A stretch of 64,000 nucleotides of DNA from positions 1-64,000 of IMG/VR virus record IMGVR_UViG_3300007177_000352. One strand, written 5' to 3'. This document shows, piece after piece, positions 1-64,000 of this stretch. The position numbers were made by a program, and so were the translations under genes. The DNA comes from a virus (lineage: Duplodnaviria > Caudoviricetes). How positions within the stretch are numbered: position 1 is the stretch's first letter; each line of letters begins with the position of its first letter. The notes beneath the pieces are model-generated. The model searched no databases. It worked only from the letters and a program-made list of their open reading frames with translations, and was not told the DNA's origin.

Positions 1-146
1 GCGGGAGTGTTATCGGGTGTTGAAACCTAATTCGTTCTTGGTTTATTTTGGGTTGCAACCTACCTTGACTTATTGGAACACGGAAGCGTTCAAGTTGTTT
101 CGGTATAAGAAGGAGGTGATGTGATATAGAAGGTGTCGAAGGACTT

Positions 147-743
147 ATGCGCAGTGTTAGTGAGTTAACTTCCATACTAAAAAATAGAAAACACTATGAG
201 GAGGTTGTTGAGTATTTTGATGCAATTGAAAAAAATCAAAGTCTAGTAAAATATTATATTGTGCAAGCCACTGCACGTAATTCTGATGTTATACCAAAAG
301 TAAAAGATGCCCCTAATCACTTAACAACAGCAAAAGCATTAGTGTTTGGATACAAACCTAGAGACGTTGTTGCGTTCACTCCTCATAATAAACAAAAAAG
401 AGATATGTCTGGCCAAGGCCGTGGTGAGTACAACCTCAAGCATCCCACCGTCAAGCCGATTCAGTTAATGAATTATTTGCTAGACTTGACTACTCAAGAA
501 GGCGACCTCGTCCTCGACCCCTTTATGGGCAGTGGCACGACGGGAGTGGCGTGTCGGCAATTGGGGAGGCGGTTCATTGGAATGGAACTCCAACCTGACT
601 ATTTCAACATTGCCCACCAGCGGATTTTAGGGGAGGCATGGGAAGAGGAGGTGGGTGAGGAGGAGGTGAAAGAAAGTGGTGGTGGGGAGGAGGATGAACA
701 ATTGGATTTATTTAGGGGAACGAGGAATGAAGTTAGTTACTAA
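147..743 (+). CDS. DNA amino-methyltransferase (N6-A/N4-C type), C-terminal part only
   Basis: HPTVKP and motif [14 protein letters not shown] followed by RRFIGMEL; no DPPY/SPPY catalytic motif in this ORF; acidic C-terminal tail. Confidence 0.7.
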
Positions 744-1158
744 AGCGATGCCAGCACCGGCGCTGGGATATTGTGTTTCGGCGCCAGTTTATACGCAAAG
801 TATTTTTTCTGTTTGGGAACGGGAGGGGAAGTTTTTTTATGTCCCTTTTGGGGTAGTGCGGCCCATCACTTTAGTTGGACGACCGTTGGAGGTACGTAGT
901 CTGGAGGAGGCGTTGGCGGTTGTGCAAAGGGAATTTGAAGAGTTTTATCGGGCGGAAGTGTTATTTGTGTTATCCATTACATTACATCAAAGACATTATG
1001 AGTTGACCGCTTGTTACACTGAGGAACACTTGGCCTCGACGGATTTTTTTGAACGTTTTTCATTGTTAGACTTTCAGAGAACGCAGGGACGTTTACCGGG
1101 TTGGGTATGTCCTTTTTTGGAAGCAAGAGGCTGTATAATTAAGAAGCTGAGTTGTTAA
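727..1158 (+). CDS. hypothetical protein
   Basis: ORF 676..1158; ATG at 727 after GAGGA overlaps the end of the methylase ORF. Confidence 0.5.
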
Positions 1159-1168
1159 GCTAAAGACG

Positions 1169-1200
1169 AAAAAAAACCGTACCGAGTTTCGGTACGGTTG
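1169..1200 (-). terminator. intrinsic terminator between convergent genes
   Basis: AACCGTACCGA-gtt-TCGGTACGGTT hairpin with A-tract on the left (U-tract on minus strand). Confidence 0.7.
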
Positions 1201-1204
1201 GTTG

Positions 1205-1399
1205 CTAAGAATGAAATCTAATCAATTTAAGGCATTCAGCATGGTAGATTTTAACTTCAATCTCAGTCGGCCTGCCGGACTCGTTTGTTGACTGAGTTGA
1301 ATACTTCACAAAGCCGTCATTTTCGCAAATTTCACCTTGACAGGCTTCGCATATTTGAACCTCAGTCACCAGAGGTTCAAATGAAAGACTGAACTGCAT
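1205..1399 (-). CDS. small hypothetical protein (CxxC plus HxxC, possible Zn finger)
   Basis: CEAC and YHAEC; GGAGG upstream on minus strand. Confidence 0.45.
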   Translation of the reverse strand: MQFSLSFEPLVTEVQICEACQGEICENDGFVKYSTQSTNESGRPTEIEVKIYHAECLKLIRFHS

Positions 1400-1407
1400 T
1401 AAGCCTC

Positions 1408-1635
1408 CTAATTTACTGCTAACCGATTTGAACTGATATAGAAATCTAGCAGGTGGTTTAGAACTTCGGCTGAGGATAGCTTCCTAGTTCCAACAATCCT
1501 TCGTTCATTTAGAAACTCTTTAACCAATTCCAGTTTTGCGTTCAAGTCAGGCCAATCCTCAATGACCCAACCTATCCCCCTGCGTGGGGGACCTTTTAAT
1601 AGCCGTGGTGTTAAATTATTGATACTCACTTCCAT
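1408..1635 (-). CDS. small hypothetical protein
   Basis: AAGAGG SD before ATG; co-oriented in leftward early cluster. Confidence 0.45.
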   Translation of the reverse strand: MEVSINNLTPRLLKGPPRRGIGWVIEDWPDLNAKLELVKEFLNERRIVGTRKLSSAEVLNHLLDFYISSNRLAVN

Positions 1636-1687
1636 TGCCTCTTGTTATGCAGTTAGCTTACCTTACTTGATAAGCTAACCGCTGGTG

Positions 1688-2053
1688 TTATTCCTCGTGG
1701 TACCTAGCGGCGTTAACCGCCTTCTCATACATAACCATGATATGGTCACGGTTCATGTCATCCTCTGCCTTTCTTGCTTCCTCCTCTGTGAGTGACTCGA
1801 CGTCTTGCATTCTACACTCCTCCGCTATCCATTCACGGAGTGCGTTTTCATAATCAGGGATGTGGACAACTTTACCACCTATCCCATTCCGTCTCGACCA
1901 TTCGTTGGCAAACTCAATCGCTAGATAATCTCCGTCATCCTCTTCTTCAATTGTGAAGTGGCACTCATCCCTGAATGCAGTGAATCCCCACTTCTTATAA
2001 TGTGCCTCCAGTGCAAATCTTACATCATTCGGCGTTGTGTATTGTTTTCGCAT
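1688..2053 (-). CDS. hypothetical early protein
   Basis: 121-aa ORF directly downstream of a sigma70-like promoter (2082-2135). Confidence 0.6.
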   Translation of the reverse strand: MRKQYTTPNDVRFALEAHYKKWGFTAFRDECHFTIEEEDDGDYLAIEFANEWSRRNGIGGKVVHIPDYENALREWIAEECRMQDVESLTEEEARKAEDDMNRDHIMVMYEKAVNAARYHEE

Positions 2054-2081
2054 ATTGTTCTACTCGTTTGGTTGCTAGGCA

Positions 2082-2135
2082 ATAATATAAGTGCAATATC
2101 AAATATTTCAATACTTTCTGAAAAAATATTTTTCT
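2082..2135 (-). promoter_or_regulatory. sigma70-like early promoter, same family as the 6.1-6.4 kb array
   Basis: minus strand: GAAAAATATTTTT tract, TTGAAA (2106-2111), TATATT/TATTAT at 16/18 bp spacing. Confidence 0.6.
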
Positions 2136-2313
2136 ATTGCACTTAAAAAGTTTCTCCAAGGTATACAGATACGTGCGTATTTGATTCGGTTCAGAGTCCA
2201 TTTACAATGGCCAAAAGTTCCGTTTGCAGTCTCATTTGACTCTACATCCATGCACTTTACGCAGGCCGTTGAATCTTCCGCGCTGTGTTACGTCAAGTCC
2301 CTCTCTTAGAAAG

Positions 2314-2893
2314 AGGGACTTGGCCTAACGGCAGTTAAGCTAAAGGAGGCTGATGAGTTCCATCTCATCGTCTGTCATCTTGAGTCTGTTGATTAACTCA
2401 GGATTTTCTATGATTCTGCATTCTACCATCTCTGCCCACGGGTTCTCCCTATTTACCTGTTTGACGGAAGCGATTGCAACGGCGTCTGCTTCAGTTATCG
2501 GATGTAGTTGCTTGGTTACTCGAATCATCGGTTCAACAAAACCGAATTTTAGGAAGAAATCTTGAATTTCTTCGCATGACTTCGTATTGACATCACATTT
2601 TAATAGTTTGATGTCAATCAAACGAATGTCAGGTGGTTCAGGGAGTGCTGGTCGTTCAGGTGGTAGCACGTATTGCGGCCGCGGTTCTTTCGGTGTCGGT
2701 GTTGGTTTTTTATTTCTCATGGTAATAATTATGGTGTGATAGCGATAGCGCTACCCCCAAGCCCACTCCCCGCGGGGAGGAGGAGGCTTGAGGCTAGAAG
2801 CTATTCCAAATAAAGAAAATTTGGTAATTCTTTGGCATTCACCAAATCCCCTTCGTGTCCCTCTCGGCAGAAAGGGACTTGGCCTAACGGCAG
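2314..2893. repeat. 21-bp identical repeat (2314-2334, 2873-2893) attached to a hairpin, just 3' of two consecutive genes
   Basis: AGGGACTTGGCCTAACGGCAG twice, each the right arm of a GTCCCT...AGGGAC hairpin. Confidence 0.85.
2340..2720 (-). CDS. hypothetical protein, Pro-rich N-terminus, possibly degenerate ParB-like fold
   Basis: 126-aa ORF; IRLIDIKLLKCD...IQDFFLKFGFVEPMIRV loosely resembles a ParBc start (weak). Confidence 0.5.
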   Translation of the reverse strand: MRNKKPTPTPKEPRPQYVLPPERPALPEPPDIRLIDIKLLKCDVNTKSCEEIQDFFLKFGFVEPMIRVTKQLHPITEADAVAIASVKQVNRENPWAEMVECRIIENPELINRLKMTDDEMELISLL

Positions 2894-2897
2894 CTTC

Positions 2898-4058
2898 CTA
2901 CAGTGACTCAGTGTGGCGGTGATTCATTTCCTCTGCATGTACCAAAAAATCATTCTGATGCAAGTTGTAATTCCCGTCCTTGCCTCGTAGCAAGGTTATT
3001 ACCCACCTGCCGTGATCTGACCCATAAGGCACTGCTAATACAGTACCGAAGCCATTGTTTTGATGTGGGAGTTCAACAAAACTATAGGTATTCCCATGAA
3101 AGTGGAGTGTCGTAGTGGATAACTCATCATCATTCTTTTCAGACAAAAGCAGAATTACCGCTTCGATATCATCAGGCCTTGTACATTTTGGAAACAATGC
3201 ACTACTCCTACTAAATCGCACTTCAATTACACCCAGAGATAGAACTTCAGTCACTGGTTCTTCTGGCATGAATTCCTGCGTCGCTGTTTCAACTGGAATA
3301 TCAAGTAGGTAATTGCCGACCTTGATCTCCCCATGAAACGGCATAACCTGCCAATTCGTTTGCCATTTTGGCTTGGTCATCATAAACTGGTCGCCTGATA
3401 TGCAGACCACAAGCACTTGATAGAAAACATCATCACCATCATAGTCCTTGCCAATGTCTGTTATCACCGGGGCGACATACTTGACCCGGTATGCACCCTC
3501 ACCAAAGTAATCCCTAACCTCCGCCAGAAACTCGCCCGGCGCGTCCTCTAAATCAAACTCCTTTTTCGTGACCATTTCACTGGGTGAGTAGTAATGGGTA
3601 TTGGTGAGTCGCTTCATTGACACTGCTGGTTGTATTGAGGTACTAACCTCTTGTGCAATAATGGCACTGGCCATAACAAGGTTTGGCTTCGCAACTGGGG
3701 CAGTTTTCGGAGTGCATTCAGGGGCCGTTGCCACTGGTTGCACTGGAGTTGCCACTGCGGCAGTTTCCACTGGGGTTGCCACTGGGGAGGCTAATTCAAC
3801 TTCAAATATGAAGTTGTTTGGCAATTTCCCTTTGCAACACGAACCCACAGGGAAAAACCCCTGTGAATCCTCAAAATCTTGATCACTAGACACCAGCTCG
3901 AGTGAGTCTAGCAAGTGAACACAAAATTTCTCTTTTTTTATTTCCTTCCCGCACAAGATACATCCGCCGTTCCTATCCCAATTCACATTTTCATCTTGCA
4001 CGTCCTCAAGGTCTATTTTAAAGACCCATCTATTAATATTCCTCTTGTTAGTTGCCAT
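2898..4058 (-). CDS. modular early protein, paralog of 4181..6067
   Basis: shares ~110-aa near-identical domain (TNTHYYSPS...KVGNYLLD) and PVAT/PVET linker with the upstream ORF. Confidence 0.75.
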   Translation of the reverse strand: MATNKRNINRWVFKIDLEDVQDENVNWDRNGGCILCGKEIKKEKFCVHLLDSLELVSSDQDFEDSQGFFPVGSCCKGKLPNNFIFEVELASPVATPVETAAVATPVQPVATAPECTPKTAPVAKPNLVMASAIIAQEVSTSIQPAVSMKRLTNTHYYSPSEMVTKKEFDLEDAPGEFLAEVRDYFGEGAYRVKYVAPVITDIGKDYDGDDVFYQVLVVCISGDQFMMTKPKWQTNWQVMPFHGEIKVGNYLLDIPVETATQEFMPEEPVTEVLSLGVIEVRFSRSSALFPKCTRPDDIEAVILLLSEKNDDELSTTTLHFHGNTYSFVELPHQNNGFGTVLAVPYGSDHGRWVITLLRGKDGNYNLHQNDFLVHAEEMNHRHTESL

Positions 4059-4180
4059 GTATTCACCTTTAGTGTTGTTGTTTTGGCGTTATTGCCATGC
4101 TTTATATATAGGGGTGATAATTGATATTTTCAATATTTTTTTAAAAAATATTTTTCATAATTATCACCCCATATATGGGA

Positions 4181-6067
4181 TTACCAATTCCTACTTAGGA
4201 AGTTATGGTATTCATCTATCGCTTGCTGATTGAATGGCAATCCACCGTAGGTTATGACAAATGGCACCCTATGACACGTCCCTGTTGCAGATGTTACCAG
4301 TGCGGCACCAAACCCGTTTAACTCATACGGGTTGGAAAGCATCCTGTAGGTATTCAAGTGGTAATGCAGTGTATCCCATCCGTCAATAAAGCCGTTTTGC
4401 AACATCATTATGACGGCCTGTCTATCCTCTTCCACAGAGGAGGATAGAAATAAGCATTGTACATCACCACGCTTTGAGTCGGCGTACCGTACCTCAATAT
4501 CGGTGGCCTCGGTTTTCGCCTTAACCGATGTAATAAATTCTTGGGTGCGCTCTCTCCAGCACTCCCACCCGGCATCCCAGACCTCGTCACCTTCTGGACT
4601 GATAATCAAATTCGTTTCCAGTTCACCCAGATTAACTAAGTCACTCAGAGACAACTGTTCCGGACGCCGCTTCGAGACCCTATAATCACGCAGGCCGGCT
4701 CTGTATAGCAGTACCCAAATGCGAACTCTGGTTAGGCTGCTGGACTCCATTTCAGCTAGAAAGTCCTCTGCCCATTCATTGTCGGTGACTGGTATAGCTA
4801 CTGGTGAATGACTGTTATCCACTTCCACTGCATCCTGCGTTGTTGTTTCAACTGAAGTATCAAGTAGGTAATCGCCGACCTTGACCTCACCATGAAATGG
4901 CATGACCTGCCAATTCGTTTGCCATTTTGGCTTTGTCATTAGAAACTGGTCGCCTGACTGACAGACAACCAACACTTGATAGAAATCATCATCACCATCG
5001 TAGTCCTTGCCGATGTCCGTTATCACCGGTGCGACATATTTGACCCGGTATGCACCCTCACCAAAGTAATCTCTGACCGCGGCCAGAAACTCGCCCGGCG
5101 CCTCTTCAAGGTCAAACTTCTTGTTAGTTACCATTTTACTGGGTGAGTAGTAATGGGTATTGGTGCTTTGCTTCGTTTCCACTGGGGTTGCCACTGGGGC
5201 CGTTTCCACTGGGGTTGCCACTGGGGCCGTTTCCACTGGGGTTGCCACTGGGGCCGTTTCCACTGGTTGCACTGAGGTTTCGCTACCACCTTCTAAAATA
5301 CGGTCGCCCTCGACAGCCCTCAAAATTGCGTTTCGGCTGAACTCTATTTCGGTGTCGATTTCCCGCACCCACACCTTTGGGAAATCTAATTTAAAACCCA
5401 CCACTCTGCCTGCATAAACCTTCCCGTTTACACGGATCTTGACAGTCTTACCTTCCACCATCGTCCTAAAATCCACTGCCGCTGGTTGCACTGGGGCCGT
5501 TTCCACTTCAACCTCTTCCTCTGTCTGCACCGCTACCGTCACCGGAGTGATTCCCCAGTTATCGTAATCCCCCTCCACTCTATTGAGTAGAAAACTACCC
5601 CTGTCAGTATCAATTTGCCAGGGTTTGTCCATATGCCACGGTCCGTCTTGCTTGGTGATCGACGTTACGTTGATATGATGTTTGGCAAACAGGTTGTAAA
5701 TCTGTTTGTTAAACATTGCATCATCTTGCAATGGATGGAAAGGCATTTGCGTCGGGGCAGTGGTTTGCACTTCAGCCGCTGAGATGTTCTGTAAAAACAC
5801 CGCTTTGTCTGCGTTCTTAAATACCTTCATGACTTCTTGATAGCCATACGCAAATAGTGCCTCGGCAGTCCATGTGACGCCGTTCACATCACACGTTCCG
5901 TATTCCACCCAGCGGTCTTCAGATTTGACGAACCATAGGGCGGTGGTTTTCAGATAATTTCTGAAAGAGGTTAGCGTTGTTGTAAAGGCATCGCCCATGT
6001 TGTTTTGAAGTTGACGGTGGGCGGCGGCCATGTTTTTCATGATTAAAGTAGCAATATTAGTGTTCAT
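4181..6067 (-). CDS. modular early protein, first gene after the tandem promoter array
   Basis: 628-aa ORF, AAGGTG SD, contains PVETAPVAT repeats and the duplicated domain. Confidence 0.8.
   Translation of the reverse strand: MNTNIATLIMKNMAAAHRQLQNNMGDAFTTTLTSFRNYLKTTALWFVKSEDRWVEYGTCDVNGVTWTAEALFAYGYQEVMKVFKNADKAVFLQNISAAEVQTTAPTQMPFHPLQDDAMFNKQIYNLFAKHHINVTSITKQDGPWHMDKPWQIDTDRGSFLLNRVEGDYDNWGITPVTVAVQTEEEVEVETAPVQPAAVDFRTMVEGKTVKIRVNGKVYAGRVVGFKLDFPKVWVREIDTEIEFSRNAILRAVEGDRILEGGSETSVQPVETAPVATPVETAPVATPVETAPVATPVETKQSTNTHYYSPSKMVTNKKFDLEEAPGEFLAAVRDYFGEGAYRVKYVAPVITDIGKDYDGDDDFYQVLVVCQSGDQFLMTKPKWQTNWQVMPFHGEVKVGDYLLDTSVETTTQDAVEVDNSHSPVAIPVTDNEWAEDFLAEMESSSLTRVRIWVLLYRAGLRDYRVSKRRPEQLSLSDLVNLGELETNLIISPEGDEVWDAGWECWRERTQEFITSVKAKTEATDIEVRYADSKRGDVQCLFLSSSVEEDRQAVIMMLQNGFIDGWDTLHYHLNTYRMLSNPYELNGFGAALVTSATGTCHRVPFVITYGGLPFNQQAIDEYHNFLSRNW
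5174..5266. repeat. 27-bp coding tandem repeat, ~3.4 copies (PVETAPVAT)
   Basis: CGTTTCCACTGGGGTTGCCACTGGGGC at 5174, 5201, 5228 and partial at 5255. Confidence 0.95.
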
Positions 6068-6100
6068 AAATCACCTTTAAAGTAGTGTTGTTGTGTTTGG

Positions 6101-6430
6101 CATTATTGCCATGCCCTATATATAGGGGCGTATTTGAAAATCTCAATATATTTTTAAAAAATATTTTTTTATATCGAAAATTATCAGCATTATTGCCATG
6201 CCCTATATATATAGCCATTTTTCGATTTTTCAATATATTTTAAAAAAATATTTTTTATATCGAAAATTATTATCAGTATTATTGCTATGTCCTATATATA
6301 AGGGCGATTAAATAATTTTCAATACACTTTAAAAAATATTTTTCATATCGATTATTATCAGTATTATTGCCATGCCGATAATATATGGTCATTTTTCGAT
6401 TTTTCAATATATTTTAAAAAAATATTTTTC
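6101..6430 (-). promoter_or_regulatory. four tandem 85-89 bp repeats, each a sigma70-like promoter with AT-rich UP-like tract
   Basis: units start at 6101, 6188, 6277, 6362 (TATTATTGCCATG...TTTCAATA...AAAAAATATTTTT); minus strand TTGAAA/TTGAGA then TATATA/TATATT. Confidence 0.75.
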
Positions 6431-6539
6431 AAATATAATAGGCGCACGAAAACTATACTAATGTTGCAAAAAAGCAACAAGCATGGTAATATAGTACTTT
6501 TTGTATTTAAATACTTAAATTGTAGATATTCCTGTCATT

Positions 6540-7060
6540 CCTGTCTAGGTCCCCATCATCCGATTACGTCCCACACTGTCATTTTTTTACCTATTTTCCT
6601 ACCATCAAGACCCGCGCCGTTCCTAGCTTCGCAAAACCGATTTTTGGCCATTTTCACACCTTACTGCCAGGGCCGACCTACACACGCCGTTCCTATCATC
6701 AATGGACTTAGATGGTAGCTGAAGCCGCTTGGTGACTACGTTTTGAACAGTTTCATAGCAACCTTTGGCATTCAAAGCGTGGTGTTTCTTGTAAAGGTCC
6801 CGGACCTTACGTCAGGTCCCTGTTTCAGCGACCTATACAACGGGAAGCCGCATATTTAAAGGCTTGTGAAGGTCGTCTAGGTCAAAAGGCACTTTTTCAA
6901 ACTCTTTTCTATAGAGAAGTTTTCTTAGAAAAGAAATTTATAATATATATCTCAAAAATGACCTATACGACCTTCACAGAGCTTACAAAGCACGTATTCA
7001 TTAGGTTTTCACCTGTATAGGTCCTTTCAAAAAGACCTTTACATTTTCTCCTGACCCCCA
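6540..7060. other. putative replication origin A (iterons around AT-rich core)
   Basis: repeated GT(C/A)TAGGTC/GACCTATAC motifs in both orientations around an AT-rich centre, directly downstream of the helicase; homologous to 36800-37330. Confidence 0.6.
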
Positions 7061-7101
7061 CAAGTTTGTCACTCCAAAAATCCCCTTTGAGTGATGTAAA
7101 T

Positions 7102-8763
7102 CTATCTATTTTGCCCATCTACCCACTCCTCTAAAGATGTTACCCAGTCGAAGCCCTTCTCTGCCTGTTCCCGTAAGGTTGCATAAAACCGCATAAGCGA
7201 GGCTTTCTTCACATCAATGAGAATGGATGCAATGTAGTCCACTCCGCCCATCACGGTGGTCAATTTGCCCATTTCGTCGCAAATTTCAGCGGCCACAACT
7301 TTGGTATCTAACTCCTCACCATCCGTATCAAAAGTGAAATCCACTATAGAATACTCAGTGCCATTCGCAATCTTTAAACCTATGAATCCCGCGCCGTTTG
7401 ATTCGCCGACCCGTAGATTCCGTTTCCACTCCACTCCACTTACACCCAGTGTTACCGTCACGGCCTCCTCAAGCTGCCTTGAAAAGTTATTCTTGTTGAC
7501 CTGTCCTTTCCGACCATTCTGTTCGCACCATTGCACAAAATTTGGATACAAACTCTGGTCTGCCGTTGCATAGCGGTCGGCCCCGGTGCCTAGCATCCCG
7601 ACCCTGGTCCGTGCCCCTGGTGAAAACTCCACATTTTCAGAAAGCCATGCGATAATCGCATTCGTCTCGGTGAGAGTCTGCCGCTTTGCATCAAAAGCGG
7701 CCTTGACCATGGTATCCGTATTTCTAAGGATATTTTCCATATCAGAAATACTCATTCCAAGAACCCAATTTAGAAGGCCGGGTATTTCATCTTTGAAGTC
7801 CACACTTAGGTCCCGGCGATGCTTAATGGGTGTGACATTATCAAATGCGATAGATATTCGGCGCCGGGGGATTGCAGAGGAGGTATCTGAAAAGCGGATA
7901 GGACTATTAGCGGCGATAGCAACCATACCGTGAAATACAAAAGAATCACCTTGTTGCTGATTCTTTTTTTCATGCCTCAGCGGGTCACCACCTGTAATGG
8001 ATTTGAATACAGAGCCGTCTCCTCCAAAGTTAGAGGCGTCGGTGACCATCACCAATCGTTTACCTTGGATGGCCGCGGTCTCAAAGCGATTGGACTCCAG
8101 TTGACTCATCATGGTCGTGTAGCAATTGCGTTCTCCTATCATTGCCACTAGCAGATTTAGCAAAGTACTTTTGCCGGACCCGCCTGGGCCTACAATTTCA
8201 AGATAGCGTTGCAAATCGTACCGGCCTAACATCACGGCCAAAAAGAAGGCACGAATCAACTCAATGACTTGCCTATCATTACGGGTTGCTTCGTTTAACC
8301 ACTTGTGAATTTTTGGACATTCCGCCCCCGGATTATACTCAAAGGGGAGTTGCCAAGTGAAGCAATTCGTTGGGTTATGACCATCGGTGAATTGACGGTT
8401 ACTCAGGTTGAGAGTACCATTTTGGAAGGGGATTAAATTTGGACTCACCTCATTATCCCATGAGTCATAACTCATAGTGCCCATGAGGAGTTTAGTGACA
8501 CCGGAGACGAAATTGAAACTGAAGTTCGTGAAGAAGTTTTCGTCTATAGCACGGCGGACGGCCTCGCGTATTTTCAAGTCCTTGACCGGTTCCCAAATAC
8601 CTTCTTTGAACCGTCTCCATAGATTTGAACTGGAATCGTAAGCATACGTTCCACTGAATTGCGCGGCGAGTGACTTCATAATATCATTTTCGCCTGGTCT
8701 GGCTTGTTTGGTGGATTTAGCAGGCTTTCCTGCTGGACTACTTTTTGGATTTTTTGTTGACAT
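7102..8763 (-). CDS. P4/D5-family SF3 replicative helicase (D5_N + helicase + C-terminal winged helix), no primase domain
   Basis: IPFQNGTLNL, FTWQLPFEYNP, Walker A GPGGSGKS, FKSITGGDPLRHEKK, AIPRRRISIAF, C-terminal LYPNFVQWCEQNG. Confidence 0.9.
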   Translation of the reverse strand: MSTKNPKSSPAGKPAKSTKQARPGENDIMKSLAAQFSGTYAYDSSSNLWRRFKEGIWEPVKDLKIREAVRRAIDENFFTNFSFNFVSGVTKLLMGTMSYDSWDNEVSPNLIPFQNGTLNLSNRQFTDGHNPTNCFTWQLPFEYNPGAECPKIHKWLNEATRNDRQVIELIRAFFLAVMLGRYDLQRYLEIVGPGGSGKSTLLNLLVAMIGERNCYTTMMSQLESNRFETAAIQGKRLVMVTDASNFGGDGSVFKSITGGDPLRHEKKNQQQGDSFVFHGMVAIAANSPIRFSDTSSAIPRRRISIAFDNVTPIKHRRDLSVDFKDEIPGLLNWVLGMSISDMENILRNTDTMVKAAFDAKRQTLTETNAIIAWLSENVEFSPGARTRVGMLGTGADRYATADQSLYPNFVQWCEQNGRKGQVNKNNFSRQLEEAVTVTLGVSGVEWKRNLRVGESNGAGFIGLKIANGTEYSIVDFTFDTDGEELDTKVVAAEICDEMGKLTTVMGGVDYIASILIDVKKASLMRFYATLREQAEKGFDWVTSLEEWVDGQNR

Positions 8764-8839
8764 GATACATACCTGATTGCGAAAAGTTATGGCAGTATCA
8801 AGCAGGCGAGAATATTTTTAGAAAAATCTGAAAAATCTA

Positions 8840-8868
8840 TTGACAACTAGGATGGGTTGCTATATACT
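8840..8868 (+). promoter_or_regulatory. near-consensus sigma70 promoter firing antisense to the helicase leader
   Basis: TTGACA (8840-8845), 17 bp, TATACT (8863-8868). Confidence 0.8.
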
Positions 8869-8874
8869 CTTTAT

Positions 8875-8998
8875 TAGATTAAGTAGAATTGTTTTGGTCA
8901 AGATTTTAAAATTCTATCTTAGTCCTGCTTGATACTGCTACTTACTCCGATACCTTTAAGAATTTCCTAGGTTCTATTAGGGGTATCGGTATTTTTTT
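8875..8998 (+). ncRNA. putative ~125-nt cis-antisense RNA with two stem-loops
   Basis: own promoter; stem 8877-8923; linker containing a 15-nt box; terminator hairpin 8947-8989 plus TATTTTTTT; no ORF. Confidence 0.65.
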
Positions 8999-9009
8999 GA
9001 CCTAAGATA

Positions 9010-9038
9010 ATTATTGCACACTTCTGGAGTAAAGTCAA
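9010..9038 (-). promoter_or_regulatory. sigma70 promoter for helicase mRNA (~240-nt leader)
   Basis: minus strand TTGACT (9038-9033), 17 bp, AATAAT (9015-9010). Confidence 0.65.
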
Positions 9039-9118
9039 TCTTAAATAAGTGGTTGATTTATAAAGTAAAAAGGCGACTTGGACAGTCTCCGTCTCAGTCA
9101 CTTCCCCAGTTGTCACCT

Positions 9119-9316
9119 TCATAACAATCTCAAATCGGTTGCATGGGTTTCTATTGGGTCTGGGAACTGCGCATCGCGCAGAATTTGCCAGAGTTTGTCA
9201 GTATCTACAGGTCTGACATCGTCATACCAGTGCTGATACAATGGGTGACTTTTATCTATTCTCACGTCACCTATTGGTGTTCGCATACACGGAAAAGAAG
9301 ATTTATATAAGGTCAT
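9119..9316 (-). CDS. small hypothetical protein
   Basis: ATGA overlap with the ASCH gene stop. Confidence 0.5.
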   Translation of the reverse strand: MTLYKSSFPCMRTPIGDVRIDKSHPLYQHWYDDVRPVDTDKLWQILRDAQFPDPIETHATDLRLL

Positions 9317-9681
9317 GTCCCGAATGTGCCTTTTTGATAATAAAACAACCCTAACTTCCCTTTCATTCTAACAAACTCCACTTCCCGCGGATTTGTGAGT
9401 ACCCAGTGGAATTGGTCTGCTATCGCCCATCTGGACGGGTGATTTTTGACGCAATCCACTAGGTCGACTATTCCTATCACCCCACCGAAGTTGGCATCGG
9501 GGTGGGAGGTTAGAAATTCTTTCTTTTCCTCTTTGCCGCCGTCAAAAGTCAGGGCGGCATGGATGTAAAGTGGACCTCTGTAAGTGGTTGTCCACATTCT
9601 GTTTTCTATGTCCTTCCCCGCCCGTATGATCAGGTGTGCATACGGTTGGCGAATGGACAGGATGGGGTATTGCCAGTTCAA
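9313..9681 (-). CDS. ASCH (PUA-like) domain protein
   Basis: LSIRQPYAHLIIRAGKDIENRMW...YRGPLYIHA, GGVIGIVDLVDC, KGKLGLF. Confidence 0.85.
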   Translation of the reverse strand: MNWQYPILSIRQPYAHLIIRAGKDIENRMWTTTYRGPLYIHAALTFDGGKEEKKEFLTSHPDANFGGVIGIVDLVDCVKNHPSRWAIADQFHWVLTNPREVEFVRMKGKLGLFYYQKGTFGT

Positions 9682-9965
9682 ATTAATTCACTTTCTCTGG
9701 TTAATCTCATTTTGAGAGGTGTCTTGCAGTGTGGACATTCCACCGTGCATTGTTTGGAATTTATCACACCGATTTTGTCGTCAAGTTGAGCCCCGATGGC
9801 CTCATCAATGTACTTATTTGTTAGGTCACACATGAATGTTATGGTCTGCATAACCAGTTCTCGTTCTCTGTTCGTTTGGAGTTGCAACGTTTGTAGGAAC
9901 TCCTGCGACTCTTGTAGCATTTTTTGCTGATATGTCATAGTTTCACCGTTTATCCGCGTAATCAA
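9678..9965 (-). CDS. hypothetical protein with C-terminal CPHC
   Basis: overlapping-stop operon context; true start probably internal (MTYQQ). Confidence 0.45.
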   Translation of the reverse strand: MITRINGETMTYQQKMLQESQEFLQTLQLQTNRERELVMQTITFMCDLTNKYIDEAIGAQLDDKIGVINSKQCTVECPHCKTPLKMRLTRESELI

Positions 9966-10051
9966 AAATCATGGGTTCATCCCATTCTTCAAGGACTAGC
10001 CTCTCATAGTATAGCCACCGACCTCTCTTGTTAGTTCCTCTGCAAACACAA

Positions 10052-10384
10052 TCAGCTACCTCTCTTCGTTCTAAGATACTCTTTTAGAGAGAGTATTGTC
10101 AGTGCGTTTGCAAGTTGATTTAAAATCTCCTTTTCACGGGATAGCCTGTGCTCTTGAGTAAGCACCCCTAATCTAAATATGGCGGCCTCACTTGACCCGC
10201 CTAGATGCTCTCTTAGGATATCAGATGCAAAATCTACTATATCCATGCTACGTCTCTTTGCACGAAAAGCCAAAGCGCCGTATAACTTAGGATAGACTTC
10301 TAATTCCATGTCAAATGGTTGTGCTAACTTAATAGTTACGCAACCTGCCATGTCCATTCCTATCATCTTCTCTGGGTTAAACAT
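10052..10384 (-). CDS. hypothetical protein, possible ribbon-helix-helix/Arc-like regulator
   Basis: LYGALAFRAKRRSMDIVDFASDILREHL resembles helices of RHH proteins; AAAGG SD. Confidence 0.45.
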   Translation of the reverse strand: MFNPEKMIGMDMAGCVTIKLAQPFDMELEVYPKLYGALAFRAKRRSMDIVDFASDILREHLGGSSEAAIFRLGVLTQEHRLSREKEILNQLANALTILSLKEYLRTKRGS

Positions 10385-10455
10385 TTCTCTACCTTTATCT
10401 TATTGGTTTAGCTACTCCAACTCTTTTAGAGAGTTGGAGTAGTGTAGTTAGCTAA

Positions 10456-10587
10456 CTAATACTCCTCCTCCTCATCCAATTCGTCTTCGTCTTCGTCTTC
10501 ATCTTCGTCTTCGTCTTCATCTTCGTTTTCGTCTTCGTCTTCCTGATAACCAGTTGCTACCTTCCGTTTAACATCATTCCACGTCAT
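10456..10587 (-). CDS. 43-aa highly acidic peptide
   Basis: AGAGG SD before ATG 10587; 25 of last 28 residues Asp/Glu, encoded by a GAAGAC/GAAGAT microsatellite. Confidence 0.55.
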   Translation of the reverse strand: MTWNDVKRKVATGYQEDEDENEDEDEDEDEDEDEDELDEEEEY

Positions 10588-10630
10588 AAACTGACCTCTT
10601 AAAGTTAAGTTGAAATTTATACCAAACGAC

Positions 10631-11491
10631 CTAGAACAATGACTTACGCTCAGGTTTCGTTGGCAGTTGTAATTCATTAGGCAATTGCTTATATGCCATA
10701 AGCCGATGCCATTTATAGCCTTCATTGCAAGCTGACCCGACTTGCTTAAAGAAAAACAGAATATCCAAAGCCTGACACTCCTCCATTAAGTCAGTCGCCC
10801 ACTCTACTTGCATTGGCCTTGCCTCTCGTTTTAAAGTCCTTTCGCCTCCACAGACAACCCAGTTGACCTTGCTTAACTCGTCCCTGTTAAATTGAATCCT
10901 ATCTAACATCGGTTCAATGGATAGCCATCTATTCACTGCATTGCACTCATTTAATGAGTGCAGTTTCCAAACTTCCTCTTGATTGCAGACCGACACCCCG
11001 ACCCATAAATTAGGTAAGGATACATCAAACTGCATAAGACCTTTAGGTCGTTTCGTGAGGACAAGAAACTGTTGCTGTGACCTGGATTTGACAAACTTTA
11101 ATACCTCCTCCACTGCCCACTTCGCTTTTTCAAAAGTGAGAGTTTCCACTTTACCACATGACCTCTTTGAACAACTTCCTATGCTAATATCGCCTTCATA
11201 TTTGATAAACACACCTTCATTAGCATTAGCAAATTCTAGCAATCCAAACATATCACCCATGTCGCCAATAAACACCACTCCTTTCTTAGGTACTTGCGGG
11301 TGTAAAATTGCCTCCTCTTTTACGCAAGGCCGGAATCCAATTCCGCTATAATGCACTGATGGATTATGCGAGAACCTTGTTTCAACTATACGCTTGGCAT
11401 AACAGTTTTTGCAACCATCAGAAACTAAGTTTTCACTGCAACCCGTGATGGGATTCCAAGTGTGTTGGCAGTATTCGATTTTCGTTGCCAT
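10631..11491 (-). CDS. phage Gp37/Gp68 (DUF5131) family protein
   Basis: TKIEYCQHTWNPITGCS...GCKNCYAKR, VFIGDMGDMF, FLVLTKRP, WLSIEPML, WVVCGGE, FFFKQVG. Confidence 0.9.
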   Translation of the reverse strand: MATKIEYCQHTWNPITGCSENLVSDGCKNCYAKRIVETRFSHNPSVHYSGIGFRPCVKEEAILHPQVPKKGVVFIGDMGDMFGLLEFANANEGVFIKYEGDISIGSCSKRSCGKVETLTFEKAKWAVEEVLKFVKSRSQQQFLVLTKRPKGLMQFDVSLPNLWVGVSVCNQEEVWKLHSLNECNAVNRWLSIEPMLDRIQFNRDELSKVNWVVCGGERTLKREARPMQVEWATDLMEECQALDILFFFKQVGSACNEGYKWHRLMAYKQLPNELQLPTKPERKSLF

Positions 11492-11602
11492 TACGTCACC
11501 ATATTAAAAAGAGCCGGCGACCTAAACCGCCGGCTAAACCAACCACATACATAAGGAGAATTTCAACACTACCAAAGGTATACCAAAGTCTTTAAACTCG
11601 GC

Positions 11603-11914
11603 CTATTCGCTGGCAACAAACGATTGCAGATAGGCTATGAGGATAGCTTTGTTAGGGAGCTTCTGTCTACCCCGTACAAATTCTATAAGGGCGTCCACCG
11701 TAACCCACTGCATACCGTCACCATCATTGATATAGTTGATTTCTGGAAGCAACCTCTTAGTCACTTCCTCCGCGCTTATCTTTAGTGCGTTTTCAATACT
11801 ACCGGCCGCTACACAAGGCATAGTGACTTCGCATACTTGCATGTTTTGCACTGGCAAAATCTTACTCATTGCAACAATAGTTGCATCCAATTGTTGTTTT
11901 GTCATTTTTGTCAT
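11603..11914 (-). CDS. hypothetical protein
   Basis: 103-aa ORF with GAGG SD, followed by GCCGGCG hairpin terminator at ~11507-11540. Confidence 0.55.
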   Translation of the reverse strand: MTKMTKQQLDATIVAMSKILPVQNMQVCEVTMPCVAAGSIENALKISAEEVTKRLLPEINYINDGDGMQWVTVDALIEFVRGRQKLPNKAILIAYLQSFVASE

Positions 11915-12027
11915 TACTTTGACCTCATTTCAGTTTAGTTGCTTGTGAATTATACTTATATACTATCAAATCCCATGCCAAACAAAAAAATCAGTAAAAT
12001 CATATTGTTATATATCAATCGATTTAA

Positions 12028-12066
12028 TAAAAAAAACGTCTATACAAAAAAATGTATAGACGTTTA
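12028..12066 (-). terminator. intrinsic terminator of the FtsK-like operon
   Basis: AAACGTCTATACA/TGTATAGACGTTT stem, long A-tract on left. Confidence 0.75.
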
Positions 12067-12070
12067 TTAA

Positions 12071-14122
12071 TTACTGTACTTTAGATGCAATAAGTGCGAT
12101 ATATTTATCAATCAGTGCATCATTCTTAGTAAAATCCGTACTGAAGACCGGCGTATGTATCCTTTGCACACTCGCCCCCTGTTTCAACAAAGCGTCGCCG
12201 ACATTGACGAGCTTCTCCGCCGGGAAGTTACTACCACCGAATGTCACCGCGTCCTTTTGAGAGTCAAGGTGAAATGATAGCTTATTAGACTCCTCGAAGA
12301 GTGCCTTTCCTGCGTTACTACCAGTAGGCCCAAACATTCCTTTGGTTGCAAAAGTACCCACTGAATAAAAGAACATCCCGTACTTACGTCCAGTGGTGAC
12401 AATCCCAGCGATAAGAGACCCTAACCGTTCCCGCGTCGCCTTCTCATTAAACAATGCGCCTACCTCCTCTAAGACGATAAACACGATTGGTTTAGCAGGC
12501 TTCCCGTCCTTCATTAGATGTTGATTTACACTGGTGATATGCTGACACTTATACTTTTTCAGTAAAGCGACACGATCCTTGAGTTCCTTATCAAGGTACT
12601 CCAACATCTTGACCGACTCAAGTTGAGAGTTTGCTATGTCCTGTACAAACTTCCCTTGCAACGGGCTATATTTCATAGCGGTGGCGCCGTTGACATCACT
12701 GATATAGTAAGCCACCGGAGTAGCTGACTTGATAGACCACAGCATCTGGTAAATCAACATAGAGTGCAATAAGCTACTTTTGCCACTCCCTTTCTTACCT
12801 ACAATCAACAAATCCTGGAGTGCAAAAGCGCACTTTTGAACTGGCTTGCCTTCGGTATCAATCCCAAGTAACAAAGGGAACTTAATACCATCCTCCAATA
12901 CCTTGATACGCCCCTGAACCAAGTCCTTAAATAAAACCACGCTTCTTAATTGCGGTGGCTTATTTACAGAATAGACATACTCGCCACCGGACGTATCAAA
13001 GGATACATCCGTCTTATTGACCTGCATCAGCCTAGCAAGTTCCTTTTCAGCCTCCTTCCAAGTCTTATCTTGACCAATAGATGCCGTAGCTGGCGTCATT
13101 GAGAATCGCCATGTAAAAGGGCCATCAGTGAGACGGAGGTTATCAAAGCCCAATCCTAGCGTAATCAATCCGTCCCGGATTTTATCCGTGGTGCTAATAG
13201 AGGTGACAGTAGCCAGTTTAGTATTAGCTGGTTTAGCTAGTGGTTTATCAACTGTTACTGCCTCCTCCTTATGCTTTAGGGGAGTCACTGGTTTAGGACT
13301 TGGACTTGGTTTTACTATATCCTGTAATACTGGTATTTCAACATCATCAAAAGCTATCCCAGTCGGGTGGTTGGCCTGCATATTGGGCGTTGGTGCGTGC
13401 GTGTTGACGTTGTTGATTACCTCCTCCTCCGCCACCGCCGTGGTTGTTGCCTTGATTGCCATTTGACCTTGACGGTGTTGAATGTATCCCTTGACTGCGC
13501 TCCTCACCTCCTCTACCTTGATGAGTAACGGACGGGAGGATAGTTTTTTTTTTACTACATTATCAACCTTGTGGACTATTGGCGCCATCCTTTTGCCATA
13601 TAAGTCATAGTTGAATAAGTAATGACTAAGAATACATACAGCCAGTAAAGCTAAGAAGACCATGCCAATCAGAGTCATGTTGACGCCGAACCAGTCCACT
13701 GGGTAAATCCACACTTGACCTACCACATTCAACATATTCCCGTTCATATCCGTTGGAATATGAAGATGATTCTTGAGTATCATAATCACCTCATATCCAG
13801 ATACAAAGAATTGGATAACGAAAGTGGTAATCCCGGCTTTTAAGAGAATAGATAGATTCTCCCCTAGTGTGAAAATCGCTTGCATGGCACCCATCCAAAA
13901 TACCACGCTAAAAAGGAAAATGAATATGTGTAGGTAATACCTACCAAATAGCATTTCAAGAGTCATGTAAACTGGCATGGCCAGCGACCCAACGTCCCCT
14001 GGGGGAGCTGATAGCATAATGGCATTATGCAGAAAGTTCATACCAAAAAAGAACCAAAGTGAAAACCAAGTGACCAACGCGGCCGCAACCCACACAAAAA
14101 TAGTTTCGCCATTTGTTTTCAT
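12071..14122 (-). CDS. FtsK/SpoIIIE-like ATPase with N-terminal transmembrane segments
   Basis: several hydrophobic helices in aa 1-170, Pro-rich linker, FPLLLGIDTEGKP, Walker A GKKGSGKS, Walker B IVLEEVGAL, GRKYGM; no obvious C-terminal gamma domain. Confidence 0.8.
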   Translation of the reverse strand: MKTNGETIFVWVAAALVTWFSLWFFFGMNFLHNAIMLSAPPGDVGSLAMPVYMTLEMLFGRYYLHIFIFLFSVVFWMGAMQAIFTLGENLSILLKAGITTFVIQFFVSGYEVIMILKNHLHIPTDMNGNMLNVVGQVWIYPVDWFGVNMTLIGMVFLALLAVCILSHYLFNYDLYGKRMAPIVHKVDNVVKKKLSSRPLLIKVEEVRSAVKGYIQHRQGQMAIKATTTAVAEEEVINNVNTHAPTPNMQANHPTGIAFDDVEIPVLQDIVKPSPSPKPVTPLKHKEEAVTVDKPLAKPANTKLATVTSISTTDKIRDGLITLGLGFDNLRLTDGPFTWRFSMTPATASIGQDKTWKEAEKELARLMQVNKTDVSFDTSGGEYVYSVNKPPQLRSVVLFKDLVQGRIKVLEDGIKFPLLLGIDTEGKPVQKCAFALQDLLIVGKKGSGKSSLLHSMLIYQMLWSIKSATPVAYYISDVNGATAMKYSPLQGKFVQDIANSQLESVKMLEYLDKELKDRVALLKKYKCQHITSVNQHLMKDGKPAKPIVFIVLEEVGALFNEKATRERLGSLIAGIVTTGRKYGMFFYSVGTFATKGMFGPTGSNAGKALFEESNKLSFHLDSQKDAVTFGGSNFPAEKLVNVGDALLKQGASVQRIHTPVFSTDFTKNDALIDKYIALIASKVQ

Positions 14123-14134
14123 ACTCCACCTCCT

Positions 14135-14734
14135 CTAATAATAATGATGAACGTGCGTATGTCCCTTCCCCCGTCCGGCAACTCGCCTGTGACCAGCATT
14201 GGGTGGGTAGACAAAGTAACTCAGCAACACGATGCCCAGGCCCATGCTTGCTATCATAGTAGCTATGATAGCAAGCATGTGTTCCTCCACAGACCAAGTA
14301 GGTCTAAGATTCAGCGACTCCTCAATGAGGTAATCTAAGACGGCTTTACCTACAAGCCCGGCGGAGTTGACCACCTCTGCACTGTTAATTGAATACGAGT
14401 ACCCAAAGTACCCATATCCGATGGTGGTTGGAATAGCACCGGCTTGTGAATAAATATTCCAAGCACCTAAGATAACAGCGATGGCCACTGCAAACATTGC
14501 AAACACGGCGACAACCAAAAAGCGCGTTCCTGCTTTTGAGTGTGAGAACATAATAATGAACGCGAGCGCGGTTAACATAGGGACGACATATCCGGCCCCG
14601 CCGAGTAACAAAACCAGTACCCTTAACAGGGGTTCAAAGTATCCTCCTAACATAGCGGCGTACACTGCAAAACTACCTACCAAAAAGACCGCGGTGGCTT
14701 GTGAAAAAAAATTTTTTTGCGATTCCAGTATCAT
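14135..14734 (-). CDS. polytopic membrane protein, co-transcribed with the FtsK-like gene
   Basis: about 4 hydrophobic helices; AGAGG SD before ATG 14734. Confidence 0.7.
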   Translation of the reverse strand: MILESQKNFFSQATAVFLVGSFAVYAAMLGGYFEPLLRVLVLLLGGAGYVVPMLTALAFIIMFSHSKAGTRFLVVAVFAMFAVAIAVILGAWNIYSQAGAIPTTIGYGYFGYSYSINSAEVVNSAGLVGKAVLDYLIEESLNLRPTWSVEEHMLAIIATMIASMGLGIVLLSYFVYPPNAGHRRVAGRGKGHTHVHHYY

Positions 14735-14776
14735 AATACCTCTTAAAACTCGTTTAGAAACAGCTAGTTGAATGAC

Positions 14777-14905
14777 GTTGAGAAAATTTGCGAAAATTTT
14801 TCGCAACCTTTCGCAGGTTGACAAAAGTTTTCACTATCTGCTATTATTTTACACAAGTTGAGAAAAGTTTTCTCAACCTGCTAAAATTATTGCATACGAA
14901 ATTTT
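14777..14905. promoter_or_regulatory. parC-like centromere/operator with embedded parMR promoter
   Basis: clustered GTTGAGAAAA/TTTTCTCAAC and TTGCGAAAA/TTTTCGCAA inverted repeats; TTGACA (14818)-18 bp-TATTAT; directly upstream of actin-like ATPase. Confidence 0.65.
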
Positions 14906-14943
14906 TAAAGTCAAGAAACGACACAAAAAAGAGGAAAAACATA

Positions 14944-16143
14944 ATGACAGACAAGCTGAAAGGAATACAAAATGAAAGCGTATCAATCCCATTTATTCAA
15001 AATGGGTTGCGTAACCAGAATACTATTTTCGTAGGTTGCGACCCAGGTAATGGTGTCACCAAGGTCGTCCTCATGACACTGGGTAGCAACAATCGCTATC
15101 GTATTACTCACGTAAGCATACCTTCATTGGTATCAATGGGTGCGTTATCCGAAGCTGACTTTATTACCAATGAACAGCTCCTTGATAGTTTAATAGAGAT
15201 AGTGGACTCTAACAACCAGTCCTATATCGTTGCGCAGGACTTATCGGTAAGCGGGCTTGATATGACTTCCCTACCGACGGGTTCATTGTTCTATCAATCT
15301 AGTCCGGCTCGCGGCGCCCTGGTTCAAGCAGGTATCATCAAGGCACTGAAAGAGTTAGGCGACCCGAATGCAAGTGGTAAAGAGTACACTGCGTTTCTAG
15401 GTTGCACGATGATGGCTGGTCTGTATTGGGAAGGGAACGGATTAACTAAGAATAACGGAAAGATTGCGGAGGTTGCGTCGTCTTTAGGTGCCTCTTATCG
15501 TGCGGCCCCAACTGGTTATCCAATAGTCCGTTACCGTCGCGCCGAAGTCTTCGCAGAAACACTAGCGGCGGCATTATCGGTGTTGCTAGATTGCAACGGG
15601 GACAGAATAGGTGAGTATGAGAATGGCAGTACATTAGCATTCATAGACGTAGGTCATACTGACACAGTGTTATTAACCGTCAAGGTAATGAATGGTCTCC
15701 CCAAAATCCTAAGTCGGCGAACGGTGGATATAGGCATGGATAAACTGGTTATCCGTCCAATAGCCAACAAGCTATCGCATATTACTAACAGCGGGGTAGA
15801 AGGTGGGTTGCATCTACTTTACAATACAATCTATCGTCACCGCGGTAAGAAGATAGACCTGACTCCACTGAAAAAAGACGCCGTGATTGGGTTAAACGCC
15901 CAAGTGCTAGGTTACTTGAATAAGGTGGTAGGAAGGGGGGATAACCACGAGGCCACCTACCTAGTCGGCGGCTTCCCACAAATAGCGACTGAGTTATTCG
16001 GTCCCAGCTTCTTTAAAGAGAGTGGCTGGGATGGGATATACAACCTCACCATCCCTGAGAATCCGTCCTACGTGAATGCCCAGGGTGCATTAAATGCCAT
16101 GATGGCGAGACTAAGAGAAACAGAAACCAAGGTAGCCAGATAA
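14944..16143 (+). CDS. ParM/StbA-like actin-family partition ATPase
   Basis: phosphate-1 GCDPGNGVTKV, phosphate-2 FIDVGHTDT, adenosine LVGGFP, connect NAQGAL; GAGGA SD before ATG 14944. Confidence 0.8.
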   Translation: MTDKLKGIQNESVSIPFIQNGLRNQNTIFVGCDPGNGVTKVVLMTLGSNNRYRITHVSIPSLVSMGALSEADFITNEQLLDSLIEIVDSNNQSYIVAQDLSVSGLDMTSLPTGSLFYQSSPARGALVQAGIIKALKELGDPNASGKEYTAFLGCTMMAGLYWEGNGLTKNNGKIAEVASSLGASYRAAPTGYPIVRYRRAEVFAETLAAALSVLLDCNGDRIGEYENGSTLAFIDVGHTDTVLLTVKVMNGLPKILSRRTVDIGMDKLVIRPIANKLSHITNSGVEGGLHLLYNTIYRHRGKKIDLTPLKKDAVIGLNAQVLGYLNKVVGRGDNHEATYLVGGFPQIATELFGPSFFKESGWDGIYNLTIPENPSYVNAQGALNAMMARLRETETKVAR

Positions 16144-16553
16144 TGAAGAAGACCGCGAAACCCACACCCAAACGCAAAGGAGGTGCGAAAGTGAGACGAG
16201 TCACGATTACGTTTTACACGGAGAAGAAGCCGCGTGACCAGTTGATATGCCACTTCTTAGACAAGCAAGGTGTATCAACAAGTGAGGCATTGCATAGTAC
16301 GTTACTAGAATGCGCACTGCAAAACGCCCGCGACATAGCAAAAGAAGTATACGGCTTGCCAGAGAGTCGTATCAAGCACCTAACGCCAGTGGAATTGCTT
16401 ACCATCATCAAAGGCGAGTGGTACGAAAATAAACCGGCATCTAGGGTGGTAAAAGAGACGACTCACTTACCACAAAATATGCCACTAACAGACAGAGGAC
16501 AACGCAATGAAGAAGATGAAGATAGCGGTAGCTACGGTATTGATGATTTATAA
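16143..16553 (+). CDS. ParR/StbB-like DNA-binding adaptor
   Basis: small basic protein coupled (TAATG) to ParM; beta-strand RVTITFY then helices; acidic unstructured tail. Confidence 0.6.
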   Translation: MKKTAKPTPKRKGGAKVRRVTITFYTEKKPRDQLICHFLDKQGVSTSEALHSTLLECALQNARDIAKEVYGLPESRIKHLTPVELLTIIKGEWYENKPASRVVKETTHLPQNMPLTDRGQRNEEDEDSGSYGIDDL

Positions 16554-17295
16554 CGTTGCAGAGGCGGGTGACTGGGTAATTTGCCAAACACCCACTGGAG
16601 GGACGACGTTTTGTAGAGGGAACACTCCTCCCCCTGCGCAAGCACTCTCTACAGTTCCAGCTACACAAGCGGTGTTGCCACAAACTCCAGCGCCGCAGAT
16701 GGTGACAGGAACTATCATAGGAGGAACTGACCAACAACCAGATTGGTGCCGTAATGGCAAACCACAGAATCCAACTGAGACTGTGATATGTAGTACGCAA
16801 ACCTTATGGGCATGGGATAAGGCGTATAACACGGTGTGGAGGAATACACCTAAAAGCGCGAGACCTGATGGCATGGTGGCGCTAAGAGACCGAAACCAAT
16901 ATACTCAGCCTGGCCAGATTATCGCGTGGTATCAATCTGCACTCAGCCAGCTAAACACTGGCCAAGTAGCACAAGCGGCTGAGTCAAGTGGAGGAGGCAG
17001 TGCGATTAAATGGTGCGACAAATCTAACCTCAATGAGGCGGAACGCAATCTCTGCAAACTAGCGGAGTCAGTGCCGGCATTGGCCTCTTATGAAGAGCAG
17101 ATAAATAATGCTTACAAGGCATACAAAAACAAAAACGCTTCTCGTTGGGCACAAGAGAAGCAAAAGCAAAGGACGTGGTTAGAACAAAGGAATACGTTCC
17201 TACTCAGTATAGGTCAGGCCGACCCACAAGTAGCGGCGACTCAACTCATACAGTTATATCAGAAAAGAATAGCTGAATTGCAACCGCAACCATAA
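16507..17295 (+). CDS. secreted protein with two LprI-like (lysozyme inhibitor-like) repeats
   Basis: signal peptide (..VAEA); two C..(N/P)..E..(I/L)C...L...Y...Q..WL..RN-type units. Confidence 0.55.
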   Translation: MKKMKIAVATVLMIYNVAEAGDWVICQTPTGGTTFCRGNTPPPAQALSTVPATQAVLPQTPAPQMVTGTIIGGTDQQPDWCRNGKPQNPTETVICSTQTLWAWDKAYNTVWRNTPKSARPDGMVALRDRNQYTQPGQIIAWYQSALSQLNTGQVAQAAESSGGGSAIKWCDKSNLNEAERNLCKLAESVPALASYEEQINNAYKAYKNKNASRWAQEKQKQRTWLEQRNTFLLSIGQADPQVAATQLIQLYQKRIAELQPQP

Positions 17296-17341
17296 ACAGA
17301 CACATAAACAGACAAGAGCTAGATAAAAAGAGGAGTATGAT

Positions 17342-18004
17342 ATGAATCAAACAACGAGCTTACTATTGATTATCATACTCCTCCTTTTATCGTTGCTAGT
17401 GGATATAAATACTGATAGCACGAATAGCGTCAAAGCTAATATTTCATACAATAGCGTCAAAGCTAATATTTCATACAATAGCGTCAAAGCTAATATTTCA
17501 TATACTGATAGATTTATCAGTGGGGTTGGATACATAGGGTCGGGTAACATGAAAACGTTACTCAGTAAATATGAAGGCTATCGCAACTGCAAATATAGTG
17601 ACACGAAAGGTATAGCAACGATTGGCATAGGTTGGAATTTAGAATCAAACTCCGGGACGACTGGGCGACTGATAGGAATTAACTGGCCTAATTGCATAAA
17701 TGATGGTCAGGTCAATACGCTGTATGAATACAGTGTGAAGCGGGCGACAGAAGAACTCTACGATTACCTACCATGGGCGAGACAGCTACCCAATGGAGTC
17801 CGTGACGTATTAGTGAGAATGTCTTTTAATATGGGGATAGGTAATTCAAGCCGCGGTTTACTGAGTTTTAAGAATACCTTAGAGTTGCTAAAGAGAGGTG
17901 ACTATCAAGGAGCGGCGAATGGGTTTAGAAATTCACAATGGTGTCGTGATGTGAAGACCACACGATGCAATGAGGAAACAGCCAGAATAGCAAGGGGTGA
18001 ATAA
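17342..18004 (+). CDS. T4-type (GH24) lysozyme/endolysin with N-terminal signal-anchor
   Basis: YEGYRNCKYSDTKGIATIGIGWNL (E...D...T triad), RDVLVRMSFNMG, NSQWCRDVK..R; hydrophobic LLLIIILLLLSLL N-terminus. Confidence 0.85.
   Translation: MNQTTSLLLIIILLLLSLLVDINTDSTNSVKANISYNSVKANISYNSVKANISYTDRFISGVGYIGSGNMKTLLSKYEGYRNCKYSDTKGIATIGIGWNLESNSGTTGRLIGINWPNCINDGQVNTLYEYSVKRATEELYDYLPWARQLPNGVRDVLVRMSFNMGIGNSSRGLLSFKNTLELLKRGDYQGAANGFRNSQWCRDVKTTRCNEETARIARGE
17423..17503. repeat. 27-bp tandem repeat x3 (NSVKANISY) in lysozyme linker
   Basis: AATAGCGTCAAAGCTAATATTTCATAC at 17423, 17450, 17477. Confidence 0.95.
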
Positions 18005-18848
18005 CATGAATGAAGAAACGAGAGTAACAGAGATGAAAGATGGGCAGCATATTCATGTGCATATACACATGAATGGTAGTCAAGGTCAAAATGAGATGCC
18101 GACCAGCGAGGCACTTAAAGGAGGTAGCAATAGCATTAACGTATTTCTTGCTATTGTAATTATCGGACTAGGCTTCGTTGTTGCAAATAAATACGGGTTG
18201 CTAGTTTCCCTAGCTATACCAGATAGCATTGCCAACTTCCACCTAAACAACCTAAGTCCTTTCCCAAAGGCCGCGATGACTTTGCCAACGATGCAACCAG
18301 TGACAATGCGTTGCGTTGCATTAAATATAGGAATAGATATGAATGGCCAACCTGTCCCCGCTTCAGATGCAAACATTGATTCAATACCTAAAAAGGTATG
18401 TTATAGCGGTTGCAGATATGAGATGATACCGAGTCAGGCATGGGTAGGATTAGAAAATGGGATGATGAGCTATGTTGGGAAGTTTAAGCCAATAGGCGAG
18501 ACATGCAATGATGGCGGGATGCAAAATGACGGGATGCAGAAGACCTTTTTAGCACTGGTACCACTTTATATGCTAAAAGATTATCTATCGAGAGGTCAGT
18601 CAGGTGACGGTAAAAGTGACAAAGCAGAGGACGATAAAACAGCCATCCTACCTAGCTTTCAAGTGCCCTTCATAGACCAAAAAATACAAGAAGCCAAAGA
18701 AAAAATAGGCGCATGGATATGGCAATTTAGTCGTTTGATAATTCTAGTGATGGCCGTGTTTATCTTCTTAATTGGACTGCTATCTAACAGGTTAAGTAGA
18801 TACCTATTAATTCTAGGGAGTCTATCCGTTGCATGGTATGTCTATTGA
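17997..18848 (+). CDS. membrane protein with Cys-containing extracytoplasmic domain
   Basis: TM near aa 48-68 and two C-terminal TMs; central CV...CYSGCRY...C. Confidence 0.6.
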   Translation: MNNMNEETRVTEMKDGQHIHVHIHMNGSQGQNEMPTSEALKGGSNSINVFLAIVIIGLGFVVANKYGLLVSLAIPDSIANFHLNNLSPFPKAAMTLPTMQPVTMRCVALNIGIDMNGQPVPASDANIDSIPKKVCYSGCRYEMIPSQAWVGLENGMMSYVGKFKPIGETCNDGGMQNDGMQKTFLALVPLYMLKDYLSRGQSGDGKSDKAEDDKTAILPSFQVPFIDQKIQEAKEKIGAWIWQFSRLIILVMAVFIFLIGLLSNRLSRYLLILGSLSVAWYVY

Positions 18849-18855
18849 ATGATTA

Positions 18856-18962
18856 AAAACCACTGTATTAAGCATGTATTAAGCAGGTAAAATACAGTGG
18901 TTTTCTTTACAAAAAATTTTTTTTCATAAACTCTTGACAAACTATAAAAAGTATATTACGCT
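18856..18962 (+). promoter_or_regulatory. terminator hairpin followed by sigma70-like promoter of the virion operon
   Basis: AAAACCACTGTATT/AATACAGTGGTTTT stem (18856-18904); TTGACA (18934)-17 bp-TACGCT. Confidence 0.5.
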
Positions 18963-19000
18963 ATAAGTAGTGTACATTATATTTTAAGATATATCAGAAA

Positions 19001-20230
19001 ATGAACGTTCAGCAATTGGTGCCTGAACTGTTTGAGTGGATAGAGGTATTTAGGTCTGGCAGTCAAGTTGATAGCCATGGTAATGAGAGGATTTGGACTG
19101 ACTCTGATTTAACCGAGATGGTTCAAAACTTTCAACCTAACACATTTACTGTTCCTGTAGTCTTAGGTCACCAAAATTCAGATAGCTCCCCCGCCTACGG
19201 ATGGGTCTCAAGCCTTAAAAAAGAAGGCGACAGACTCTATGCAAAATTAGCAAATGTTTTAGAAACGTTTGCAATCAGTTTCAAAAATAAACAATACCCA
19301 AACCGGTCGGTACGAATAGATATAACTGACCGCGGCCTTGAACTTGGTCACCTTGCCTTTCTAGGCGCCACCCCCCCTGCTATAGATTTACAGCCTGCTG
19401 TCCAATTTAAGCGGTATCTCAAATCCTTTGAGTATCCAATACCGCTATCACCCGAAGTTAATCAACCTAACCCAATTGAATTTACATCCTTAATTACAGG
19501 AGGTTTAACTATGGCCCTACCTAATATGCCACCCAAAGAAACTGGAACTGGTGACTCTAAAGAAGCTACTCAGGCACAGAATGCCCAGACGGATAGTAGT
19601 AAGAAAACGTCGCCCGATTCCACATCAAAAACAGAGATGGAATCAACTGACTCGGTTGCTTTTGAGCTAGCCATTGAGACCCCGGCGCCTGCCATGCCAC
19701 CAGCCATGCAACCAGCCGCTCCCCCCGCACAACCCAAACCTACGGCACCACCGCCCGGCATGGTGATTATGAGTGAACACGAAAGACAACTCCTCTTAAA
19801 CCAAGGTGTTGCCTCCGCCGCTGAAGCCATGCTATCAAGTGCGCAACTTTACGTCAGCCAGTTGCAAGCCGCCGGTAAAGTCACCCCTGCATTGCTAGAC
19901 GGGATAGCTGACTTCATTTGCTTCTTAGAACGTCTTGACAGTCCTAATCCGATTTTTGCTTATGCCGCGGCGGTTAATCCAAAGTCAGCACCCAAGCAAT
20001 TAACTTACATAGACAGCCAAGGTCACTCTACTCAAGTACGCCCGGTGGATTACTTCAAAGCCTTATTGCAGAAGCTACCTACCCAAGTGGACCTGGGTAA
20101 GCGTCACGAGTTTGCCGCTATGCCGGTATCAGACCCAGCAGCGGAATTTGAAAATGTAGTCAATGGAATCACCCGCGGTTTTAGGATTCCAAAACCTGCT
20201 AACACTCCACCCCTAACTCAATATAGATAG
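19001..20230 (+). CDS. Mu-like prohead protease / scaffold
   Basis: WIEVFRSG, PVVLGH...PAYGWV, YPNRSVRI, HLAFLGATPPA; Pro/Ala-rich scaffold C-half with possible internal start. Confidence 0.8.
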   Translation: MNVQQLVPELFEWIEVFRSGSQVDSHGNERIWTDSDLTEMVQNFQPNTFTVPVVLGHQNSDSSPAYGWVSSLKKEGDRLYAKLANVLETFAISFKNKQYPNRSVRIDITDRGLELGHLAFLGATPPAIDLQPAVQFKRYLKSFEYPIPLSPEVNQPNPIEFTSLITGGLTMALPNMPPKETGTGDSKEATQAQNAQTDSSKKTSPDSTSKTEMESTDSVAFELAIETPAPAMPPAMQPAAPPAQPKPTAPPPGMVIMSEHERQLLLNQGVASAAEAMLSSAQLYVSQLQAAGKVTPALLDGIADFICFLERLDSPNPIFAYAAAVNPKSAPKQLTYIDSQGHSTQVRPVDYFKALLQKLPTQVDLGKRHEFAAMPVSDPAAEFENVVNGITRGFRIPKPANTPPLTQYR

Positions 20231-20241
20231 AGGAGTCACCT

Positions 20242-20886
20242 ATGAGCTTATACACACGAGTTGACTTAGCAGTAGATAATCTGCTTGACGTAGCTTATCC
20301 GATACATACTGAGTCAGCTACCATCACCACTGGTACCTTATCTGCTGGCGCCGTTTTAGGACGGATTGCTACGGCAGTGGGTACTCCAAGTTACGGCGCC
20401 GATAACACTGGCAACGGTACGATAGGCACCATTAGTTTAGGTGCCCAAGTCATTGGTGGGGTTTATCAACTTTCTTGCAACACCGTCGCTACTTCCGGGA
20501 GTACCGCTAAATTCACACTCACTGACCCACTAGGTAGTGTGATTAGTACCACCGTAGGGACGGGTTCGCAAACTACCACGACCCACTTAGTTTTCACGAT
20601 AACAGCCGGGGGAACGGCCTTTGCCATTGATGACGTAATCTTAGTTCCCGTGTTAGGTTCAAATTACAAACTCTCGGCGACGGCGGCGGTGGACGGGTCG
20701 GCAACCCCGGTGGCTGTCTTGCTACAGGATACCGACGCCAGTTCCGCGGAACAAACGGCGCCGATTCTATTAGCAGGTCGGGTCAATACGCGGGCACTGA
20801 GTTATGGCACTGGACACAGTGCCGGCACCGTCAAGTGGCCGTTGCGTACTGTAGGTATTCACTCCGTGGCATTCCACTCTAACTAA
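20242..20886 (+). CDS. head decoration protein (lambda gpD-like) with inserted beta-rich domain
   Basis: GTLSAGAVLGRI ... DGSATPVAVLLQDTDAS; between protease and capsid. Confidence 0.75.
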   Translation: MSLYTRVDLAVDNLLDVAYPIHTESATITTGTLSAGAVLGRIATAVGTPSYGADNTGNGTIGTISLGAQVIGGVYQLSCNTVATSGSTAKFTLTDPLGSVISTTVGTGSQTTTTHLVFTITAGGTAFAIDDVILVPVLGSNYKLSATAAVDGSATPVAVLLQDTDASSAEQTAPILLAGRVNTRALSYGTGHSAGTVKWPLRTVGIHSVAFHSN

Positions 20887-20897
20887 AGGAAACTGAT

Positions 20898-22013
20898 ATG
20901 ACAATCAATGATTTGTTATTGAATCCGGTGACGTTGCTACAGGCTGTGAAAACTGTTCCACCCCTGTCAACGTTTCTCCGTGACTTTCTGTTTAAAGAAA
21001 CGCAACAATCCTCTACCGTTCAAATCGCAATAGATGAGATAGTTGGCAACCGTCGACTAGCCCCTTTTGTTGCTTCTAATGCAGTGGCACCCAATGTTGA
21101 ACGCACGGCATTTAGCAGTAAGATTTATCGCCCCCCTTTGGTCAAGGCGAAAAAGAATCTACAGGCTCTTGATGCGCTTAACCGCCTTCCAGGTGAGCTT
21201 CCATTTACCACGGGTGCGGCGTTTGATAGTCAGGAACGCGCTATGGAATTGCTAGGCTGGGAATTGCAAGAATTGAGTAACCGTATCGGTCGCCGTGAAG
21301 AATGGATGATTAGTCAATTGCTTGATACTGGTTCTATCGCTGTTTCTGGCGACGGAATCAATGAAACGATAGACTATGAAATGCCAGCGGGTCACAAGGT
21401 CACATTGACCGGTAATGACCTATTTAGCAGTTCTAACTGCGACCCGATTGCATTATTTACGGAATGGCAACGTCTTATCCAAAAAGATGGCAAACTAGGT
21501 CCTGCTGACTTCGCAATCATGGGTAGAGATGTGCGTGACGCCTTCTTATCACACCCAAAAATCTCACCTAACGCCACCTCTGTACTAAACACACTACGGG
21601 TTGATTTAGGTGTGATTAATCCTAACGCACTTCCCAACGGTGCCGAGTTTTTGGGTACGCTAAAGGGACTGGGTGGACTCAATCTGTATGCTTACAATGA
21701 GTATTACGAAGATGATAATGGGGTCGTCCAGGACATGATGCCGGCGGATAAGATTTATATTGGTTTTAGCCGTGCCCGCAACATCTTTGCTTATGGCGCC
21801 ATCCAAGACCTCCAAAGCCCGACGGTGGCAAATAACATGTCACGGATGCCAAAGGGTATCCCGACACTCCCTCGTAATAACACTTATGCCATGTCTCGTT
21901 TCCCTAAGACGTGGTTTACTGAGGAGCCGTCAGCGCAAATTCTGATGATGCAATCGGCACCATTACCCATTATGGTACAACCCAATTGCTTCATGAGTAT
22001 CAAGGCCGTCTAA
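20898..22013 (+). CDS. major capsid protein (lambda gpE family)
   Basis: TFLRDFLF, RRLAPFV, PPLVKAK, IGRREEWMISQLLDTG, MMQSAPLP. Confidence 0.9.
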   Translation: MTINDLLLNPVTLLQAVKTVPPLSTFLRDFLFKETQQSSTVQIAIDEIVGNRRLAPFVASNAVAPNVERTAFSSKIYRPPLVKAKKNLQALDALNRLPGELPFTTGAAFDSQERAMELLGWELQELSNRIGRREEWMISQLLDTGSIAVSGDGINETIDYEMPAGHKVTLTGNDLFSSSNCDPIALFTEWQRLIQKDGKLGPADFAIMGRDVRDAFLSHPKISPNATSVLNTLRVDLGVINPNALPNGAEFLGTLKGLGGLNLYAYNEYYEDDNGVVQDMMPADKIYIGFSRARNIFAYGAIQDLQSPTVANNMSRMPKGIPTLPRNNTYAMSRFPKTWFTEEPSAQILMMQSAPLPIMVQPNCFMSIKAV

Positions 22014-22033
22014 CCGTCTAAGTGGTTATTATC

Positions 22034-22573
22034 ATGTACACGTCACCTCTGGCAATGATGCAACAATTTGGAGTCCAACGACTCACTAAGTACGCCTCTC
22101 CGATAGACGCGGTGGTAATCAAAGTCGTCCCGGCGGCGGTACTACGGGCTGCTATTGTTGGAGGTGATATGTCTCCTTATTCCGATGAACAAGTGGAGTT
22201 AGCTAATGCCGCCTTAGTTCGCATTCAGGAAAATATAACAGCGGCGGAGAGTGTCGTAAATGCTTACTTAATCCGCCGCTATCAAGTTCCTCTTAGTATA
22301 TCTCTCTTGACTGCGAATCAAGAATTACTCAGTCGGCATACTAATTCAATTGCACGCTATCTACTCGCGGCCCATAAGCCAAGTGTAGCTATCAAGTCGG
22401 CTTATGATACTGCAATTAGCTGGTTAGATGATATAACCAGTGGAACTCGCGGGGGACTCAGTTTAGGTGAGGGCGACATAGATGCAAGTGTCACTTACCC
22501 AACCTTAACTCCCCCATTCTCGGTTAAACAAAGTGCAAGCAAGGTACCTTGGCAATGTTACAAGCGAATTTAG
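22034..22573 (+). CDS. Mu gp36-like (DUF1320) head-tail connector
   Basis: AESVVNAYLIRRYQVPL, IARYLL, YDTAISWLDDI. Confidence 0.75.
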   Translation: MYTSPLAMMQQFGVQRLTKYASPIDAVVIKVVPAAVLRAAIVGGDMSPYSDEQVELANAALVRIQENITAAESVVNAYLIRRYQVPLSISLLTANQELLSRHTNSIARYLLAAHKPSVAIKSAYDTAISWLDDITSGTRGGLSLGEGDIDASVTYPTLTPPFSVKQSASKVPWQCYKRI

Positions 22574-22998
22574 ATACTAGAAGAGTCGTGAAGCAACTGA
22601 ATAATCTCGGTGTACAAGTCAATGACCTCAGTTATCCGTTTAAAGAGATAGGCGAGTACATGATGACTGAAATAGCCATGCGTTTTGAACGTGGTGTTGA
22701 CCAAGATGGTAAACCTTGGATACCATCTAAACGTGCGAAGCGAGACGGCGGGAAGACATTAGTAGATAAGGCCATTCTAAGACAATCCATAGCTTACAAA
22801 GTCAGTGATGATAGCGTTGAGATAGGCGTTGGCAAGTTCCCCACTTACGCACGTATTCACCAAATGGGTGGTAAAACTGGACGAGGCCACCGAGTGACTT
22901 TACCACCCAGACCTTATTTAGGAATCAATGAAAGTGATAAGGAGGAGGCACAACGTATCATTACTCACTTCTTAGAAACAGCAATAATGAGGAGGTAA
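22549..22998 (+). CDS. phage virion morphogenesis protein (Mu gpG-like)
   Basis: RFERGVDQDGKPW, LVDKAILRQSI, YARIHQMGG, LPPRPYLGI. Confidence 0.85.
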   Translation: MAMLQANLDTRRVVKQLNNLGVQVNDLSYPFKEIGEYMMTEIAMRFERGVDQDGKPWIPSKRAKRDGGKTLVDKAILRQSIAYKVSDDSVEIGVGKFPTYARIHQMGGKTGRGHRVTLPPRPYLGINESDKEEAQRIITHFLETAIMRR

Positions 22999-23002
22999 CA
23001 AA

Positions 23003-23386
23003 ATGGCAATCATTACAGATTACATGAAGGATAGGTTAATAAAACACCTCTTAGGCCGTGAGACTTTACCACCTATCACTGAGGTTAAATTAGCACTTTA
23101 TACTAAAGCTGACGGATTACAAACGGATAACCCGACGGGGGAGGTAACCGATGTGAATTATGAACGTCATTTAGTCACCTTTAATGAGTTTGGTGTAAGT
23201 GACCCATTCCACTTTAACGGCTTTGCAACTGAGGTGACTATCACACACCAAGCGTTGGTAGGTCAAGTAGAAGGGGAGGATAGAATCTTAATAGCTATAC
23301 CTTTCGCAACGCCAGTTACACCTTTGATAGGTCAGCCGTTGTGGTATGAAACAGGTAAAGTGACAATGGAACTTACTACAATCTAA
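23003..23386 (+). CDS. virion-associated beta-protein, paralog of next gene
   Basis: LALYT...EVTDVNYERHLVTF pattern shared with 23406..23786. Confidence 0.6.
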   Translation: MAIITDYMKDRLIKHLLGRETLPPITEVKLALYTKADGLQTDNPTGEVTDVNYERHLVTFNEFGVSDPFHFNGFATEVTITHQALVGQVEGEDRILIAIPFATPVTPLIGQPLWYETGKVTMELTTI

Positions 23387-23405
23387 AATCTAAGAGGAAC
23401 TTATT

Positions 23406-23786
23406 ATGGCTGGCATCTTTACAACTTACGCGGCTGACAAAATCAGAAAACTGATAACTGGAAACGAGGCGTTCCTTTTGCCTAATAATTTAGCAGTCGC
23501 CATATACACTGGCACTGATGGTATTAAGGACAATACGCCGACTCAAGAGGCAAGCTATAGTGGGTATGAACGGGCATCCATTATCTTTAATTCTAGTGGA
23601 GTAAGCTCGCCTATTTCATTCATAGGCCCGCCGACCGAGGTAGTGATTACTCATGTAGGAATTATTGATGTGGCGGAGGATAAGATTTTATGGGCGGCAC
23701 CGTTATCAGAACCGGCGACCTTGACACCCGGTAAACCTCTGTTTTTTGACAGCGGTGACATATCTGCCGTCATAGATACGATATAG
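23406..23786 (+). CDS. virion-associated beta-protein, paralog of previous gene
   Basis: VAIYTG...EASYSGYERASIIF, ITHVGIID. Confidence 0.6.
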   Translation: MAGIFTTYAADKIRKLITGNEAFLLPNNLAVAIYTGTDGIKDNTPTQEASYSGYERASIIFNSSGVSSPISFIGPPTEVVITHVGIIDVAEDKILWAAPLSEPATLTPGKPLFFDSGDISAVIDTI

Positions 23787-23794
23787 GTGTTCAA

Positions 23795-24595
23795 ATGATA
23801 ACTGTGATAGCTTCTGCAAGTAGCACTGGTTTAGCACAAACCTCTCCTATTTTAGCAAGCGTGGCAATTGATATTGCAAGTAGTCAGGGACTGGTGAGTC
23901 CTCATGTTATAACCAGTCATTCAGTGACTCAGTTTTCAGAATCATCTGCATCAGTGACTCCTTTTGAATTAATCAGTCAAGATTTCATAAGTGCAATTCA
24001 GTTATCAAGTGATTTTTCTGGTCAAATAAATACCAGCGAGAGCTTTGCTAGTGAGGTGATTTTAACTCTTAAAGCCCCTCCTACTCTCTCCTCGACTGCC
24101 AGGCGGAATATCGTCTTAAAGTTAAGAGAAGACCTTTATGGTGAGATTCGTATTGACGATTTGACCAGTGAAGTGACTCAGGTAGAGGGGACGACAGATT
24201 TTAGAGGAGTCTTAACAGAGGACCAGGTATCAAGTACACCGTCAGTATTTGTGATGAGGTTGCGTACTCAAGCATCTGCTAATTCAAATCTAGGTTATGA
24301 CGTAAGACAACAGGTGGAGGATTACTTTGGTATTCTCCTTGTTGCTGACAATATCACAGACGAGTATGGTGTCAACTCAATGGATGTAATTTGGGCAATG
24401 CACTCTAAAATCATTGATTCATTACTGGGGTGGCAACTCCCAGCAACTGAATTTGATAGACCTACCATGCCGTTGGCCTACCGGGGTGGAGTGGCATACG
24501 GATTAGAGTTGGATTCATACCATTGGCTAGACCAATTCTCCTGCACATCACAAATTTGCAGTTATCGGAATCGGACTCAGCCTGCTACATTTTAA
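23795..24595 (+). CDS. tail terminator-like protein (Mu gp37-like C-terminal domain) with Ser-rich N-terminal extension
   Basis: position before tail tube; IIDSLLGWQLP..F.RP..PL.YRGG. Confidence 0.5.
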   Translation: MITVIASASSTGLAQTSPILASVAIDIASSQGLVSPHVITSHSVTQFSESSASVTPFELISQDFISAIQLSSDFSGQINTSESFASEVILTLKAPPTLSSTARRNIVLKLREDLYGEIRIDDLTSEVTQVEGTTDFRGVLTEDQVSSTPSVFVMRLRTQASANSNLGYDVRQQVEDYFGILLVADNITDEYGVNSMDVIWAMHSKIIDSLLGWQLPATEFDRPTMPLAYRGGVAYGLELDSYHWLDQFSCTSQICSYRNRTQPATF

Positions 24596-24613
24596 ACTTA
24601 GAGGTACATAATT

Positions 24614-26107
24614 ATGGCATTTCAATCTTGTGGACTCATGTCCAAAAAAATCGGTGCGTTAATCGGCGAGGAAGTTACTTACGGAGTTGACCCGCTATCA
24701 TATACGGTCATTCCAGTGAATAGTGGTGCGGACTTCAAAATGGAAAATGACATGCAGGAACGCACCATGGTAATGCCGAACTTCTCACCTGTTGGCAAAC
24801 TCAGTGGGTCAATGTCAGCTACGTCAACTATTCCAGTGGAGTTCTTAGGCGGCGGCGTTGATGAAGACCAAAAAGTTCAAGCGCCTTTCTATGATACCTT
24901 GATGCAAGCGAGTGGATTGGTGAAGCAAACTATCTACTTGCTGAATTGCACGGGTAGTACCGGGACGTGGTCAACCACTGAGACGATAACACAAGCGGCC
25001 ACCAAGGCAATTCATTTGGGAACAGCTAACCTATCAAGCGGGCACGATTGGAGTGGTACATCTCAAAAATTCTCAATCAACGTCAATGACGGCGGATTGA
25101 CCGAGGTAACTCTTGACAGTGCCTGCACAAATGTCAGTGAGGTCGTGACTGAAATTAATTCACAGTTAAGTACCGCGGGCGTGACTGGGGCCGAAGCCTA
25201 TGCAAGTACCAATTACGTTGGCATTCGTACCACAACTGTCGGAGCCGATAAGACTATCGTCCTGGCCACCGGGAGTCCTAATGCACTCACTACACTAGGC
25301 TGGACGGCTGGAACTTATACAGGCACCGCGGCGGTCACCGGGAGTTTGTTAGATGCTAGGAGTACGGGTGGAGGCGTAGCTACCTTGACGGTAATAACGT
25401 CGGGTGATTTTGGGATAGGCACTGTTACCGGGGCCGGCGGAGGTTCGGCAACGGTTGCAATTGCAACGGACGGAATTGCTTATACGCCTACCAGTGTATG
25501 TGCAAATATGAAATCATTGACACTGCATTTCATTCGTGATATGATGAAACATATATCCACTGGAATGCGGGCCGACCCGACTTTCACCTTTGAAGTGGGT
25601 AAGCTGGCCACCGCTTCTTTTGCACTCACGGGCTTATATACTGACCCTACTGACACGTCTCCTCCGGCGGCTACGGTGCCTAGTGTTTTACCGTTCCCAT
25701 TGATGGGTGCAACGATTGTCATTGGTGACCTGTCGCCCACGCTAATGGCTTGCAGTAAGTTAGAACTCAAGCTAGGCAATACGATAACCAAGCACATGGA
25801 CTTATCTGATAGTAACGGTATGTCCAGTGTCGGTATCACGGGCCGCAAGCCAACGGGTTCTATTGACCCACTGGCGCCCTCCTCCTTAACTGACTTCAAT
25901 CCGATTGCTATTGCAAAGGCTGGCACCAAACTAAGGATAGAGGCATTATTTGGCAGTACCCATGGCAACCGTTTCAAAGTGGTGATTCCGTATGCCCAAT
26001 TGGATATGCCAGAACTGGGTGACCGGGAGGAACTGGTTGTCTATAATCTCAACTTTACTTGCACTGGCAATAAAGGCGACGACGAGTTTTATATCGCTTT
26101 CGTATAA
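24614..26107 (+). CDS. major tail (tube) protein with inserted domain
   Basis: EEVTYGVDP, LMQASGL, SLTLHF...STGMRADPTFTFEVG, ITGRKPTGSIDP, IPYAQL; ~150-aa Thr/Gly-rich insertion. Confidence 0.75.
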   Translation: MAFQSCGLMSKKIGALIGEEVTYGVDPLSYTVIPVNSGADFKMENDMQERTMVMPNFSPVGKLSGSMSATSTIPVEFLGGGVDEDQKVQAPFYDTLMQASGLVKQTIYLLNCTGSTGTWSTTETITQAATKAIHLGTANLSSGHDWSGTSQKFSINVNDGGLTEVTLDSACTNVSEVVTEINSQLSTAGVTGAEAYASTNYVGIRTTTVGADKTIVLATGSPNALTTLGWTAGTYTGTAAVTGSLLDARSTGGGVATLTVITSGDFGIGTVTGAGGGSATVAIATDGIAYTPTSVCANMKSLTLHFIRDMMKHISTGMRADPTFTFEVGKLATASFALTGLYTDPTDTSPPAATVPSVLPFPLMGATIVIGDLSPTLMACSKLELKLGNTITKHMDLSDSNGMSSVGITGRKPTGSIDPLAPSSLTDFNPIAIAKAGTKLRIEALFGSTHGNRFKVVIPYAQLDMPELGDREELVVYNLNFTCTGNKGDDEFYIAFV

Positions 26108-26202
26108 CAATTTACCCATAGCCAGTTGCATTGCTTAACATCGTAATTGCACTGGCTATATTCAATTTCTTTTACAAGCCCAATGATGGGCGAGGTCAAT
26201 TT

Positions 26203-26718
26203 ATGGCATTAACGTTAAGTAGTGTAACGAATCAAAAAAGCGTCCCTGTCTTCATAGGTGACGGAGAGCGTGACAAGGTATTGTTAGGAATTAAATTCCT
26301 ACTCATGGATGACGAACGGTGGGGGAAGATGATTGGGGAACTCATTGATGAAGATAACCCATCTGGTGACGCGGCTAATGAAGGTGGCGAAGAGAAGCGG
26401 CCCAAACGGAAGTTTATTGAATCCTTACGGGTGAATAAAAAAGCCGTGTTCAAGGTATGTAAGGAAGTGGTTATCTTGAGTGAGTCGGGTCTTCAATTGA
26501 ACCTTGAAGTGGCCGACGTAGATAGTGACGGTAATCCACAGTATGACGAATTTGGTGAGGCAATCACCCGCATGGTAACAGCCGATTTGAAGAAAGGTGA
26601 TAAGCTGGAAGGTGAAGCACTGGCCGCCTTCTTTAGTTTTGTGGCAACGGTTCAACAAGTAGTGGATTACTACTCGAAGCACGTAGTGAATGTCCACCAG
26701 CGTGACAAAAAAAAGTAA
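26203..26718 (+). CDS. tail assembly chaperone (gpG analog)
   Basis: follows tail tube; ends at slippery AAAAAAAAG-TAA; ATG 26203 (MALTL). Confidence 0.65.
   Translation: MALTLSSVTNQKSVPVFIGDGERDKVLLGIKFLLMDDERWGKMIGELIDEDNPSGDAANEGGEEKRPKRKFIESLRVNKKAVFKVCKEVVILSESGLQLNLEVADVDSDGNPQYDEFGEAITRMVTADLKKGDKLEGEALAAFFSFVATVQQVVDYYSKHVVNVHQRDKKK
26707..26718 (+). other. programmed -1 ribosomal frameshift site
   Basis: A AAA AAG before TAA; the -1 frame is open from 26715 and in frame with ATG 26805. Confidence 0.75.
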
Positions 26719-26804
26719 CCCAATACCGTAACCTCTTTGAGGAGGATAATCTTATTGAGGTTGCAAACTACTGGGCGAGTGGTCAAAGTAGTAAGGATAA
26801 ACCA

Positions 26805-27158
26805 ATGGAGGAGGTTGAATCTGAAATTAACCTCCTCGTTGACCCAGAGACCGCGGCCAAGCTAGTCGAACAGTTGAAACGCGATGCAACCCCGGACGAG
26901 TGTCATATCCTCCCTAAAAATTGGGAAACGTTTCTTTTTTGGCAACGTATATCCAGTCACTGGTTATACGGTGCCATGGGTGGTATCTTAGGTTTAGACT
27001 GGGGGACTGTGTATGCAAAGGTGAGCCTTTATCACCAGTCCCCACCAGAGGAACTGAAAGAGCGTTACGGTTTTGAAAGAGTCACTTTGATGATGATTGA
27101 GGGTGTGGAGGCTATGGAACGTGAGGCAAGGCGGGTGCTAAATGAAGACAATAAGTAG
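26805..27158 (+). CDS. tail assembly chaperone C-terminal part (gpT/DUF1799-like)
   Basis: NWETFLFWQRISSHWLYGAMGGILGLDWGTV, MEREA. Confidence 0.7.
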   Translation: MEEVESEINLLVDPETAAKLVEQLKRDATPDECHILPKNWETFLFWQRISSHWLYGAMGGILGLDWGTVYAKVSLYHQSPPEELKERYGFERVTLMMIEGVEAMEREARRVLNEDNK

Positions 27159-27492
27159 AGAATTACAGAGCATGGTTAACGTTTGTATGCAGTACAAACT
27201 GAGTATATTTCTTGAACGTGTTGATATGAATTGCTTCCCTAAGTCGCTTCACCCACTGATAGGAATCATAGGACTAGACATGATGTTGCAGATATGCCTG
27301 CTTACTGATAAACTACGGATACCCAAAAAGGAGACCACTTTAAGGCGTAACTTACGTGGCAATCCTATCTATACGATTCTTTTATCTCTCCCCTCTAGTA
27401 AGCTGACCTCTTTACTGAAAGAGTATAGAGGATGCCGTTTAGATATACCGAAATTTTCCACCTTGTGGAATCGTGTATTAAAAGGAGAATAG
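27142..27492 (+). CDS. Mor/C-like transcription regulator (tentative)
   Basis: two repeats of L...(Y)xG..L.IPK (IIGLD...LRIPK; LLKEYRGCRLDIPK). Confidence 0.4.
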   Translation: MKTISRELQSMVNVCMQYKLSIFLERVDMNCFPKSLHPLIGIIGLDMMLQICLLTDKLRIPKKETTLRRNLRGNPIYTILLSLPSSKLTSLLKEYRGCRLDIPKFSTLWNRVLKGE

Positions 27493-27493
27493 A

Positions 27494-27874
27494 ATGGACA
27501 TAATCATAGAACTGATAAAAGAGAATCATGACCACATTACGAATTTAGTGGTTGCATATACGTTAGGATTACTTGGTGCTATTGTGAATTATCTAAGAAT
27601 GCGGGATTTTAAGAATGGTTTTCAAATTGGCCGTATCTTTTTATCAGTGAGCTTTGTATCGCCTACAATATATATTCTGTCTGCAGGTTTTGTAGATACC
27701 AAATTGCAAATTGGATTGACGATTTTATCCGGGGCATTCCATGAGGAGGCACTTGGATTACTAAGGTCGCGATTTGAAAGTATGAAGAGTAGTATAGAAA
27801 TGAAGAATGGCAGTGGTCTTATTAGGAAGGACGAATCTCAAGATAAGCCTAAACAAGGGGAGGAGACTCAATGA
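27494..27874 (+). CDS. holin-like membrane protein
   Basis: three hydrophobic segments, charged C-tail. Confidence 0.5.
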   Translation: MDIIIELIKENHDHITNLVVAYTLGLLGAIVNYLRMRDFKNGFQIGRIFLSVSFVSPTIYILSAGFVDTKLQIGLTILSGAFHEEALGLLRSRFESMKSSIEMKNGSGLIRKDESQDKPKQGEETQ

Positions 27875-28371
27875 GTAAAGCAAATGTGAATTGGCAGACC
27901 GTTGGATTTCTGTCGGTTATCTCAGTCCTCTTATTCAGTCTTCCTACCGGGGTAGGCAATGCTATCCTATTTGCGGCAACCAGTGCATTTGGATATTTTA
28001 CACTAGGTAGAATGAATCGTAAGAAGTGGGATAACCCAGCGATTACGAAACAGGAACGCGGTAGGGGAGTGGTACTTATCACTTTCTATACCTTAATGTA
28101 CACTCTTCTGGAAATAAGCTGGGTGATACAGAAGAATGGTGAATTGATAGGTAGCACCATAAATATAACGTGGGCATTACTAGAAGGTATTCAGGGAATC
28201 ATACTGATGTATTTGCTGTTTCAAGTGAACCTAGAGTTGAACTACTATGGGAACACGGATTACAGTGACGAGGGGTTCTTAACCAAGGTATTGAAAGGAC
28301 GTTTTTACAAACAAAGCAATTGGCCTCAAAAACCTAAGTCACGTAATAAAAACAATTCTACTAATAGATAA
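27871..28371 (+). CDS. membrane protein
   Basis: about 4 hydrophobic segments; ATGA-type overlap. Confidence 0.55.
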   Translation: MSKANVNWQTVGFLSVISVLLFSLPTGVGNAILFAATSAFGYFTLGRMNRKKWDNPAITKQERGRGVVLITFYTLMYTLLEISWVIQKNGELIGSTINITWALLEGIQGIILMYLLFQVNLELNYYGNTDYSDEGFLTKVLKGRFYKQSNWPQKPKSRNKNNSTNR

Positions 28372-28391
28372 CAGAAGACAGAGGACAGACG

Positions 28392-28754
28392 ATGGAAGTG
28401 ATTAAATACTACCTAATGGTTATATGGGTGTGGTTAAAAGGGTTGCTGAATGTGCAAAACGATAGTGACCTGCTGTGGCTACTCATTAACAAACTGATTA
28501 CCCCAGATGTGCAAGCTCTCTTGACTGAGTTGATAAAGGAGGCATCCAGAATAGACATGAGTCCTATGGAAAAGAAACGCTACGTTATGCAGAGGTTAGA
28601 CACTTTGCAGTCTCAGTTGCAGACCAATATCTACCTTATGAGGGGGGAGACTTTAAGCATGGCCGTGAATATTATGGTTGAATATTTGCAGTTACATGGG
28701 GAGTTAAAACATCATACCAAGGTGGAGGTTAAGGAGGTTAAAAATGAGATTTAA
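28392..28754 (+). CDS. hypothetical protein
   Basis: GAGGA SD; coupled to portal. Confidence 0.55.
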   Translation: MEVIKYYLMVIWVWLKGLLNVQNDSDLLWLLINKLITPDVQALLTELIKEASRIDMSPMEKKRYVMQRLDTLQSQLQTNIYLMRGETLSMAVNIMVEYLQLHGELKHHTKVEVKEVKNEI

Positions 28755-30591
28755 AAACAGGCCACGACCTTATGCTGATATAATGGAGGCGTATCAATTC
28801 AGTGCTCCTCTCCCTTCTGAATTGCAGATGCAACAGGCCATATTGAATTGGCAAAAGCAAACTCAAGGTGGAGGAGAGGTGAATGGAGGTGAGGCGATTG
28901 GTATGCAAGTCACCCGAATTGAGAATGACCCTGACTTCATATATGCGCTCCCTTACGTCCTTAACCCCGACCCGGTTTTAGCAAAGCTAGGCTATTCACA
29001 GACGATTCCCGTCTATGAGTGGTTAGCAGAGGATGCACATATCGCTGGTATCATTCAAAGAATGTATGCCGGGTTAGTCAGGTTTGAAGCGCATGTGCAA
29101 CCGGGTGGCTTGCGTAAAGTAGATAAACTGGCCGCGGCTTTGTGCGAAAAGATTTTAGATAGACCACCTTCTCCTAACTTCGGGTGGAATGAGTTATATT
29201 TTAAGATGTATGAGGCCGTGTTATATGGCTTTGACCTAAAAGAAATCGTATGGGATTATTCAGGCAAGTATCTTATACCAGTGGAGTTGATTGATGTACC
29301 ACGCCGGCGGGTCCTATTCACGCCCTATGGATTGCCATTGATTCGCACCCGCGGGAACTTTTTAGGTGAGGCTCTTAATCCTAATAATTACCTCCTCACT
29401 CGTCACCGACACACAGTGGATAATCCTTATGGATTTGCCGCGCTATCATCTTGTTATTGGCTAGTGAATTTCAAGAGGATGGTAATGGAGTACTATGTAA
29501 AGTTTATAGAGAGGCATGGTAGTCCGTGGGCCATTGGGAAGTATCCTCCTGGCACTGATGCCGCGAGTATTGATACCATTCTAAACCAGTTGGCTAGTAT
29601 GCTTGATTCCGCTTGCGCGGCGGTACCGGATAACGTTGCAGTGGAATTTATGGAAGCGAAGTCGTCTGGTGAAAAGATGATTCATAGTGGCTTCATAGAT
29701 GTGGTGAATAGTGAGTTATCTAAAGCGATTCTCTCCTCCACGTTAGGAGTTGAGATTACTGACCAAGGTTCAAGAGCGGCGGCGGCGACTCATTTAGAAT
29801 CCGAAGCAATGGTGACAGAGGCACATCGTAAGCTGGTCGCGGCTAGTATGAATAAACTGTTTAGGCTGGTGACGGATTTCAACTTTGGGGAGAAGGTGAG
29901 GTCTCCTTATTTTGAGTTTTATGAGGAGAGTGAAGCTAAGAAGGTAGTGGCAGAGAGTTTTGATATTATTCGTAAGTACCTCCCTATATCGTTACAGTTC
30001 GCCAGTGACCGATTGCAAGTTGAGTTGGCATCCGCAGGGGAGACAATCCTACCTGGGTATGAAGGCGAGTGGGGTGATAAACCAGAAACACCCAAGCCTA
30101 GCACCGTGATAGAGGAGGTAGCAGGTGTGGAGAGTAAAGATGAGGTGGCTGGTGACACAAAACTTGATACCGAGACTGAGTTACCAGACGCCGAGGCACA
30201 AGTGGAAGATGGTTTAGCATTGCCCACCGACCTTGAACATCGTGACACGGTTGCCTTCTCATCCCCTCCTCCGGTTTGTGATTGTGACGAGTGTCATGGT
30301 GACTGTCATTATGATTACAGAGCCGGGACGAGGTGGGTAGATACACTATCCACTGAACCAGTGGATATAGTGAAGTTACGGTCGGCTAAGGTTTATAGTC
30401 AGTTCCTAAATAAGGACTTTCATAGAATGACTGAGATAGTTGAAAACGCATCCTCATTAGAGGAGTTACAACGTGAGTTGTTTAACTTCTATAATGAACC
30501 GCGTCAAGAGGCAACGCAAAACCTAGCACAGGCAATGACGTTAGCTTGGTTACTAGGTTATGAAGCGGAACTCAAGCAAGCTACTTCTTAA
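28744..30591 (+). CDS. portal protein (Mu gp29/DUF935 family)
   Basis: EDAHIAG, AVLYGF...EIVW, NPYGFAAL...YW, FIERHGSPWAIGKY, SKAILSSTL, GSRAAAATH. Confidence 0.9.
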   Translation: MRFKNRPRPYADIMEAYQFSAPLPSELQMQQAILNWQKQTQGGGEVNGGEAIGMQVTRIENDPDFIYALPYVLNPDPVLAKLGYSQTIPVYEWLAEDAHIAGIIQRMYAGLVRFEAHVQPGGLRKVDKLAAALCEKILDRPPSPNFGWNELYFKMYEAVLYGFDLKEIVWDYSGKYLIPVELIDVPRRRVLFTPYGLPLIRTRGNFLGEALNPNNYLLTRHRHTVDNPYGFAALSSCYWLVNFKRMVMEYYVKFIERHGSPWAIGKYPPGTDAASIDTILNQLASMLDSACAAVPDNVAVEFMEAKSSGEKMIHSGFIDVVNSELSKAILSSTLGVEITDQGSRAAAATHLESEAMVTEAHRKLVAASMNKLFRLVTDFNFGEKVRSPYFEFYEESEAKKVVAESFDIIRKYLPISLQFASDRLQVELASAGETILPGYEGEWGDKPETPKPSTVIEEVAGVESKDEVAGDTKLDTETELPDAEAQVEDGLALPTDLEHRDTVAFSSPPPVCDCDECHGDCHYDYRAGTRWVDTLSTEPVDIVKLRSAKVYSQFLNKDFHRMTEIVENASSLEELQRELFNFYNEPRQEATQNLAQAMTLAWLLGYEAELKQATS

Positions 30592-30608
30592 CGATAAAGG
30601 AGACGAAA

Positions 30609-31424
30609 ATGGATGATACCTTTGATTGGCAAACTGTGCAATTCACGGAGGCCATTGATGTTTTGAGTGACAAGGTAAATATACCGGTGGAGGTTAGAGG
30701 ACAAGTTCTAACTGCTATGCAAGAAACAGCATTCTATGTCACTGGAATGACCCGCGCCGATGCAATCAGTGAAGTGCATGATAGTCTAAACAACATCATA
30801 GCCAATGGCGGCACGATTACGGACTTCAAAAGGGACTTCAAGGCAATCGCAGAGAAGACTGGTTTTACTCCAAAGGAGGGAGTGGCAAGGCGAGCGGAGG
30901 TGGTATTTGAAACGAATATTCATACTGCACTCAATGCCGGGTCGATGCAACGTATGAGGGAAACAGCTACCACCCGGCCGTATGCTAGTTTGATGACGGC
31001 GGGTGGGGCCAGGACATGTGGTAATTGTGCAATGATGGGGGGCGTGACGATGACCATTCAGCAATGGGATACCCGCGGCGGACCTCCTTTTCACCATCGT
31101 TGCCGCTGTGAATTAAGGAGCTTCTCTGTCACGCAAATGGAGAAGTACGGATTAAAGGAATTTAACCCTGACACTGACACAATGACCTATCGTGGTAAGA
31201 ATGGTGAGACTAGGCAAGTGAGTATGAAAGACACGTATCAATACGTTAATCCTCATACTGGTAAGACCGAGACCATCCCAGTGGGTATCTCACCCGGTTT
31301 CAATTATGCGAAGGGATTAGGTGGAACGCAACCCGTGAATGATGCCGTGCAAGCCAAAGTGAGTACATTGCCAGCGACTTTACAAACGATGGTCAAGACC
31401 GACTTTGCAAACGGTGGGCAATAA
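30609..31424 (+). CDS. Mu gpF-like head morphogenesis protein
   Basis: AFYVTG, VFETNIHTA.NAG, PPFHHRCRC, PGFNY. Confidence 0.85.
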   Translation: MDDTFDWQTVQFTEAIDVLSDKVNIPVEVRGQVLTAMQETAFYVTGMTRADAISEVHDSLNNIIANGGTITDFKRDFKAIAEKTGFTPKEGVARRAEVVFETNIHTALNAGSMQRMRETATTRPYASLMTAGGARTCGNCAMMGGVTMTIQQWDTRGGPPFHHRCRCELRSFSVTQMEKYGLKEFNPDTDTMTYRGKNGETRQVSMKDTYQYVNPHTGKTETIPVGISPGFNYAKGLGGTQPVNDAVQAKVSTLPATLQTMVKTDFANGGQ

Positions 31425-31425
31425 A

Positions 31426-31455
31426 AAACCGGCGGGTGATTTAACCCGCCGGTTT
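31426..31455. terminator. bidirectional terminator between convergent operons
   Basis: AAACCGGCGGGT/ACCCGCCGGTTT stem. Confidence 0.8.
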
Positions 31456-31458
31456 AAG

Positions 31459-31964
31459 TTAAGCATCCTTACTTGAAAGGAGTGGTTTACGTCGCCGCTC
31501 CTTTGGCCTAACCCACACCCGGGCCATTTGACTCTTAGTCTTCTTAATGGCAGGCATGGCTTCTATCTTCCTAATCCAACCTCTGTCACTTAAAATCCGT
31601 GCCAAAAGATGTTTATCCGGTCTCCTAGTTGATAGGTCATTGGGATAAAACCTTTCTAGGAATGATTGAGTGACAATCTCTTCTGGTGACTCAGTAGAGA
31701 GGTATTCATTGAGAGTCTTTTCTATCTCATTACGCCGAGGGTTAATCCATTTTGGATTAGGTTGGTTACTCCACACCCATCCTCCAGGTGAGTTATATTT
31801 GCAATAACCTCGGTCCTTGAGGACGTGTGATAGCAGGTGTTTATCACCCCGCGGTGGATTAGGGCCCAGCACGTCCTCACTGGTAAAGAGGTCAGCGGAC
31901 GGGTTAATGGTAAGGTATTTTAGAAACTGAGTTTCTATATGTCTCGTCCTGATTTCGTTACTCA
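31459..31964 (-). CDS. protein with two tandem winged-helix-like repeats resembling VapE/primase C-terminal domains
   Basis: DKHLLSHVLKDRGYCK and DKHLLARILSDRGWIRK...RVWVRP; likely start MSNEI. Confidence 0.55.
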
Positions 31965-33226
31965 TTTGGCATCCTCTGTAGATAGGCATTTAAAGTAACT
32001 CGCGCAATACCTGACAGCTTTTGCATTTCAGATATGTTGCCGTTGCAAACACGATGCAATGCGGTAATGTATTGCATCATCAATTGATTCTGGAATTGTT
32101 CCATCACGGTGGCTTTGTTCGGAATAGAGTTAAATCTTAGAACAAAACCAGTGTCAGTCGCCTCCTTATCCACCTCCACCGTCTCGGCTGGCGTAACATC
32201 CATATCGTCACTGCCATTCAGCATGTCTTTTACTAGCTTGACACTCACCTCACCCTCCTCCTTAAAAATCGCAATCCGTTGGCAAACTTGTTTCAACTCA
32301 CGGACGTTGCCAGGCCAATTTAGACCGGTCAAGTAGTCCACCGCCTTTTCGCTGAATTGCACTCCCGTTAGGAACGTCTTTAGGAGTAACGGAATATCCT
32401 CTCTTCTCGTGCGCAACGAAGGCACTTCAATGGTGAATCCATTGAGTCTATAGTAAAGGTCTTCCCTGAATTTACGTTCCCTGACTAGTTGCTTTAGTGA
32501 GTGGTGAGTCGCGCAAATAACACGCGCACTGGTATGCTGTGCCTTAGTATCGCCCACTTTGACGTAAGTACCGTTTTCAAGTACCCTTAGCAACTGGGCC
32601 TGGCATTGCATTGGCATGTCACCCACCTCGTCCAAAAATAGGGTGCCGCCATTGGCCTCCTCAAATAACCCAATCTTATTTCTGTCTGCCCCCGTGAAGG
32701 CGCCCTTGACATGACCAAAGAGTTCTGAATTAAGAAGCTCCGCCGTGAAGCCGGCGCAGTTTATTTTCACAAACTCACCTTGACGGCCTGACAGGCTATG
32801 CAGGTCGGTTGCAACTAATTCTTTACCTACCCCCGTTTCCCCATGAATGTACACTGGGATTGCATGGGGGGCGAGCTTCGCAATGACCTTTTTTAAGTCG
32901 TTAATGGGCTTGGATTCGCCAATGATGCAACTGGTGATTTTTAATCCCAAAGCACGCTTGAGGTCGTCCACCGTGAATGGATTGACCAGCGGGGTGAGGT
33001 TTTGTTGACGGTGGTAGTTTGCCTTTTCTGATGTGCAAATGATTATCCCCTCCGTCGGCGCGAAGCTCTCGTCAACTATCTGTATATCCGCCTCCCCAGT
33101 AAACTCGTCAAATTGACGGAAGGAGGTGATGGCCATCGTGTGGTATCCCAACGATTTGGCAGCTTTTTCTAATGATACCGCTAAATCCTGCGAAGGTGTT
33201 GCTATTAATATTGTCTGCTTTTTCAT
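31958..33226 (-). CDS. sigma54-dependent enhancer-binding protein (NtrC-like AAA+ with Fis-type HTH)
   Basis: Walker [22 protein letters not shown] (intact GAFTGA), [26 protein letters not shown]-terminal [17 protein letters not shown]; degenerate receiver-like N-terminus. Confidence 0.95.
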
Positions 33227-33256
33227 GTGATTAATACCGCTGTTTGCTTACTCCCT

Positions 33257-33310
33257 ATAATATAGTATTATTTTTCTATTTTTCAATACACTTTAATAAA
33301 AAAAATTTTC
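33257..33310 (-). promoter_or_regulatory. early-type sigma70 promoter of the enhancer-binding protein gene
   Basis: TTGAAA (33286-33281), TATATT/TATTAT at 16/18 bp; CAATACACTTTAA identical to array copy 3. Confidence 0.6.
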
Positions 33311-33338
33311 GTATATCCACTTTATCGCCGCGGTGGTA

Positions 33339-33455
33339 AAAAAATACCCATACCGCGGGGGGCGGTAGGGGGTATTTTCACAGTGAAAATAGTCTTATGC
33401 AAATTAATGAAATAAAAAACCGCCAGTGAGTGATAAAACTCACTGGCGGTTTTTT
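33339..33455. terminator. two consecutive hairpin terminators
   Basis: AAAATACCCATACCGC/GCGGTAGGGGGTATTTT and AAAAAACCGCCAGTGAGT/ACTCACTGGCGGTTTTTT. Confidence 0.75.
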
Positions 33456-33723
33456 AGTTGGCCTTGATTTTTAAGGAATCTAAAACCAATATACCCATTC
33501 CAGAAAGAATTAACATGAAACCACCGAAGGCAAAACCGAGAGTCTTTATCTCCTCATAAAAATGAGGAGGCATCGGTATCATTGATATATATGCTAGGGT
33601 AAATAATAAAAGCCCACCTACAAGGTGTGGCATGGCCTTGCAAGCCACTTTCAATTCTTCAATCGTTTTCAATTGCATCTTTAATCCTCCATTTATTAAG
33701 TGGGCGGCGAGACAGTTCGCCAC
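33454..33723 (-). CDS. small two-TM membrane protein
   Basis: GGAGG SD before internal ATG (MQLKT); two hydrophobic helices. Confidence 0.5.
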   Translation of the reverse strand: MANCLAAHLINGGLKMQLKTIEELKVACKAMPHLVGGLLLFTLAYISMIPMPPHFYEEIKTLGFAFGGFMLILSGMGILVLDSLKIKAN

Positions 33724-33777
33724 CTACTTAAATAGTAACGTCAAGTTTATCAAAAGTCAATACCCTTTCAAAATTTT

Positions 33778-34299
33778 TTACACTCCTCCCCTTTCTATCC
33801 ACCGACCCAATAACCAGAGTAAATCAGATAGCCTATTTAGGTATTGAATAACCAGTGGACTGACATACTCACCAGTGTCTTTTAACGCAACCGCGGTACG
33901 TTCCACCCGACGGCATACCGTCCTAGCTACCTCCAAAAAAGCTACGTCCACTCGGTCGCCAGGTATCGCCCAATCGTACTCACCTTTATTCAACTGGTAT
34001 CTACTCCGTAGGTTTTCTAAACTGGGGAGTAATTGGTTTTCAGTCAAGAGAGCGTGAATCTTGCATTTGCTATCGGGCGACGCTAGGGAGGAGCCGATGT
34101 TAAATAGCTGGCTTTGCAGTGTCTTTAAAAGAGTAAAGACCTCACTCTTAGATTTGTTGAATGCCCTTGCCACTCCTAAGTTTGCAACCAGTTCGTCTAT
34201 CTCACCAGTCACCTGTATTCTTAGGTCGGCCTTTGATACACGACCGGGCCCTATAAGTCCTGTTTGCCCATTGTCACCATCACGGGTTGTTATACTCAT
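33778..34299 (-). CDS. pduO: ATP:cob(I)alamin adenosyltransferase, PduO/MMAB type
   Basis: ITTRDGDNGQTGL, RVSKAD.RI...GEIDEL, LQSQLFNIGSSLA, ARTVCRRVER, YLNRLSDLLW; GAGG SD before ATG 34299. Confidence 0.92.
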   Translation of the reverse strand: MSITTRDGDNGQTGLIGPGRVSKADLRIQVTGEIDELVANLGVARAFNKSKSEVFTLLKTLQSQLFNIGSSLASPDSKCKIHALLTENQLLPSLENLRSRYQLNKGEYDWAIPGDRVDVAFLEVARTVCRRVERTAVALKDTGEYVSPLVIQYLNRLSDLLWLLGRWIERGGV

Positions 34300-34411
34300 A
34301 CTCGCCTCTAATAAAAGAACCTTGAAATTGATAAATATGTAGTCCAAACCATCAATCATCAATCTAACCAACCCCGCTAGTTTATAAGACTAGCGGGGTT
34401 TTTTATTGGGA

Positions 34412-36403
34412 TTAGCTAATCACACCACATACGCCGTTGTCACAATTATCGGTGCCAGCATCGCGGTCAAAGCCTTGACTAGCACTAAACCGTTCCCAAT
34501 CAATGGGCTTGAGTTTAGTTGAGTAGGCATTAAACACCGCTTCGCTGACCGGGGTCTGTGGCAAGTATAATCCGGGGGTGACATTCTTTAGGTCAAACCG
34601 CGGCATAAACGCCGTCCCTACATACGAATCCCAATTCTTGTGTAACCAGTCGGCTATTGAAGGTATCTCGTCAGGGAGGTACGTTATTGTGCAACTGGCA
34701 TTCGTGTCGCACCAATTGTCCATCATCCGCCGATAGTTTTCTAACTGGTCAAGGGCACCGTGTCTCTCCACCTCCACCCCGTCGCTATCCATTCGCCACT
34801 TGAAGTTTGGATTATCCCATTTGATAGGGAAGTTGATTAGCACGTTGCCGGGTGTCAAGGGATTGGGCTTGACCTCGTAGCCGTGCGATTCTAAGAGAGA
34901 GACCACAGGGTCGTCGCTGTTAAAATTCTGGTAGTTAAAGATGTGCTTCGCCAGTGGGTGATGTAATCCCTCACTCACCCCCGCGGCTTTGCCAGCTGTG
35001 CCATCGGGCTTGACCGTGGTGACGTAATAGGGGAGAGGTAGGCCCAACTCTCTGGCCATTGAGTGCGCACCGTGAGTCGCCGCCGCCCGAAGTCGCCGCC
35101 ATTGTGCCTGCGTAAGTCCACTCTCGGCCACGCCCATGACGCCCAGACCTACCAGACGGAAGTGTTGATTGTTGCGGTGCCAACGTTCACTTAATACACC
35201 GTCTTTTAGGTCAACGCACGTTTGTACATACGCCGCCCGTGCTAAATAGTATGCAGTGTCAAATAACTCAGTCAGGTTATGCCATGCCGACTGGGCGACA
35301 TTTAAGACCACTTGGTTGCATAACCCACCATTGACCAATGGCTGTTCACCGCACGGGTTTATCACGATAGCGTCTTCAAAACGAGACCGTAACGCTTCAG
35401 TATTGCAGATACCTGGATCACCACTGTCTCCATTTTCTAGGATTGTTTGCATAAGCTCATGGAGTGTGGATAAGCTAGGCCGCGTCTCAAATAGCACCGT
35501 GTTGTTAGTCATCCCCCGCCACATCTTGTTAACCTCCCAGAATTTACGCTTGACACTCATAAACTGGTCGATGTCACGATGGGTATTGGATAGCATCACC
35601 AAGCCAGCGGAACGCCGACTTGATAGGGTCTCGCCGGTTAAGGCAAATATGTCCAGGAGGTCTATGACGGATAACGCACGACCTACCCTGCTATTTAAGA
35701 TATGGGCAATTATCTCAAAGGAACGCGCTATCTTTTCGTCCCCACTGGTTCGCCAGCCATAGCCGCTAGTCACCTGTCCCTTGCCGCGGATTTCTGAAAA
35801 ATCTAAGACCAGTTTTTTGGCAATGACATTCCTGCCCTCATACTCATGGGCCACTAGCTTCCCCAATGCCTTCGCCCATGCCACTGCACTGTCGCCTACC
35901 TTGATTGTCCACACGCCGTCGGTCAAGGTCTCCTCATTTTTGGGATTGCCTTTCTCAACACGATTTGAATGGATAACCTGTATCTCTGGAATTGGTTGTG
36001 CGAAGCCAAACAGGCAACCACTCTGGGGACGAATGGATACCCCGCAACCTTGCAATAGCAACCAATAGGCGTCTACCACATCATAGACCGTCTCGTACTG
36101 CAAGCCGGCGCAATTAAATGATGTGACCTCCACCTCACGGGATTTTTCAGTGTCACCCATCCATTTGACCCGGCCTGCTAAAAAGCCCCGCCGTTCCATT
36201 TGAATTTGATGCAAGATGGTCAACTCGCGTTCCTCTGCTACGTTCAAAGGACGGCCTAGTTGACGCTCCCGTAGCCATCTTTGATGACGGCCTACCCTAT
36301 GGTAAATATCCTTCCTGGATTCCAGTTGACCATTGGGGAGTACACGGGCGTATTTTTGCAATTCCGTTACCATTGCCCTGACTTCTTTCGAGTCCATTAG
36401 CAT
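34412..36403 (-). CDS. nrdJ: class II (adenosylcobalamin-dependent) ribonucleotide reductase, monomeric RTPR type
   Basis: SFNC, NPCGEQPL (thiyl Cys), LCNQ, TTVKPDGT, C-terminal CDNGVC pair; no beta subunit or activase nearby. Confidence 0.88.
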   Translation of the reverse strand: MLMDSKEVRAMVTELQKYARVLPNGQLESRKDIYHRVGRHQRWLRERQLGRPLNVAEERELTILHQIQMERRGFLAGRVKWMGDTEKSREVEVTSFNCAGLQYETVYDVVDAYWLLLQGCGVSIRPQSGCLFGFAQPIPEIQVIHSNRVEKGNPKNEETLTDGVWTIKVGDSAVAWAKALGKLVAHEYEGRNVIAKKLVLDFSEIRGKGQVTSGYGWRTSGDEKIARSFEIIAHILNSRVGRALSVIDLLDIFALTGETLSSRRSAGLVMLSNTHRDIDQFMSVKRKFWEVNKMWRGMTNNTVLFETRPSLSTLHELMQTILENGDSGDPGICNTEALRSRFEDAIVINPCGEQPLVNGGLCNQVVLNVAQSAWHNLTELFDTAYYLARAAYVQTCVDLKDGVLSERWHRNNQHFRLVGLGVMGVAESGLTQAQWRRLRAAATHGAHSMARELGLPLPYYVTTVKPDGTAGKAAGVSEGLHHPLAKHIFNYQNFNSDDPVVSLLESHGYEVKPNPLTPGNVLINFPIKWDNPNFKWRMDSDGVEVERHGALDQLENYRRMMDNWCDTNASCTITYLPDEIPSIADWLHKNWDSYVGTAFMPRFDLKNVTPGLYLPQTPVSEAVFNAYSTKLKPIDWERFSASQGFDRDAGTDNCDNGVCGVIS

Positions 36404-36465
36404 ATCTGTTATTTCCTCTATATAAGGAGTTGTTAATAAAATTGTATAGTGATTTTACATCGATG

Positions 36466-36765
36466 TTAATCGCATTGCGTTTCTAGCCACGTCAATGCCC
36501 TCTCGTACAACTCGTAAGGATGCGCAGAGCCTTGATTTATGCGGTGTTTCAGACTCTGTATGAAGCGGTTAGCTAGTGCGAGAGGGTCCGCCGCCTTGGT
36601 TAGCAGTTTCTCTATATAGTTATTATTGCCAAATCCGTGCCCATAAATCTTATGCAGTTCAGAGGCAATTAGCGCGGTGGCATCGGTTGCTACATGGGCA
36701 TGGGGGACATGGGTTATTGTGCCATCATGGTTCACAAAGCAGTATTGTACTCGTTTATTTTTCAC
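36466..36765 (-). CDS. hypothetical protein
   Basis: 99-aa ORF upstream of nrdJ, same strand. Confidence 0.45.
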   Translation of the reverse strand: MKNKRVQYCFVNHDGTITHVPHAHVATDATALIASELHKIYGHGFGNNNYIEKLLTKAADPLALANRFIQSLKHRINQGSAHPYELYERALTWLETQCD

Positions 36766-36799
36766 GGTTAAGTTGAAAATACTTTGACGTTTAGTGGTG

Positions 36800-37330
36800 A
36801 TTATATCTGTCTAGGTCCCTTTGGCTTGTATAGGTCCAAGACTTTATGTCTATGACCTAGTTTGCGAGTCCTAGACATTGGAAACCCGCATGGATAAAGG
36901 CTTGTAAGGTCCGTGAAGGTCAAAAGGCACTTTTCGAACTTCTTTCTATAGAAAGTTTTTTTCAAAAAAGATTGCATAATATATTATCTTAAAAAGGACC
37001 TATACGACCTATACAGACCTTACAAGCCTTTATCCATGCGGTTCTTAGAGTGTATAGGACCTCTTTAAGAGACTCATACACGTCTAGGTCCCTCTATTTT
37101 AGAAAAAAGTCCTTAGAATAGTTGAATCTCTAATCCATTCAAAGACTTACCTAAGATTGCCATGATACTGTCTAGGTCCAGGTCCTCTACAATCCGTTTC
37201 AAAAAAGTTGTCAATTTGGGTACTTTTTCGTTTACAGAAACCTAGCAACCATGCGGTTCTTAGCATACCCATCGAGGCACTTTTCACACTGTCTAGGTCC
37301 TAGACGGCGTGAATGCCCTAGACAAGATTG
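36800..37330. other. putative replication origin B, homologous to origin A
   Basis: multiple GT(C/A)TAGGTCC iterons; perfect 26-bp inverted repeat 36886-36911/37016-37041 around AT-rich spacer; core similar to 6860-6990. Confidence 0.65.
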
Positions 37331-37404
37331 ACGGCCTTTTAAGTTTTTCAGTCGCCAGTCACTAGTCCTACCTATACAATTTTTTTAAAATTTTTCTGAA
37401 ACTA

Positions 37405-37433
37405 TTGACAATTGATTTGGTATCAAATATACT
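37405..37433 (+). promoter_or_regulatory. near-consensus sigma70 promoter of dnaN
   Basis: TTGACA (37405-37410), 17 bp, TATACT (37428-37433). Confidence 0.8.
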
Positions 37434-37473
37434 ATCAATAATAGTAAAAATTACCTCACCTATAAACCATCTT

Positions 37474-38637
37474 ATGAATTTAGAATTAACTAAAAAAGAG
37501 CTTCTTTCCCCTCTAAAGACCGCAGCTTCCGTTATAGAAGACCGCCGGGCCGGCATGACAGTACTCGGTAATATTCTTTTGCAGGCCGACGGCAAACAAC
37601 TAAACTTAACGGGCGGTGATGGCGACATTGAGGTGACTTGCAACCTCCCTATTGAGACCAGCGCCACCTTTGCCATCACTGTTCCTAAAAAGCTATTAGA
37701 CATTACACGGTCGGTGAATGACGGCGGTGACTTGCATATTTCAGATAAAGACGATAAGCTAATTATAAAGTCTGGCAAAAGCCGCTTTACCTTGGCCACC
37801 TTGCCTGCCGACAATTACCCAGCCAGCCCGGTGTTAGAGGTCAATAAACAACTGACTCTCCCTCAATCGGAATTGAAGTCACTGATAAAACAATGTGCAT
37901 TTTGCATAGCCTCCAACGACATACGCTATTATCTAAACGGCGCGTTATTAGAAATAAATGATGGCGAAGCATACATGGTTGCCACCGACGGCCACCGTAT
38001 GGCAGTGACACCATTGGAATTGTTAGTCAGTCCAGTGGCGACCGCTGTGCCTACGAAAAAAACTAAGAAGTCTGCGGCTACCGAGGCCACCGATTCGGAT
38101 AATGCTAAAATCATTATCCCCCGTAAAGCCATCTATGAGTTACTCAAGTTACTCGGTGATGACGGGGACGTGCAAATAAGCTACACTGATAGTCACGTCC
38201 AATTTATTCTAGGGGACTCGCTTCGTTTAACGAGTAAGCTAATTGACGGGCAGTTCCCCGACTGGCGAAGCGTAATTCCCGCCAATGCAACTAACATTGC
38301 CCGTGTGTCTAAGGCCGACCTCTATTCAGCCATAGGCCGTGTAACTCTACTCTCTAACGAGAAATACAAAGGAGTGCGACTGACACTCTCTAAAGACCTC
38401 TTGACGGTTAATGCGAAAAATCCTAATCAAGAGGAGGCGACGGAAGAATTAGAGGTGATATATGAAGGCGAGCCTCTTGAAATTGGCTTTAACGGCGCCT
38501 ATCTACTAGAATCAATAGCGGCTGTGAATACCGCTGATGTGCAACTGGCATTCACAGATAGTAACTCCTCTGTGGTGATTACTCAAAATGAAGACGAGGC
38601 AGAAGGCAAGTGGATTATTATGCCAATGAGGTTGTAG
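37474..38637 (+). CDS. dnaN: DNA polymerase III beta sliding clamp
   Basis: LGNILLQA, DIRYYLNGALLE, VATDGHRMA, IIPRKA, SKLIDGQFPDWRSVIP, LSNEKYKGVRL, NPNQEEA, IGFNGAYL, IIMPMRL; start moved to ATG 37474 because the ORF-track TTG is the -35 box. Confidence 0.95.
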   Translation: MNLELTKKELLSPLKTAASVIEDRRAGMTVLGNILLQADGKQLNLTGGDGDIEVTCNLPIETSATFAITVPKKLLDITRSVNDGGDLHISDKDDKLIIKSGKSRFTLATLPADNYPASPVLEVNKQLTLPQSELKSLIKQCAFCIASNDIRYYLNGALLEINDGEAYMVATDGHRMAVTPLELLVSPVATAVPTKKTKKSAATEATDSDNAKIIIPRKAIYELLKLLGDDGDVQISYTDSHVQFILGDSLRLTSKLIDGQFPDWRSVIPANATNIARVSKADLYSAIGRVTLLSNEKYKGVRLTLSKDLLTVNAKNPNQEEATEELEVIYEGEPLEIGFNGAYLLESIAAVNTADVQLAFTDSNSSVVITQNEDEAEGKWIIMPMRL

Positions 38638-38746
38638 AGTAGTTAGGTTAGAATGGTGAGGATAAGTAACGGCAGGGACGCCTAATAAACATTGATTATT
38701 TATAATGAATAATCACTATAAACATTAAGAAATTAAAGGTGAATAT

Positions 38747-39103
38747 ATGGGTAACAGAGCACAATACACTAAAGAAGAGATAAAGGAACGTATTGAAGGC
38801 ACTTTTGGAATAGTTGCGCAATTAGCTAAGAAACTAGACGTATCCTGTGTCACGGTCTATAATTACCTAAACCAATATCCTGAGTTAAGGGACGACTTAA
38901 AACAAGAGCGTGAACGTACTAAAGATTATGTAGAAATAGAGTTCATTCGCCTGATAAAAGAAGGTAATACCAAAGCCATTTTACAGGCAGCTAAGACGCT
39001 ATTAAAGGACCGTGGCTATGGCTACACTTTTGAACAGGCCAGTACGCAACCTAACAACCACCTCTTAGACCTCCTTTCTGAAAGAATTGAACAAGGTAGC
39101 TAG
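38747..39103 (+). CDS. terminase small subunit-like HTH protein
   Basis: GIVAQLAKKLDVSCVTVYNYL HTH; IKEGNTKAI...KDRGY; first gene of operon ending in TerL. Confidence 0.7.
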   Translation: MGNRAQYTKEEIKERIEGTFGIVAQLAKKLDVSCVTVYNYLNQYPELRDDLKQERERTKDYVEIEFIRLIKEGNTKAILQAAKTLLKDRGYGYTFEQASTQPNNHLLDLLSERIEQGS

Positions 39104-39109
39104 TTTATT

Positions 39110-39901
39110 ATGCCTAAATACAATCAAGATAAACGCAATGCTAATCGCGGTACTGAGAGAGGACGTGAGTTACTCAAACAGTCCTTATCACGTCTCGGTC
39201 CTGGTCGTTCAATATTAGTGGATAAACACGGTACGGCTATAGCAGGCAATAAGACCTTAGCAGAAGCTACCTCTCAAGGTATCCCGACTGTGGAAGTGGA
39301 GACCGATGGTAAGACCTTAGTGGTAGTGAAAAGGACGGACTTAGATTTGGATACCGACATCAAGGCACGGGAGTTAGCTTTTGCCGATAACCGCGTGGCG
39401 GAACTTGATTTGGATTGGGATACGGAGGTTTTGAAGACTGACTTGGAGGTGCTTGATACTGACTTTCTTAACAACCTCTGGACGCCGGAGGATTTTTCAT
39501 TGGCAAATGATGAGGATAAGATGACAGGTGAAGAAGACGACCAATCCAATTACAGTCGTTCAGTCAAGTCACCCACCTATGTAGTCACTGGTGAAAAACC
39601 AAAATTAACTGACCTCTTTGATAACTCAGTAACGACGCGACTGATTAGCAACATCAATCAATCCAACCTCCCAGAGGACGAAAAGGAGTTTCTAAGAATA
39701 GCCGCGCAACGCCATACGGTATTGCATTTTGGAAACATAGCCGAGTATTATGCCCATGCCAACGAGGAGCTACAGACACTTATGGAGGATAATGCACTCG
39801 TCATTATTGACTTTAATAAAGCGATTGAGTTAGGTCTCGTTAAGATAACTAAGCAGATAGCCGAGATAACTAAAGAGGAATATGGTGATGACGACGTATA
39901 A
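39110..39901 (+). CDS. ParB-N-like domain fused to the conserved partner domain of phage glycosyltransferase loci
   Basis: GRSILVDK...IAGNKT, FADNRVAEL; C-terminal SPTY..TGEKP...AAQRH...IAEYYAHA...ALVIIDFNKAI. Confidence 0.75.
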   Translation: MPKYNQDKRNANRGTERGRELLKQSLSRLGPGRSILVDKHGTAIAGNKTLAEATSQGIPTVEVETDGKTLVVVKRTDLDLDTDIKARELAFADNRVAELDLDWDTEVLKTDLEVLDTDFLNNLWTPEDFSLANDEDKMTGEEDDQSNYSRSVKSPTYVVTGEKPKLTDLFDNSVTTRLISNINQSNLPEDEKEFLRIAAQRHTVLHFGNIAEYYAHANEELQTLMEDNALVIIDFNKAIELGLVKITKQIAEITKEEYGDDDV

Positions 39902-40760
39902 ATTCGCGGTGTTTATTCTCGTCCACGGACGACCTGATAGAGTGGTTACTTACCACACCTTAAAGAAGCAAGGCTACACTGGTGACATTTACTTGATTGC
40001 CGATAATGAGGATAAAACCGTCCCGCAGTATAAGGAAAAATTTGGGGAGGATAAAATCATTATCTTTGATAAGTTAGCGATGGCGCAACGGATTGATACT
40101 GGTGATAACTCTCAAGAAAGACGAGCCGCCGTCTTCGCACGGAATGCCTGCTTTGATATTGCAAGAAACTTAGGGATTGATTATTTTCTTCAATTGGATG
40201 ATGACTATAATGGATTTTATTATACTTTTACAGGCGACCTAAAGTATCATCAAAAACCGGTTAAATATAGCCTTGATAGGTTATTCCAATCAGTTTTGGA
40301 ATATTACATTAGTATAGATGCACTTACTATTGCTTTTGCCCAAGGTGGTGATTTAATCGGAGGTAAAAACAATAACATGATGGGTGCTATTAAAATTAAG
40401 CGTAAAGCTATGAATACTTTCTTTTGTAGTATTCATCGTCCTTTTGAGTTCACCATGCGCGTCAATGATGATGTTAATGCTTATATCCGTTATGGCAACC
40501 GTGGTAAGCTAATATTTACTCTTTATAATTTAATTATAAAACAACCAGCCACCCAAAAAGTTAAAGGTGGCATGACGGAACTTTACCAAAATGAGGGGAC
40601 TTATCCAAAATCTTTCTCTACCGTAATGATTGCGCCATCTTGTACCAAAATTGCAATGATGGGTGATAAGCATCCTCGTATTCACCATCAAATCAACTGG
40701 GGTAACGCCGTCCCCTGCATTCTTGACGAAAAGTACAGAAAACGAAGCCACCATGCCTAA
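39882..40760 (+). CDS. GREB1/TAGT-like (GT-A fold) glycosyltransferase
   Basis: VFILVHGRPD, ARNACF, FLQLDDDY (DxD), RVNDDVN, YPKSF...PS, RIHHQINW; alternative start 39888. Confidence 0.7.
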   Translation: MVMTTYKFAVFILVHGRPDRVVTYHTLKKQGYTGDIYLIADNEDKTVPQYKEKFGEDKIIIFDKLAMAQRIDTGDNSQERRAAVFARNACFDIARNLGIDYFLQLDDDYNGFYYTFTGDLKYHQKPVKYSLDRLFQSVLEYYISIDALTIAFAQGGDLIGGKNNNMMGAIKIKRKAMNTFFCSIHRPFEFTMRVNDDVNAYIRYGNRGKLIFTLYNLIIKQPATQKVKGGMTELYQNEGTYPKSFSTVMIAPSCTKIAMMGDKHPRIHHQINWGNAVPCILDEKYRKRSHHA

Positions 40761-41361
40761 ATACAATCAAGATAAACGCAATGCTAATCGCGGTACTGAG
40801 AGAGGACGTGAGTTACTCAAACAGTCCTTATCACGTCTCGGTCCTGGTCGTTCAATATTAGTGGATAAACACGGTACGGCTATAGCAGGCAATAAGACCT
40901 TAGCGGAAGCTACCTCTCAAGGTATCCCAACGGTGGAAGTAGAGACAGATGGTAAGACCTTAGTGGTAGTGAAAAGGACGGACTTAGATTTAGAGACCGA
41001 CATCAAGGCACGGGAGTTAGCTTTTGCCGATAACCGCGTGGCGGAACTTGATTTGGATTGGGATACGGAGGTTTTGAAGACTGATTTGGAGGTTCTTGAT
41101 ACTGACTTTCTTAACGAAATGTTTAAGATTGATGTTATTGGTGATACAACATCAAATTTACCTACAGCAGACTTTACCAATTGGAAAGCTATACAACAAC
41201 AGTCTTTAACAAAAAGAGTTTTAATTGGTGAGATTGAATTTGGAATAAGTGAAGAGCAGTATAACTCTTTCCTAGAGTTACTTGAAGTTAAACTAAAGAC
41301 AATTAATAGCCAAAGGTTGGCAGCACAAGAGGTATTTAATGATGCGTTTTGCAGTGATTGA
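40753..41361 (+). CDS. ParB-N-like protein, copy 2, with distinct C-terminal domain
   Basis: first 121 aa nearly identical to 39110 protein; start at ATG 40753. Confidence 0.8.
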   Translation: MPKYNQDKRNANRGTERGRELLKQSLSRLGPGRSILVDKHGTAIAGNKTLAEATSQGIPTVEVETDGKTLVVVKRTDLDLETDIKARELAFADNRVAELDLDWDTEVLKTDLEVLDTDFLNEMFKIDVIGDTTSNLPTADFTNWKAIQQQSLTKRVLIGEIEFGISEEQYNSFLELLEVKLKTINSQRLAAQEVFNDAFCSD

Positions 41362-42637
41362 TGCACTAGGTAAAGATATTGACCCTCGATTTGATGGCAT
41401 GGCTGTTAAATATTTAAATTGGGAACTTAATAGATTAGGTGCTAATGTTGTTAAACTACCGCAATTAGCAGATATTATATTAATCAGTACAGTATCTGCT
41501 GGTGAGTGGCATGTTGTTCCATCGTGTATAAAAAAGCATAGTATTGATAGACTGAGGCAAAAAATCATACTGGGTGGTCAAGCATCATTATCTCCAAAAG
41601 TTTTTGAAGATTATGTTGATATTATATGTGTTGGCGAAGGTCGAGTTTTTTTAGAGACATTGGTGAAGCAAGGGTTTGATACAGCAAGAAATTTACCAAA
41701 TAGTTGGGTTAAGGGTGATACAAGAGAGGTAATTCCTGATTATAATTTTCCTTATGATATTCCTCCAATTAAATGTATGGATGGTTTAACTAGGATATTT
41801 GCATCTCGCGGGTGCAGGAAAAAATGTTTATTTTGTCAAGTAGGCTGGGAACGTGAATATTCTGAAAATAGTTTTGAAAACGTATCATCTTTAGATAAAG
41901 AGTTATCTATGGTTGGTCATCGTGTCAATTATGTAAGCAATGATTTATGTGGTTTAAGCTATTTTGATAAAATAAATCATTACCGGCACTTTTCAGGAAG
42001 TTTTAATCATCTTAAAACCGTTATTGAAACTATTGGGATGAAAAAAATAGTTCAAAAACTAGGTACTATGTATGGTTCAATTCGTATTGGTGTTGAATCA
42101 GTAAGCGAACGATTGAGGAGGTTTATAGGCAAACCGATTAATAGTAGAGACTTATTAGATATTACATGCAACTTCCTTAATGCCGGTATTAAGTTTAAAT
42201 GGTTTATGATTTGTGGATTACCTGGTGAGACTGATGATGATTATGAAGAATTAAAAATGTATATTAGTTACATAAAAAAGAACGTAAATAAAGGTATGTT
42301 ACACATAAGTTTTACATCTTTTTTGCCCAATTCACCCTGTCCTCTTTGCATTCCACCATTAGAAGACTCTTATCAAGATAGAGTAAATAGTTTCTATGAT
42401 TGGTTTTTTGATGGTGCCGGCTATACTAGAAAGGTAAGAATATTAAAAGGATGTGAACCAAAATCCAGATTATTACAGTCAATAGGATATATGGGTTGTT
42501 CTGAAGATGATTTGCGTAGAGGTTGGCTATATGATGACCCACCTAACTGGCGTGTTAGGTATACCTACCGTGACAAAATACGCCGTGCCTATAACGTTTA
42601 TGCCAAAAAAGTTGGACTACCTATAGGGAAAGATTAA
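41339..42637 (+). CDS. radical SAM protein with N-terminal B12-binding-like domain
   Basis: IILGG...DIICVGEG, SRGCRKKCLFC (CxxxCxxC), IGVES, FMICGLPGETDDD. Confidence 0.85.
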   Translation: MMRFAVIDALGKDIDPRFDGMAVKYLNWELNRLGANVVKLPQLADIILISTVSAGEWHVVPSCIKKHSIDRLRQKIILGGQASLSPKVFEDYVDIICVGEGRVFLETLVKQGFDTARNLPNSWVKGDTREVIPDYNFPYDIPPIKCMDGLTRIFASRGCRKKCLFCQVGWEREYSENSFENVSSLDKELSMVGHRVNYVSNDLCGLSYFDKINHYRHFSGSFNHLKTVIETIGMKKIVQKLGTMYGSIRIGVESVSERLRRFIGKPINSRDLLDITCNFLNAGIKFKWFMICGLPGETDDDYEELKMYISYIKKNVNKGMLHISFTSFLPNSPCPLCIPPLEDSYQDRVNSFYDWFFDGAGYTRKVRILKGCEPKSRLLQSIGYMGCSEDDLRRGWLYDDPPNWRVRYTYRDKIRRAYNVYAKKVGLPIGKD

Positions 42638-43167
42638 TGCCCAAACTAACCGATTACACACCTGACCATCATAATGCGAACCTTGGTACCGACAGGGGCC
42701 GTAAAGAGCTTGCTAAATCTGTTAAACAACTTGGTTTAGGTCGGTCAATCCTGACGGATAAAGACGGACGTATTATCGCTGGCAACAAGACTTATGAAGC
42801 GGCGGTTCAAGAGGGTATTTCCAAAGTAGTGGAAGTGGAGACCGACGGTGATACCCTAGTTGTCGTCAAGCGAAATGACCTGGATTTAAATGAGCACATC
42901 AAAGCGCGTGTCCTTGCCCATGCAGACAATAAGATTGGACAGGATAACTTGAACTTTGACTTAGCTATCGTCAAGGCCGACCTAGAATTACTGCAAAGCG
43001 ATTTTCTGGACGAGCTTTGGACGCCAGATGACCTTGGGGAATTATTTGAGGAGGATAATGTCAATCATATTGACCCGCAGCAAATGCACACCAAAGAAAT
43101 TAATCCAAATGAATTTGAATTTGAATGCCGTTGCCCAAAGTGTGGCTTTGAATTTAATCCCAAATGA
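42637..43167 (+). CDS. ParB-N-like protein, copy 3, with C-terminal CPKC
   Basis: NANLGTDRG, GRSILTDK...IAGNKT, HADNK; ends CRCPKCGFEF. Confidence 0.8.
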   Translation: MPKLTDYTPDHHNANLGTDRGRKELAKSVKQLGLGRSILTDKDGRIIAGNKTYEAAVQEGISKVVEVETDGDTLVVVKRNDLDLNEHIKARVLAHADNKIGQDNLNFDLAIVKADLELLQSDFLDELWTPDDLGELFEEDNVNHIDPQQMHTKEINPNEFEFECRCPKCGFEFNPK

Positions 43168-44201
43168 ACAAACATGCTTGGTTTCTCACTGACTTAAAAA
43201 CTATACCATCCAACGGTTTAAAAGTGATGTCAACTTTTGCTTGTGGTGGCGGGTCATCTATGGGTTATAAATTAGCTGGGTGTGAGGTGATAGCGGCTAA
43301 CGATATTGATGCAGAAATGGCTTATCATTACAAATTAAATCTACATCCACAATATTATTTCTTATGCCCAATTCGTGACTTATTGACCAAACAATTACCT
43401 AAAGAATTGTTTAACTTAGATATATTAGACGGCAGTCCACCTTGTTCAACTTTTAGCATGTCTGGTAAACGAGAAAAAGTATGGGGGAAAAATAAACGCT
43501 TTAGAGAAGGTCAAGCTAAACAGGTTTTATCTGATTTATTTTTTGACTATCTTGACTTAGCTGAATATCTAAAACCTAAAGTAGTTATAGCAGAAAACGT
43601 CAAAGGACTGATTTTGGGCAATGCCAAAGGTTATGCAAAGTTGATAATGATGCGGTTTAAAGAAATAGGCTATAAACCTCAGTTATTTTTAGTCAATGCG
43701 GCGGATTGCGGTGTTCCTCAAACTAGAGAAAGGGTCTTTTTTTGCGCATTAAGAAATGATATTAATATGCCCCCCTTAGAACTATCTCCTACTTGTAAAT
43801 GGGTAAGCGTTGGTGAAGCAACTAGCGATTTACAGGTTTTGACCGATAATGAAATACGCAATACACAAGCAAGTCCAATGGATTTAAAATATTGGAAACT
43901 CGTAAAAAAAGGACAAGTTTATAATACATTTATAAAAAAACATGAAAAAAGAATATGTGGCTTTAATTATTGTAAATTAGATGATGCAAAACCAAGCCGC
44001 ACAATGTCGGCACATCCCTCCTCACTTAAACATTGGTCAACTTGTCGTAATTTAACTTACCGTGAATGGAAAAGAGTAGGTTCTTTTCCAGATGATTATC
44101 AAGCCAAAAATGATAATATTGGTAAATATATGATAGGTATGTCCGTACCGCCATTAATGACCAAAGCGGTGGCTGATGCTGTCATAAAACAGTGGCTTTG
44201 A
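43164..44201 (+). CDS. C5-cytosine DNA methyltransferase
   Basis: motif I FACGGG, IV GSPPC, VI ENVKG, VIII PQTRERVFF, X GMSVPP. Confidence 0.92.
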   Translation: MNKHAWFLTDLKTIPSNGLKVMSTFACGGGSSMGYKLAGCEVIAANDIDAEMAYHYKLNLHPQYYFLCPIRDLLTKQLPKELFNLDILDGSPPCSTFSMSGKREKVWGKNKRFREGQAKQVLSDLFFDYLDLAEYLKPKVVIAENVKGLILGNAKGYAKLIMMRFKEIGYKPQLFLVNAADCGVPQTRERVFFCALRNDINMPPLELSPTCKWVSVGEATSDLQVLTDNEIRNTQASPMDLKYWKLVKKGQVYNTFIKKHEKRICGFNYCKLDDAKPSRTMSAHPSSLKHWSTCRNLTYREWKRVGSFPDDYQAKNDNIGKYMIGMSVPPLMTKAVADAVIKQWL

Positions 44202-44298
44202 AAATCTACCACCCAACGCGGGTAACTCTTAGAGTGGTCTGATGTCCAATCAGCGCCGGCGGTGCAACTCCGACCTACCCGCTCCAATTTTAAATAAC

Positions 44299-45588
44299 AT
44301 GTGGCAAATTCCAACGGCTGGTACAAAACACCATAATTCCATTAAACAAGCCGACGCCAGGTTAAACCTCTGGGTCGGCTCGGTTCGTTCTGGTAAGACC
44401 ATCACCTCCTTATTTACCTTGATTAACTGGATAATAAAAAAGGAGTCGCCACCCGGTCCCATCGTCATCACTGGCAACACCAGCGACACTACCAATCGCA
44501 ACGTCCTCCTCCCCTTAATGGAATATCTAGGAGGCGAACCATTCTGTGATTTTTCCATAGGTCGTCGCACTGGCACCCTCTTTAATCGCACGGTCCACAT
44601 CGTCTCCGGCAATGACGAGTCTAGTTACAAACGCCTCCAAGGCGCCACCTTCGCTGGTGCCTACTGTGACGAAATCACCACCTATCCAAAATCATTCTGG
44701 TTAATGCTACTCAGTCGCCTTTCCTTAAAAGGGTCGCGGCTCTTTGGCACCACTAACCCGGACGTCCCGACCCACTGGCTAAAGACTGACTTCATAGACA
44801 ACCCAGAAATCACTAATAAACGAGTCTTCCAATTCAGTCTCCATGATAATCCGTACCTTGACCCGGACTATATCCACTCCTTAGAAACAGAATACTCCGG
44901 CGTCTGGAAAAAGCGATACATTGACGGTCTATGGGTAGCTGGTAGCGGGGCGATTTACGATTGCTTTGGAGAGGGCAACATCATAGCTAACAGCAAACAG
45001 TATCTAAACCGTTGCCAACGGGTGTGGGCGGGGTGTGACTACGGTACGGTCAACGCACTGGCTTTTGGAATCTATGGATTAGACTATGATGGCGTTACCA
45101 TCTATAAGTTTGCAGAATACTACTATGATTCCAAAGTCGCTGGAGTCCAAAAAAGTGACAGTGAGTACGTCCTAGACATTCAGTCCTTTTTAGCTACCCA
45201 CTTAGGTGGGCGACCCTTGACTGGTTTATATGTTGACCCGTCGGCGGCTTCTTTTATAGTGTCCCTGCGTAAAGCTGGCTTACCAGTGATAGCGGCCAAT
45301 AACTCGGTGCTAGAAGGGATTCAACACGTCTATGGATTATTATCCAGGCGACACTATCTCATAGATGCCACTTGTGAAAACACCGTGAAGCAATACTATT
45401 CCTACTCATGGGATAGCAAGGCGTCGGCGCGTGGTAAAGAACAACCTATGAAAGTAGAAGACCACGCTTTGGATTGTGACCGGTATGCTTTGTTTAGCAC
45501 CCGGTCAAGTAGCACCTTGCCTACGGAAGGGATTGTGACTCTCCCGATGCAAGGTCTAAGTGGTGGGATTAAGACGCGGAGGAGGTAG
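44299..45588 (+). CDS. terminase large subunit
   Basis: Walker A GSVRSGKT, Walker B YCDE, GTTNP, nuclease GCDYG, YVDPSAASF, DHALDCDRY; start uncertain (44242 or 44299). Confidence 0.92.
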   Translation: MWQIPTAGTKHHNSIKQADARLNLWVGSVRSGKTITSLFTLINWIIKKESPPGPIVITGNTSDTTNRNVLLPLMEYLGGEPFCDFSIGRRTGTLFNRTVHIVSGNDESSYKRLQGATFAGAYCDEITTYPKSFWLMLLSRLSLKGSRLFGTTNPDVPTHWLKTDFIDNPEITNKRVFQFSLHDNPYLDPDYIHSLETEYSGVWKKRYIDGLWVAGSGAIYDCFGEGNIIANSKQYLNRCQRVWAGCDYGTVNALAFGIYGLDYDGVTIYKFAEYYYDSKVAGVQKSDSEYVLDIQSFLATHLGGRPLTGLYVDPSAASFIVSLRKAGLPVIAANNSVLEGIQHVYGLLSRRHYLIDATCENTVKQYYSYSWDSKASARGKEQPMKVEDHALDCDRYALFSTRSSSTLPTEGIVTLPMQGLSGGIKTRRR

Positions 45589-45945
45589 GTCTCATTTGGA
45601 ATGACTATTTGGATATTACCTCCCCCAATTCCAAGACCCAGCATTCCTTGCCTAGCATTTCTTCGCCACACCATCCCTTGCGTGGGAATCCTTTTCGCAC
45701 TCCTTTCAACTCCATTATAAGACGTGGGGCGTCTTTCCTATAACCATTGATAAATAACACTTGGTCATGCGTGTGCGCAAGACGAGAATCATTAAACGGT
45801 TTTATAGCGCGATATTCTTCTGTTTTCACGCCCGACCGTATTAGGTCAAACCAGCGTCGGTTAATTTGGAGTGTTAGCATATTTTAGTTATATAACACGT
45901 TATGTTGATGCAAGGTCTAGGTGGGATTAGGACGCGGAGGAGGTA
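45546..45945. repeat. ~40-bp imperfect direct repeat flanking the ASCH-like gene
   Basis: GATGCAAGGTCTA(AGT)GGTGGGATTA(A/G)GACGCGGAGGAGGTA at 45546-45587 and 45907-45945. Confidence 0.85.
45605..45880 (-). CDS. ASCH/PUA-like domain protein
   Basis: LTLQINRRWFDLIRSGVKTEEYR, VLFINGY. Confidence 0.7.
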   Translation of the reverse strand: MLTLQINRRWFDLIRSGVKTEEYRAIKPFNDSRLAHTHDQVLFINGYRKDAPRLIMELKGVRKGFPRKGWCGEEMLGKECWVLELGEVISK

Positions 45946-46375
45946 ACTTGCGTTTGTTTATCACATCGCCAGTTCTACTGGCAGTTTCACTTGTGGTTTC
46001 CCAAGGATAAGTAAATATCTGAAATACCACTTCCCCATCGTCCTTGAACAAGTACCCTTCGACCATTTTCCCAGTTGTTTTAATATGGTCAAAATAACTC
46101 TGGTTGACCTCAGCCCAGCCAGTCCAGTCTCGGTCGATATGGCCGATGTGGAGAAAATGTTCATTAGATAAAGTACACGGTGGTCTCTCAGCGAGACCTA
46201 ACCAATCTAGTAATTCCACTGTTCTCAATGAGAGCATTACACCCTTTACTTCAGGATGGATTATGGTTACGTCATCAATATTCGCATAGACCGTCACATC
46301 GTTGCGCATGATTATATCTAGCAGGTCTTCTGCACACCAAATAAATGCCTTCGCTGGCCGTAGTTGTTGAGTCAT
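45917..46375 (-). CDS. hypothetical protein
   Basis: AGAGGAG SD before MTQQL. Confidence 0.55.
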   Translation of the reverse strand: MTQQLRPAKAFIWCAEDLLDIIMRNDVTVYANIDDVTIIHPEVKGVMLSLRTVELLDWLGLAERPPCTLSNEHFLHIGHIDRDWTGWAEVNQSYFDHIKTTGKMVEGYLFKDDGEVVFQIFTYPWETTSETASRTGDVINKRKLPPPRPNPT

Positions 46376-46433
46376 ATTGTTTCTCCTCTTGTTAAGGAGT
46401 CCAAAACTGAGTTTAGACTCCGTGCGGTTGCTA

Positions 46434-46652
46434 TCACCATCCCCGATACAACCTAACACCGATTTTAATCGGTTTCATGCCTTTATCCATAAAGGCCAAT
46501 TCCAAATTCTGAAGCGCAACCCCAATAGCACCAACCTCGGTCACACTAGCGCCAGTTACTTTTGTCTCGTCTCCAGTGAAAGAGATTGTTGCCAAATAGC
46601 AACAATCAGTCTTTTGTACTGAGAGAGTGGGTATCACCATTTCTTTACTCAT
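46434..46652 (-). CDS. small hypothetical protein
   Basis: 72-aa ORF at start of leftward mini-operon. Confidence 0.4.
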   Translation of the reverse strand: MSKEMVIPTLSVQKTDCCYLATISFTGDETKVTGASVTEVGAIGVALQNLELAFMDKGMKPIKIGVRLYRGW

Positions 46653-46919
46653 AATATTTACTCTTTTCGTTAGTTTTCAAAGTCTTTCATACCTTAGATA
46701 CTTCAAATTTGATGCCATATCAAAATATCAACTAGAATCAACTACTTGAGTCGCGTCACAAATCAAGCAATAAAATGTCTATACAAAAAATTGTATAGCG
46801 ATTTTACATAAAGATTGACGATTGCCGAAAAAGTCAGTAAACACGTCACTTTTTTGGTTGGCAAGGATTTTGAATTATATAAAATATCAAAACGAAATAT
46901 AGATAAAAGGAGACTAGTC

Positions 46920-47162
46920 ATGGCGACACAGGCTATTTTGGCAGGAAATGATATGCAATCAGGTTTATCAGATGACCTGACTTTACTCTTAGTTAGAGTC
47001 AAGGATAAGTTAAACGGACTCTATGAGATATGGGGAGCTTTCAACGGAGGAGTAGCATCAAACTTTGGAAAATCAATACCATTTCATAGTGTGATTGATA
47101 TACCACTTAATGAAGTATTTTTTTTAGAGGACATAGACAATGAACCAGAACCAATTGGGTAA
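46920..47162 (+). CDS. hypothetical protein
   Basis: AAGGAG SD before ATG 46920. Confidence 0.45.
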   Translation: MATQAILAGNDMQSGLSDDLTLLLVRVKDKLNGLYEIWGAFNGGVASNFGKSIPFHSVIDIPLNEVFFLEDIDNEPEPIG

Positions 47163-47466
47163 ACCAATTGCAACGGCGAAGCAACTTTACGGTCTTTTAG
47201 ACGGGGTTGCCAGGTCACTTCAGAATTGCCAACCGGAAGGTGACCCGGTGGTTGAGTCAAGTGTTAGGGCGAGAGTGGCCAGTGAGATAATCCTCTTGCT
47301 TGGTGAAGCTGGTTATCCAGTCTCGGTTACTAAGATGACTCACATGGGAAGATATTCTCAATTTAGTATTACCTATGAGGTGAAGCTGGCAACTTTGTTT
47401 AATGAGGGTGACTATGAATCGGCCATCAGGGCGATTCAAAGTATCTTGACGGAGGAGGTCAAATGA
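47140..47466 (+). CDS. hypothetical protein
   Basis: GAGGA SD; overlaps neighbours in operon. Confidence 0.5.
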   Translation: MNQNQLGKPIATAKQLYGLLDGVARSLQNCQPEGDPVVESSVRARVASEIILLLGEAGYPVSVTKMTHMGRYSQFSITYEVKLATLFNEGDYESAIRAIQSILTEEVK

Positions 47467-48242
47467 CAACGATACCTCCATTAAGGTCAAGTCATGTTGA
47501 CGAATTACTGAGGAGTCCCGGTCATTATTTAAATATGCTGACTTCTCCTCAAAAGGATTCAGAGGCATTGAGGTTTGGTAGGCTTTTTCACTTCTTATTA
47601 TTGGAGTGCGATAATCCCGCTAAAGAGTTAGAACGGTATTGGTTTAAGCCACCTGAAGTTGACCTTAGAACCAAGGTCGGTAAAGAGTGGATTGCGCAGA
47701 AAGACCCATCTCTTAGATTGGATGAGGATGATTTTCACAATCTAAGGGGGATGTTAAAGTCAGTTGATAGTGACGAGTTTTTAAGAGGAGTGTTGCTATC
47801 ACCTTATACTCAAACAGAGTTACCACTAGCATGGCAAAACAGTGAGTATGATATACCTTGCACTGGTAAGGCCGACTTGGTTTATTATCCTCCTTTAGAG
47901 GAAAACCTAGACGGCGATTGTCTTATCATAGATTTTAAGACGACTGATGATGCAAGAAAACATAGCGTAGCATCCTCTATCAAAAGGTATCTTTATCACT
48001 GTCAAGCCGCTATGTATTGCGATGGCGTGACTCAAAAGTATCGCCTTGACAAAGAACCAAGGTACATGATTGTGGCAGTTGAGAAGCAACCGCCTTATGG
48101 GCTACAGAAGTATGAACTCTCATCTACTACGCTTGAAAAAGGACGAGAGATTTACTGGCAGGTTGCCAGTATTTATGCAACCTGCTTACGAAACAACGAT
48201 TGGCCTATTTACGAAGCCAAAATTGAGGTGTTAGATATATGA
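47463..48242 (+). CDS. RecE/exonuclease VIII-like PD-(D/E)XK nuclease (DUF3799-like)
   Basis: FGRLFH, CTGKADL, IIDFKTT, YHCQAAMY, VAVEKQPPY. Confidence 0.85.
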   Translation: MTTIPPLRSSHVDELLRSPGHYLNMLTSPQKDSEALRFGRLFHFLLLECDNPAKELERYWFKPPEVDLRTKVGKEWIAQKDPSLRLDEDDFHNLRGMLKSVDSDEFLRGVLLSPYTQTELPLAWQNSEYDIPCTGKADLVYYPPLEENLDGDCLIIDFKTTDDARKHSVASSIKRYLYHCQAAMYCDGVTQKYRLDKEPRYMIVAVEKQPPYGLQKYELSSTTLEKGREIYWQVASIYATCLRNNDWPIYEAKIEVLDI

Positions 48243-49051
48243 GTGACGAGACTAGACAAGAAGGCGTGATTGTAAGAAGAACGCCGACACAGACAAACTG
48301 GGATTTCAATCCCAGTATGTGGCAATTTGCAGAAATTTATTCACGGTCTGATGCCGTGGGTGATTGTTTTAAAGGCAAGCCAGATAATGTGTACATTGTG
48401 CTTCAACACGCTACGGTATTAGGTGTGCCTCCTTTAGAGGCTATCCAGGGAATGTATGTTGTCAAGGGTAAGGTGAGTGCATACGGTGATTTTTTACTCG
48501 CTTTGTGTATGCGACACTCCTCTTTTGAGGACATAATTGAGGAGTTTGTAGGTGAGGGTGATTCATTCACAGCAAAATGCACAGTGTGTAGAAAAGGACG
48601 TAGCCCAACCGTAAGGACTTTCTCAATACAAGATGCCAGAGATGCTGGTCTATGGAATAGGAATGCTGTCTGGAAGTCTTATTGGAAACGAATGCTACAG
48701 ATGCGGGCGAGAGGGATGGCATTAAGGGATTCGTTCCCTGACGCCTTGCATGGCATGTCTGTTATAGAGGAGTACGTCGGTGTTGAAGGCTACGAGGTTA
48801 AGTTACTTGACTACCCTGTCAAGCAAATTGCTAACGCCACAGACTCCTTGAGTGATGCCGATATGGCCACCTTGATAAGTGAGGTCAACTCCTTATTAGA
48901 AAGAATACCATGGGATAGAAAGGAAAAGGTTATCCAAACGCTATCTGAAAAGGGACTGACAATTGAGACAGCCGGCGCGGGATACCTGACAAAGATTAAA
49001 AGACGGTGCGAAGAATTGCTTGTCGAACCAGTTCCAGTGACTGAAACCTAA
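48239..49051 (+). CDS. recT: RecT-like single-strand annealing protein
   Basis: FKGKPDN, LEAIQG.YVVKGK, W..Y.KRML..RAR..ALRDSFPDALHG; adjacent to RecE-like nuclease. Confidence 0.8.
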   Translation: MSDETRQEGVIVRRTPTQTNWDFNPSMWQFAEIYSRSDAVGDCFKGKPDNVYIVLQHATVLGVPPLEAIQGMYVVKGKVSAYGDFLLALCMRHSSFEDIIEEFVGEGDSFTAKCTVCRKGRSPTVRTFSIQDARDAGLWNRNAVWKSYWKRMLQMRARGMALRDSFPDALHGMSVIEEYVGVEGYEVKLLDYPVKQIANATDSLSDADMATLISEVNSLLERIPWDRKEKVIQTLSEKGLTIETAGAGYLTKIKRRCEELLVEPVPVTET

Positions 49052-49210
49052 TTATGCCAATTTACCCTGAGACGCCGGCATACCATTCTAAAACTCAAAT
49101 ATTCAGCCGCCGTGACATCGGAGGGGCGGCTTCCTATAAGTGCCTTCATTTACTAGCAACCCTCCCCTGTTTCGTTAGAGGCACGGGAGGAATTAACTAA
49201 GAGACAACCC

Positions 49211-49558
49211 ATGAAACAGACGAGACAACTTAAACAGGTGACTATAGTAGGCTGTGATGGTAACTACCTAAAGAGTATCATAAGTCATCTTGACAGTCAA
49301 GGTTACGTGGTTAATAAGCATGTTGAAGGCCGTCATAAAAACGCACAGCATAGGTCAACTGCTATTATCCCAGCGGGAACGGAATTGGTGATAATGTTCA
49401 CTGAATATCTAAATCATAACATAAGAAACAATTTTGCAACGGAAGCTAAGAGATTAGGAATCAGGGTGCTTTACTGTAAGAATTCAGTAAGTCACCTTAG
49501 AGGTAAGTTAGGATGCCCAAAGACAGAGAGTACCAAGCAAGCTATGACCTGCGTATGA
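49211..49558 (+). CDS. DUF2325-like flavodoxin-fold protein
   Basis: VTIVG, ELVIMFTEYLNHN, AKRLGI.V.YC. Confidence 0.6.
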   Translation: MKQTRQLKQVTIVGCDGNYLKSIISHLDSQGYVVNKHVEGRHKNAQHRSTAIIPAGTELVIMFTEYLNHNIRNNFATEAKRLGIRVLYCKNSVSHLRGKLGCPKTESTKQAMTCV

Positions 49559-50511
49559 TAGAAGATGTTGGATGGCAAGCGGTGACATCTTTCTTAGATA
49601 GATTAGCACCTAATGGAAAGTGGACTACCAGTGGAGTATATAACGCTCTTAATCCCCAGAGGGACGATAAGAAACTAGGTAGTTTTAAGGTGATAACTCA
49701 CTCAAGATACTGGGGAGACTATGCAGTCGGCGTAGGTGGCAAGTCAGCGGTAGGACTTTGGTATTATTTAACCACTGGACAAACTTTACCTACCTCTAAG
49801 AATGAGTATGCCGAGGTTGCTAAAAAGTTTGCCGCGTGGTTAGCTATACCACCATCCAATCAAGTGTGTAGTTACACTAAGCCAGGTTACAAAGTGAATA
49901 CGCCGCCACCTAAGAAAGAGGTATTTAATCCCGATGTGCCTGACCACTTGTTAAGGAGGATACCCATGTATCATCATGAGTTAGGTGAACCATCTAATAT
50001 ATATTGGTATACCAGAAGCTATCTGGTCTATCGTTTTGAGGAGACGCCTGACCGTAAAAAGGAGTTTAGACCAGTGCATTGGTCTATGATAGAGAAGCGG
50101 TGGGTATTTGGTGACCCAGCCGGGTGTTTGTTGCCACTGTATAGAATAAACCACTTGCAACCGTCACAGAAAATCATCTTTTGCGAAGGTGAAAAGGCGG
50201 CGGACGCGGCTAGTCAATATTTTCCAACGGGATTATGTACAACCACCGCCCACGGTTCAAAGTCGCCTTATCGTTCCGATTTTGAGAAGGTCAAGGGGCA
50301 TGAGGTTATCATTTTTCCTGACAATGATTTAGCTGGGTTCTTATACGCCTGTCAGGTGGCAGAATTGTGTACTAAGGCAGTTGCCAGTCATGTCAAAATT
50401 GTCTATTGGAACTGCCGAGATGTACCAGAAAAATGGGATTTGGCAGACCCATTAGAAAGCGGGTGGCCCAAGGAGAAGTTACTCCAGTCGGTCAAGGTGT
50501 TTAATTGGTAA
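49513..50511 (+). CDS. TOPRIM-type primase (DnaG-like catalytic core), no helicase
   Basis: LPLY, IIFCEGEKAADA, IFPDND, KWDLAD; N-terminal NPQRDDKKLGSF...WGDYA; likely start ATG ~49555. Confidence 0.8.
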   Translation: MPKDREYQASYDLRMIEDVGWQAVTSFLDRLAPNGKWTTSGVYNALNPQRDDKKLGSFKVITHSRYWGDYAVGVGGKSAVGLWYYLTTGQTLPTSKNEYAEVAKKFAAWLAIPPSNQVCSYTKPGYKVNTPPPKKEVFNPDVPDHLLRRIPMYHHELGEPSNIYWYTRSYLVYRFEETPDRKKEFRPVHWSMIEKRWVFGDPAGCLLPLYRINHLQPSQKIIFCEGEKAADAASQYFPTGLCTTTAHGSKSPYRSDFEKVKGHEVIIFPDNDLAGFLYACQVAELCTKAVASHVKIVYWNCRDVPEKWDLADPLESGWPKEKLLQSVKVFNW

Positions 50512-50526
50512 AGAGGTTATATTAGA

Positions 50527-50967
50527 ATGGACTTTATTAAACGCGAAAAAGTAGAGGTAGGAACTAAGTTGGTAGTTGAACTTGGCAGCTCAGTTGTTCT
50601 AGTGGCACGTTACAAATCACAAAAACTACTCACAACGTACGGTACCGGTGGTTTTAAAGACGAGCCGGTTTTATTGACGGTGACTAAGTTTGGGAAGCGA
50701 GAATTTACGGCGATAGATAGGCATGAGAGTAAATACTATTTCTCCAACAAAACCGGCAAACGCAACGGATTCCATGATGAGGTTGCCTCGGTTGCCACCG
50801 AGTCACAGATTGCTGAAATTATGGCAATTATGGACTACAATCGGAAGGTTGCGACTGTTCGTTCAGTATTAGATACAGGGCCATGCCGTGCATGGGACAC
50901 CGTGATAGACGCGCTTACATCACCGTCACCTTATTACTGTCCAGATATAACCGCTGAGAGCGGCTAA
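50527..50967 (+). CDS. hypothetical protein
   Basis: AGAGG SD, 146 aa. Confidence 0.55.
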   Translation: MDFIKREKVEVGTKLVVELGSSVVLVARYKSQKLLTTYGTGGFKDEPVLLTVTKFGKREFTAIDRHESKYYFSNKTGKRNGFHDEVASVATESQIAEIMAIMDYNRKVATVRSVLDTGPCRAWDTVIDALTSPSPYYCPDITAESG

Positions 50968-50985
50968 AGACGTGGCTTTGTAACG

Positions 50986-51100
50986 GTTGAGAAAATTTGT
51001 GAAAAATTTTCGCAAATTTTCTCAACCTGTCTCAACTTTGCACAATTTGCGAAAGTTTGCTAAAATTTTTAGCAGGTTGAGAATAATTTTCGCAAATATT
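50986..51100. promoter_or_regulatory. second copy of the parC-like repeat cluster
   Basis: GTTGAGAAAATTTG(T/C)GAAAA(A/T)TTTTCGCAA nearly identical to 14777-14806, plus TTTTCTCAACCTG and CAGGTTGAGAA. Confidence 0.7.
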
Positions 51101-51126
51101 GATACAGGTGAATATAGGTATATAGA

Positions 51127-51411
51127 ATGTACGGAAAGAAGATAGACTTATTACAAAAAGAGGTGGTAAAAGGACTTAGAAAGATAGGGTGCTCAGTAGC
51201 CATACTAAGCGCAGTTGGAAAGGGAGTCCCTGATTTGTTAGTAGGCTTTAGAGGTGTGAATTTTTTGATTGAGGTCAAATCAAAAAAGACGGCGACTTTA
51301 ACACCAGACCAAGTTGAGTTTTTTAGAACTTGGAATGGTCAAGTCGCCGTGATTTACTCGGTGGAGGAGGCTATCAATTTAGTTTCCTCCTCAAAAAAGG
51401 ATATGTTCTAA
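51127..51411 (+). CDS. VRR-NUC domain nuclease
   Basis: GKGVPDLLVG...LIEVKS...LTPDQ.EF. Confidence 0.85.
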   Translation: MYGKKIDLLQKEVVKGLRKIGCSVAILSAVGKGVPDLLVGFRGVNFLIEVKSKKTATLTPDQVEFFRTWNGQVAVIYSVEEAINLVSSSKKDMF

Positions 51412-51429
51412 TTTAGAAGGTAACAACCA

Positions 51430-51666
51430 ATGAATAAACGTGCACCAAGAAGACAACATGGGAACTGGAATCAAAAAGGCGCCACTCCCTACTCGCTCAA
51501 ACAGCAACGGCGTAATGAAACTCTATCGTTAGCAGAGATAATGGAACGTAACAAAATCTCATTCAACGCGCTAAAGATTCTCGGTGGCAAAGGAGGGAAC
51601 TTAGATGACCCAATTAGCATTCAAAGAAGTAAGTCTCCTAAGAACGCGGCGACGTTACAACCCTAA
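51430..51666 (+). CDS. small hypothetical protein
   Basis: AAGG SD; operon context. Confidence 0.35.
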   Translation: MNKRAPRRQHGNWNQKGATPYSLKQQRRNETLSLAEIMERNKISFNALKILGGKGGNLDDPISIQRSKSPKNAATLQP

Positions 51667-51817
51667 GACGGGGACACGTATTATCAAGGTATCCATTCAT
51701 CTATATCAAGAGGAACTTGATACCTTGATAACAGAGGCTAAAGAAACAGGTATGAGCTTAGGTAAGCTCATTAAACAGAAATTGATAACAGGTAATATAG
51801 CATGTCAAAAGGTGTGA
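51605..51817 (+). CDS. small RHH/CopG-like DNA-binding protein (tentative)
   Basis: KVSIHLYQEELDTL...AKETGMSLGKLIKQ; GGAGG SD. Confidence 0.5.
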   Translation: MTQLAFKEVSLLRTRRRYNPKTGTRIIKVSIHLYQEELDTLITEAKETGMSLGKLIKQKLITGNIACQKV

Positions 51818-52347
51818 ATAAGGTCATCTTACTAGGGTATCTAGGACAAGACCCAGATGTGAAAACAAGTCAAGGCGGCATGACGATTGCTACCTTAAAC
51901 ATAGCAACCAATCGTAATGTCAAGGATGGTGAAAACTGGGTTGAACAAGCAGACTGGCATCGTGTAGTTTGCTTTGATAGGGTGGCCGAGGTTTGTAGAG
52001 ACTATTTAAGGAAGGGCTCCAAAGTCTATATAGAAGGCCGTCTGCAAACTCGTAAGTGGCAGGATCAACAAGGTCAAGATAGGTGGACAACGGAGGTGGT
52101 TGCTAGTGAAATGCTAATGGTAGGAGGCAAGGGGAACGGTGGTGAGAACGGTGTGAATGGCGGTAGTTATCAACCACCACCGGTACCGCAAACTTATCAA
52201 CAAATGCCACCGACTCAACCGCCGCAATATGGCAGGCCATACGAAAGGCAATCGTTACCACAGCCGGCGCAACCTCAGCAACCAACCTATCATCAAGTTA
52301 GTCACCAAGGTCAAGGGCACAACTTTGATGATGATATTCCATTTTAA
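51802..52347 (+). CDS. ssb: single-stranded DNA-binding protein
   Basis: GVNKVILLGYLGQDP, WHRVVCF, KGSKVYIEGRLQTRKWQD, C-terminal FDDDIPF. Confidence 0.97.
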   Translation: MSKGVNKVILLGYLGQDPDVKTSQGGMTIATLNIATNRNVKDGENWVEQADWHRVVCFDRVAEVCRDYLRKGSKVYIEGRLQTRKWQDQQGQDRWTTEVVASEMLMVGGKGNGGENGVNGGSYQPPPVPQTYQQMPPTQPPQYGRPYERQSLPQPAQPQQPTYHQVSHQGQGHNFDDDIPF

Positions 52348-52382
52348 AGTCAAGGTCACAAACTAAAATAAACCCCAAAACG

Positions 52383-52424
52383 TCGCTTTGAACTCCTAAA
52401 GTTTACCCCAGGAGTTCAAAGCGA
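52383..52424. terminator. hairpin terminator between convergent ssb and tail-fibre operons
   Basis: 15-bp perfect stem TCGCTTTGAACTCCT/AGGAGTTCAAAGCGA. Confidence 0.75.
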
Positions 52425-52442
52425 AGCTTTGTCTCTTGAAGA

Positions 52443-53267
52443 TTAAGTATAAACTCCTGTGTAAATAATATAGTTAAGAGAAATATTCGCGGGTTGAGTG
52501 CGGTTGCCGGTGCGGGGGGTACCAACTGACTTACTACCTATCTCTGCGCAAGGAGAAGTAACACCTGGGGTTGTTGTTTCTTCGCTATATCCTTGTGATG
52601 GGCTTGAATATCCATATATATGTAAATTTCCACTGGTGCTGTAAGTTAACAAGAAAGTATTGGGGTCGGAACTTTTCCAATGAGCTACTGCATAATGTGC
52701 ATGTCCCTGCATCATATCATTCTCATACTCCCCCAACGTCCCCGCCAACGCCGTTCCATTCGCCGTTGTATGAGTCGCGCTAGTCCCCGCACCTTTCACG
52801 AAAATCCCGCGGGTGTCCGGTAAATTGAATGTCGTCGTCCCGTTCCCAGTTCCGTAAGTCGTGCCAATGACTGCAAACAGCGCCGCATAATCGGTACGAC
52901 TTATCGCGCTACCATCGCACAAATGCCAACCGTTCGGTGCTGTTGCCCCGGCAAACATCGTTACCGCGCCAATGATAGACATTCCTGCTAATCCATCCCC
53001 TTGACTGTTAACTACTACCACATCACCGGGGTCGCCAATGTCACCGGCATCTCCTCCCGTCATCGCCACACTATTCACATATTCATACATGCTGGCTCGT
53101 GTGGGAAATAAATTGAGGGTTGCTGTCAAGCTACTCTGTGAATAAGTAGCATTTAGACTTTCGACCTGCGTACCAATGCTTTCAAAAGCATTGACAAACG
53201 CATAATATTGTTCTGACCAGTCACTTCCTAACGTCGGTGACCGTAAATAATTGTAGTTAATTGCCAT
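52443..53267 (-). CDS. tail fibre protein with tail collar domain
   Basis: GAVTMFAGATAPNGWHLCDGSAISRTDYAALFAVIGTTYG...FNLPDTRGIF; C-terminal TQPANISLNYII. Confidence 0.85.
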   Translation of the reverse strand: MAINYNYLRSPTLGSDWSEQYYAFVNAFESIGTQVESLNATYSQSSLTATLNLFPTRASMYEYVNSVAMTGGDAGDIGDPGDVVVVNSQGDGLAGMSIIGAVTMFAGATAPNGWHLCDGSAISRTDYAALFAVIGTTYGTGNGTTTFNLPDTRGIFVKGAGTSATHTTANGTALAGTLGEYENDMMQGHAHYAVAHWKSSDPNTFLLTYSTSGNLHIYGYSSPSQGYSEETTTPGVTSPCAEIGSKSVGTPRTGNRTQPANISLNYIIYTGVYT

Positions 53268-53279
53268 ATCACTTGACCT

Positions 53280-54155
53280 TTATTTGACTTCCCTTATTGA
53301 GAGGGAAAGTGAACGTGTACATACTGTTTCCCGCGGTATTTCACTCCATTCAGTTAATACACCCATCATCGTATGATGACGGCCCACAGTAGGCTTAACC
53401 GATGGGTAAGCGGAGACTAAAATGGGATAAGTTTTTCCTGCACTGTAAATTAAATCCCACAACACCACTTCATCTGCTTCTGTTAAATGGGTAAATTTTA
53501 AATTTTGAGTACGCCACGTCGGTTTTCTTTCAGTGCGTACCCCGCCGTTCCCTGTAATCGTCTGCTGACTTTCATCAATTCGATTCAGTGCATATCCCCA
53601 TGCAATATTCGAGTCCTCTGGTGACCATGAATCACCAATTCTTAACAACCCTGCCTGATAATAATCCTCGGTCGTTCCACTCAAAATCACCTGATAACTC
53701 GCCGCGGCGACGGTATCAAAAAACTTAACCGTAAACTTAGAAACCCACCCTTCATTACTATACCCACCAAAAAAATCACCAAAGCGTTGCCCGAATCCAT
53801 AGCTGATATTGTAGGCACCAAACGTCTGGTCGAATACCACTGCATTATTATAATCTAACAACTTCACTCTTACTGTTGTTCCAAATGAAAAGTTATGATT
53901 ATACAAACAGACATAATTCACCAGTCTCGTTTTGTTGAATGAACCGCTTAATGTTTGTTCTCCATTATCAAGAGAACGCCATGGGATGGAGGGTTGATTG
54001 TTTAATAGATTTGTAGCAGGTAGCGTTGCCACTTCGCTGTTATCATAACCACCAAAATATTGCCCAAACTCCTCCCCAAACCCGTGTACTCTTGAAGTAG
54101 ATTGGATAGTTGTTATCCAATTATGCCAAGCTATTTTAACTGCACCGTCAACCAT
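53280..54155 (-). CDS. minor tail / distal tail-like protein
   Basis: position in tail operon; YVCLYNHNF, IAWGYAL, ILVSAYP. Confidence 0.6.
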   Translation of the reverse strand: MVDGAVKIAWHNWITTIQSTSRVHGFGEEFGQYFGGYDNSEVATLPATNLLNNQPSIPWRSLDNGEQTLSGSFNKTRLVNYVCLYNHNFSFGTTVRVKLLDYNNAVVFDQTFGAYNISYGFGQRFGDFFGGYSNEGWVSKFTVKFFDTVAAASYQVILSGTTEDYYQAGLLRIGDSWSPEDSNIAWGYALNRIDESQQTITGNGGVRTERKPTWRTQNLKFTHLTEADEVVLWDLIYSAGKTYPILVSAYPSVKPTVGRHHTMMGVLTEWSEIPRETVCTRSLSLSIREVK

Positions 54156-54156
54156 A

Positions 54157-55908
54157 TTAGTACCAACCCTCTAGTTCTGAAATATTGCCTTTCGCCACTA
54201 CTTTTAAAACTTGCATAGCAACCCCGTTGCTGTACCCGTAGCGGTTAACAAACAAGTTAATAATTGACCCCGGTAGTATCTTGTAGGGACTAGAAATGGC
54301 TTGCAATGATACTTGATGACGTTGCACTTTAGCAATTGCAAACCTCTCATTGAGTAACTGGGTAATCCCCACCGTGGTGAGTATTTCTACATAAGCTGTC
54401 AGACCAGTTTGATTGTTGCCGGCGGAAGAGTTAGGGATGGTCGCGTCGATGGTTTTCGTAGTATTGTTGATAGCTGTAATAACCCATCTACCTCGATTAA
54501 CGGCGGCCACGCCAGTATTGATAGAAAGACTGTCGCCCACGGCGATTGAACTTAAATCGGGTGATTGTGAAAAACTAAATCGCACTGTTTGACCACTTTG
54601 AAAGGTAATGGTGGTGCAAGTGAGACCCATCAAGAAGGGGTCGAGTAATGTGCTAACCATCTCCTTATCCACAGCATTTAGGTATTTCACTTTAATACTA
54701 GCATCTTCCACCTCCAACACTCGGTATTCACTCCCCAACCAACCGACACGCTGTTTGGAACTAAAATTGGGTTGCGTAACACTCCCCGCTAACTGGTCTG
54801 GATTCTGAACGGTATGATTAACCTCATACCCTAATTTGTATCGCCAAACTGGTGTCCCTAAAGTCTTCACCTGCGGACTGTCCATCACCCAATCGGTGTC
54901 TTGCAATTCTAACACGGGACTGCTAGGGATGCTAATTTTAGTCACCGTGAACTTGCCATCATAATTGAAAAAATAAGAACACCCCAGGGATGCAAAAATT
55001 CGGTCTAAAATATCTAAAATATTTTCCCGTTGGACGAGATAAAATCCCATAGAATTATTCGACAGCACACTCATGGATGTGCTATCAATATCACTATCCG
55101 TCAGCCCGGCAATGTTCTTTAGAATGTGGGTTGTTATCGTTGCCGCGGTGTTTAACCATGCAAGAGGTTTGGCGCCATAACCATCCATCGTGATAGTTCC
55201 CACGGGTCGATAAACCAAGGTTATTGTCCCGTTGGTATTATCGGTAGTATAGCCAGTTATAGGTGTTAATAACACACCGTTATCATACACGTTTAACACT
55301 CTTTCAACCGCCCCATTATGCCACTGATAGAGGCCGCCCTGGACATTTTCATCTAATAAGACCGGTTCAATATTGCGTACCACCCCAAACGCCAACGGTT
55401 TAGGGTCTCCCTTCTTCGGACCTTGTGTCAGCAAGGTCTCGTTAATTGACTTATCTAATAAGCCAATTTTGTCTCGAATTACTAAGTTAAAAGTCCGCGT
55501 GTCGGAGAATTCAATATTCTCAATCACACCCACCAGAAAAGGCCGAACATTAAAGTCCGCCCATGCCCATTGTGGGTCCCCCAAGAGAACCGTAATTTTG
55601 CGTCCACTGAAAGAGAAGTTAATCCAATTATCTAATCCCCCATCGGTATTATCAATCGTAATGTTCCCGTATGTTGTATCCCCGCGGGGTGAATCAATAA
55701 AACTAACCTCTCTGGTAAATTCTAATGAGTTACTTAACAAACGTGCGTCGAATGCAACATTAGGCAATGCGTCAGTCGGCGCCGTAACATACTCATGATT
55801 TGAGATATAAAACGTCCTCTCTTGTGTATCATAACCATTGACCAGAATTAAGATACAACGCACTTTATCAGGGTCTGATAGCCACTGATTGTATTCATTT
55901 AATGTCAT
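54157..55908 (-). CDS. tail tip hub-like protein
   Basis: GNITIDNTDGGLD, KPLAFG.VRNIEPV, V.NVYDNG; likely start MTLNE. Confidence 0.65.
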   Translation of the reverse strand: MTLNEYNQWLSDPDKVRCILILVNGYDTQERTFYISNHEYVTAPTDALPNVAFDARLLSNSLEFTREVSFIDSPRGDTTYGNITIDNTDGGLDNWINFSFSGRKITVLLGDPQWAWADFNVRPFLVGVIENIEFSDTRTFNLVIRDKIGLLDKSINETLLTQGPKKGDPKPLAFGVVRNIEPVLLDENVQGGLYQWHNGAVERVLNVYDNGVLLTPITGYTTDNTNGTITLVYRPVGTITMDGYGAKPLAWLNTAATITTHILKNIAGLTDSDIDSTSMSVLSNNSMGFYLVQRENILDILDRIFASLGCSYFFNYDGKFTVTKISIPSSPVLELQDTDWVMDSPQVKTLGTPVWRYKLGYEVNHTVQNPDQLAGSVTQPNFSSKQRVGWLGSEYRVLEVEDASIKVKYLNAVDKEMVSTLLDPFLMGLTCTTITFQSGQTVRFSFSQSPDLSSIAVGDSLSINTGVAAVNRGRWVITAINNTTKTIDATIPNSSAGNNQTGLTAYVEILTTVGITQLLNERFAIAKVQRHQVSLQAISSPYKILPGSIINLFVNRYGYSNGVAMQVLKVVAKGNISELEGWY

Positions 55909-55994
55909 AAATTTTCGCCTGGCAATCTTTACTAAAACCGTATTTTTGAGAAATATTGAAACCAAGTTTCCGAGAAACTTGGTTTTCTTGATTA

Positions 55995-56273
55995 CTACTC
56001 GACTTCATAACAACTATAGAATGACCAATTCAGAACCTCTGGGATAAGGTTCTTAACAGGGTCTTGTACCACTTCAATCACTGTTTCTAAACCATGATTG
56101 TTTGATATAGATACACTAACTTTGTCATACCCAACATGTCGGTAAAAGTCGACGGTAGCATCAATTAAAATTTGTTTATTAAATCCCGCTTCCCGTGGTT
56201 GGGGAAGATGTATTACAAACAAAGGGCTATAACGTGGTTCTCTGATAAAAACGATAATGGCTGTTTTTTGCAT
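55995..56273 (-). CDS. small hypothetical protein inserted in tail operon
   Basis: 92 aa, followed by 12-bp hairpin at ~55959-55985. Confidence 0.45.
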   Translation of the reverse strand: MQKTAIIVFIREPRYSPLFVIHLPQPREAGFNKQILIDATVDFYRHVGYDKVSVSISNNHGLETVIEVVQDPVKNLIPEVLNWSFYSCYEVE

Positions 56274-56274
56274 A

Positions 56275-59200
56275 TTACTTACGAATCTGCACTGGTCCTG
56301 CAGTTTGTTTAATCGCTCTCGTAATGGGTTGTCCTACCGTAATCTCTAAATTATTAACAGCACCTACAACCTGCTGCCGTTGTTGTTCTAGTAGTCTATT
56401 ATTATAGCGGACTTCTTCAATCAAAGTCAATAACAACTCCTCCATGCGTTTGCTATCACCACCTCTACTTGTTTGTGAAGCCTCGTTGACATTGACACGA
56501 ATGCCATAGTTTCTGAGGATTTCAGAAGATTGTGGGTCAACAATAATCTCCTTTTGGTGAATTTTCGCCGTCATATCCGCCGGGACAGAAGGTGTCCCTA
56601 CGTCATAACTGGGCAAATTTTCACCATCATCACTCATGTTGACATCACTCGTGTTGATACCTACAGGCGGTGCTTCTATGGAAACAACACTGGAAGTCTT
56701 TGCCATGGAAGCGGCAGAGGACAAAACTTCACTAGCGATTGAACCAAATGATTCTGCAATACTAGGAACAACATTCTGAATGGTTTCCAGTATTTCGGCA
56801 TGATAAGTGGCAGCCAGTTGTTGGTCAGCAATCCGGCGGACGATAAAATCATTTTCCGCTTGTTTTTCCTTTTCATCCTGTGCTTTTTTCAGATTTATCG
56901 CTTCCAGCTTTTCATCGCCAATTCTCTTTAAATCCTCCTCCCGCCATGTTGCTAGAGTTATGTCACGTATTGTCTCGCGCATATCTCTGTTTGCAGCGGC
57001 CATTAAATCCTCCTCACGCCACACCGTATGCCTGGCCAAATCCTCCTCACGCCACACCGTATGCCTGGCCAAATCCTCCTCCCGCCATGTTAAGAGTCTA
57101 GCCACTTCATCCTCTGCCGCTTTTCTATCCGTCGCCCGCCATGCTAAGAGTCTTTCTTTTTCCTGGGCACGTAATTTTTCTGTCGCTTCCTTGTCCGCCG
57201 TCCGTAATTTCTCGTTCAGTGCCCCTTCTTTATCCCATCGGCCTTTCCAAAAATTTTGCCACTCACTGGAAAGGTTAGTCAGTTTGATTATAATATCCTT
57301 GGCCCCACTAGATGACACATTAGAGATTGACAATGAATTTGCCCCACCTCCTGCTTGCAACACATCAGCCTTCCCCATGTCACCAGCTTTTTGCTGTGGT
57401 GACAACTGCGACATAAGACCTGGGCCTTGACTAACTCCACTCGTGACAGGAGACGCCGCTGGTAGGTAGCTAAACAAGCTAGGCATTTCTTTAGTCTCCC
57501 TAGACAGGCCGCCTGTTAATTTCCCGAAGTCCAGTTTAGGTAACTCAGTTTTTGTAGTCGCCAGTTTGCTATTGAGGCCATCTAATTCACCTTTGAGAGA
57601 AGACACACCAATAAGACTCTTACGCAACTCCTCTAAGGAGGCTTTAGCATTTTGAAAGTCGGCGTAGGTGTCTATTTTAATATCTACTCCCTTTGTTTGC
57701 ATCATAGACAAAGTATTGCGTTTATCCAATGCAGTATAAACCTCCGACTCGCTACGGCCTTGATTAATTGTGGCGCCTTTTAGCTGTTTAAGAGATTCAC
57801 CCAGTCCATTGACTATCAAACTAAGTTCACGATATTTAGCAAGGTCTTCTGCCGGCTTGGTCCCTTGTTGCGATTGAAAAGCAGTTAGTAATTCCTTATT
57901 CGTCTGCAAATAACCATCCTTAAATTGCGGCCAGAAACTCGCCCAGTCGGTGTCCTTACGATTCACTAATATTTGACTAACAAGATTAGATATGGATTGC
58001 GAAAAATCCTCCTTAACACCCATATCTTGCATCATCTTAGTAATGCCGGCCATATCCACTGACCCACTATATTGCCCGGACTTATCACGCGCACTGGTAA
58101 CATAACCACCGACTTTGGTGATAAACTCATCAAAGGAGGTAGTTAGGTTAGCTTTGGTAGCTATCTCTCTGTATTGTGAAAATGCAGTGAGTGCATTGTC
58201 AATAGCGGTTTGATTATCTTTAAAACCACCTTCTTTTTTAGTTACCTCCTTTTTAATATTTTCACCCTTGACAGCACCAATCAACTCATACAACGGTCCC
58301 GTGATATTGCGTTGCATAGCCTCGTCAAGTCTTTCTGCAACGATTAACTGATTCTCCGGTGACAACTGACTCATTAAGGCGTCAATATTCGTCTTTAGAC
58401 TACTCTTTAACCCGGCATCCATAGCAATGACATAATTGCCCAATTGCACAAGTTGACCCACCGACGCTTGTTGTAAAGCCGTGACGTTATTAGCAAAGTC
58501 AGTGTCATCAAAGGTCTTTTCGCTGGCCGCTTGCAACTGAGATTCAATACCACCGAGGCTGGTATTGAGTGATTGTAACTCAGCCTTAGCCAACTCCCGT
58601 AGCTTATTGCCTTCCGCTTCGGTATTTGCCTTGTTATCTGCTATCGCTTTTTCAGTGTCGGCCTTGGTACTCTCAATGAGTTTATCCGTGTCTGCTTTAG
58701 TATTCTCAATGAGTTTATCCGTGTCCGTCTTTTGCGTTTCAATAAGGTTAGTAAAATTCTCCTTTTCCTTTTCTATCATTGCACTGAATTGGTCATCTGG
58801 CATGGGGGTCGCCGCCGGACTGGTCAACTGAGTCGCAATATCTAGGCCCATAGAAGTGAGTAAGCTATTGACGCCTTGCAATTTCTCCATAGCCGCTTGC
58901 TGTAGCGGAAGGAGGTTAGCTATGTTTTTAGCCGTCTCAGTCTTATCTAAAGGGAGTTCCTTAGCTATCTTATCCGCTTCCGCTTCTGCAACACCTTTGA
59001 GGTCACTGATATTGCTATTCACATCATTAAAGATGTTAGTGTAATCCTCACTGGACGCATAATAACCTTGTGCCTCTTTGAGATAACCTTGTGCCTTGGC
59101 CGTGACTTGACCCATAGCCTCCACGTCCCCCGATTTAGCTAATCGTAAGGTCTCCTCATACTGACGCCGTGCCTCTGTTAATCGTTGCGTTGGATTATAT

Positions 59201-62200
59201 GTGGTCAACTCGCCCAATTTAAGGTCGTCTAAGAAGCCTTTTAGTTGTTTAGAGAAGTCTATCAACTTATTATAGTGGTCAAGCTGTTTCGCTTCAGCCT
59301 CCTTTTGCTTCTCGAACCGTTGATTCTCAAGGTCAATTTGTTCTTGCAATGACTCCAAAATGAGACCTTTATAGGTCTCCAATTTCTTGACACTTTCCTC
59401 CGTGACTGGCATATTGCTACTTATTGAACCTTGCATAGCATTCAACTTCTCAATAGCCGTGGTGCCGGGCAAAGACATATCCTTTGCCAATTTTTCCATA
59501 TCAGATTTCACGGCGTCCTGTAAAGAAGCCACCGCGTCCTTAACCTTGGTTAAAGTCTCCTGTAACTTCTTAGCCGCCTCTTGAATCTTCTCAAGGTGCT
59601 TGATTTTAGTATCGCGTTCCGTTTCCAGAGACTTGATAACGTCGTCCCGTGCCTTTTCAGCAGCCTTAATTTTCTCGTCCCGTTCCTTTTCCAGTCGCTT
59701 GATAGTCTCATCTTGAGTCTTTTCTAGTTGTTTAGTGACGGCCTCATTGGCTTTATCAAGGTCGGCCAATTGTTCTCGCAGTGCCTCCCCAATTCCTTTT
59801 CTATACTCTTCACCTAACTTAACGAGCTTCTCCCCGTCTGCTATGGCTTGCTTGTTATTCTCTTGACCTTGCTTCAAGATAGCAATATTAGCTTCACTGA
59901 TAGCTAATAGGGACTGACTTGATTGTTGCAACGCGCTGGCCGACACACCTTGCAATTGCGTGGTGTCTATTTCAGCTACCTTGCCTATTGCAGTGCGTGA
60001 CCCGGTATCTTTAGCCATAGAGGACTGGAAGGTTGCAATGGCATTGGCAAACTCACCACTGGTTTTTTCCTTTAAGGCAGTCTTCTTACCTCCCTTGCCT
60101 AATTCAGCATCCAGGGCCGTAATATCGTCTGCAATAGAATTCATTATTCCAGTAACACTCTCTTTAAGTTTCGTAAAGCCTGCGATAATCTCATCGTGAG
60201 TCTTTAACACCGCGTCCTTTTCTTTCGTCACGGCATCTATTCTGAACTTAGACTCCTCCATAAGAAGTTTACGATATTTCTCTATATTAGCAATCGCCTT
60301 TTCAGATTCTTTCGCACTGTCTTTATCAATCTCTTTGGCCAGGTCAATACCTTTGAAGTCATTAAGACTCTTTTGCAAAGATTGCATTTGCGCATTGCGC
60401 CGGGCGGCGACGGCATTCTCATCTTGAGTATCAAATGACTGAATATCAGAAGCTATGGATTCAGAAACAGCACCGAGTTTGTCTGCTAATTTACCAAAGA
60501 CATCAAAGAATTTATCCACCTGCTTCATGAGGTCGGCTTGTACCTTTTCCGCTTCCTGTTTCGCCTTTTCCGCGGCCTCGTCAGCTTGCTTTTGCGCTTC
60601 CTCCTGGGCCTTCTTTTGTTCCTCCTCAATACTACTTTCCCTAGCCTTCATAGCCTCCACATAAGACTTGGAGTTATTGATAAACTCGTCCACTGATAGC
60701 CCAGCTTGTTTTGCCATAGCTTCCAACTGGTCGGCATTCATTCTGGATAACGACCCTGCGACAGCTTGTGAAGTGGACCCTAGGCCACCTAGCTTGCTTG
60801 TGAGATTAGGCACCGTCTTAGACAGGTTAGAGAGTGTGTAATCATAGTCAGTCATTGATGACGCCATTTTATCCATTTCACCGCGGAATCCGTTTAAAGA
60901 ATCCGTAATCGCTTTAGCCTCCTCTGCCATGCTTTGTAAAGCCGACACATAACCACCGATGTCACTAACAAAGTCGTCAGTGGACACACCTAACGATTTG
61001 GCCATTTCAACAACCCGCGCCGGGTCCATAGATGCAAATTGAGAAGCAACCTCCTCGGCAGTTTTACCTGACAGACCCATCGAACTGATTAGGTTAGGAT
61101 ACTTGCTACCAAGTTGATTGACGGTATATTCAGAATCTTTCATACCACTGGTGAGCTTCTTAAAGCCGTCTTGCATCCCTTGTACAGACTGAATAGCGGC
61201 CTTGGTCTCCGCTTCTTGAGAAGCCAGTGTATTGATATACGTAGTAGCATTCTCTAAGAACTGGTCGGTGGTGACCTTGCTTGTTTTAGCCAACTCCTCT
61301 AATTTTGCATCATCTAAAGAGGCTAGTTGATTAGCTACGTCTTTAGAATTAGTCCCCAGTCCTTTTAAACTGTCAATCAGTGACGGGAACTTAGAAGTCA
61401 GGTTATTCAGTGTCAACTCACTTTCAGATAGCGTGCCACCTAACTTGGTCATCTCAGTTCTAAAAGAGGATAACTGTTCGGCTTTAGCTTTGGTCTCCTC
61501 CGCTTGTGCAGTCAGGACGCCGGTATACGCCTCCACATCACCCATGAATGCTTCTACACTCACGCCTAACGATTTGGCCATATCTGCAATTTGCTGACTA
61601 CTCATAGAATCAAATTGTTTCGCTACATCCTGCGCAGTCACGCCAGCCTTAAAGAGTGTGTCACTGAGACTTGGGTATTGTTTCTTAAGACGTTCCAACG
61701 TCGCTTCATTATCAGTCATACCAGTCGCCATTTGGTGCATCTTATCTTTGAATGAACCAATTTGACCTTGCAATTCCTTAACGGCGCCTAGATAAGCAAG
61801 AGTGGCTTCTTTAGCCTCCTCTGGTGCTATCTTATTAGCTTCGGCCCAGGCAAGCATATCGTTATCCGTCATTCCTTGAATAGCGGTAGCGGCTTCCGTC
61901 ACATTGAGTCCTAAAGCATTCGTTGCTAGGTTTAAGTCAGGATACTTTTTAGCTAAATCATCTATCGTCTTTTCAGCACCTTGTAACGGATTGATAAGCT
62001 CTGCTAAACCAGTTCGCAAATCTTTAAACACTTGACCGCTAGGGAGTGCGTTGGCAAACGCTTGTATATCCTCTTTCAACTTATCCGTGGTCACATCTAA
62101 AGAAGCGGCCATTGACTCTAAGTCAGCTTCGGATAGATTAGCAAACTGACCCGCGGCCTGTTCGGCAGTTAGTCCACTCTTTAAGATTTGAGAAGACAGT

Positions 62201-64000
62201 GACGGATACTGACTGGCTAGTTTTTGTAAAGTCAAGTCATTGTCAGTGACGCCTCCTTTTAACTTGACCATCGTTTCATGGAATGAGTTAAAGGACTCTT
62301 GATTAGCCGCTATCATATTCACCCACTCAGTGCTATCCGTGCGTAGCTTATCCGTGGTCACATCTAAAGATTTAGCCAGTTCCTCAAATTCAGCGTCACT
62401 CAATTGACCAAAGTAGGTGGCCGCGTCTTTAGCAGATAAGGAGGTACTATTTAAGGTACTTGCTAAAGTTGGATAAGACGCGGTTAAATTCTTGAGTGCT
62501 ATATCACTATCACCATACGTCCCGGTAGCTTTTAGCATCGTGTCACGGTAGCCTGCCATTGCCTCTTGATTGGCTTTAATTGCCTCGTCATTGGCCGCCA
62601 GCACACCTACCCATGCTTGAGAATCTGCAATAAACTCAGCTTGCATGGCCGGGAGGATGCCTAACTCATTCATAAGTGACTGCATATCCATAGATGCAAA
62701 CTGAGTAGCCGCTTCTTTAGCAGTCATAGAGGAGTCATTGATAGCAGTGGCAAGCGCTGGATATTTAGCTGTAAGTCCCTCCAATGTGATTTGAGAATCA
62801 TTGGCGGCCCCGGCGGTTTTGCGCATTTCATTTTGAAAGTCACTTATCGCTTTGGTACTCTCCTTTAAACCATCATCTTGTTGTTTCAAGATACCTAACC
62901 ATGTCCCAGCGTCGGCCTTGAGTGTATCAAAGTCAGTTCCTAATAAGGTAGCCAAGTTCCTTAATTCGTCATCAGATAAACTATTAAACCGTTCCGCAGC
63001 TTCTTTAGCGGTCATAGAAGAGTCATTCAGAATGCCACTTAGACTAGGATACTTATCACTGAGATTCTTGAGAGACAACTCGTTATCAGTCATGGCGCCA
63101 GACATCAATACCAAGCTATCTCTAAACTCTTTCATACTAGCGGCCTGACTCTTAGTCACATCCTCCATAGACTGAGTAGAACTTACGAAAGTCTCGGCGT
63201 CGGCTTTAAACTGGTCAGTGGTAACTCCAAAGCGCACAGCTAGGCTAGTTATATCCGCATCAGATAAGGTGGAAAAGTAAGTAGCTAATTCCTTAGAGGA
63301 CTTGCCTTGCACATCACTAAAGTCACCATAGGTATTGGATAATTTACTAAGACTGACCTGCGCGTCACTGGTGCCAGTGGCAATTTGACCCATCTTAGTT
63401 CTAAAATCAATAAAGCCTTGTGCTAGGTTCTTAGCCTCCTCCTCTATCGTCTTAGTGTTATTCACCCATGATTCAGTGTCGGCTTCAAATTTTTCAATGG
63501 ACACACCATATTGGTTAGCCAACGCCTCTATTTGAGTATTGTCTAGTCCACTAAAGAATTTGGCCATAGCTTTAGAATCCATGCCTTGAGTCATTTCAGT
63601 CAGGTAAGGACTCTTTTGAGATAGACTCTTGATATTCGTAGTGGCTTCGGATTCACCCGACACCATTTGATTCATTTTACCGCGCCACGAATCCATGCCT
63701 TGTTGCAATTCATTGACGGCACCGAAGTAAGCCGTGGTCTTCTCTTTAAGTTGGTCAGTGGTAAGACCATATTGTTCTGCAAATGCTATCAACTGGTCGT
63801 CCGGCATAGATAGCATCGCTTTAGCCGCGGCTTGCGTATCTAACGTCATTGCATGGGCCGCGAGACCTAATCCCGCGAACTCCTTATCTAGGACGTTTAT
63901 CGTTTTCTGCTTCCCTTGGTTATTGGGATTAGCTATTTCTTCTAACGAGTCACGGAACGATTTAAGGTTGTCTGCTTGTGACTTCAAAGCCTCCTCTTGT
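56275..64000 (-). CDS. tape measure protein, 5' truncated by window edge (>2570 aa)
   Basis: long helical repeat protein upstream of tail tip genes; C-terminal PSYDVGTPSVPADM.AKIHQKE motif; frame stays open to base 64000. Confidence 0.85.
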   Translation of the reverse strand, partial: QEEALKSQADNLKSFRDSLEEIANPNNQGKQKTINVLDKEFAGLGLAAHAMTLDTQAAAKAMLSMPDDQLIAFAEQYGLTTDQLKEKTTAYFGAVNELQQGMDSWRGKMNQMVSGESEATTNIKSLSQKSPYLTEMTQGMDSKAMAKFFSGLDNTQIEALANQYGVSIEKFEADTESWVNNTKTIEEEAKNLAQGFIDFRTKMGQIATGTSDAQVSLSKLSNTYGDFSDVQGKSSKELATYFSTLSDADITSLAVRFGVTTDQFKADAETFVSSTQSMEDVTKSQAASMKEFRDSLVLMSGAMTDNELSLKNLSDKYPSLSGILNDSSMTAKEAAERFNSLSDDELRNLATLLGTDFDTLKADAGTWLGILKQQDDGLKESTKAISDFQNEMRKTAGAANDSQITLEGLTAKYPALATAINDSSMTAKEAATQFASMDMQSLMNELGILPAMQAEFIADSQAWVGVLAANDEAIKANQEAMAGYRDTMLKATGTYGDSDIALKNLTASYPTLASTLNSTSLSAKDAATYFGQLSDAEFEELAKSLDVTTDKLRTDSTEWVNMIAANQESFNSFHETMVKLKGGVTDNDLTLQKLASQYPSLSSQILKSGLTAEQAAGQFANLSEADLESMAASLDVTTDKLKEDIQAFANALPSGQVFKDLRTGLAELINPLQGAEKTIDDLAKKYPDLNLATNALGLNVTEAATAIQGMTDNDMLAWAEANKIAPEEAKEATLAYLGAVKELQGQIGSFKDKMHQMATGMTDNEATLERLKKQYPSLSDTLFKAGVTAQDVAKQFDSMSSQQIADMAKSLGVSVEAFMGDVEAYTGVLTAQAEETKAKAEQLSSFRTEMTKLGGTLSESELTLNNLTSKFPSLIDSLKGLGTNSKDVANQLASLDDAKLEELAKTSKVTTDQFLENATTYINTLASQEAETKAAIQSVQGMQDGFKKLTSGMKDSEYTVNQLGSKYPNLISSMGLSGKTAEEVASQFASMDPARVVEMAKSLGVSTDDFVSDIGGYVSALQSMAEEAKAITDSLNGFRGEMDKMASSMTDYDYTLSNLSKTVPNLTSKLGGLGSTSQAVAGSLSRMNADQLEAMAKQAGLSVDEFINNSKSYVEAMKARESSIEEEQKKAQEEAQKQADEAAEKAKQEAEKVQADLMKQVDKFFDVFGKLADKLGAVSESIASDIQSFDTQDENAVAARRNAQMQSLQKSLNDFKGIDLAKEIDKDSAKESEKAIANIEKYRKLLMEESKFRIDAVTKEKDAVLKTHDEIIAGFTKLKESVTGIMNSIADDITALDAELGKGGKKTALKEKTSGEFANAIATFQSSMAKDTGSRTAIGKVAEIDTTQLQGVSASALQQSSQSLLAISEANIAILKQGQENNKQAIADGEKLVKLGEEYRKGIGEALREQLADLDKANEAVTKQLEKTQDETIKRLEKERDEKIKAAEKARDDVIKSLETERDTKIKHLEKIQEAAKKLQETLTKVKDAVASLQDAVKSDMEKLAKDMSLPGTTAIEKLNAMQGSISSNMPVTEESVKKLETYKGLILESLQEQIDLENQRFEKQKEAEAKQLDHYNKLIDFSKQLKGFLDDLKLGELTTYNPTQRLTEARRQYEETLRLAKSGDVEAMGQVTAKAQGYLKEAQGYYASSEDYTNIFNDVNSNISDLKGVAEAEADKIAKELPLDKTETAKNIANLLPLQQAAMEKLQGVNSLLTSMGLDIATQLTSPAATPMPDDQFSAMIEKEKENFTNLIETQKTDTDKLIENTKADTDKLIESTKADTEKAIADNKANTEAEGNKLRELAKAELQSLNTSLGGIESQLQAASEKTFDDTDFANNVTALQQASVGQLVQLGNYVIAMDAGLKSSLKTNIDALMSQLSPENQLIVAERLDEAMQRNITGPLYELIGAVKGENIKKEVTKKEGGFKDNQTAIDNALTAFSQYREIATKANLTTSFDEFITKVGGYVTSARDKSGQYSGSVDMAGITKMMQDMGVKEDFSQSISNLVSQILVNRKDTDWASFWPQFKDGYLQTNKELLTAFQSQQGTKPAEDLAKYRELSLIVNGLGESLKQLKGATINQGRSESEVYTALDKRNTLSMMQTKGVDIKIDTYADFQNAKASLEELRKSLIGVSSLKGELDGLNSKLATTKTELPKLDFGKLTGGLSRETKEMPSLFSYLPAASPVTSGVSQGPGLMSQLSPQQKAGDMGKADVLQAGGGANSLSISNVSSSGAKDIIIKLTNLSSEWQNFWKGRWDKEGALNEKLRTADKEATEKLRAQEKERLLAWRATDRKAAEDEVARLLTWREEDLARHTVWREEDLARHTVWREEDLMAAANRDMRETIRDITLATWREEDLKRIGDEKLEAINLKKAQDEKEKQAENDFIVRRIADQQLAATYHAEILETIQNVVPSIAESFGSIASEVLSSAASMAKTSSVVSIEAPPVGINTSDVNMSDDGENLPSYDVGTPSVPADMTAKIHQKEIIVDPQSSEILRNYGIRVNVNEASQTSRGGDSKRMEELLLTLIEEVRYNNRLLEQQRQQVVGAVNNLEITVGQPITRAIKQTAGPVQIRK

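Follow-up and report, generated by a model that had tools for sequence, protein, structure and literature searches.

Organization of the helicase locus

The window analyzed here is a stretch of 64,000 nt of the IMG/VR record IMGVR_UViG_3300007177_000352, which belongs to an uncultured phage and is 83 kb long in full (91% complete). On its minus strand lies a gene for a helicase of superfamily 3 (SF3), of the D5/P4-alpha type. The combination of D5_N and DUF5906 found in this protein corresponds to the helicase half of P4-type primase-helicases, and PHROG 864, 'DNA primase', matches the gene at 8.9e-69 over the helicase part of that PHROG. The ATG start codon and an N terminus beginning with MS are kept among relatives. 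No GenBank phage matched the region by megablast, and the nearest isolated phage by protein is Synechococcus phage S-EIVl, at 29.5%, so that no annotated relative was of use. The homologues of sigma-54 activators, sought as pointers to the host, were uninformative, and the use of the promoters and terminators is assumed from consensus. Tyrosine integrase and ParB were sought in the 83-kb record (91% complete) and neither was found, nor were other lysogeny or partition genes.

The upstream operon ends at an intrinsic terminator, indicating that the helicase gene is a separate transcription unit. Stronger equivalents of this terminator (-21 to -26, z = -4 to -8) are located in the same place in the related loci L002, L005 and L006. 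The predicted helicase mRNA promoter is kept in L002, L008, L005 and, partially, L004, and a promoter of other sequence, TTGACT-17-TATAAT, is found in L006/L048. A 51-aa open reading frame (8967-9122) that overlaps the upstream gene by ATGA was rejected as a gene, because it is not kept in relatives and both the terminator of the upstream operon and the mRNA promoter fall inside it. The features of the locus are listed in Table 1.

Table 1. Coordinates of the helicase gene and of the predicted regulatory elements in the window
Feature	Position	Strand	Description
SF3 (D5/P4-alpha-type) helicase gene, 553 aa	7102..8763	-	Regulated gene; Pfam D5_N 9e-16, DUF5906 4.6e-16
Translation initiation region	8760..8775	-	SD CAGGU 8775-8771, AUG 8763-8761; 3' arm of the alternative hairpin
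Untranslated helicase mRNA leader, ~240 nt	8764..9003	-	MFE -53 to -55 kcal/mol, z = -3.5
Box 2 (anti-RBS)	8791..8806	-	Outside the antisense target, 28 nt upstream of the AUG
Tandem A-tract repeats, GAAAAATCT x2	8820..8838	+	Directly 5' of the antisense -35 hexamer
Predicted antisense RNA promoter	8840..8868	+	TTGACA-17-TATACT, 11/12 matches
Predicted antisense RNA, ~123 nt	8876..8998	+	Stem-loop 8877-8924, linker 8925-8946, terminator hairpin 8947-8989, U-run 8992-8998
Box 1 (pre-emptor / anti-anti-RBS)	8924..8938	-	Inside the antisense target; perfect 15-nt complement of box 2
Predicted helicase mRNA promoter	9010..9038	-	TTGACT-17-AATAAT, 10/12 matches, TG extended -10; predicted start ~9003
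Intrinsic terminator of the upstream operon	9067..9101	-	Hairpin 9073-9101, U-run 9067-9071; -13.4 kcal/mol, z = -2.2

The helicase mRNA would thus start with a long leader, which measures 240-267 nt among the relatives. A conserved leader open reading frame was sought and none was found; the sole upstream AUG (8770) is out of frame, too near the SD, and missing in L002. No match at E <= 1 was obtained with the Rfam 15 covariance models over positions 7000-11000 on both strands.

Predicted antisense RNA and alternative pairings of the leader

An earlier note on this DNA had described convergent sigma70 promoters, a plus-strand RNA of ~125 nt with two hairpins and a terminator, and a perfect 15-bp inverted repeat in the mRNA leader. 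All three were recovered in our analysis, at the positions given in Table 1. The antisense promoter is one of only three sites in the 64-kb window with at most one mismatch from TTGACA-N17-TATAAT, for which 0.46 would be expected. It is preceded by A-tract repeats that may act as an UP element, judging from their position; A/T-tracts of varying sequence occupy the equivalent position in every relative. Consensus antisense promoters were also found in L006, L048, L010 and L011.

The predicted antisense RNA folds into two hairpins separated by a single-stranded linker (MFE -31.7 kcal/mol, z = -2.4). It is complementary to the leader from about +6 to +128 and terminates 5 nt short of the mRNA start. 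Its 5' end is 112 nt upstream of the helicase AUG, and its target is therefore distant from the ribosome-binding site (RBS). An automated scan misses its terminator because of the large loop. The predicted RNA contains no ATG-initiated open reading frame, and a 30-aa plus-strand frame (8840-8932) was discarded as a gene, since its 'start' coincides with the -35 hexamer and so lies ahead of the transcript. In the consensus structure of five sequences, 92% of the structure is paired and five pairs are altered on both sides. The covariation score was 0.191 compared with 0.112 in shuffled alignments, none of 500 shuffles reaching the observed value, although these counts are small and inflated by relatedness, as no more than four of the close sequences are independent. 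In the terminator stem, 20 pairs form in the sense of the small RNA, including invariant U-G pairs, versus 14 in the sense of the mRNA, which argues that the plus strand is the selected one.

The two arms of the repeat (8792-8806 and 8924-8938) are perfect 15-nt inverted complements, and by our own estimate ~2e-4 such pairs are expected per 600 nt. A search for exact copies of the box, with no mismatch, returned just these two inverted arms and no same-strand repeat. The duplex between box 1 and box 2 has an energy of -26.5 kcal/mol and is present in the MFE structure of the leader. Read on the plus strand, the bases of box 1 give the box 2 sequence, which is thus carried by the linker of the small RNA. 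Duplex energies were taken from core helices only, as predictions with long segments gave unrealistic chains of interior loops.

The downstream box had also been proposed to pair alternatively with the SD region or with the start codon. We examined both registers, and in folding the partner of box 2 is box 1 as long as the leader is free, and 8760-8773 once the antisense target is masked. In the latter state nucleotides 8791-8803 cover the GG of the SD and the AUG, forming a hairpin of 12 bp (-10.7 to -12 kcal/mol). The equivalent hairpins of L002, L004 and L005 have energies of -11.4 to -15.2. When compared with shuffled sequences, the box 2:RBS duplex was not significant by itself (z = -0.9 to -2.2). 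Masking of the antisense target decreased the mean probability that the RBS is unpaired from 0.71 to 0.38 in the window, from 0.48 to 0.38 in L002, from 0.59 to 0.23 in L004, and from 0.55 to 0.33 in L005. The same move of box 2 onto the SD and AUG was predicted by constrained folding for each of the four group A lineages (-10.7 to -15.2 kcal/mol).

Conservation among related loci

Relatives were sorted by helicase identity into group A (the window, or L007, with L002/L008, L004 and L005; 75-82%), group B (L006, L048 and L009; 54-57%), and group C (L010; 48%). An exact-pattern scan of metagenome contigs yielded one further locus only, L008, a near-copy of L002, and a second pattern search of viral contigs returned just the L002 contig. 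The parts of the cassette, their conservation and the alternative pairings are apparent from the sequence and from this comparison. In group A all parts are present in identical order. The 275-nt noncoding region (76-83% nucleotide identity) and the coding sequence (73-80%) are about equally conserved, and a 45-nt block comprising the antisense promoter with its spacer is almost invariant. The box 1:box 2 helix is found in the MFE structure of every group A leader, with two-sided changes (C:G to U:A and G:C to A:U) that leave a core of 10-12 bp undisrupted. Such compensatory changes were seen in L002, L004 and L005. The long-range helix was judged from per-sequence folds and manual comparison, since MAFFT misplaces box 2 of L004. 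A candidate attenuator in L002/L008, consisting of a hairpin and T-tracts 3' of the antisense promoter, was dismissed because its T-run sits in the stem and it is independent of the antisense target.

In groups B and C, too, the antisense promoter matches the consensus, the terminator abuts the 5' end of the mRNA, and there are long-range boxes, whose sequences are unrelated (GGAGGGGA/UCCCCUCC and GACACCGAC/GUCGGUGUC). The antisense unit was detected by our scanner in 8/8 related loci versus 0/35 distant cellular D5-helicase loci. In groups B and C and in L049, box 2 adjoins the anti-RBS element rather than coinciding with it, and the RBS is predicted to lie in a local hairpin whether the target is masked or not (P(unpaired) from 0.26 to 0.32, 0.17 to 0.24, 0.36 to 0.33, and 0.41 to 0.36). 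Constrained folding of L006, L048, L010 and L049 predicted no induced sequestration of the RBS. The proposal in the earlier note that long-range pairing frees the RBS and that the antisense RNA occludes it therefore agrees with the folding of group A but not with that predicted for these four loci, and refolding may not be the conserved mode of action. As a separate observation, the antisense target of group B contains a candidate SD mimic, GAAGGGCA, complementary to the anti-SD, UGCCCUUC. This pairing is not in the MFE structure and would need a pseudoknot to form alongside the box helix.

Mode of action and significance

On the strength of its sequence and its conservation, the region preceding the helicase gene very probably represents a genuine antisense-RNA control cassette. 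We infer that both RNAs are made and that they pair, and we derive the direction of the effect and its physiological role in the same manner. A strong constitutive promoter inside the leader and opposite to it would generate a noncoding RNA of ~123 nt. Without this RNA, boxes 1 and 2 would pair over 15 bp, leaving the SD and AUG open. The antisense RNA would pair with the nascent leader and occupy box 1; nucleation would most plausibly occur where the single-stranded linker of the small RNA, which has the box 2 sequence, meets the still-unpaired box 1. A reservation here is that the 15-bp intramolecular helix, at -26.5 kcal/mol, can only be pre-empted during transcription. The released box 2 would then fold onto the SD and start codon, and less helicase would be translated. 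As the level of antisense RNA would track the number of phage genomes, the outcome would be negative feedback on, or a timed shut-off of, the helicase supply. We lean slightly toward this scenario as a whole, in which the antisense RNA takes box 1, box 2 refolds on the RBS and the helicase supply is throttled. Likewise, we consider it slightly more likely than not that refolding is the mode of action in this phage.

It may be that the antisense RNA is real but acts otherwise, by RNase III-type decay of the ~123-bp duplex or by head-on transcriptional interference, with the box helix only organizing or stabilizing the leader. We give this explanation a modest chance. The antisense unit is more widely conserved than the design in which box 2 pairs with either box 1 or the RBS but not with both, as shown by the local hairpins of groups B and C and L049 in both modelled states. 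The two convergent promoters, moreover, have starts separated by ~127 nt, and the antisense one is the stronger by consensus. Nevertheless, the box 2 nucleotides pair with box 1 or with the SD/AUG in 4/4 group A lineages despite sequence change, and L002 keeps an 11-bp box 2:RBS helix, a double complementarity that is unexpected if the boxes merely stabilize the leader. As for interference, occlusion of the mRNA promoter is limited because transcription of the small RNA ends at its terminator shortly before reaching it. That hexamers resembling the consensus and a repeat came together in an AT-rich spacer by mere coincidence and without function is extremely improbable. Promoter- and terminator-like sites are indeed common in AT-rich DNA (seven found versus 3.9 expected at a loose threshold), but only three sites in 64 kb reach the quality of the antisense promoter, ~2e-4 perfect 15-nt inverted pairs are expected, and the architecture is kept down to 48% helicase identity with unrelated sequence while occurring in none of the 35 control loci.

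The inverted repeat might also function as DNA, its arms being paired operators for a phage regulator that loops the antisense promoter out, or sites at which recombination inverts a segment carrying the promoter. The arms do flank the plus-strand promoter, and both would also be expected to change in concert if they were paired protein sites or recombining repeats. However, one arm of L010 is within the spacer of the antisense promoter, so that inversion would split the promoter, and the segment has the same orientation in 6/6 group A assemblies; a tyrosine recombinase was not found in the record. Moreover, the distances between arms and promoter vary by group while the logic at the RNA level is constant, with box 1 in the target and box 2 outside it, adjoining or overlapping the anti-RBS element, and a DNA site leaves the complementarity of box 2 to the RBS unexplained. 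We thus regard a DNA site as improbable. A role as part of a replication origin, in which the leader transcript primes or activates replication under control of the antisense RNA and the A/T repeats form an unwinding element, appears more improbable still. In ColE1, RNA I controls RNA II in this manner; as there, the antisense RNA here spans the initial ~125 nt of the opposing transcript and ends just short of its start. In addition, A/T-rich tandem repeats are present (8820-8838), and a helicase gene adjoins the region. Yet the transcript runs straight into a coding gene whose RBS joins the alternative pairing, and the repeats are exactly at the UP-element position of the antisense promoter, with only their A/T-tract character common between groups. 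No iteron array was found.

The refolding model that we favor has a good counterpart among the plasmid systems to which the earlier note likened the locus. In pSK41 and other staphylococcal RepA_N plasmids, the RNAI countertranscript promoter is inside the rep leader (Kwong et al. 2004, 2006, 2015, reviewed in PMC5703833). RNAI has two stem-loops and a single-stranded spacer, its target is ~100 nt upstream of the RBS without overlapping it, and its binding is proposed to induce an RBS-sequestering stem-loop without transcription termination (PMC5703833). The phage countertranscript similarly has its own predicted promoter and terminator in the leader, two stem-loops with a spacer, and a target distant from the RBS. 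By predicted logic the cassette works like pSK41 without being a member of that family, as it is unrelated to pSK41 RNAI in sequence, has no Rfam match, and would regulate a D5_N/DUF5906 helicase of a tailed phage rather than a plasmid RepA_N initiator. Its RNA is also longer (~123 versus ~83 nt), and its pre-emptor helix, a perfect 15 bp spanning 117 nt, is unlike that of pSK41. In pT181 (RNAI/repC) and pIP501 (RNAIII/repR), antisense RNAs drive attenuation, with a pre-emptor in the target that base-pairs to the 5' arm of a stem-loop further downstream (PMC5703833). The phage locus, which has no sequence homology to pT181, shares this three-element logic, with the pre-emptor in the antisense target, a downstream stem-loop containing the RBS, and a 5' arm that the antisense RNA would free. 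The pT181 analogy nevertheless stops short of the induced intrinsic terminator: the phage hairpin (8760-8803) takes in the AUG, and the stretch after it is the A-rich UCAACAAAAAAUCC with no U-run, so that translation rather than transcription should be the controlled step.

The likeness drawn to ColIb-P9 is poor. Inc RNA of ColIb-P9/IncB blocks a long-range contact needed for repZ translation, a pseudoknot that depends on translation of the repY leader peptide. Blocking of a contact between the target region and a near-RBS sequence is also predicted here, but the phage contact is a plain nested helix, not a pseudoknot, and no conserved leader peptide is present. Phage P4 CI RNA is processed from the same strand as the leader and controls the operon of the alpha primase-helicase by premature termination through seqA/seqC. 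Both systems involve a small RNA, pairing with a leader, and a P4-type primase/helicase operon, whereas the RNA predicted here is on the opposite strand, has its own promoter and no same-strand box repeat, and would occlude the RBS. Other phage cis-antisense RNAs repress a phage gene by base pairing, such as P22 sar on ant, lambda OOP on cII, and c4 of P1/P7. Their targets are lysis-lysogeny or antirepressor genes, mostly through covering of the RBS or RNase III cleavage; in contrast, the target here would be a replication helicase, and its RBS would be controlled indirectly, from ~110 nt away.

The earlier note had proposed copy-number control. That proposal presumes a plasmid-like state, and control of dosage or timing in lytic growth is more likely, given an 83-kb record (91% complete) in which neither tyrosine integrase nor ParB was found. 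For plasmids, it is textbook knowledge that antisense RNAs can set how much of a replication protein is supplied; to our knowledge, antisense control of replication genes of tailed phages is hardly documented, least for phages without visible lysogeny genes. One might speculate further, with more doubt than confidence, that promoter, leader, countertranscript and SF3 helicase together constitute a portable, self-contained replication throttle and a new RNA family within a clade of uncultured phages of ~80 kb that appear to be virulent, bringing plasmid-style gene-dosage-sensing feedback into lytic replication. The linker of the small RNA would then compete for the pre-emptor and also pair in trans with the helicase RBS, including that of co-infecting relatives, causing incompatibility or exclusion. 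Such a dual action is conceivable because the anti-RBS box and the single-stranded linker are identical in sequence. The cassette provides a search pattern for unannotated RNA genes of metagenomic phages. If confirmed, it would add a compact riboregulator defined by sequence, made up of a pre-emptor, an anti-RBS element, an RBS and a 123-nt trigger, with which a phage limits or times the supply of its own helicase via an RNA that tracks genome copy number.

The helicase gene and its predicted antisense RNA

The 7102-8763 product carries D5_N and DUF5906 domains, and its matches to phage 'DNA primase' PHROGs fall in their helicase portion. This makes it a stand-alone P4-alpha/D5-type SF3 helicase, for which the label of replicative helicase used in the earlier note is fair. 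No primase partner was identified, and the two large genes 3' of the helicase gene had no Pfam or PHROG match. The gene is a separate transcription unit, with its own promoter located after the terminator of the upstream gene, and far stronger equivalents of that terminator are found at the same place in relatives. The helicase mRNA is predicted to start at ~9003, yielding a leader of ~240 nt. A 51-aa ORF at 8967-9122 was rejected as a gene, as it spans the upstream terminator and the mRNA promoter and is not conserved.

A promoter scan recovered both convergent promoters of the earlier note. Only 3 sites with at most one mismatch to TTGACA-N17-TATAAT were present in the 64-kb window, versus 0.46 expected. 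The A-tract repeats next to the antisense promoter may represent an UP-like element. From ~A8876, the plus strand is predicted to fold into a 5' stem-loop, a single-stranded linker of ~22 nt and a 3' hairpin followed by U-A-U7, in agreement with the two-hairpin, terminator-bearing RNA proposed before. The U-run ends at 8998, five bases short of the mRNA start, and thus the antisense RNA would be complementary to positions ~+6 to +128 of the leader.

Features of the window (coordinates; promoter, fold and box assignments are predictions)
Feature	Position	Strand	Details
N6/N4 methylase fragment	147-743
Large gene 3' of helicase	2898-4058	-	386 aa
Large gene 3' of helicase	4181-6067	-	628 aa
Helicase gene	7102-8763	-	553 aa
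Inverted repeat	8792-8806 / 8924-8938		perfect 15-nt arms
Box 2 (anti-RBS)	8791-8806	-	outside antisense target
Tandem A-tract repeats	8821-8838		GAAAAATCT x2, directly 5' of antisense -35
Antisense promoter	8840-8868	+	TTGACA-17-TATACT, 11/12 matches
5' stem-loop	8877-8924	+
Box 1 (pre-emptor)	8924-8938	-	inside antisense target
3' terminator hairpin	8947-8989	+
Helicase mRNA promoter	9038-9010	-	TTGACT-17-AATAAT, TG extended -10
Upstream-gene terminator	9067-9101		hairpin + U-run, -13.4 kcal/mol
Upstream gene	9119-9316
FtsK/SpoIIIE-like ATPase, early region	12071-14122	-	PF01580, 6e-10; PHROG 1358
Sigma-54 activator-type AAA+ protein	31958-33226	-	PF00158, 3.7e-64
Second near-consensus promoter	37405-37433	+	TTGACA-17-TATACT, 11/12
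Candidate DNA hypermodification cassette	39882-44201	+	TAGT (TET-associated glycosyltransferase, 2.2e-34), radical SAM protein, C5 cytosine methylase
ORF of unknown function	56275-63987	-	2570 aa
Box-motif near-copies	3295-3309, 4854-4868, 21317-21331, 39448-39462, 52059-52073		core GTATCAAG

The IMG/VR virus record containing the window comprises 83,384 bases and is rated 91% complete. It encodes a Mu-type portal, an E-type major capsid protein, a large terminase and a lysozyme, as well as a beta clamp, a class II ribonucleotide reductase and the DNA-modification cassette. The beta-clamp ORF (37405-38637) begins with the second near-consensus promoter: the TTG listed as its start codon belongs to the -35 hexamer, and translation must in fact begin further into the ORF. 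Distant relatives of the helicase (<=41% identity) come mostly from filamentous cyanobacteria and Nitrosomonas. A sigma-54 activator-type AAA+ protein is unusual in a phage. No HTH_8 DNA-binding domain was detected in this one, and its close homologues (62-97%) are all metagenomic proteins. Cyanobacteria are not known to have sigma-54, which would make this protein odd for a cyanobacterial host.

Conservation of the antisense unit

Independent helicase loci were collected by protein searches and contig look-ups and grouped by helicase identity. In group A, all elements of the cassette are kept in unchanged order. Both promoters (the antisense one together with its spacer) and the terminator hairpin hardly vary, and the 275-nt non-coding region shows conservation similar to that of coding sequence (76-83% versus 73-80% nucleotide identity). 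Folded to a consensus, the antisense RNAs of the five group A sequences form both hairpins and an unpaired linker, with 92% of cells paired and five pairs changed on both sides. The covariation score for these five related sequences, a small sample, was 0.191 compared with 0.112 in shuffles (0/500 reaching 0.191). Read as plus-strand RNA, the terminator stem has 20 pairs, among them invariant U-G pairs; in the leader sense these positions would be A-C and only 14 pairs form, indicating that the plus strand is the one under selection. Rfam contains no family matching this RNA.

Helicase loci compared (P, probability that the RBS is unpaired in the predicted fold)
Group	Locus	Helicase identity	Box 1 / box 2	Predicted box 2:RBS hairpin	P, free	P, masked
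A	window = L007 (identical)	100%	GCAGUAUCAAGCAGG / CCUGCUUGAUACUGC, 15 bp	-10.7 to -12 kcal/mol	0.71	0.38
A	L002/L008	75%	GUAGUAUCAAAA / UUUUGAUACUAC (L002)	-13.6 kcal/mol, 11 bp (L002)	0.48 (L002)	0.38 (L002)
A	L004	81%	GGUAGUAUCA..CAG, one mismatch	-15.2 kcal/mol	0.59	0.23
A	L005	82%	GGUAGUAUCAA / UUGAUACUACC	-11.4 kcal/mol, 12 bp, one bulge	0.55	0.33
B	L006, L048 (81-kb viral contig), L009	54-57%	GGAGGGGA/UCCCCUCC; L048 register shifted to GGAGGGUA/UACCCUCC
C	L010	48%	GACACCGAC/GUCGGUGUC
ungrouped	L011 (103 nt of upstream sequence only)	51%
ungrouped	L049 (fused primase-helicase)	45%

The group B elements are unrelated in sequence to those of group A. Their mRNA promoter (TTGACT-17-TATAAT) is followed by an A-run and a hairpin, i.e., the antisense terminator read backwards, and their antisense promoter is at consensus (TTGACA-17-TATAAT or TATACT) and is accompanied by A/T-tracts. 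In group C, a consensus antisense promoter (TTGACT-17-TATAAT) and a terminator delimit a predicted RNA of ~70 nt. Reading by eye, we found an antisense TTGACA-17-TATAAT 40-70 nt 5' of the ATG in L011, and an antisense terminator with an extended -10 in L049. A scanner requiring a promoter and then a terminator within 45-220 nt detected the antisense unit in 8/8 loci of groups A to C but in 0/35 distant cellular D5-helicase loci, which argues that the cassette is a specific feature of this phage clade and does not simply reflect AT-rich spacers.

In L002, L004 and L005, the terminator hairpin shows 1-3 changes in ~50 nt, each either compensatory or located in the loop, and the antisense promoter region (8840-8884), spacer included, is conserved well beyond the needs of a generic promoter or terminator. 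Both contain CCTAG. This strong conservation may point to a sequence-specific partner, either a kissing loop or a protein.

The long-range helix and a predicted RBS switch

The perfect 15-bp inverted repeat reported earlier was recovered with a repeat finder; by our own estimate, chance would yield ~2e-4 such pairs in 600 nt. A helix between box 1 and box 2 is part of the predicted MFE structures of all leaders from groups A to C (-26.5 kcal/mol in the window), and across group A its changes are C:G to U:A and G:C to A:U. In every case the antisense target contains box 1 and excludes box 2. At <=3 mismatches the box motif has 7 matches in the window versus 1.5 expected (0/100 shuffles reach 7), and two of the near-copies sit in the genes 3' of the helicase, on the same strand; the near-copies may be due to chance.

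Each leader was folded both free and with the antisense target constrained to stay unpaired, which stands in for its duplex with the sRNA. With the target masked, box 2 of the window (8791-8803) is predicted to pair with 8760-8773, covering the GG of the SD and the AUG. As box 2 can pair with box 1 or with the SD/AUG, box 1 mimics the SD/start region, with which it shares GUAUCA, and box 2 would act as an anti-RBS. The sRNA linker, as the complement of box 1, has the box 2 sequence; it could therefore be a direct competitor for box 1 and, in principle, bind the helicase RBS as well.

The alternative pairing of box 2 with the SD or start codon, put forward in the earlier note, is thus predicted in group A but does not extend to groups B, C and L049. 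There the RBS is predicted to lie in a local hairpin in both states (P free to masked, 0.26 to 0.32, 0.17 to 0.24, 0.36 to 0.33 and 0.41 to 0.36), and box 2 adjoins the anti-RBS element without coinciding with it. Since, in addition, the box 2:RBS duplexes are individually not significant against shuffles, the antisense unit is better supported than the refolding step.

In the group B antisense target (L006 2590-2600, 2715-2725; L048 equivalents), GAAGGGCA is perfectly complementary to the anti-SD UGCCCUUC and mimics the SD AAGGGACA; if it paired while the box 1:box 2 helix is in place, a pseudoknot would result. The SD mimic may represent another way of wiring this switch.

Decay of the long sRNA:leader duplex or collision of convergent polymerases may contribute to the regulation, or may be its ancestral mode. 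It is unlikely that the inverted repeat acts at the DNA level, as an operator pair or invertible promoter: one arm in L010 falls within the antisense promoter spacer, the orientation is identical in all group A assemblies, no recombinase was found in the record, and box 2 is complementary to the RBS as well. A ColE1-like replication origin or primer is disfavored, as the transcript continues straight into a coding gene and a repeat search found no iterons.

Known systems and possible role

Pre-emptor logic has been described for pT181 and RBS sequestration for pSK41 (PMC5703833). As predicted from sequence and folding, the cassette would work in the same way as pSK41 RNAI/rep, but it falls outside that family, its RNA being unrelated and the regulated protein different. 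Its predicted pre-emptor logic is that of pT181, whereas the induced terminator that defines the pT181/pIP501 attenuators is absent, as are the leader peptide and pseudoknot of ColIb-P9. The cassette also differs from P4 CI, as its RNA would be made from the opposite strand by a promoter of its own. No description of antisense control of a phage SF3 helicase was found in the literature searched.

Neither a tyrosine integrase nor ParB was found in the 83,384-base record. As no lysogeny or partition genes are visible, plasmid-type copy-number control, the role first proposed, is less likely than one in lytic growth. The cassette thus likely provides dosage feedback or a timed shut-off of the helicase during the lytic growth of the phage.

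Follow-up and report, generated by a model that had tools for sequence, protein, structure and literature searches.

A ParB-linked, class-B-like radical SAM protein of phages as a candidate DNA modifier

We identified a candidate DNA-modification unit in a virus of the class Caudoviricetes, consisting of a ParB-like protein (ParB2) and a radical SAM protein (hereafter rSAM). The rSAM gene was always found behind its own ParB-like gene near DNA-packaging genes, and it therefore probably encodes a new DNA-modifying enzyme. By analogy with other phage enzymes that depend on a ParB, we estimate the probability that ParB2 and rSAM form a ParB-dependent DNA modifier, with DNA as the presumed substrate and ParB2 as the presumed activator, at roughly 0.6. 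The window analyzed here (64,000 nucleotides) is part of an 83-kb virus record that is 91% complete.

Cobalamin-type architecture of the radical SAM protein

The rSAM gene (41339..42637, plus strand) starts with an ATG, 7-8 nt downstream of a Shine-Dalgarno sequence (AGAGG), and codes for a 432-aa protein that matched the Pfam family Radical_SAM (PF04055; E 1.2e-12, score 48.7 bits, cut-off 29.5). An alignment of 52 family members showed that C159-x3-C163-x2-C166 (CxxxCxxC) was invariant, as were G79-G80 and G99-E100-G101 of the N-terminal Rossmann-like domain, and that C97 and D8 were nearly so. The CxxxCxxC core and the GG and GEG residues of the N-terminal segment pointed out by the first-pass annotation are thus features of the whole family. 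The ORF is a real conserved gene, and a chance motif is ruled out. Conserved C-terminal motifs were also found (LRRGW and NWRV), which are not those of MgmA, the closest structural relative.

In the AlphaFold2 model of rSAM (mean pLDDT 95.6, pTM 0.91), an N-terminal alpha/beta domain (residues 1-117) precedes a partial TIM barrel that carries the CxxxCxxC motif, as in the radical SAM superfamily. The top structural match of the model was cobalamin-bound MgmA (9ccb; Z 23.8 over 352 aligned residues at an rmsd of 3.6), and the N-terminal domain alone (residues 1-115) matched the corrinoid-binding domains 1y80, 4jgi and 4r3u (Z 7-7.5, approximately 105 residues aligned, rmsd 2.7-3.1). TsrM, OxsB, CysS and TokK also aligned to the whole protein. 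The barrel aligned to many radical SAM structures (Z 8-24), and AprD4, MiaB and RimO, which have this two-domain layout but do not use cobalamin, scored Z 18-18.6, close to the scores of some B12 enzymes. In NCBIfam, rSAM matched exclusively B12-binding radical SAM families, all far below their curated cut-offs: TIGR04014 (MgmA; 38.8 bits, E 4.9e-10, cut-off 360), TIGR04013 (43.5 bits, cut-off 251) and TIGR03960 (33.2 bits, cut-off 462). The protein reaches the cut-off of no curated family. A Pfam scan gave a weak match to Radical_SAM_N2 (0.0027). Taken as modeled, a Rossmann-type, putatively cobalamin-binding domain precedes the radical SAM core as in class B enzymes, a layout that AprD4 and the methylthiotransferases share. 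The model supports a class-B-like architecture and, with it, a predicted use of cobalamin, in agreement with the first-pass annotation, which had described rSAM as a cobalamin-type enzyme.

Membership in the methylthiotransferases (MiaB/RimO/MtaB) was rejected. These proteins possess three conserved N-terminal Cys residues for a second [4Fe-4S] cluster; this triad is absent from rSAM, in which C97 is the single conserved Cys outside CxxxCxxC.

MgmA (QCMT), a cobalamin-bound radical SAM methylase (PMC11796369), is the Gln C-methyltransferase of MCR and was also the best PDB sequence match of the rSAM family profile (3e-10), at 19% identity. The two proteins have a similar size and a common three-part architecture: a Rossmann (cobalamin) domain, a CxxxCxxC partial TIM barrel and a small C-terminal domain. 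However, MgmA is archaeal, whereas the rSAM family is viral, ParB-linked and terminase-adjacent. That this closest structural relative modifies a protein rather than DNA is a point against a DNA modifier. The nearest cellular relatives were TIGR03960/YgiQ-like B12-binding radical SAM proteins (Radical_SAM_N2 + Radical_SAM; E 1e-4 to 1e-9), which were also nearest by Atlas structure (TM 0.85) and have the same type of N-terminal domain, but these are cellular proteins of 540-850 aa and of unknown function.

Alternatively, rSAM might act without a corrinoid, as AprD4 does, or it might, like OxsB and viperin, remodel an NTP or dNTP, with the nucleotide possibly bound to the nucleotide-binding domain of ParB. 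AprD4 is a two-domain radical SAM protein without cobalamin, and OxsB acts on deoxyadenosine phosphates; both aligned to the rSAM model (Z 18.6 and 15.5, respectively), but MgmA was the clear top match, 5 Z units above AprD4. The Pfam B12-binding domain (PF02310) was absent from rSAM in the Pfam scan, which is consistent with a cobalamin-free enzyme, but the invariant GG and GEG residues fit B12-type Rossmann domains and the NCBIfam matches were all to B12-binding families. The phage also uses cobalamin itself: a PduO-type cobalamin adenosyltransferase (33778-34371, minus strand; Pfam Cob_adeno_trans, 5.9e-43) and a class II B12-dependent ribonucleotide reductase (34412-36403, minus strand; Ribonuc_red_lgC, 5.2e-10; RNR-II_ins_dom, 4.4e-5) are predicted in the window, and these genes indicate that it relies on cobalamin in the host. 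ParB-fold domains do bind CTP, ATP or GTP (PMC12704722), which would suit a nucleotide substrate; terminase adjacency and the DNA-acting sister modules argue for DNA instead. We regard both forms of this alternative as quite unlikely.

ParB partners in the terminase slot

In the window, three ParB-enzyme pairs (ParB-TAGT, ParB-rSAM and ParB-C5-methylase) form one operon between the genes for the small (TerS) and large (TerL) terminase subunits, all on the plus strand. TerS (38747..39103; PHROG 309, 4.2e-6), at the upstream edge of this variable slot, is followed by ParB1 (39110..39901, 263 aa; PHROG 620, 1.5e-22) and its partner, a TAGT-family glycosyltransferase (39882..40760, 292 aa; Pfam TAGT, 2.2e-34; PHROG 842, 1.9e-69). 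Next is ParB2, the cognate partner of rSAM (40753..41361, 202 aa; PHROG 620, 1.3e-11), whose 3' end runs 23 nt into the rSAM gene. GTG 40663 was rejected as the ParB2 start in favor of ATG 40753 after alignment with homologs from two other loci (L002 and L004). The third pair consists of ParB3 (42637..43167, 176 aa; PHROG 620, 7.8e-20) and a C5-cytosine DNA methyltransferase (43164..44201, 345 aa; DNA_methylase, 1.1e-47; TIGR00675 dcm, 1.6e-36), and TerL (44242..45588; Terminase_6N, 9.9e-17; PHROG 2, 2.8e-41) forms the downstream edge. Within this run of three pairs rSAM occupies, as the first-pass annotation had noticed, the slot in which the sister cassettes carry DNA-modifying enzymes.

The N-terminal 124 aa of ParB1 and ParB2 were 96.8% identical, whereas their C-termini were unrelated to each other. 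The C-terminal part of ParB1 resembled proteins located upstream of TAGT in other phages, and that of ParB2 matched exclusively rSAM-linked ParBs. The N-terminal domain of ParB3 was approximately 50% identical to those of ParB1 and ParB2. Because ParB1 and ParB2 combine near-identical N-termini with different C-termini, partner specificity is directly testable. The ParB2 family profile matched the Spo0J/ParB N-terminal domain (1e-12, residues ∼3-152), no HTH was present among the matches of this profile, and 11 of 27 family members matched Pfam ParB_N. The nucleotide-binding motif of ParB2 is GNKT, compared to GHxR in most homologs, which is a point against the model proposed below.

These features resemble the ParB-dependent phage T-dioxygenases (5mYOX clade C1), for which a cognate ParB without a DNA-binding domain is required for activity in vivo (PMC13229309). 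In both systems, which are found in phages, the enzyme is paired with an adjacent cognate ParB that has nucleotide-binding and C-terminal domains, lacks an HTH and is specific for its partner. The difference is in the catalytic partner, a Fe(II)/2-oxoglutarate dioxygenase in the known system and here a putative DNA-modifying radical SAM protein; the main text of PMC13229309 nowhere uses the word "radical". A second comparison concerns the ParB-fused or ParB-adjacent phage DNA methyltransferases (PHROG 498; PMC12704722), which also combine a ParB fold with a SAM-using DNA modifier, often near terminase genes, and which were found beside rSAM in four loci (L007, L009, L026 and L033). However, these enzymes work by the conventional SN2 mechanism (N6/N4 or C5 methyltransferases), and fusion to ParB is frequent among them, whereas no ParB-rSAM fusion was detected among the longer forms searched or among proteins of near-normal length.

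Could the ParB-like protein be the substrate rather than the activator? Radical SAM maturases often adjoin the gene of their substrate, and a motif, S/T-P-W-D/E ... G-x-I, was seen in the C-termini of rSAM-linked ParBs alone, as might be expected if rSAM methylated a protein carbon in this precursor-like neighbor or in a packaging protein. MgmA, the best fold match, methylates the MCR glutamine and has a large peptide-binding cleft (PMC11796369), but the low identity and the TIGR04014 score, given above, place rSAM well apart from it. Moreover, within the operon TAGT has a partner whose ParB N-terminal domain is 97% identical, and the C5 DNA methylase has one with ∼50% identity, so the role of ParB appears to be general and not that of a substrate, and ParB is a proven activator of a DNA dioxygenase (PMC13229309). 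A protein target is improbable and the least likely of the alternatives considered here.

Family distribution and independence of the three modules

A profile search of the rSAM family yielded 117 representatives at E ≤1e-30 and 2,726 hits at E ≤1e-10. A full-length ParB of one type was located directly upstream of rSAM in all 45 family loci with upstream sequence, and terminase genes were present downstream in most loci; since these belong to different terminase families, the ParB-rSAM pair moves as a unit. This context (the upstream ParB and the adjacent terminase) points to DNA as the substrate and strengthens the original proposal of a DNA modifier. In the two distant-tier representatives (one per tier), rSAM was again found just upstream of packaging genes, preceded by a weak ParB_N protein in P0298 and by a 228-aa protein in P0261. 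Larger phage versions of the TIGR03960/YgiQ-like type (L048-L052) occurred without ParB and had a UDG-family gene and clamp genes as neighbors.

Viruses dominate the rSAM family: its nearest ESM-Atlas clusters were 84-100% viral, and only 5 of approximately 185,000 species genomes carried rSAM. MAGs of hosts with rSAM included anaerobes, such as Smithella and a Eubacteriales genome. No PHROG family matched rSAM, and a tblastn search of 50,697 deposited records of phage genomes detected no close homolog, with one weak match (22% identity, a Microcystis phage); the family has therefore escaped annotation. A single-sequence scan of IMG/VR with rSAM gave no matches, and the relatives in this database were recovered by an alignment-based scan. 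A full-text literature search for radical SAM together with ParB, TET, TAGT or terminase turned up no relevant work and no published account of ParB-rSAM; Iyer et al. 2013 (NAR 41:7635) lay outside its coverage.

Each of the three pairs also occurred by itself in other phages. TAGT was absent from all 20 rSAM-bearing virus records, of which four contained a C5-methylase (one of seven among rSAM records at least 90% complete), whereas the ParB-TAGT pair was alone in 83 of 89 TAGT loci and neither rSAM nor the C5-methylase occurred in any of the 89. In one locus (L148), a weak ParB3-like match (E 8.6e-7) was located directly upstream of a C5-methylase homolog, followed by TerL. These distributions do not support a single pathway of rSAM, methylase and glycosyltransferase, which the first-pass annotation had suggested; the three pairs look like parallel, independently mobile modules rather than steps of one pathway. 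Conventional C5 or ParB-fused N6/N4 methylases adjoin rSAM in the window and in L007, which suggests that the product of rSAM differs from theirs.

We also considered whether rSAM may be an oxygen-independent counterpart of TET/5mYOX, which would abstract hydrogen from the 5-methyl group of thymine, or of 5mC formed by the neighboring methylase, and add water-derived oxygen to give 5hmU or 5hmC for glycosylation by TAGT in this phage. In anaerobes, the class B enzyme BchE takes the place of an oxidase that requires O2, and some rSAM host MAGs are anaerobic, but the NCBIfam matches of rSAM revealed no particular similarity to BchE. Neither Tet_JBP (PF12851, a model run without a positive control) nor the thymidylate-synthase-like hydroxymethylase (PF00303) matched anywhere in the virus record, which therefore has a TAGT without a recognized source of hydroxymethyl-pyrimidine, and Tet_JBP was likewise found in none of 42 rSAM-bearing records. 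Because of the missing positive control, the absences of Tet_JBP are weak evidence; indeed, many phage 5mYOX enzymes escape Tet_JBP annotation (PMC13229309). The ParB-partnered, terminase-adjacent position of rSAM is also that of the ParB-dependent 5mYOX enzymes (PMC13229309). On the other hand, ParB-TAGT occurred without rSAM nearby in the 83 loci mentioned above and 32 TAGT-bearing records had no Pfam Tet_JBP match, so that TAGT is evidently independent of rSAM, and TAGT was missing from the 20 rSAM records. Furthermore, 5hmU and 5hmC are usually decorated by kinases or transferases; the genes after rSAM were nearly always terminases instead, and Pfam and PHROG scans identified no hypermodification enzymes downstream of rSAM in other phages. 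We consider the TET-like reading unlikely.

A possible ParB-dependent radical modification of DNA

We favor a model in which ParB2 and rSAM would form a self-contained two-gene DNA-modification module in the variable slot before the terminase genes. The ParB-like protein, in which a predicted ParB/CTPase fold at the N-terminus is joined to a C-terminal domain found in rSAM-linked ParBs alone, may recruit rSAM to the phage DNA after replication or activate it there, in the way that ParB acts on the phage T-dioxygenases. With its one [4Fe-4S] cluster, rSAM would cleave SAM reductively and then remove a hydrogen atom from a DNA base flipped out of the helix; a methyl group would then most likely be passed from methylcobalamin held in the N-terminal Rossmann domain. 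The expected product is a C-alkylated base other than 5mC, m6A and m4C, which could shield the packaged genome from host nucleases. Although C-methylation is the favored chemistry, this specific assignment is doubtful.

We know of no cobalamin-dependent radical SAM enzyme that acts on DNA, which is a point against the model. A more far-reaching version of the model, which we hold tentatively, is that rSAM would be the first such enzyme, a ParB-loaded radical alkylase or hydroxylase that writes an undescribed C-modified base genome-wide before packaging, e.g., a 5-ethyl-pyrimidine, a C-methylated purine or anaerobically formed 5hmU/5hmC. A precedent for post-replicative radical SAM chemistry on phage DNA bases is provided by the thymidine-hypermodification enzymes of the M6/ViI type (PMC8989533). 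However, these showed no detectable sequence relationship to rSAM (tblastn, 50,697 phage records) and act within multi-enzyme 5hmU pathways, whereas rSAM stands alone with ParB.

ParB-assisted DNA modification in phages was proven experimentally only recently, for dioxygenases, and a radical SAM partner would extend this principle to oxygen-independent radical chemistry. The stacked ParB-enzyme modules in the window provide a natural experiment on partner specificity. If the proposed function is correct, ParB-enzyme pairs would represent a general plug-in system with a common ParB clamp domain, whose interchangeable partners would include glycosyltransferase, methylase, dioxygenase and radical SAM enzymes, and the rSAM family could bring to light a new natural DNA base as well as a new way for phages to evade restriction.

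Sequence and fold of the radical SAM protein

The radical SAM protein (rSAM; 432 aa, 41339–42637, + strand) is encoded by an 83,384-bp IMG/VR virus record (estimated completeness 91%), whose first 64 kb make up the window, and its ATG is preceded at a distance of 7–8 nt by an AGAGG ribosome-binding site. Its Pfam Radical_SAM score exceeded the curated cut-off (48.7 versus 29.5 bits), and Radical_SAM_N2 was matched weakly. All NCBIfam matches were to B12-binding-domain radical SAM families (TIGR04013, TIGR04014, TIGR03960, PhpK family, HpnJ and others), with scores of 15–44 bits against cut-offs of 251–750; thus, rSAM is a member of none of these families. A PHROG search gave zero matches. Alignment of 52 homologs revealed invariant C159-x3-C163-x2-C166, G79-G80 and G99-E100-G101 residues. 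The sole further conserved Cys was C97, leaving one cluster site without an auxiliary-cluster triad. The C-terminal cap contained motifs of the family's own (LRRGW, 392–396, and NWRV, 403–406). In a confident AlphaFold2 model (pLDDT 95.6, pTM 0.91), an alpha/beta domain at the N-terminus is followed by a partial TIM barrel, and the C-terminus forms a helical cap. With these motifs invariant and the fold in agreement, the first-pass annotation, which had described a CxxxCxxC core and an N-terminal Rossmann-like segment, was correct.

In an exhaustive structural search, with which Foldseek was concordant, the top match was MgmA (PDB 9ccb; Z 23.8, 352 residues, 19% identity), followed by AprD4, MiaB and RimO (Z 18–18.6) and then by the cobalamin enzymes TsrM, OxsB, CysS and TokK (Z 12.7–16.6). 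MgmA depends on cobalamin to C-methylate a glutamine of methyl-coenzyme M reductase, and in its crystal structure cobalamin sits in the Rossmann domain (PMC11796369). Because cobalamin-free enzymes have the same layout, cobalamin use by rSAM is no more than plausible. A chemistry that is cobalamin-free or nucleotide-directed, as in AprD4, OxsB or viperin, appears improbable, even with AprD4 in the second rank. The isolated N-terminal domain matched corrinoid-binding domains (Z 7–7.5). A class II (B12-dependent) ribonucleotide reductase (34412–36403, −) and a PduO-type cobalamin adenosyltransferase (33778–34371, −) are encoded on the opposite strand just upstream of the rSAM operon, indicating that the phage counts on host cobalamin.

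Several other genes were observed in the window. A sigma-54-dependent transcriptional activator (31958–33226, −) is an unusual cargo for a phage. An FtsK/SpoIIIE-like ATPase (12071–14122, −) and a protein of 451 aa whose C-terminal part weakly matches actin/MreB (14788–16143) adjoin lysis and capsid genes, and a very large ORF (>2,570 aa; 56275–63999, −) extends past the window end.

Operon organization and ParB partners

The operon lies on the + strand, where the sliding clamp (37405–38637) and small terminase subunit (TerS, 38747–39103) genes are followed by ParB1 (39110–39901), the glycosyltransferase TAGT (39882–40760), ParB2 (40753–41361), rSAM, ParB3 (42637–43167), a C5 DNA methyltransferase (43164–44201) and the large terminase subunit (TerL, 44242–45588). 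From ParB1 through the C5-methylase each gene slightly overlaps the next, and the three ParB-enzyme modules are likely co-transcribed. Based on sequence comparison, we take ATG 40753, which encodes the residue at which the homologs in phage relatives L002 and L004 start, as the true start of ParB2, in place of GTG 40663 in the ORF list.

The profile of rSAM-linked ParBs matched the N-terminal CTPase-fold domain of Spo0J/ParB (1e-12) and gave no match to its HTH domain; Pfam ParB_N was reached by 11 of 27 members. Their C-terminal regions share a conserved motif, S/T-P-W-D/E ... G-x-I-x ... Y-x-x-F. The first 124 residues of ParB1 and ParB2 are 96.8% identical and the remainder is unrelated: the C-terminus of ParB1 matches TAGT-upstream proteins of other phages, and that of ParB2 matches rSAM-linked ParBs. 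The N-terminal domain of ParB3 is ~50% identical to those of ParB1/ParB2. This is the architecture expected of an adaptor, with a common DNA-/NTP-handling domain and a partner-specific C-terminal domain. The shared N-terminal domain is encoded by a 372-bp direct repeat (39110–39481 and 40753–41124, 357/372 nt identical), which looks recently duplicated or gene-converted and might act as a recombination handle for exchanging enzyme modules. The window ParBs were missed by Pfam ParB_N and detected by PHROG 620 alone, and the nucleotide-binding motif is GNKT in ParB2 and its L002/L004 relatives versus GHxR in most rSAM-linked ParBs.

A cognate ParB is required by one subclass of phage thymine dioxygenases; like the rSAM-linked ParBs, it has nucleotide-binding and C-terminal domains and no DNA-binding domain (PMC13229309). 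A survey of the ParB-CTPase fold showed that its fusion to DNA methyltransferases is common among phages (PMC12704722). Neither the main text of PMC13229309 nor PMC12704722 mentions radical SAM enzymes.

Distribution of the ParB-enzyme modules

Approximately 80 proteins, nearly all metagenomic, matched rSAM with E <1e-67, the next match being at 1e-16. When all 1.8 billion cluster representatives were searched with the family profile, 117 matched at E ≤1e-30 and 2,726 at E ≤1e-10. The nearest ESM-Atlas clusters were 84–100% viral, and among ~185,000 species genomes rSAM occurred in five, including Smithella and a Eubacteriales genome, all MAGs or single-cell assemblies. We then compared 49 IMG/VR loci and others by six-frame searches with profiles of rSAM and its upstream neighbor. 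A full-length ParB-like gene of a single type ended at or overlapped the rSAM start in all 45 loci having upstream sequence (3 additional loci, outside the 45, end at a contig edge); a search for a fused ParB-rSAM form found none. One representative was looked up in each of two distant profile-search tiers. The first (P0298) was preceded by a protein of 201 aa that matched Pfam ParB_N weakly and followed by a DUF5681 gene and then a 381-aa gene; the second (P0261) had an overlapping 228-aa protein upstream and a portal gene within a few genes downstream. Genes downstream of rSAM were usually TerS/TerL, drawn from several unrelated terminase families, indicating that the ParB-rSAM pair travels as one unit from phage lineage to phage lineage and settles before packaging genes. 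In loci L048–L052 (e.g., L048:6659–9767), a distant phage radical SAM protein (845–866 aa, Radical_SAM_N2 plus Radical_SAM, TIGR03960-like) is encoded immediately behind a UDG-superfamily gene, flanked by the genes for the sliding clamp and the clamp loader. No ParB accompanies this protein, which could represent a second radical SAM system directed at DNA.

The suggestion that rSAM, the methylase and the glycosyltransferase form a single pathway was not borne out. TAGT occurred in 0/20 larger rSAM-bearing virus records, and no rSAM or C5-methylase homolog was found within 6 kb of TAGT in 89 loci, 83 of which had a ParB1-type gene directly upstream of TAGT. The C5-methylase was present in 4 of the 20 records, and in 1/7 of the subset at least 90% complete. 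Its only close IMG/VR relative (L148) is immediately preceded by a weak ParB3-like match (E 8.6e-7) and followed by TerL. Phage relatives L001 and L004 carry a single module (clamp-TerS-ParB-rSAM-TerL) and L002 a different module set. These counts across other phages point to stacked independent modules and do not indicate a shared pathway: the window phage has three independently mobile ParB-enzyme modules stacked in the TerS-TerL slot. In L002 (4622–8353), five extra genes, for a PAPS-reductase-like and four uncharacterized proteins, separate ParB-rSAM from TerL; they may constitute an additional cassette for modification at this position.

TAGT belongs to a large family, with at least 568 IMG/VR loci and 3,125 proteins at E ≤1e-10, and its pairing with a ParB-like gene recurs very commonly as a stand-alone two-gene module before phage terminase genes. 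Homologs with 45–51% identity occur, annotated as hypothetical, in cultured E. coli, Salmonella and Nocardia phages, with further matches (E ≤1e-30) in Lactobacillus, Vibrio and Haloarcula records. Although TAGT is termed a "TET-associated" glycosyltransferase, Pfam Tet_JBP matched 0/32 larger TAGT records.

It is unlikely that rSAM is an oxygen-independent counterpart of TET/5mYOX. Some rSAM hosts are anaerobes, and no TET or hydroxymethylase was detectable in the window phage genome, which has TAGT; however, TAGT-only phages, likewise without a Pfam TET match, are abundant, and in the records compared TAGT was never found with rSAM outside the window phage. Tet_JBP also matched 0/42 rSAM-bearing records; as this model had no positive control, all these TET absences are weak evidence.

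Proposed activity and novelty

The ParB partner, the sister modules (one a bona fide DNA methylase) and the position beside packaging genes argue for DNA as the substrate, and we place the probability that rSAM is a ParB-dependent DNA modifier at roughly 0.6. Modification of a protein, as by its top structural match MgmA, is quite improbable. Most characterized class-B enzymes, including the nearest rSAM relative, are C-methyltransferases acting on unactivated carbon. Modules beside rSAM already provide 5mC (window) or N6/N4 methylation (L007), so the rSAM product is likely different. No decorating enzymes were found among genes following rSAM in other phages, a pattern that favors a one-step terminal mark over an intermediate such as 5hmU. 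On these grounds, C-methylation or alkylation of a DNA base is our favored, still tentative, proposal for a DNA-modifying rSAM.

Taken separately, the radical SAM superfamily, its class-B architecture and the ParB-assisted modification of phage DNA are already known. In the searchable literature, which does not include Iyer et al. 2013, no virus-dominated family of class-B-like radical SAM enzymes was described together with an obligate dedicated ParB adaptor, and deposited phage genome records contained no close rSAM homolog. For the ParB-rSAM module, novel DNA chemistry is a realistic prospect.
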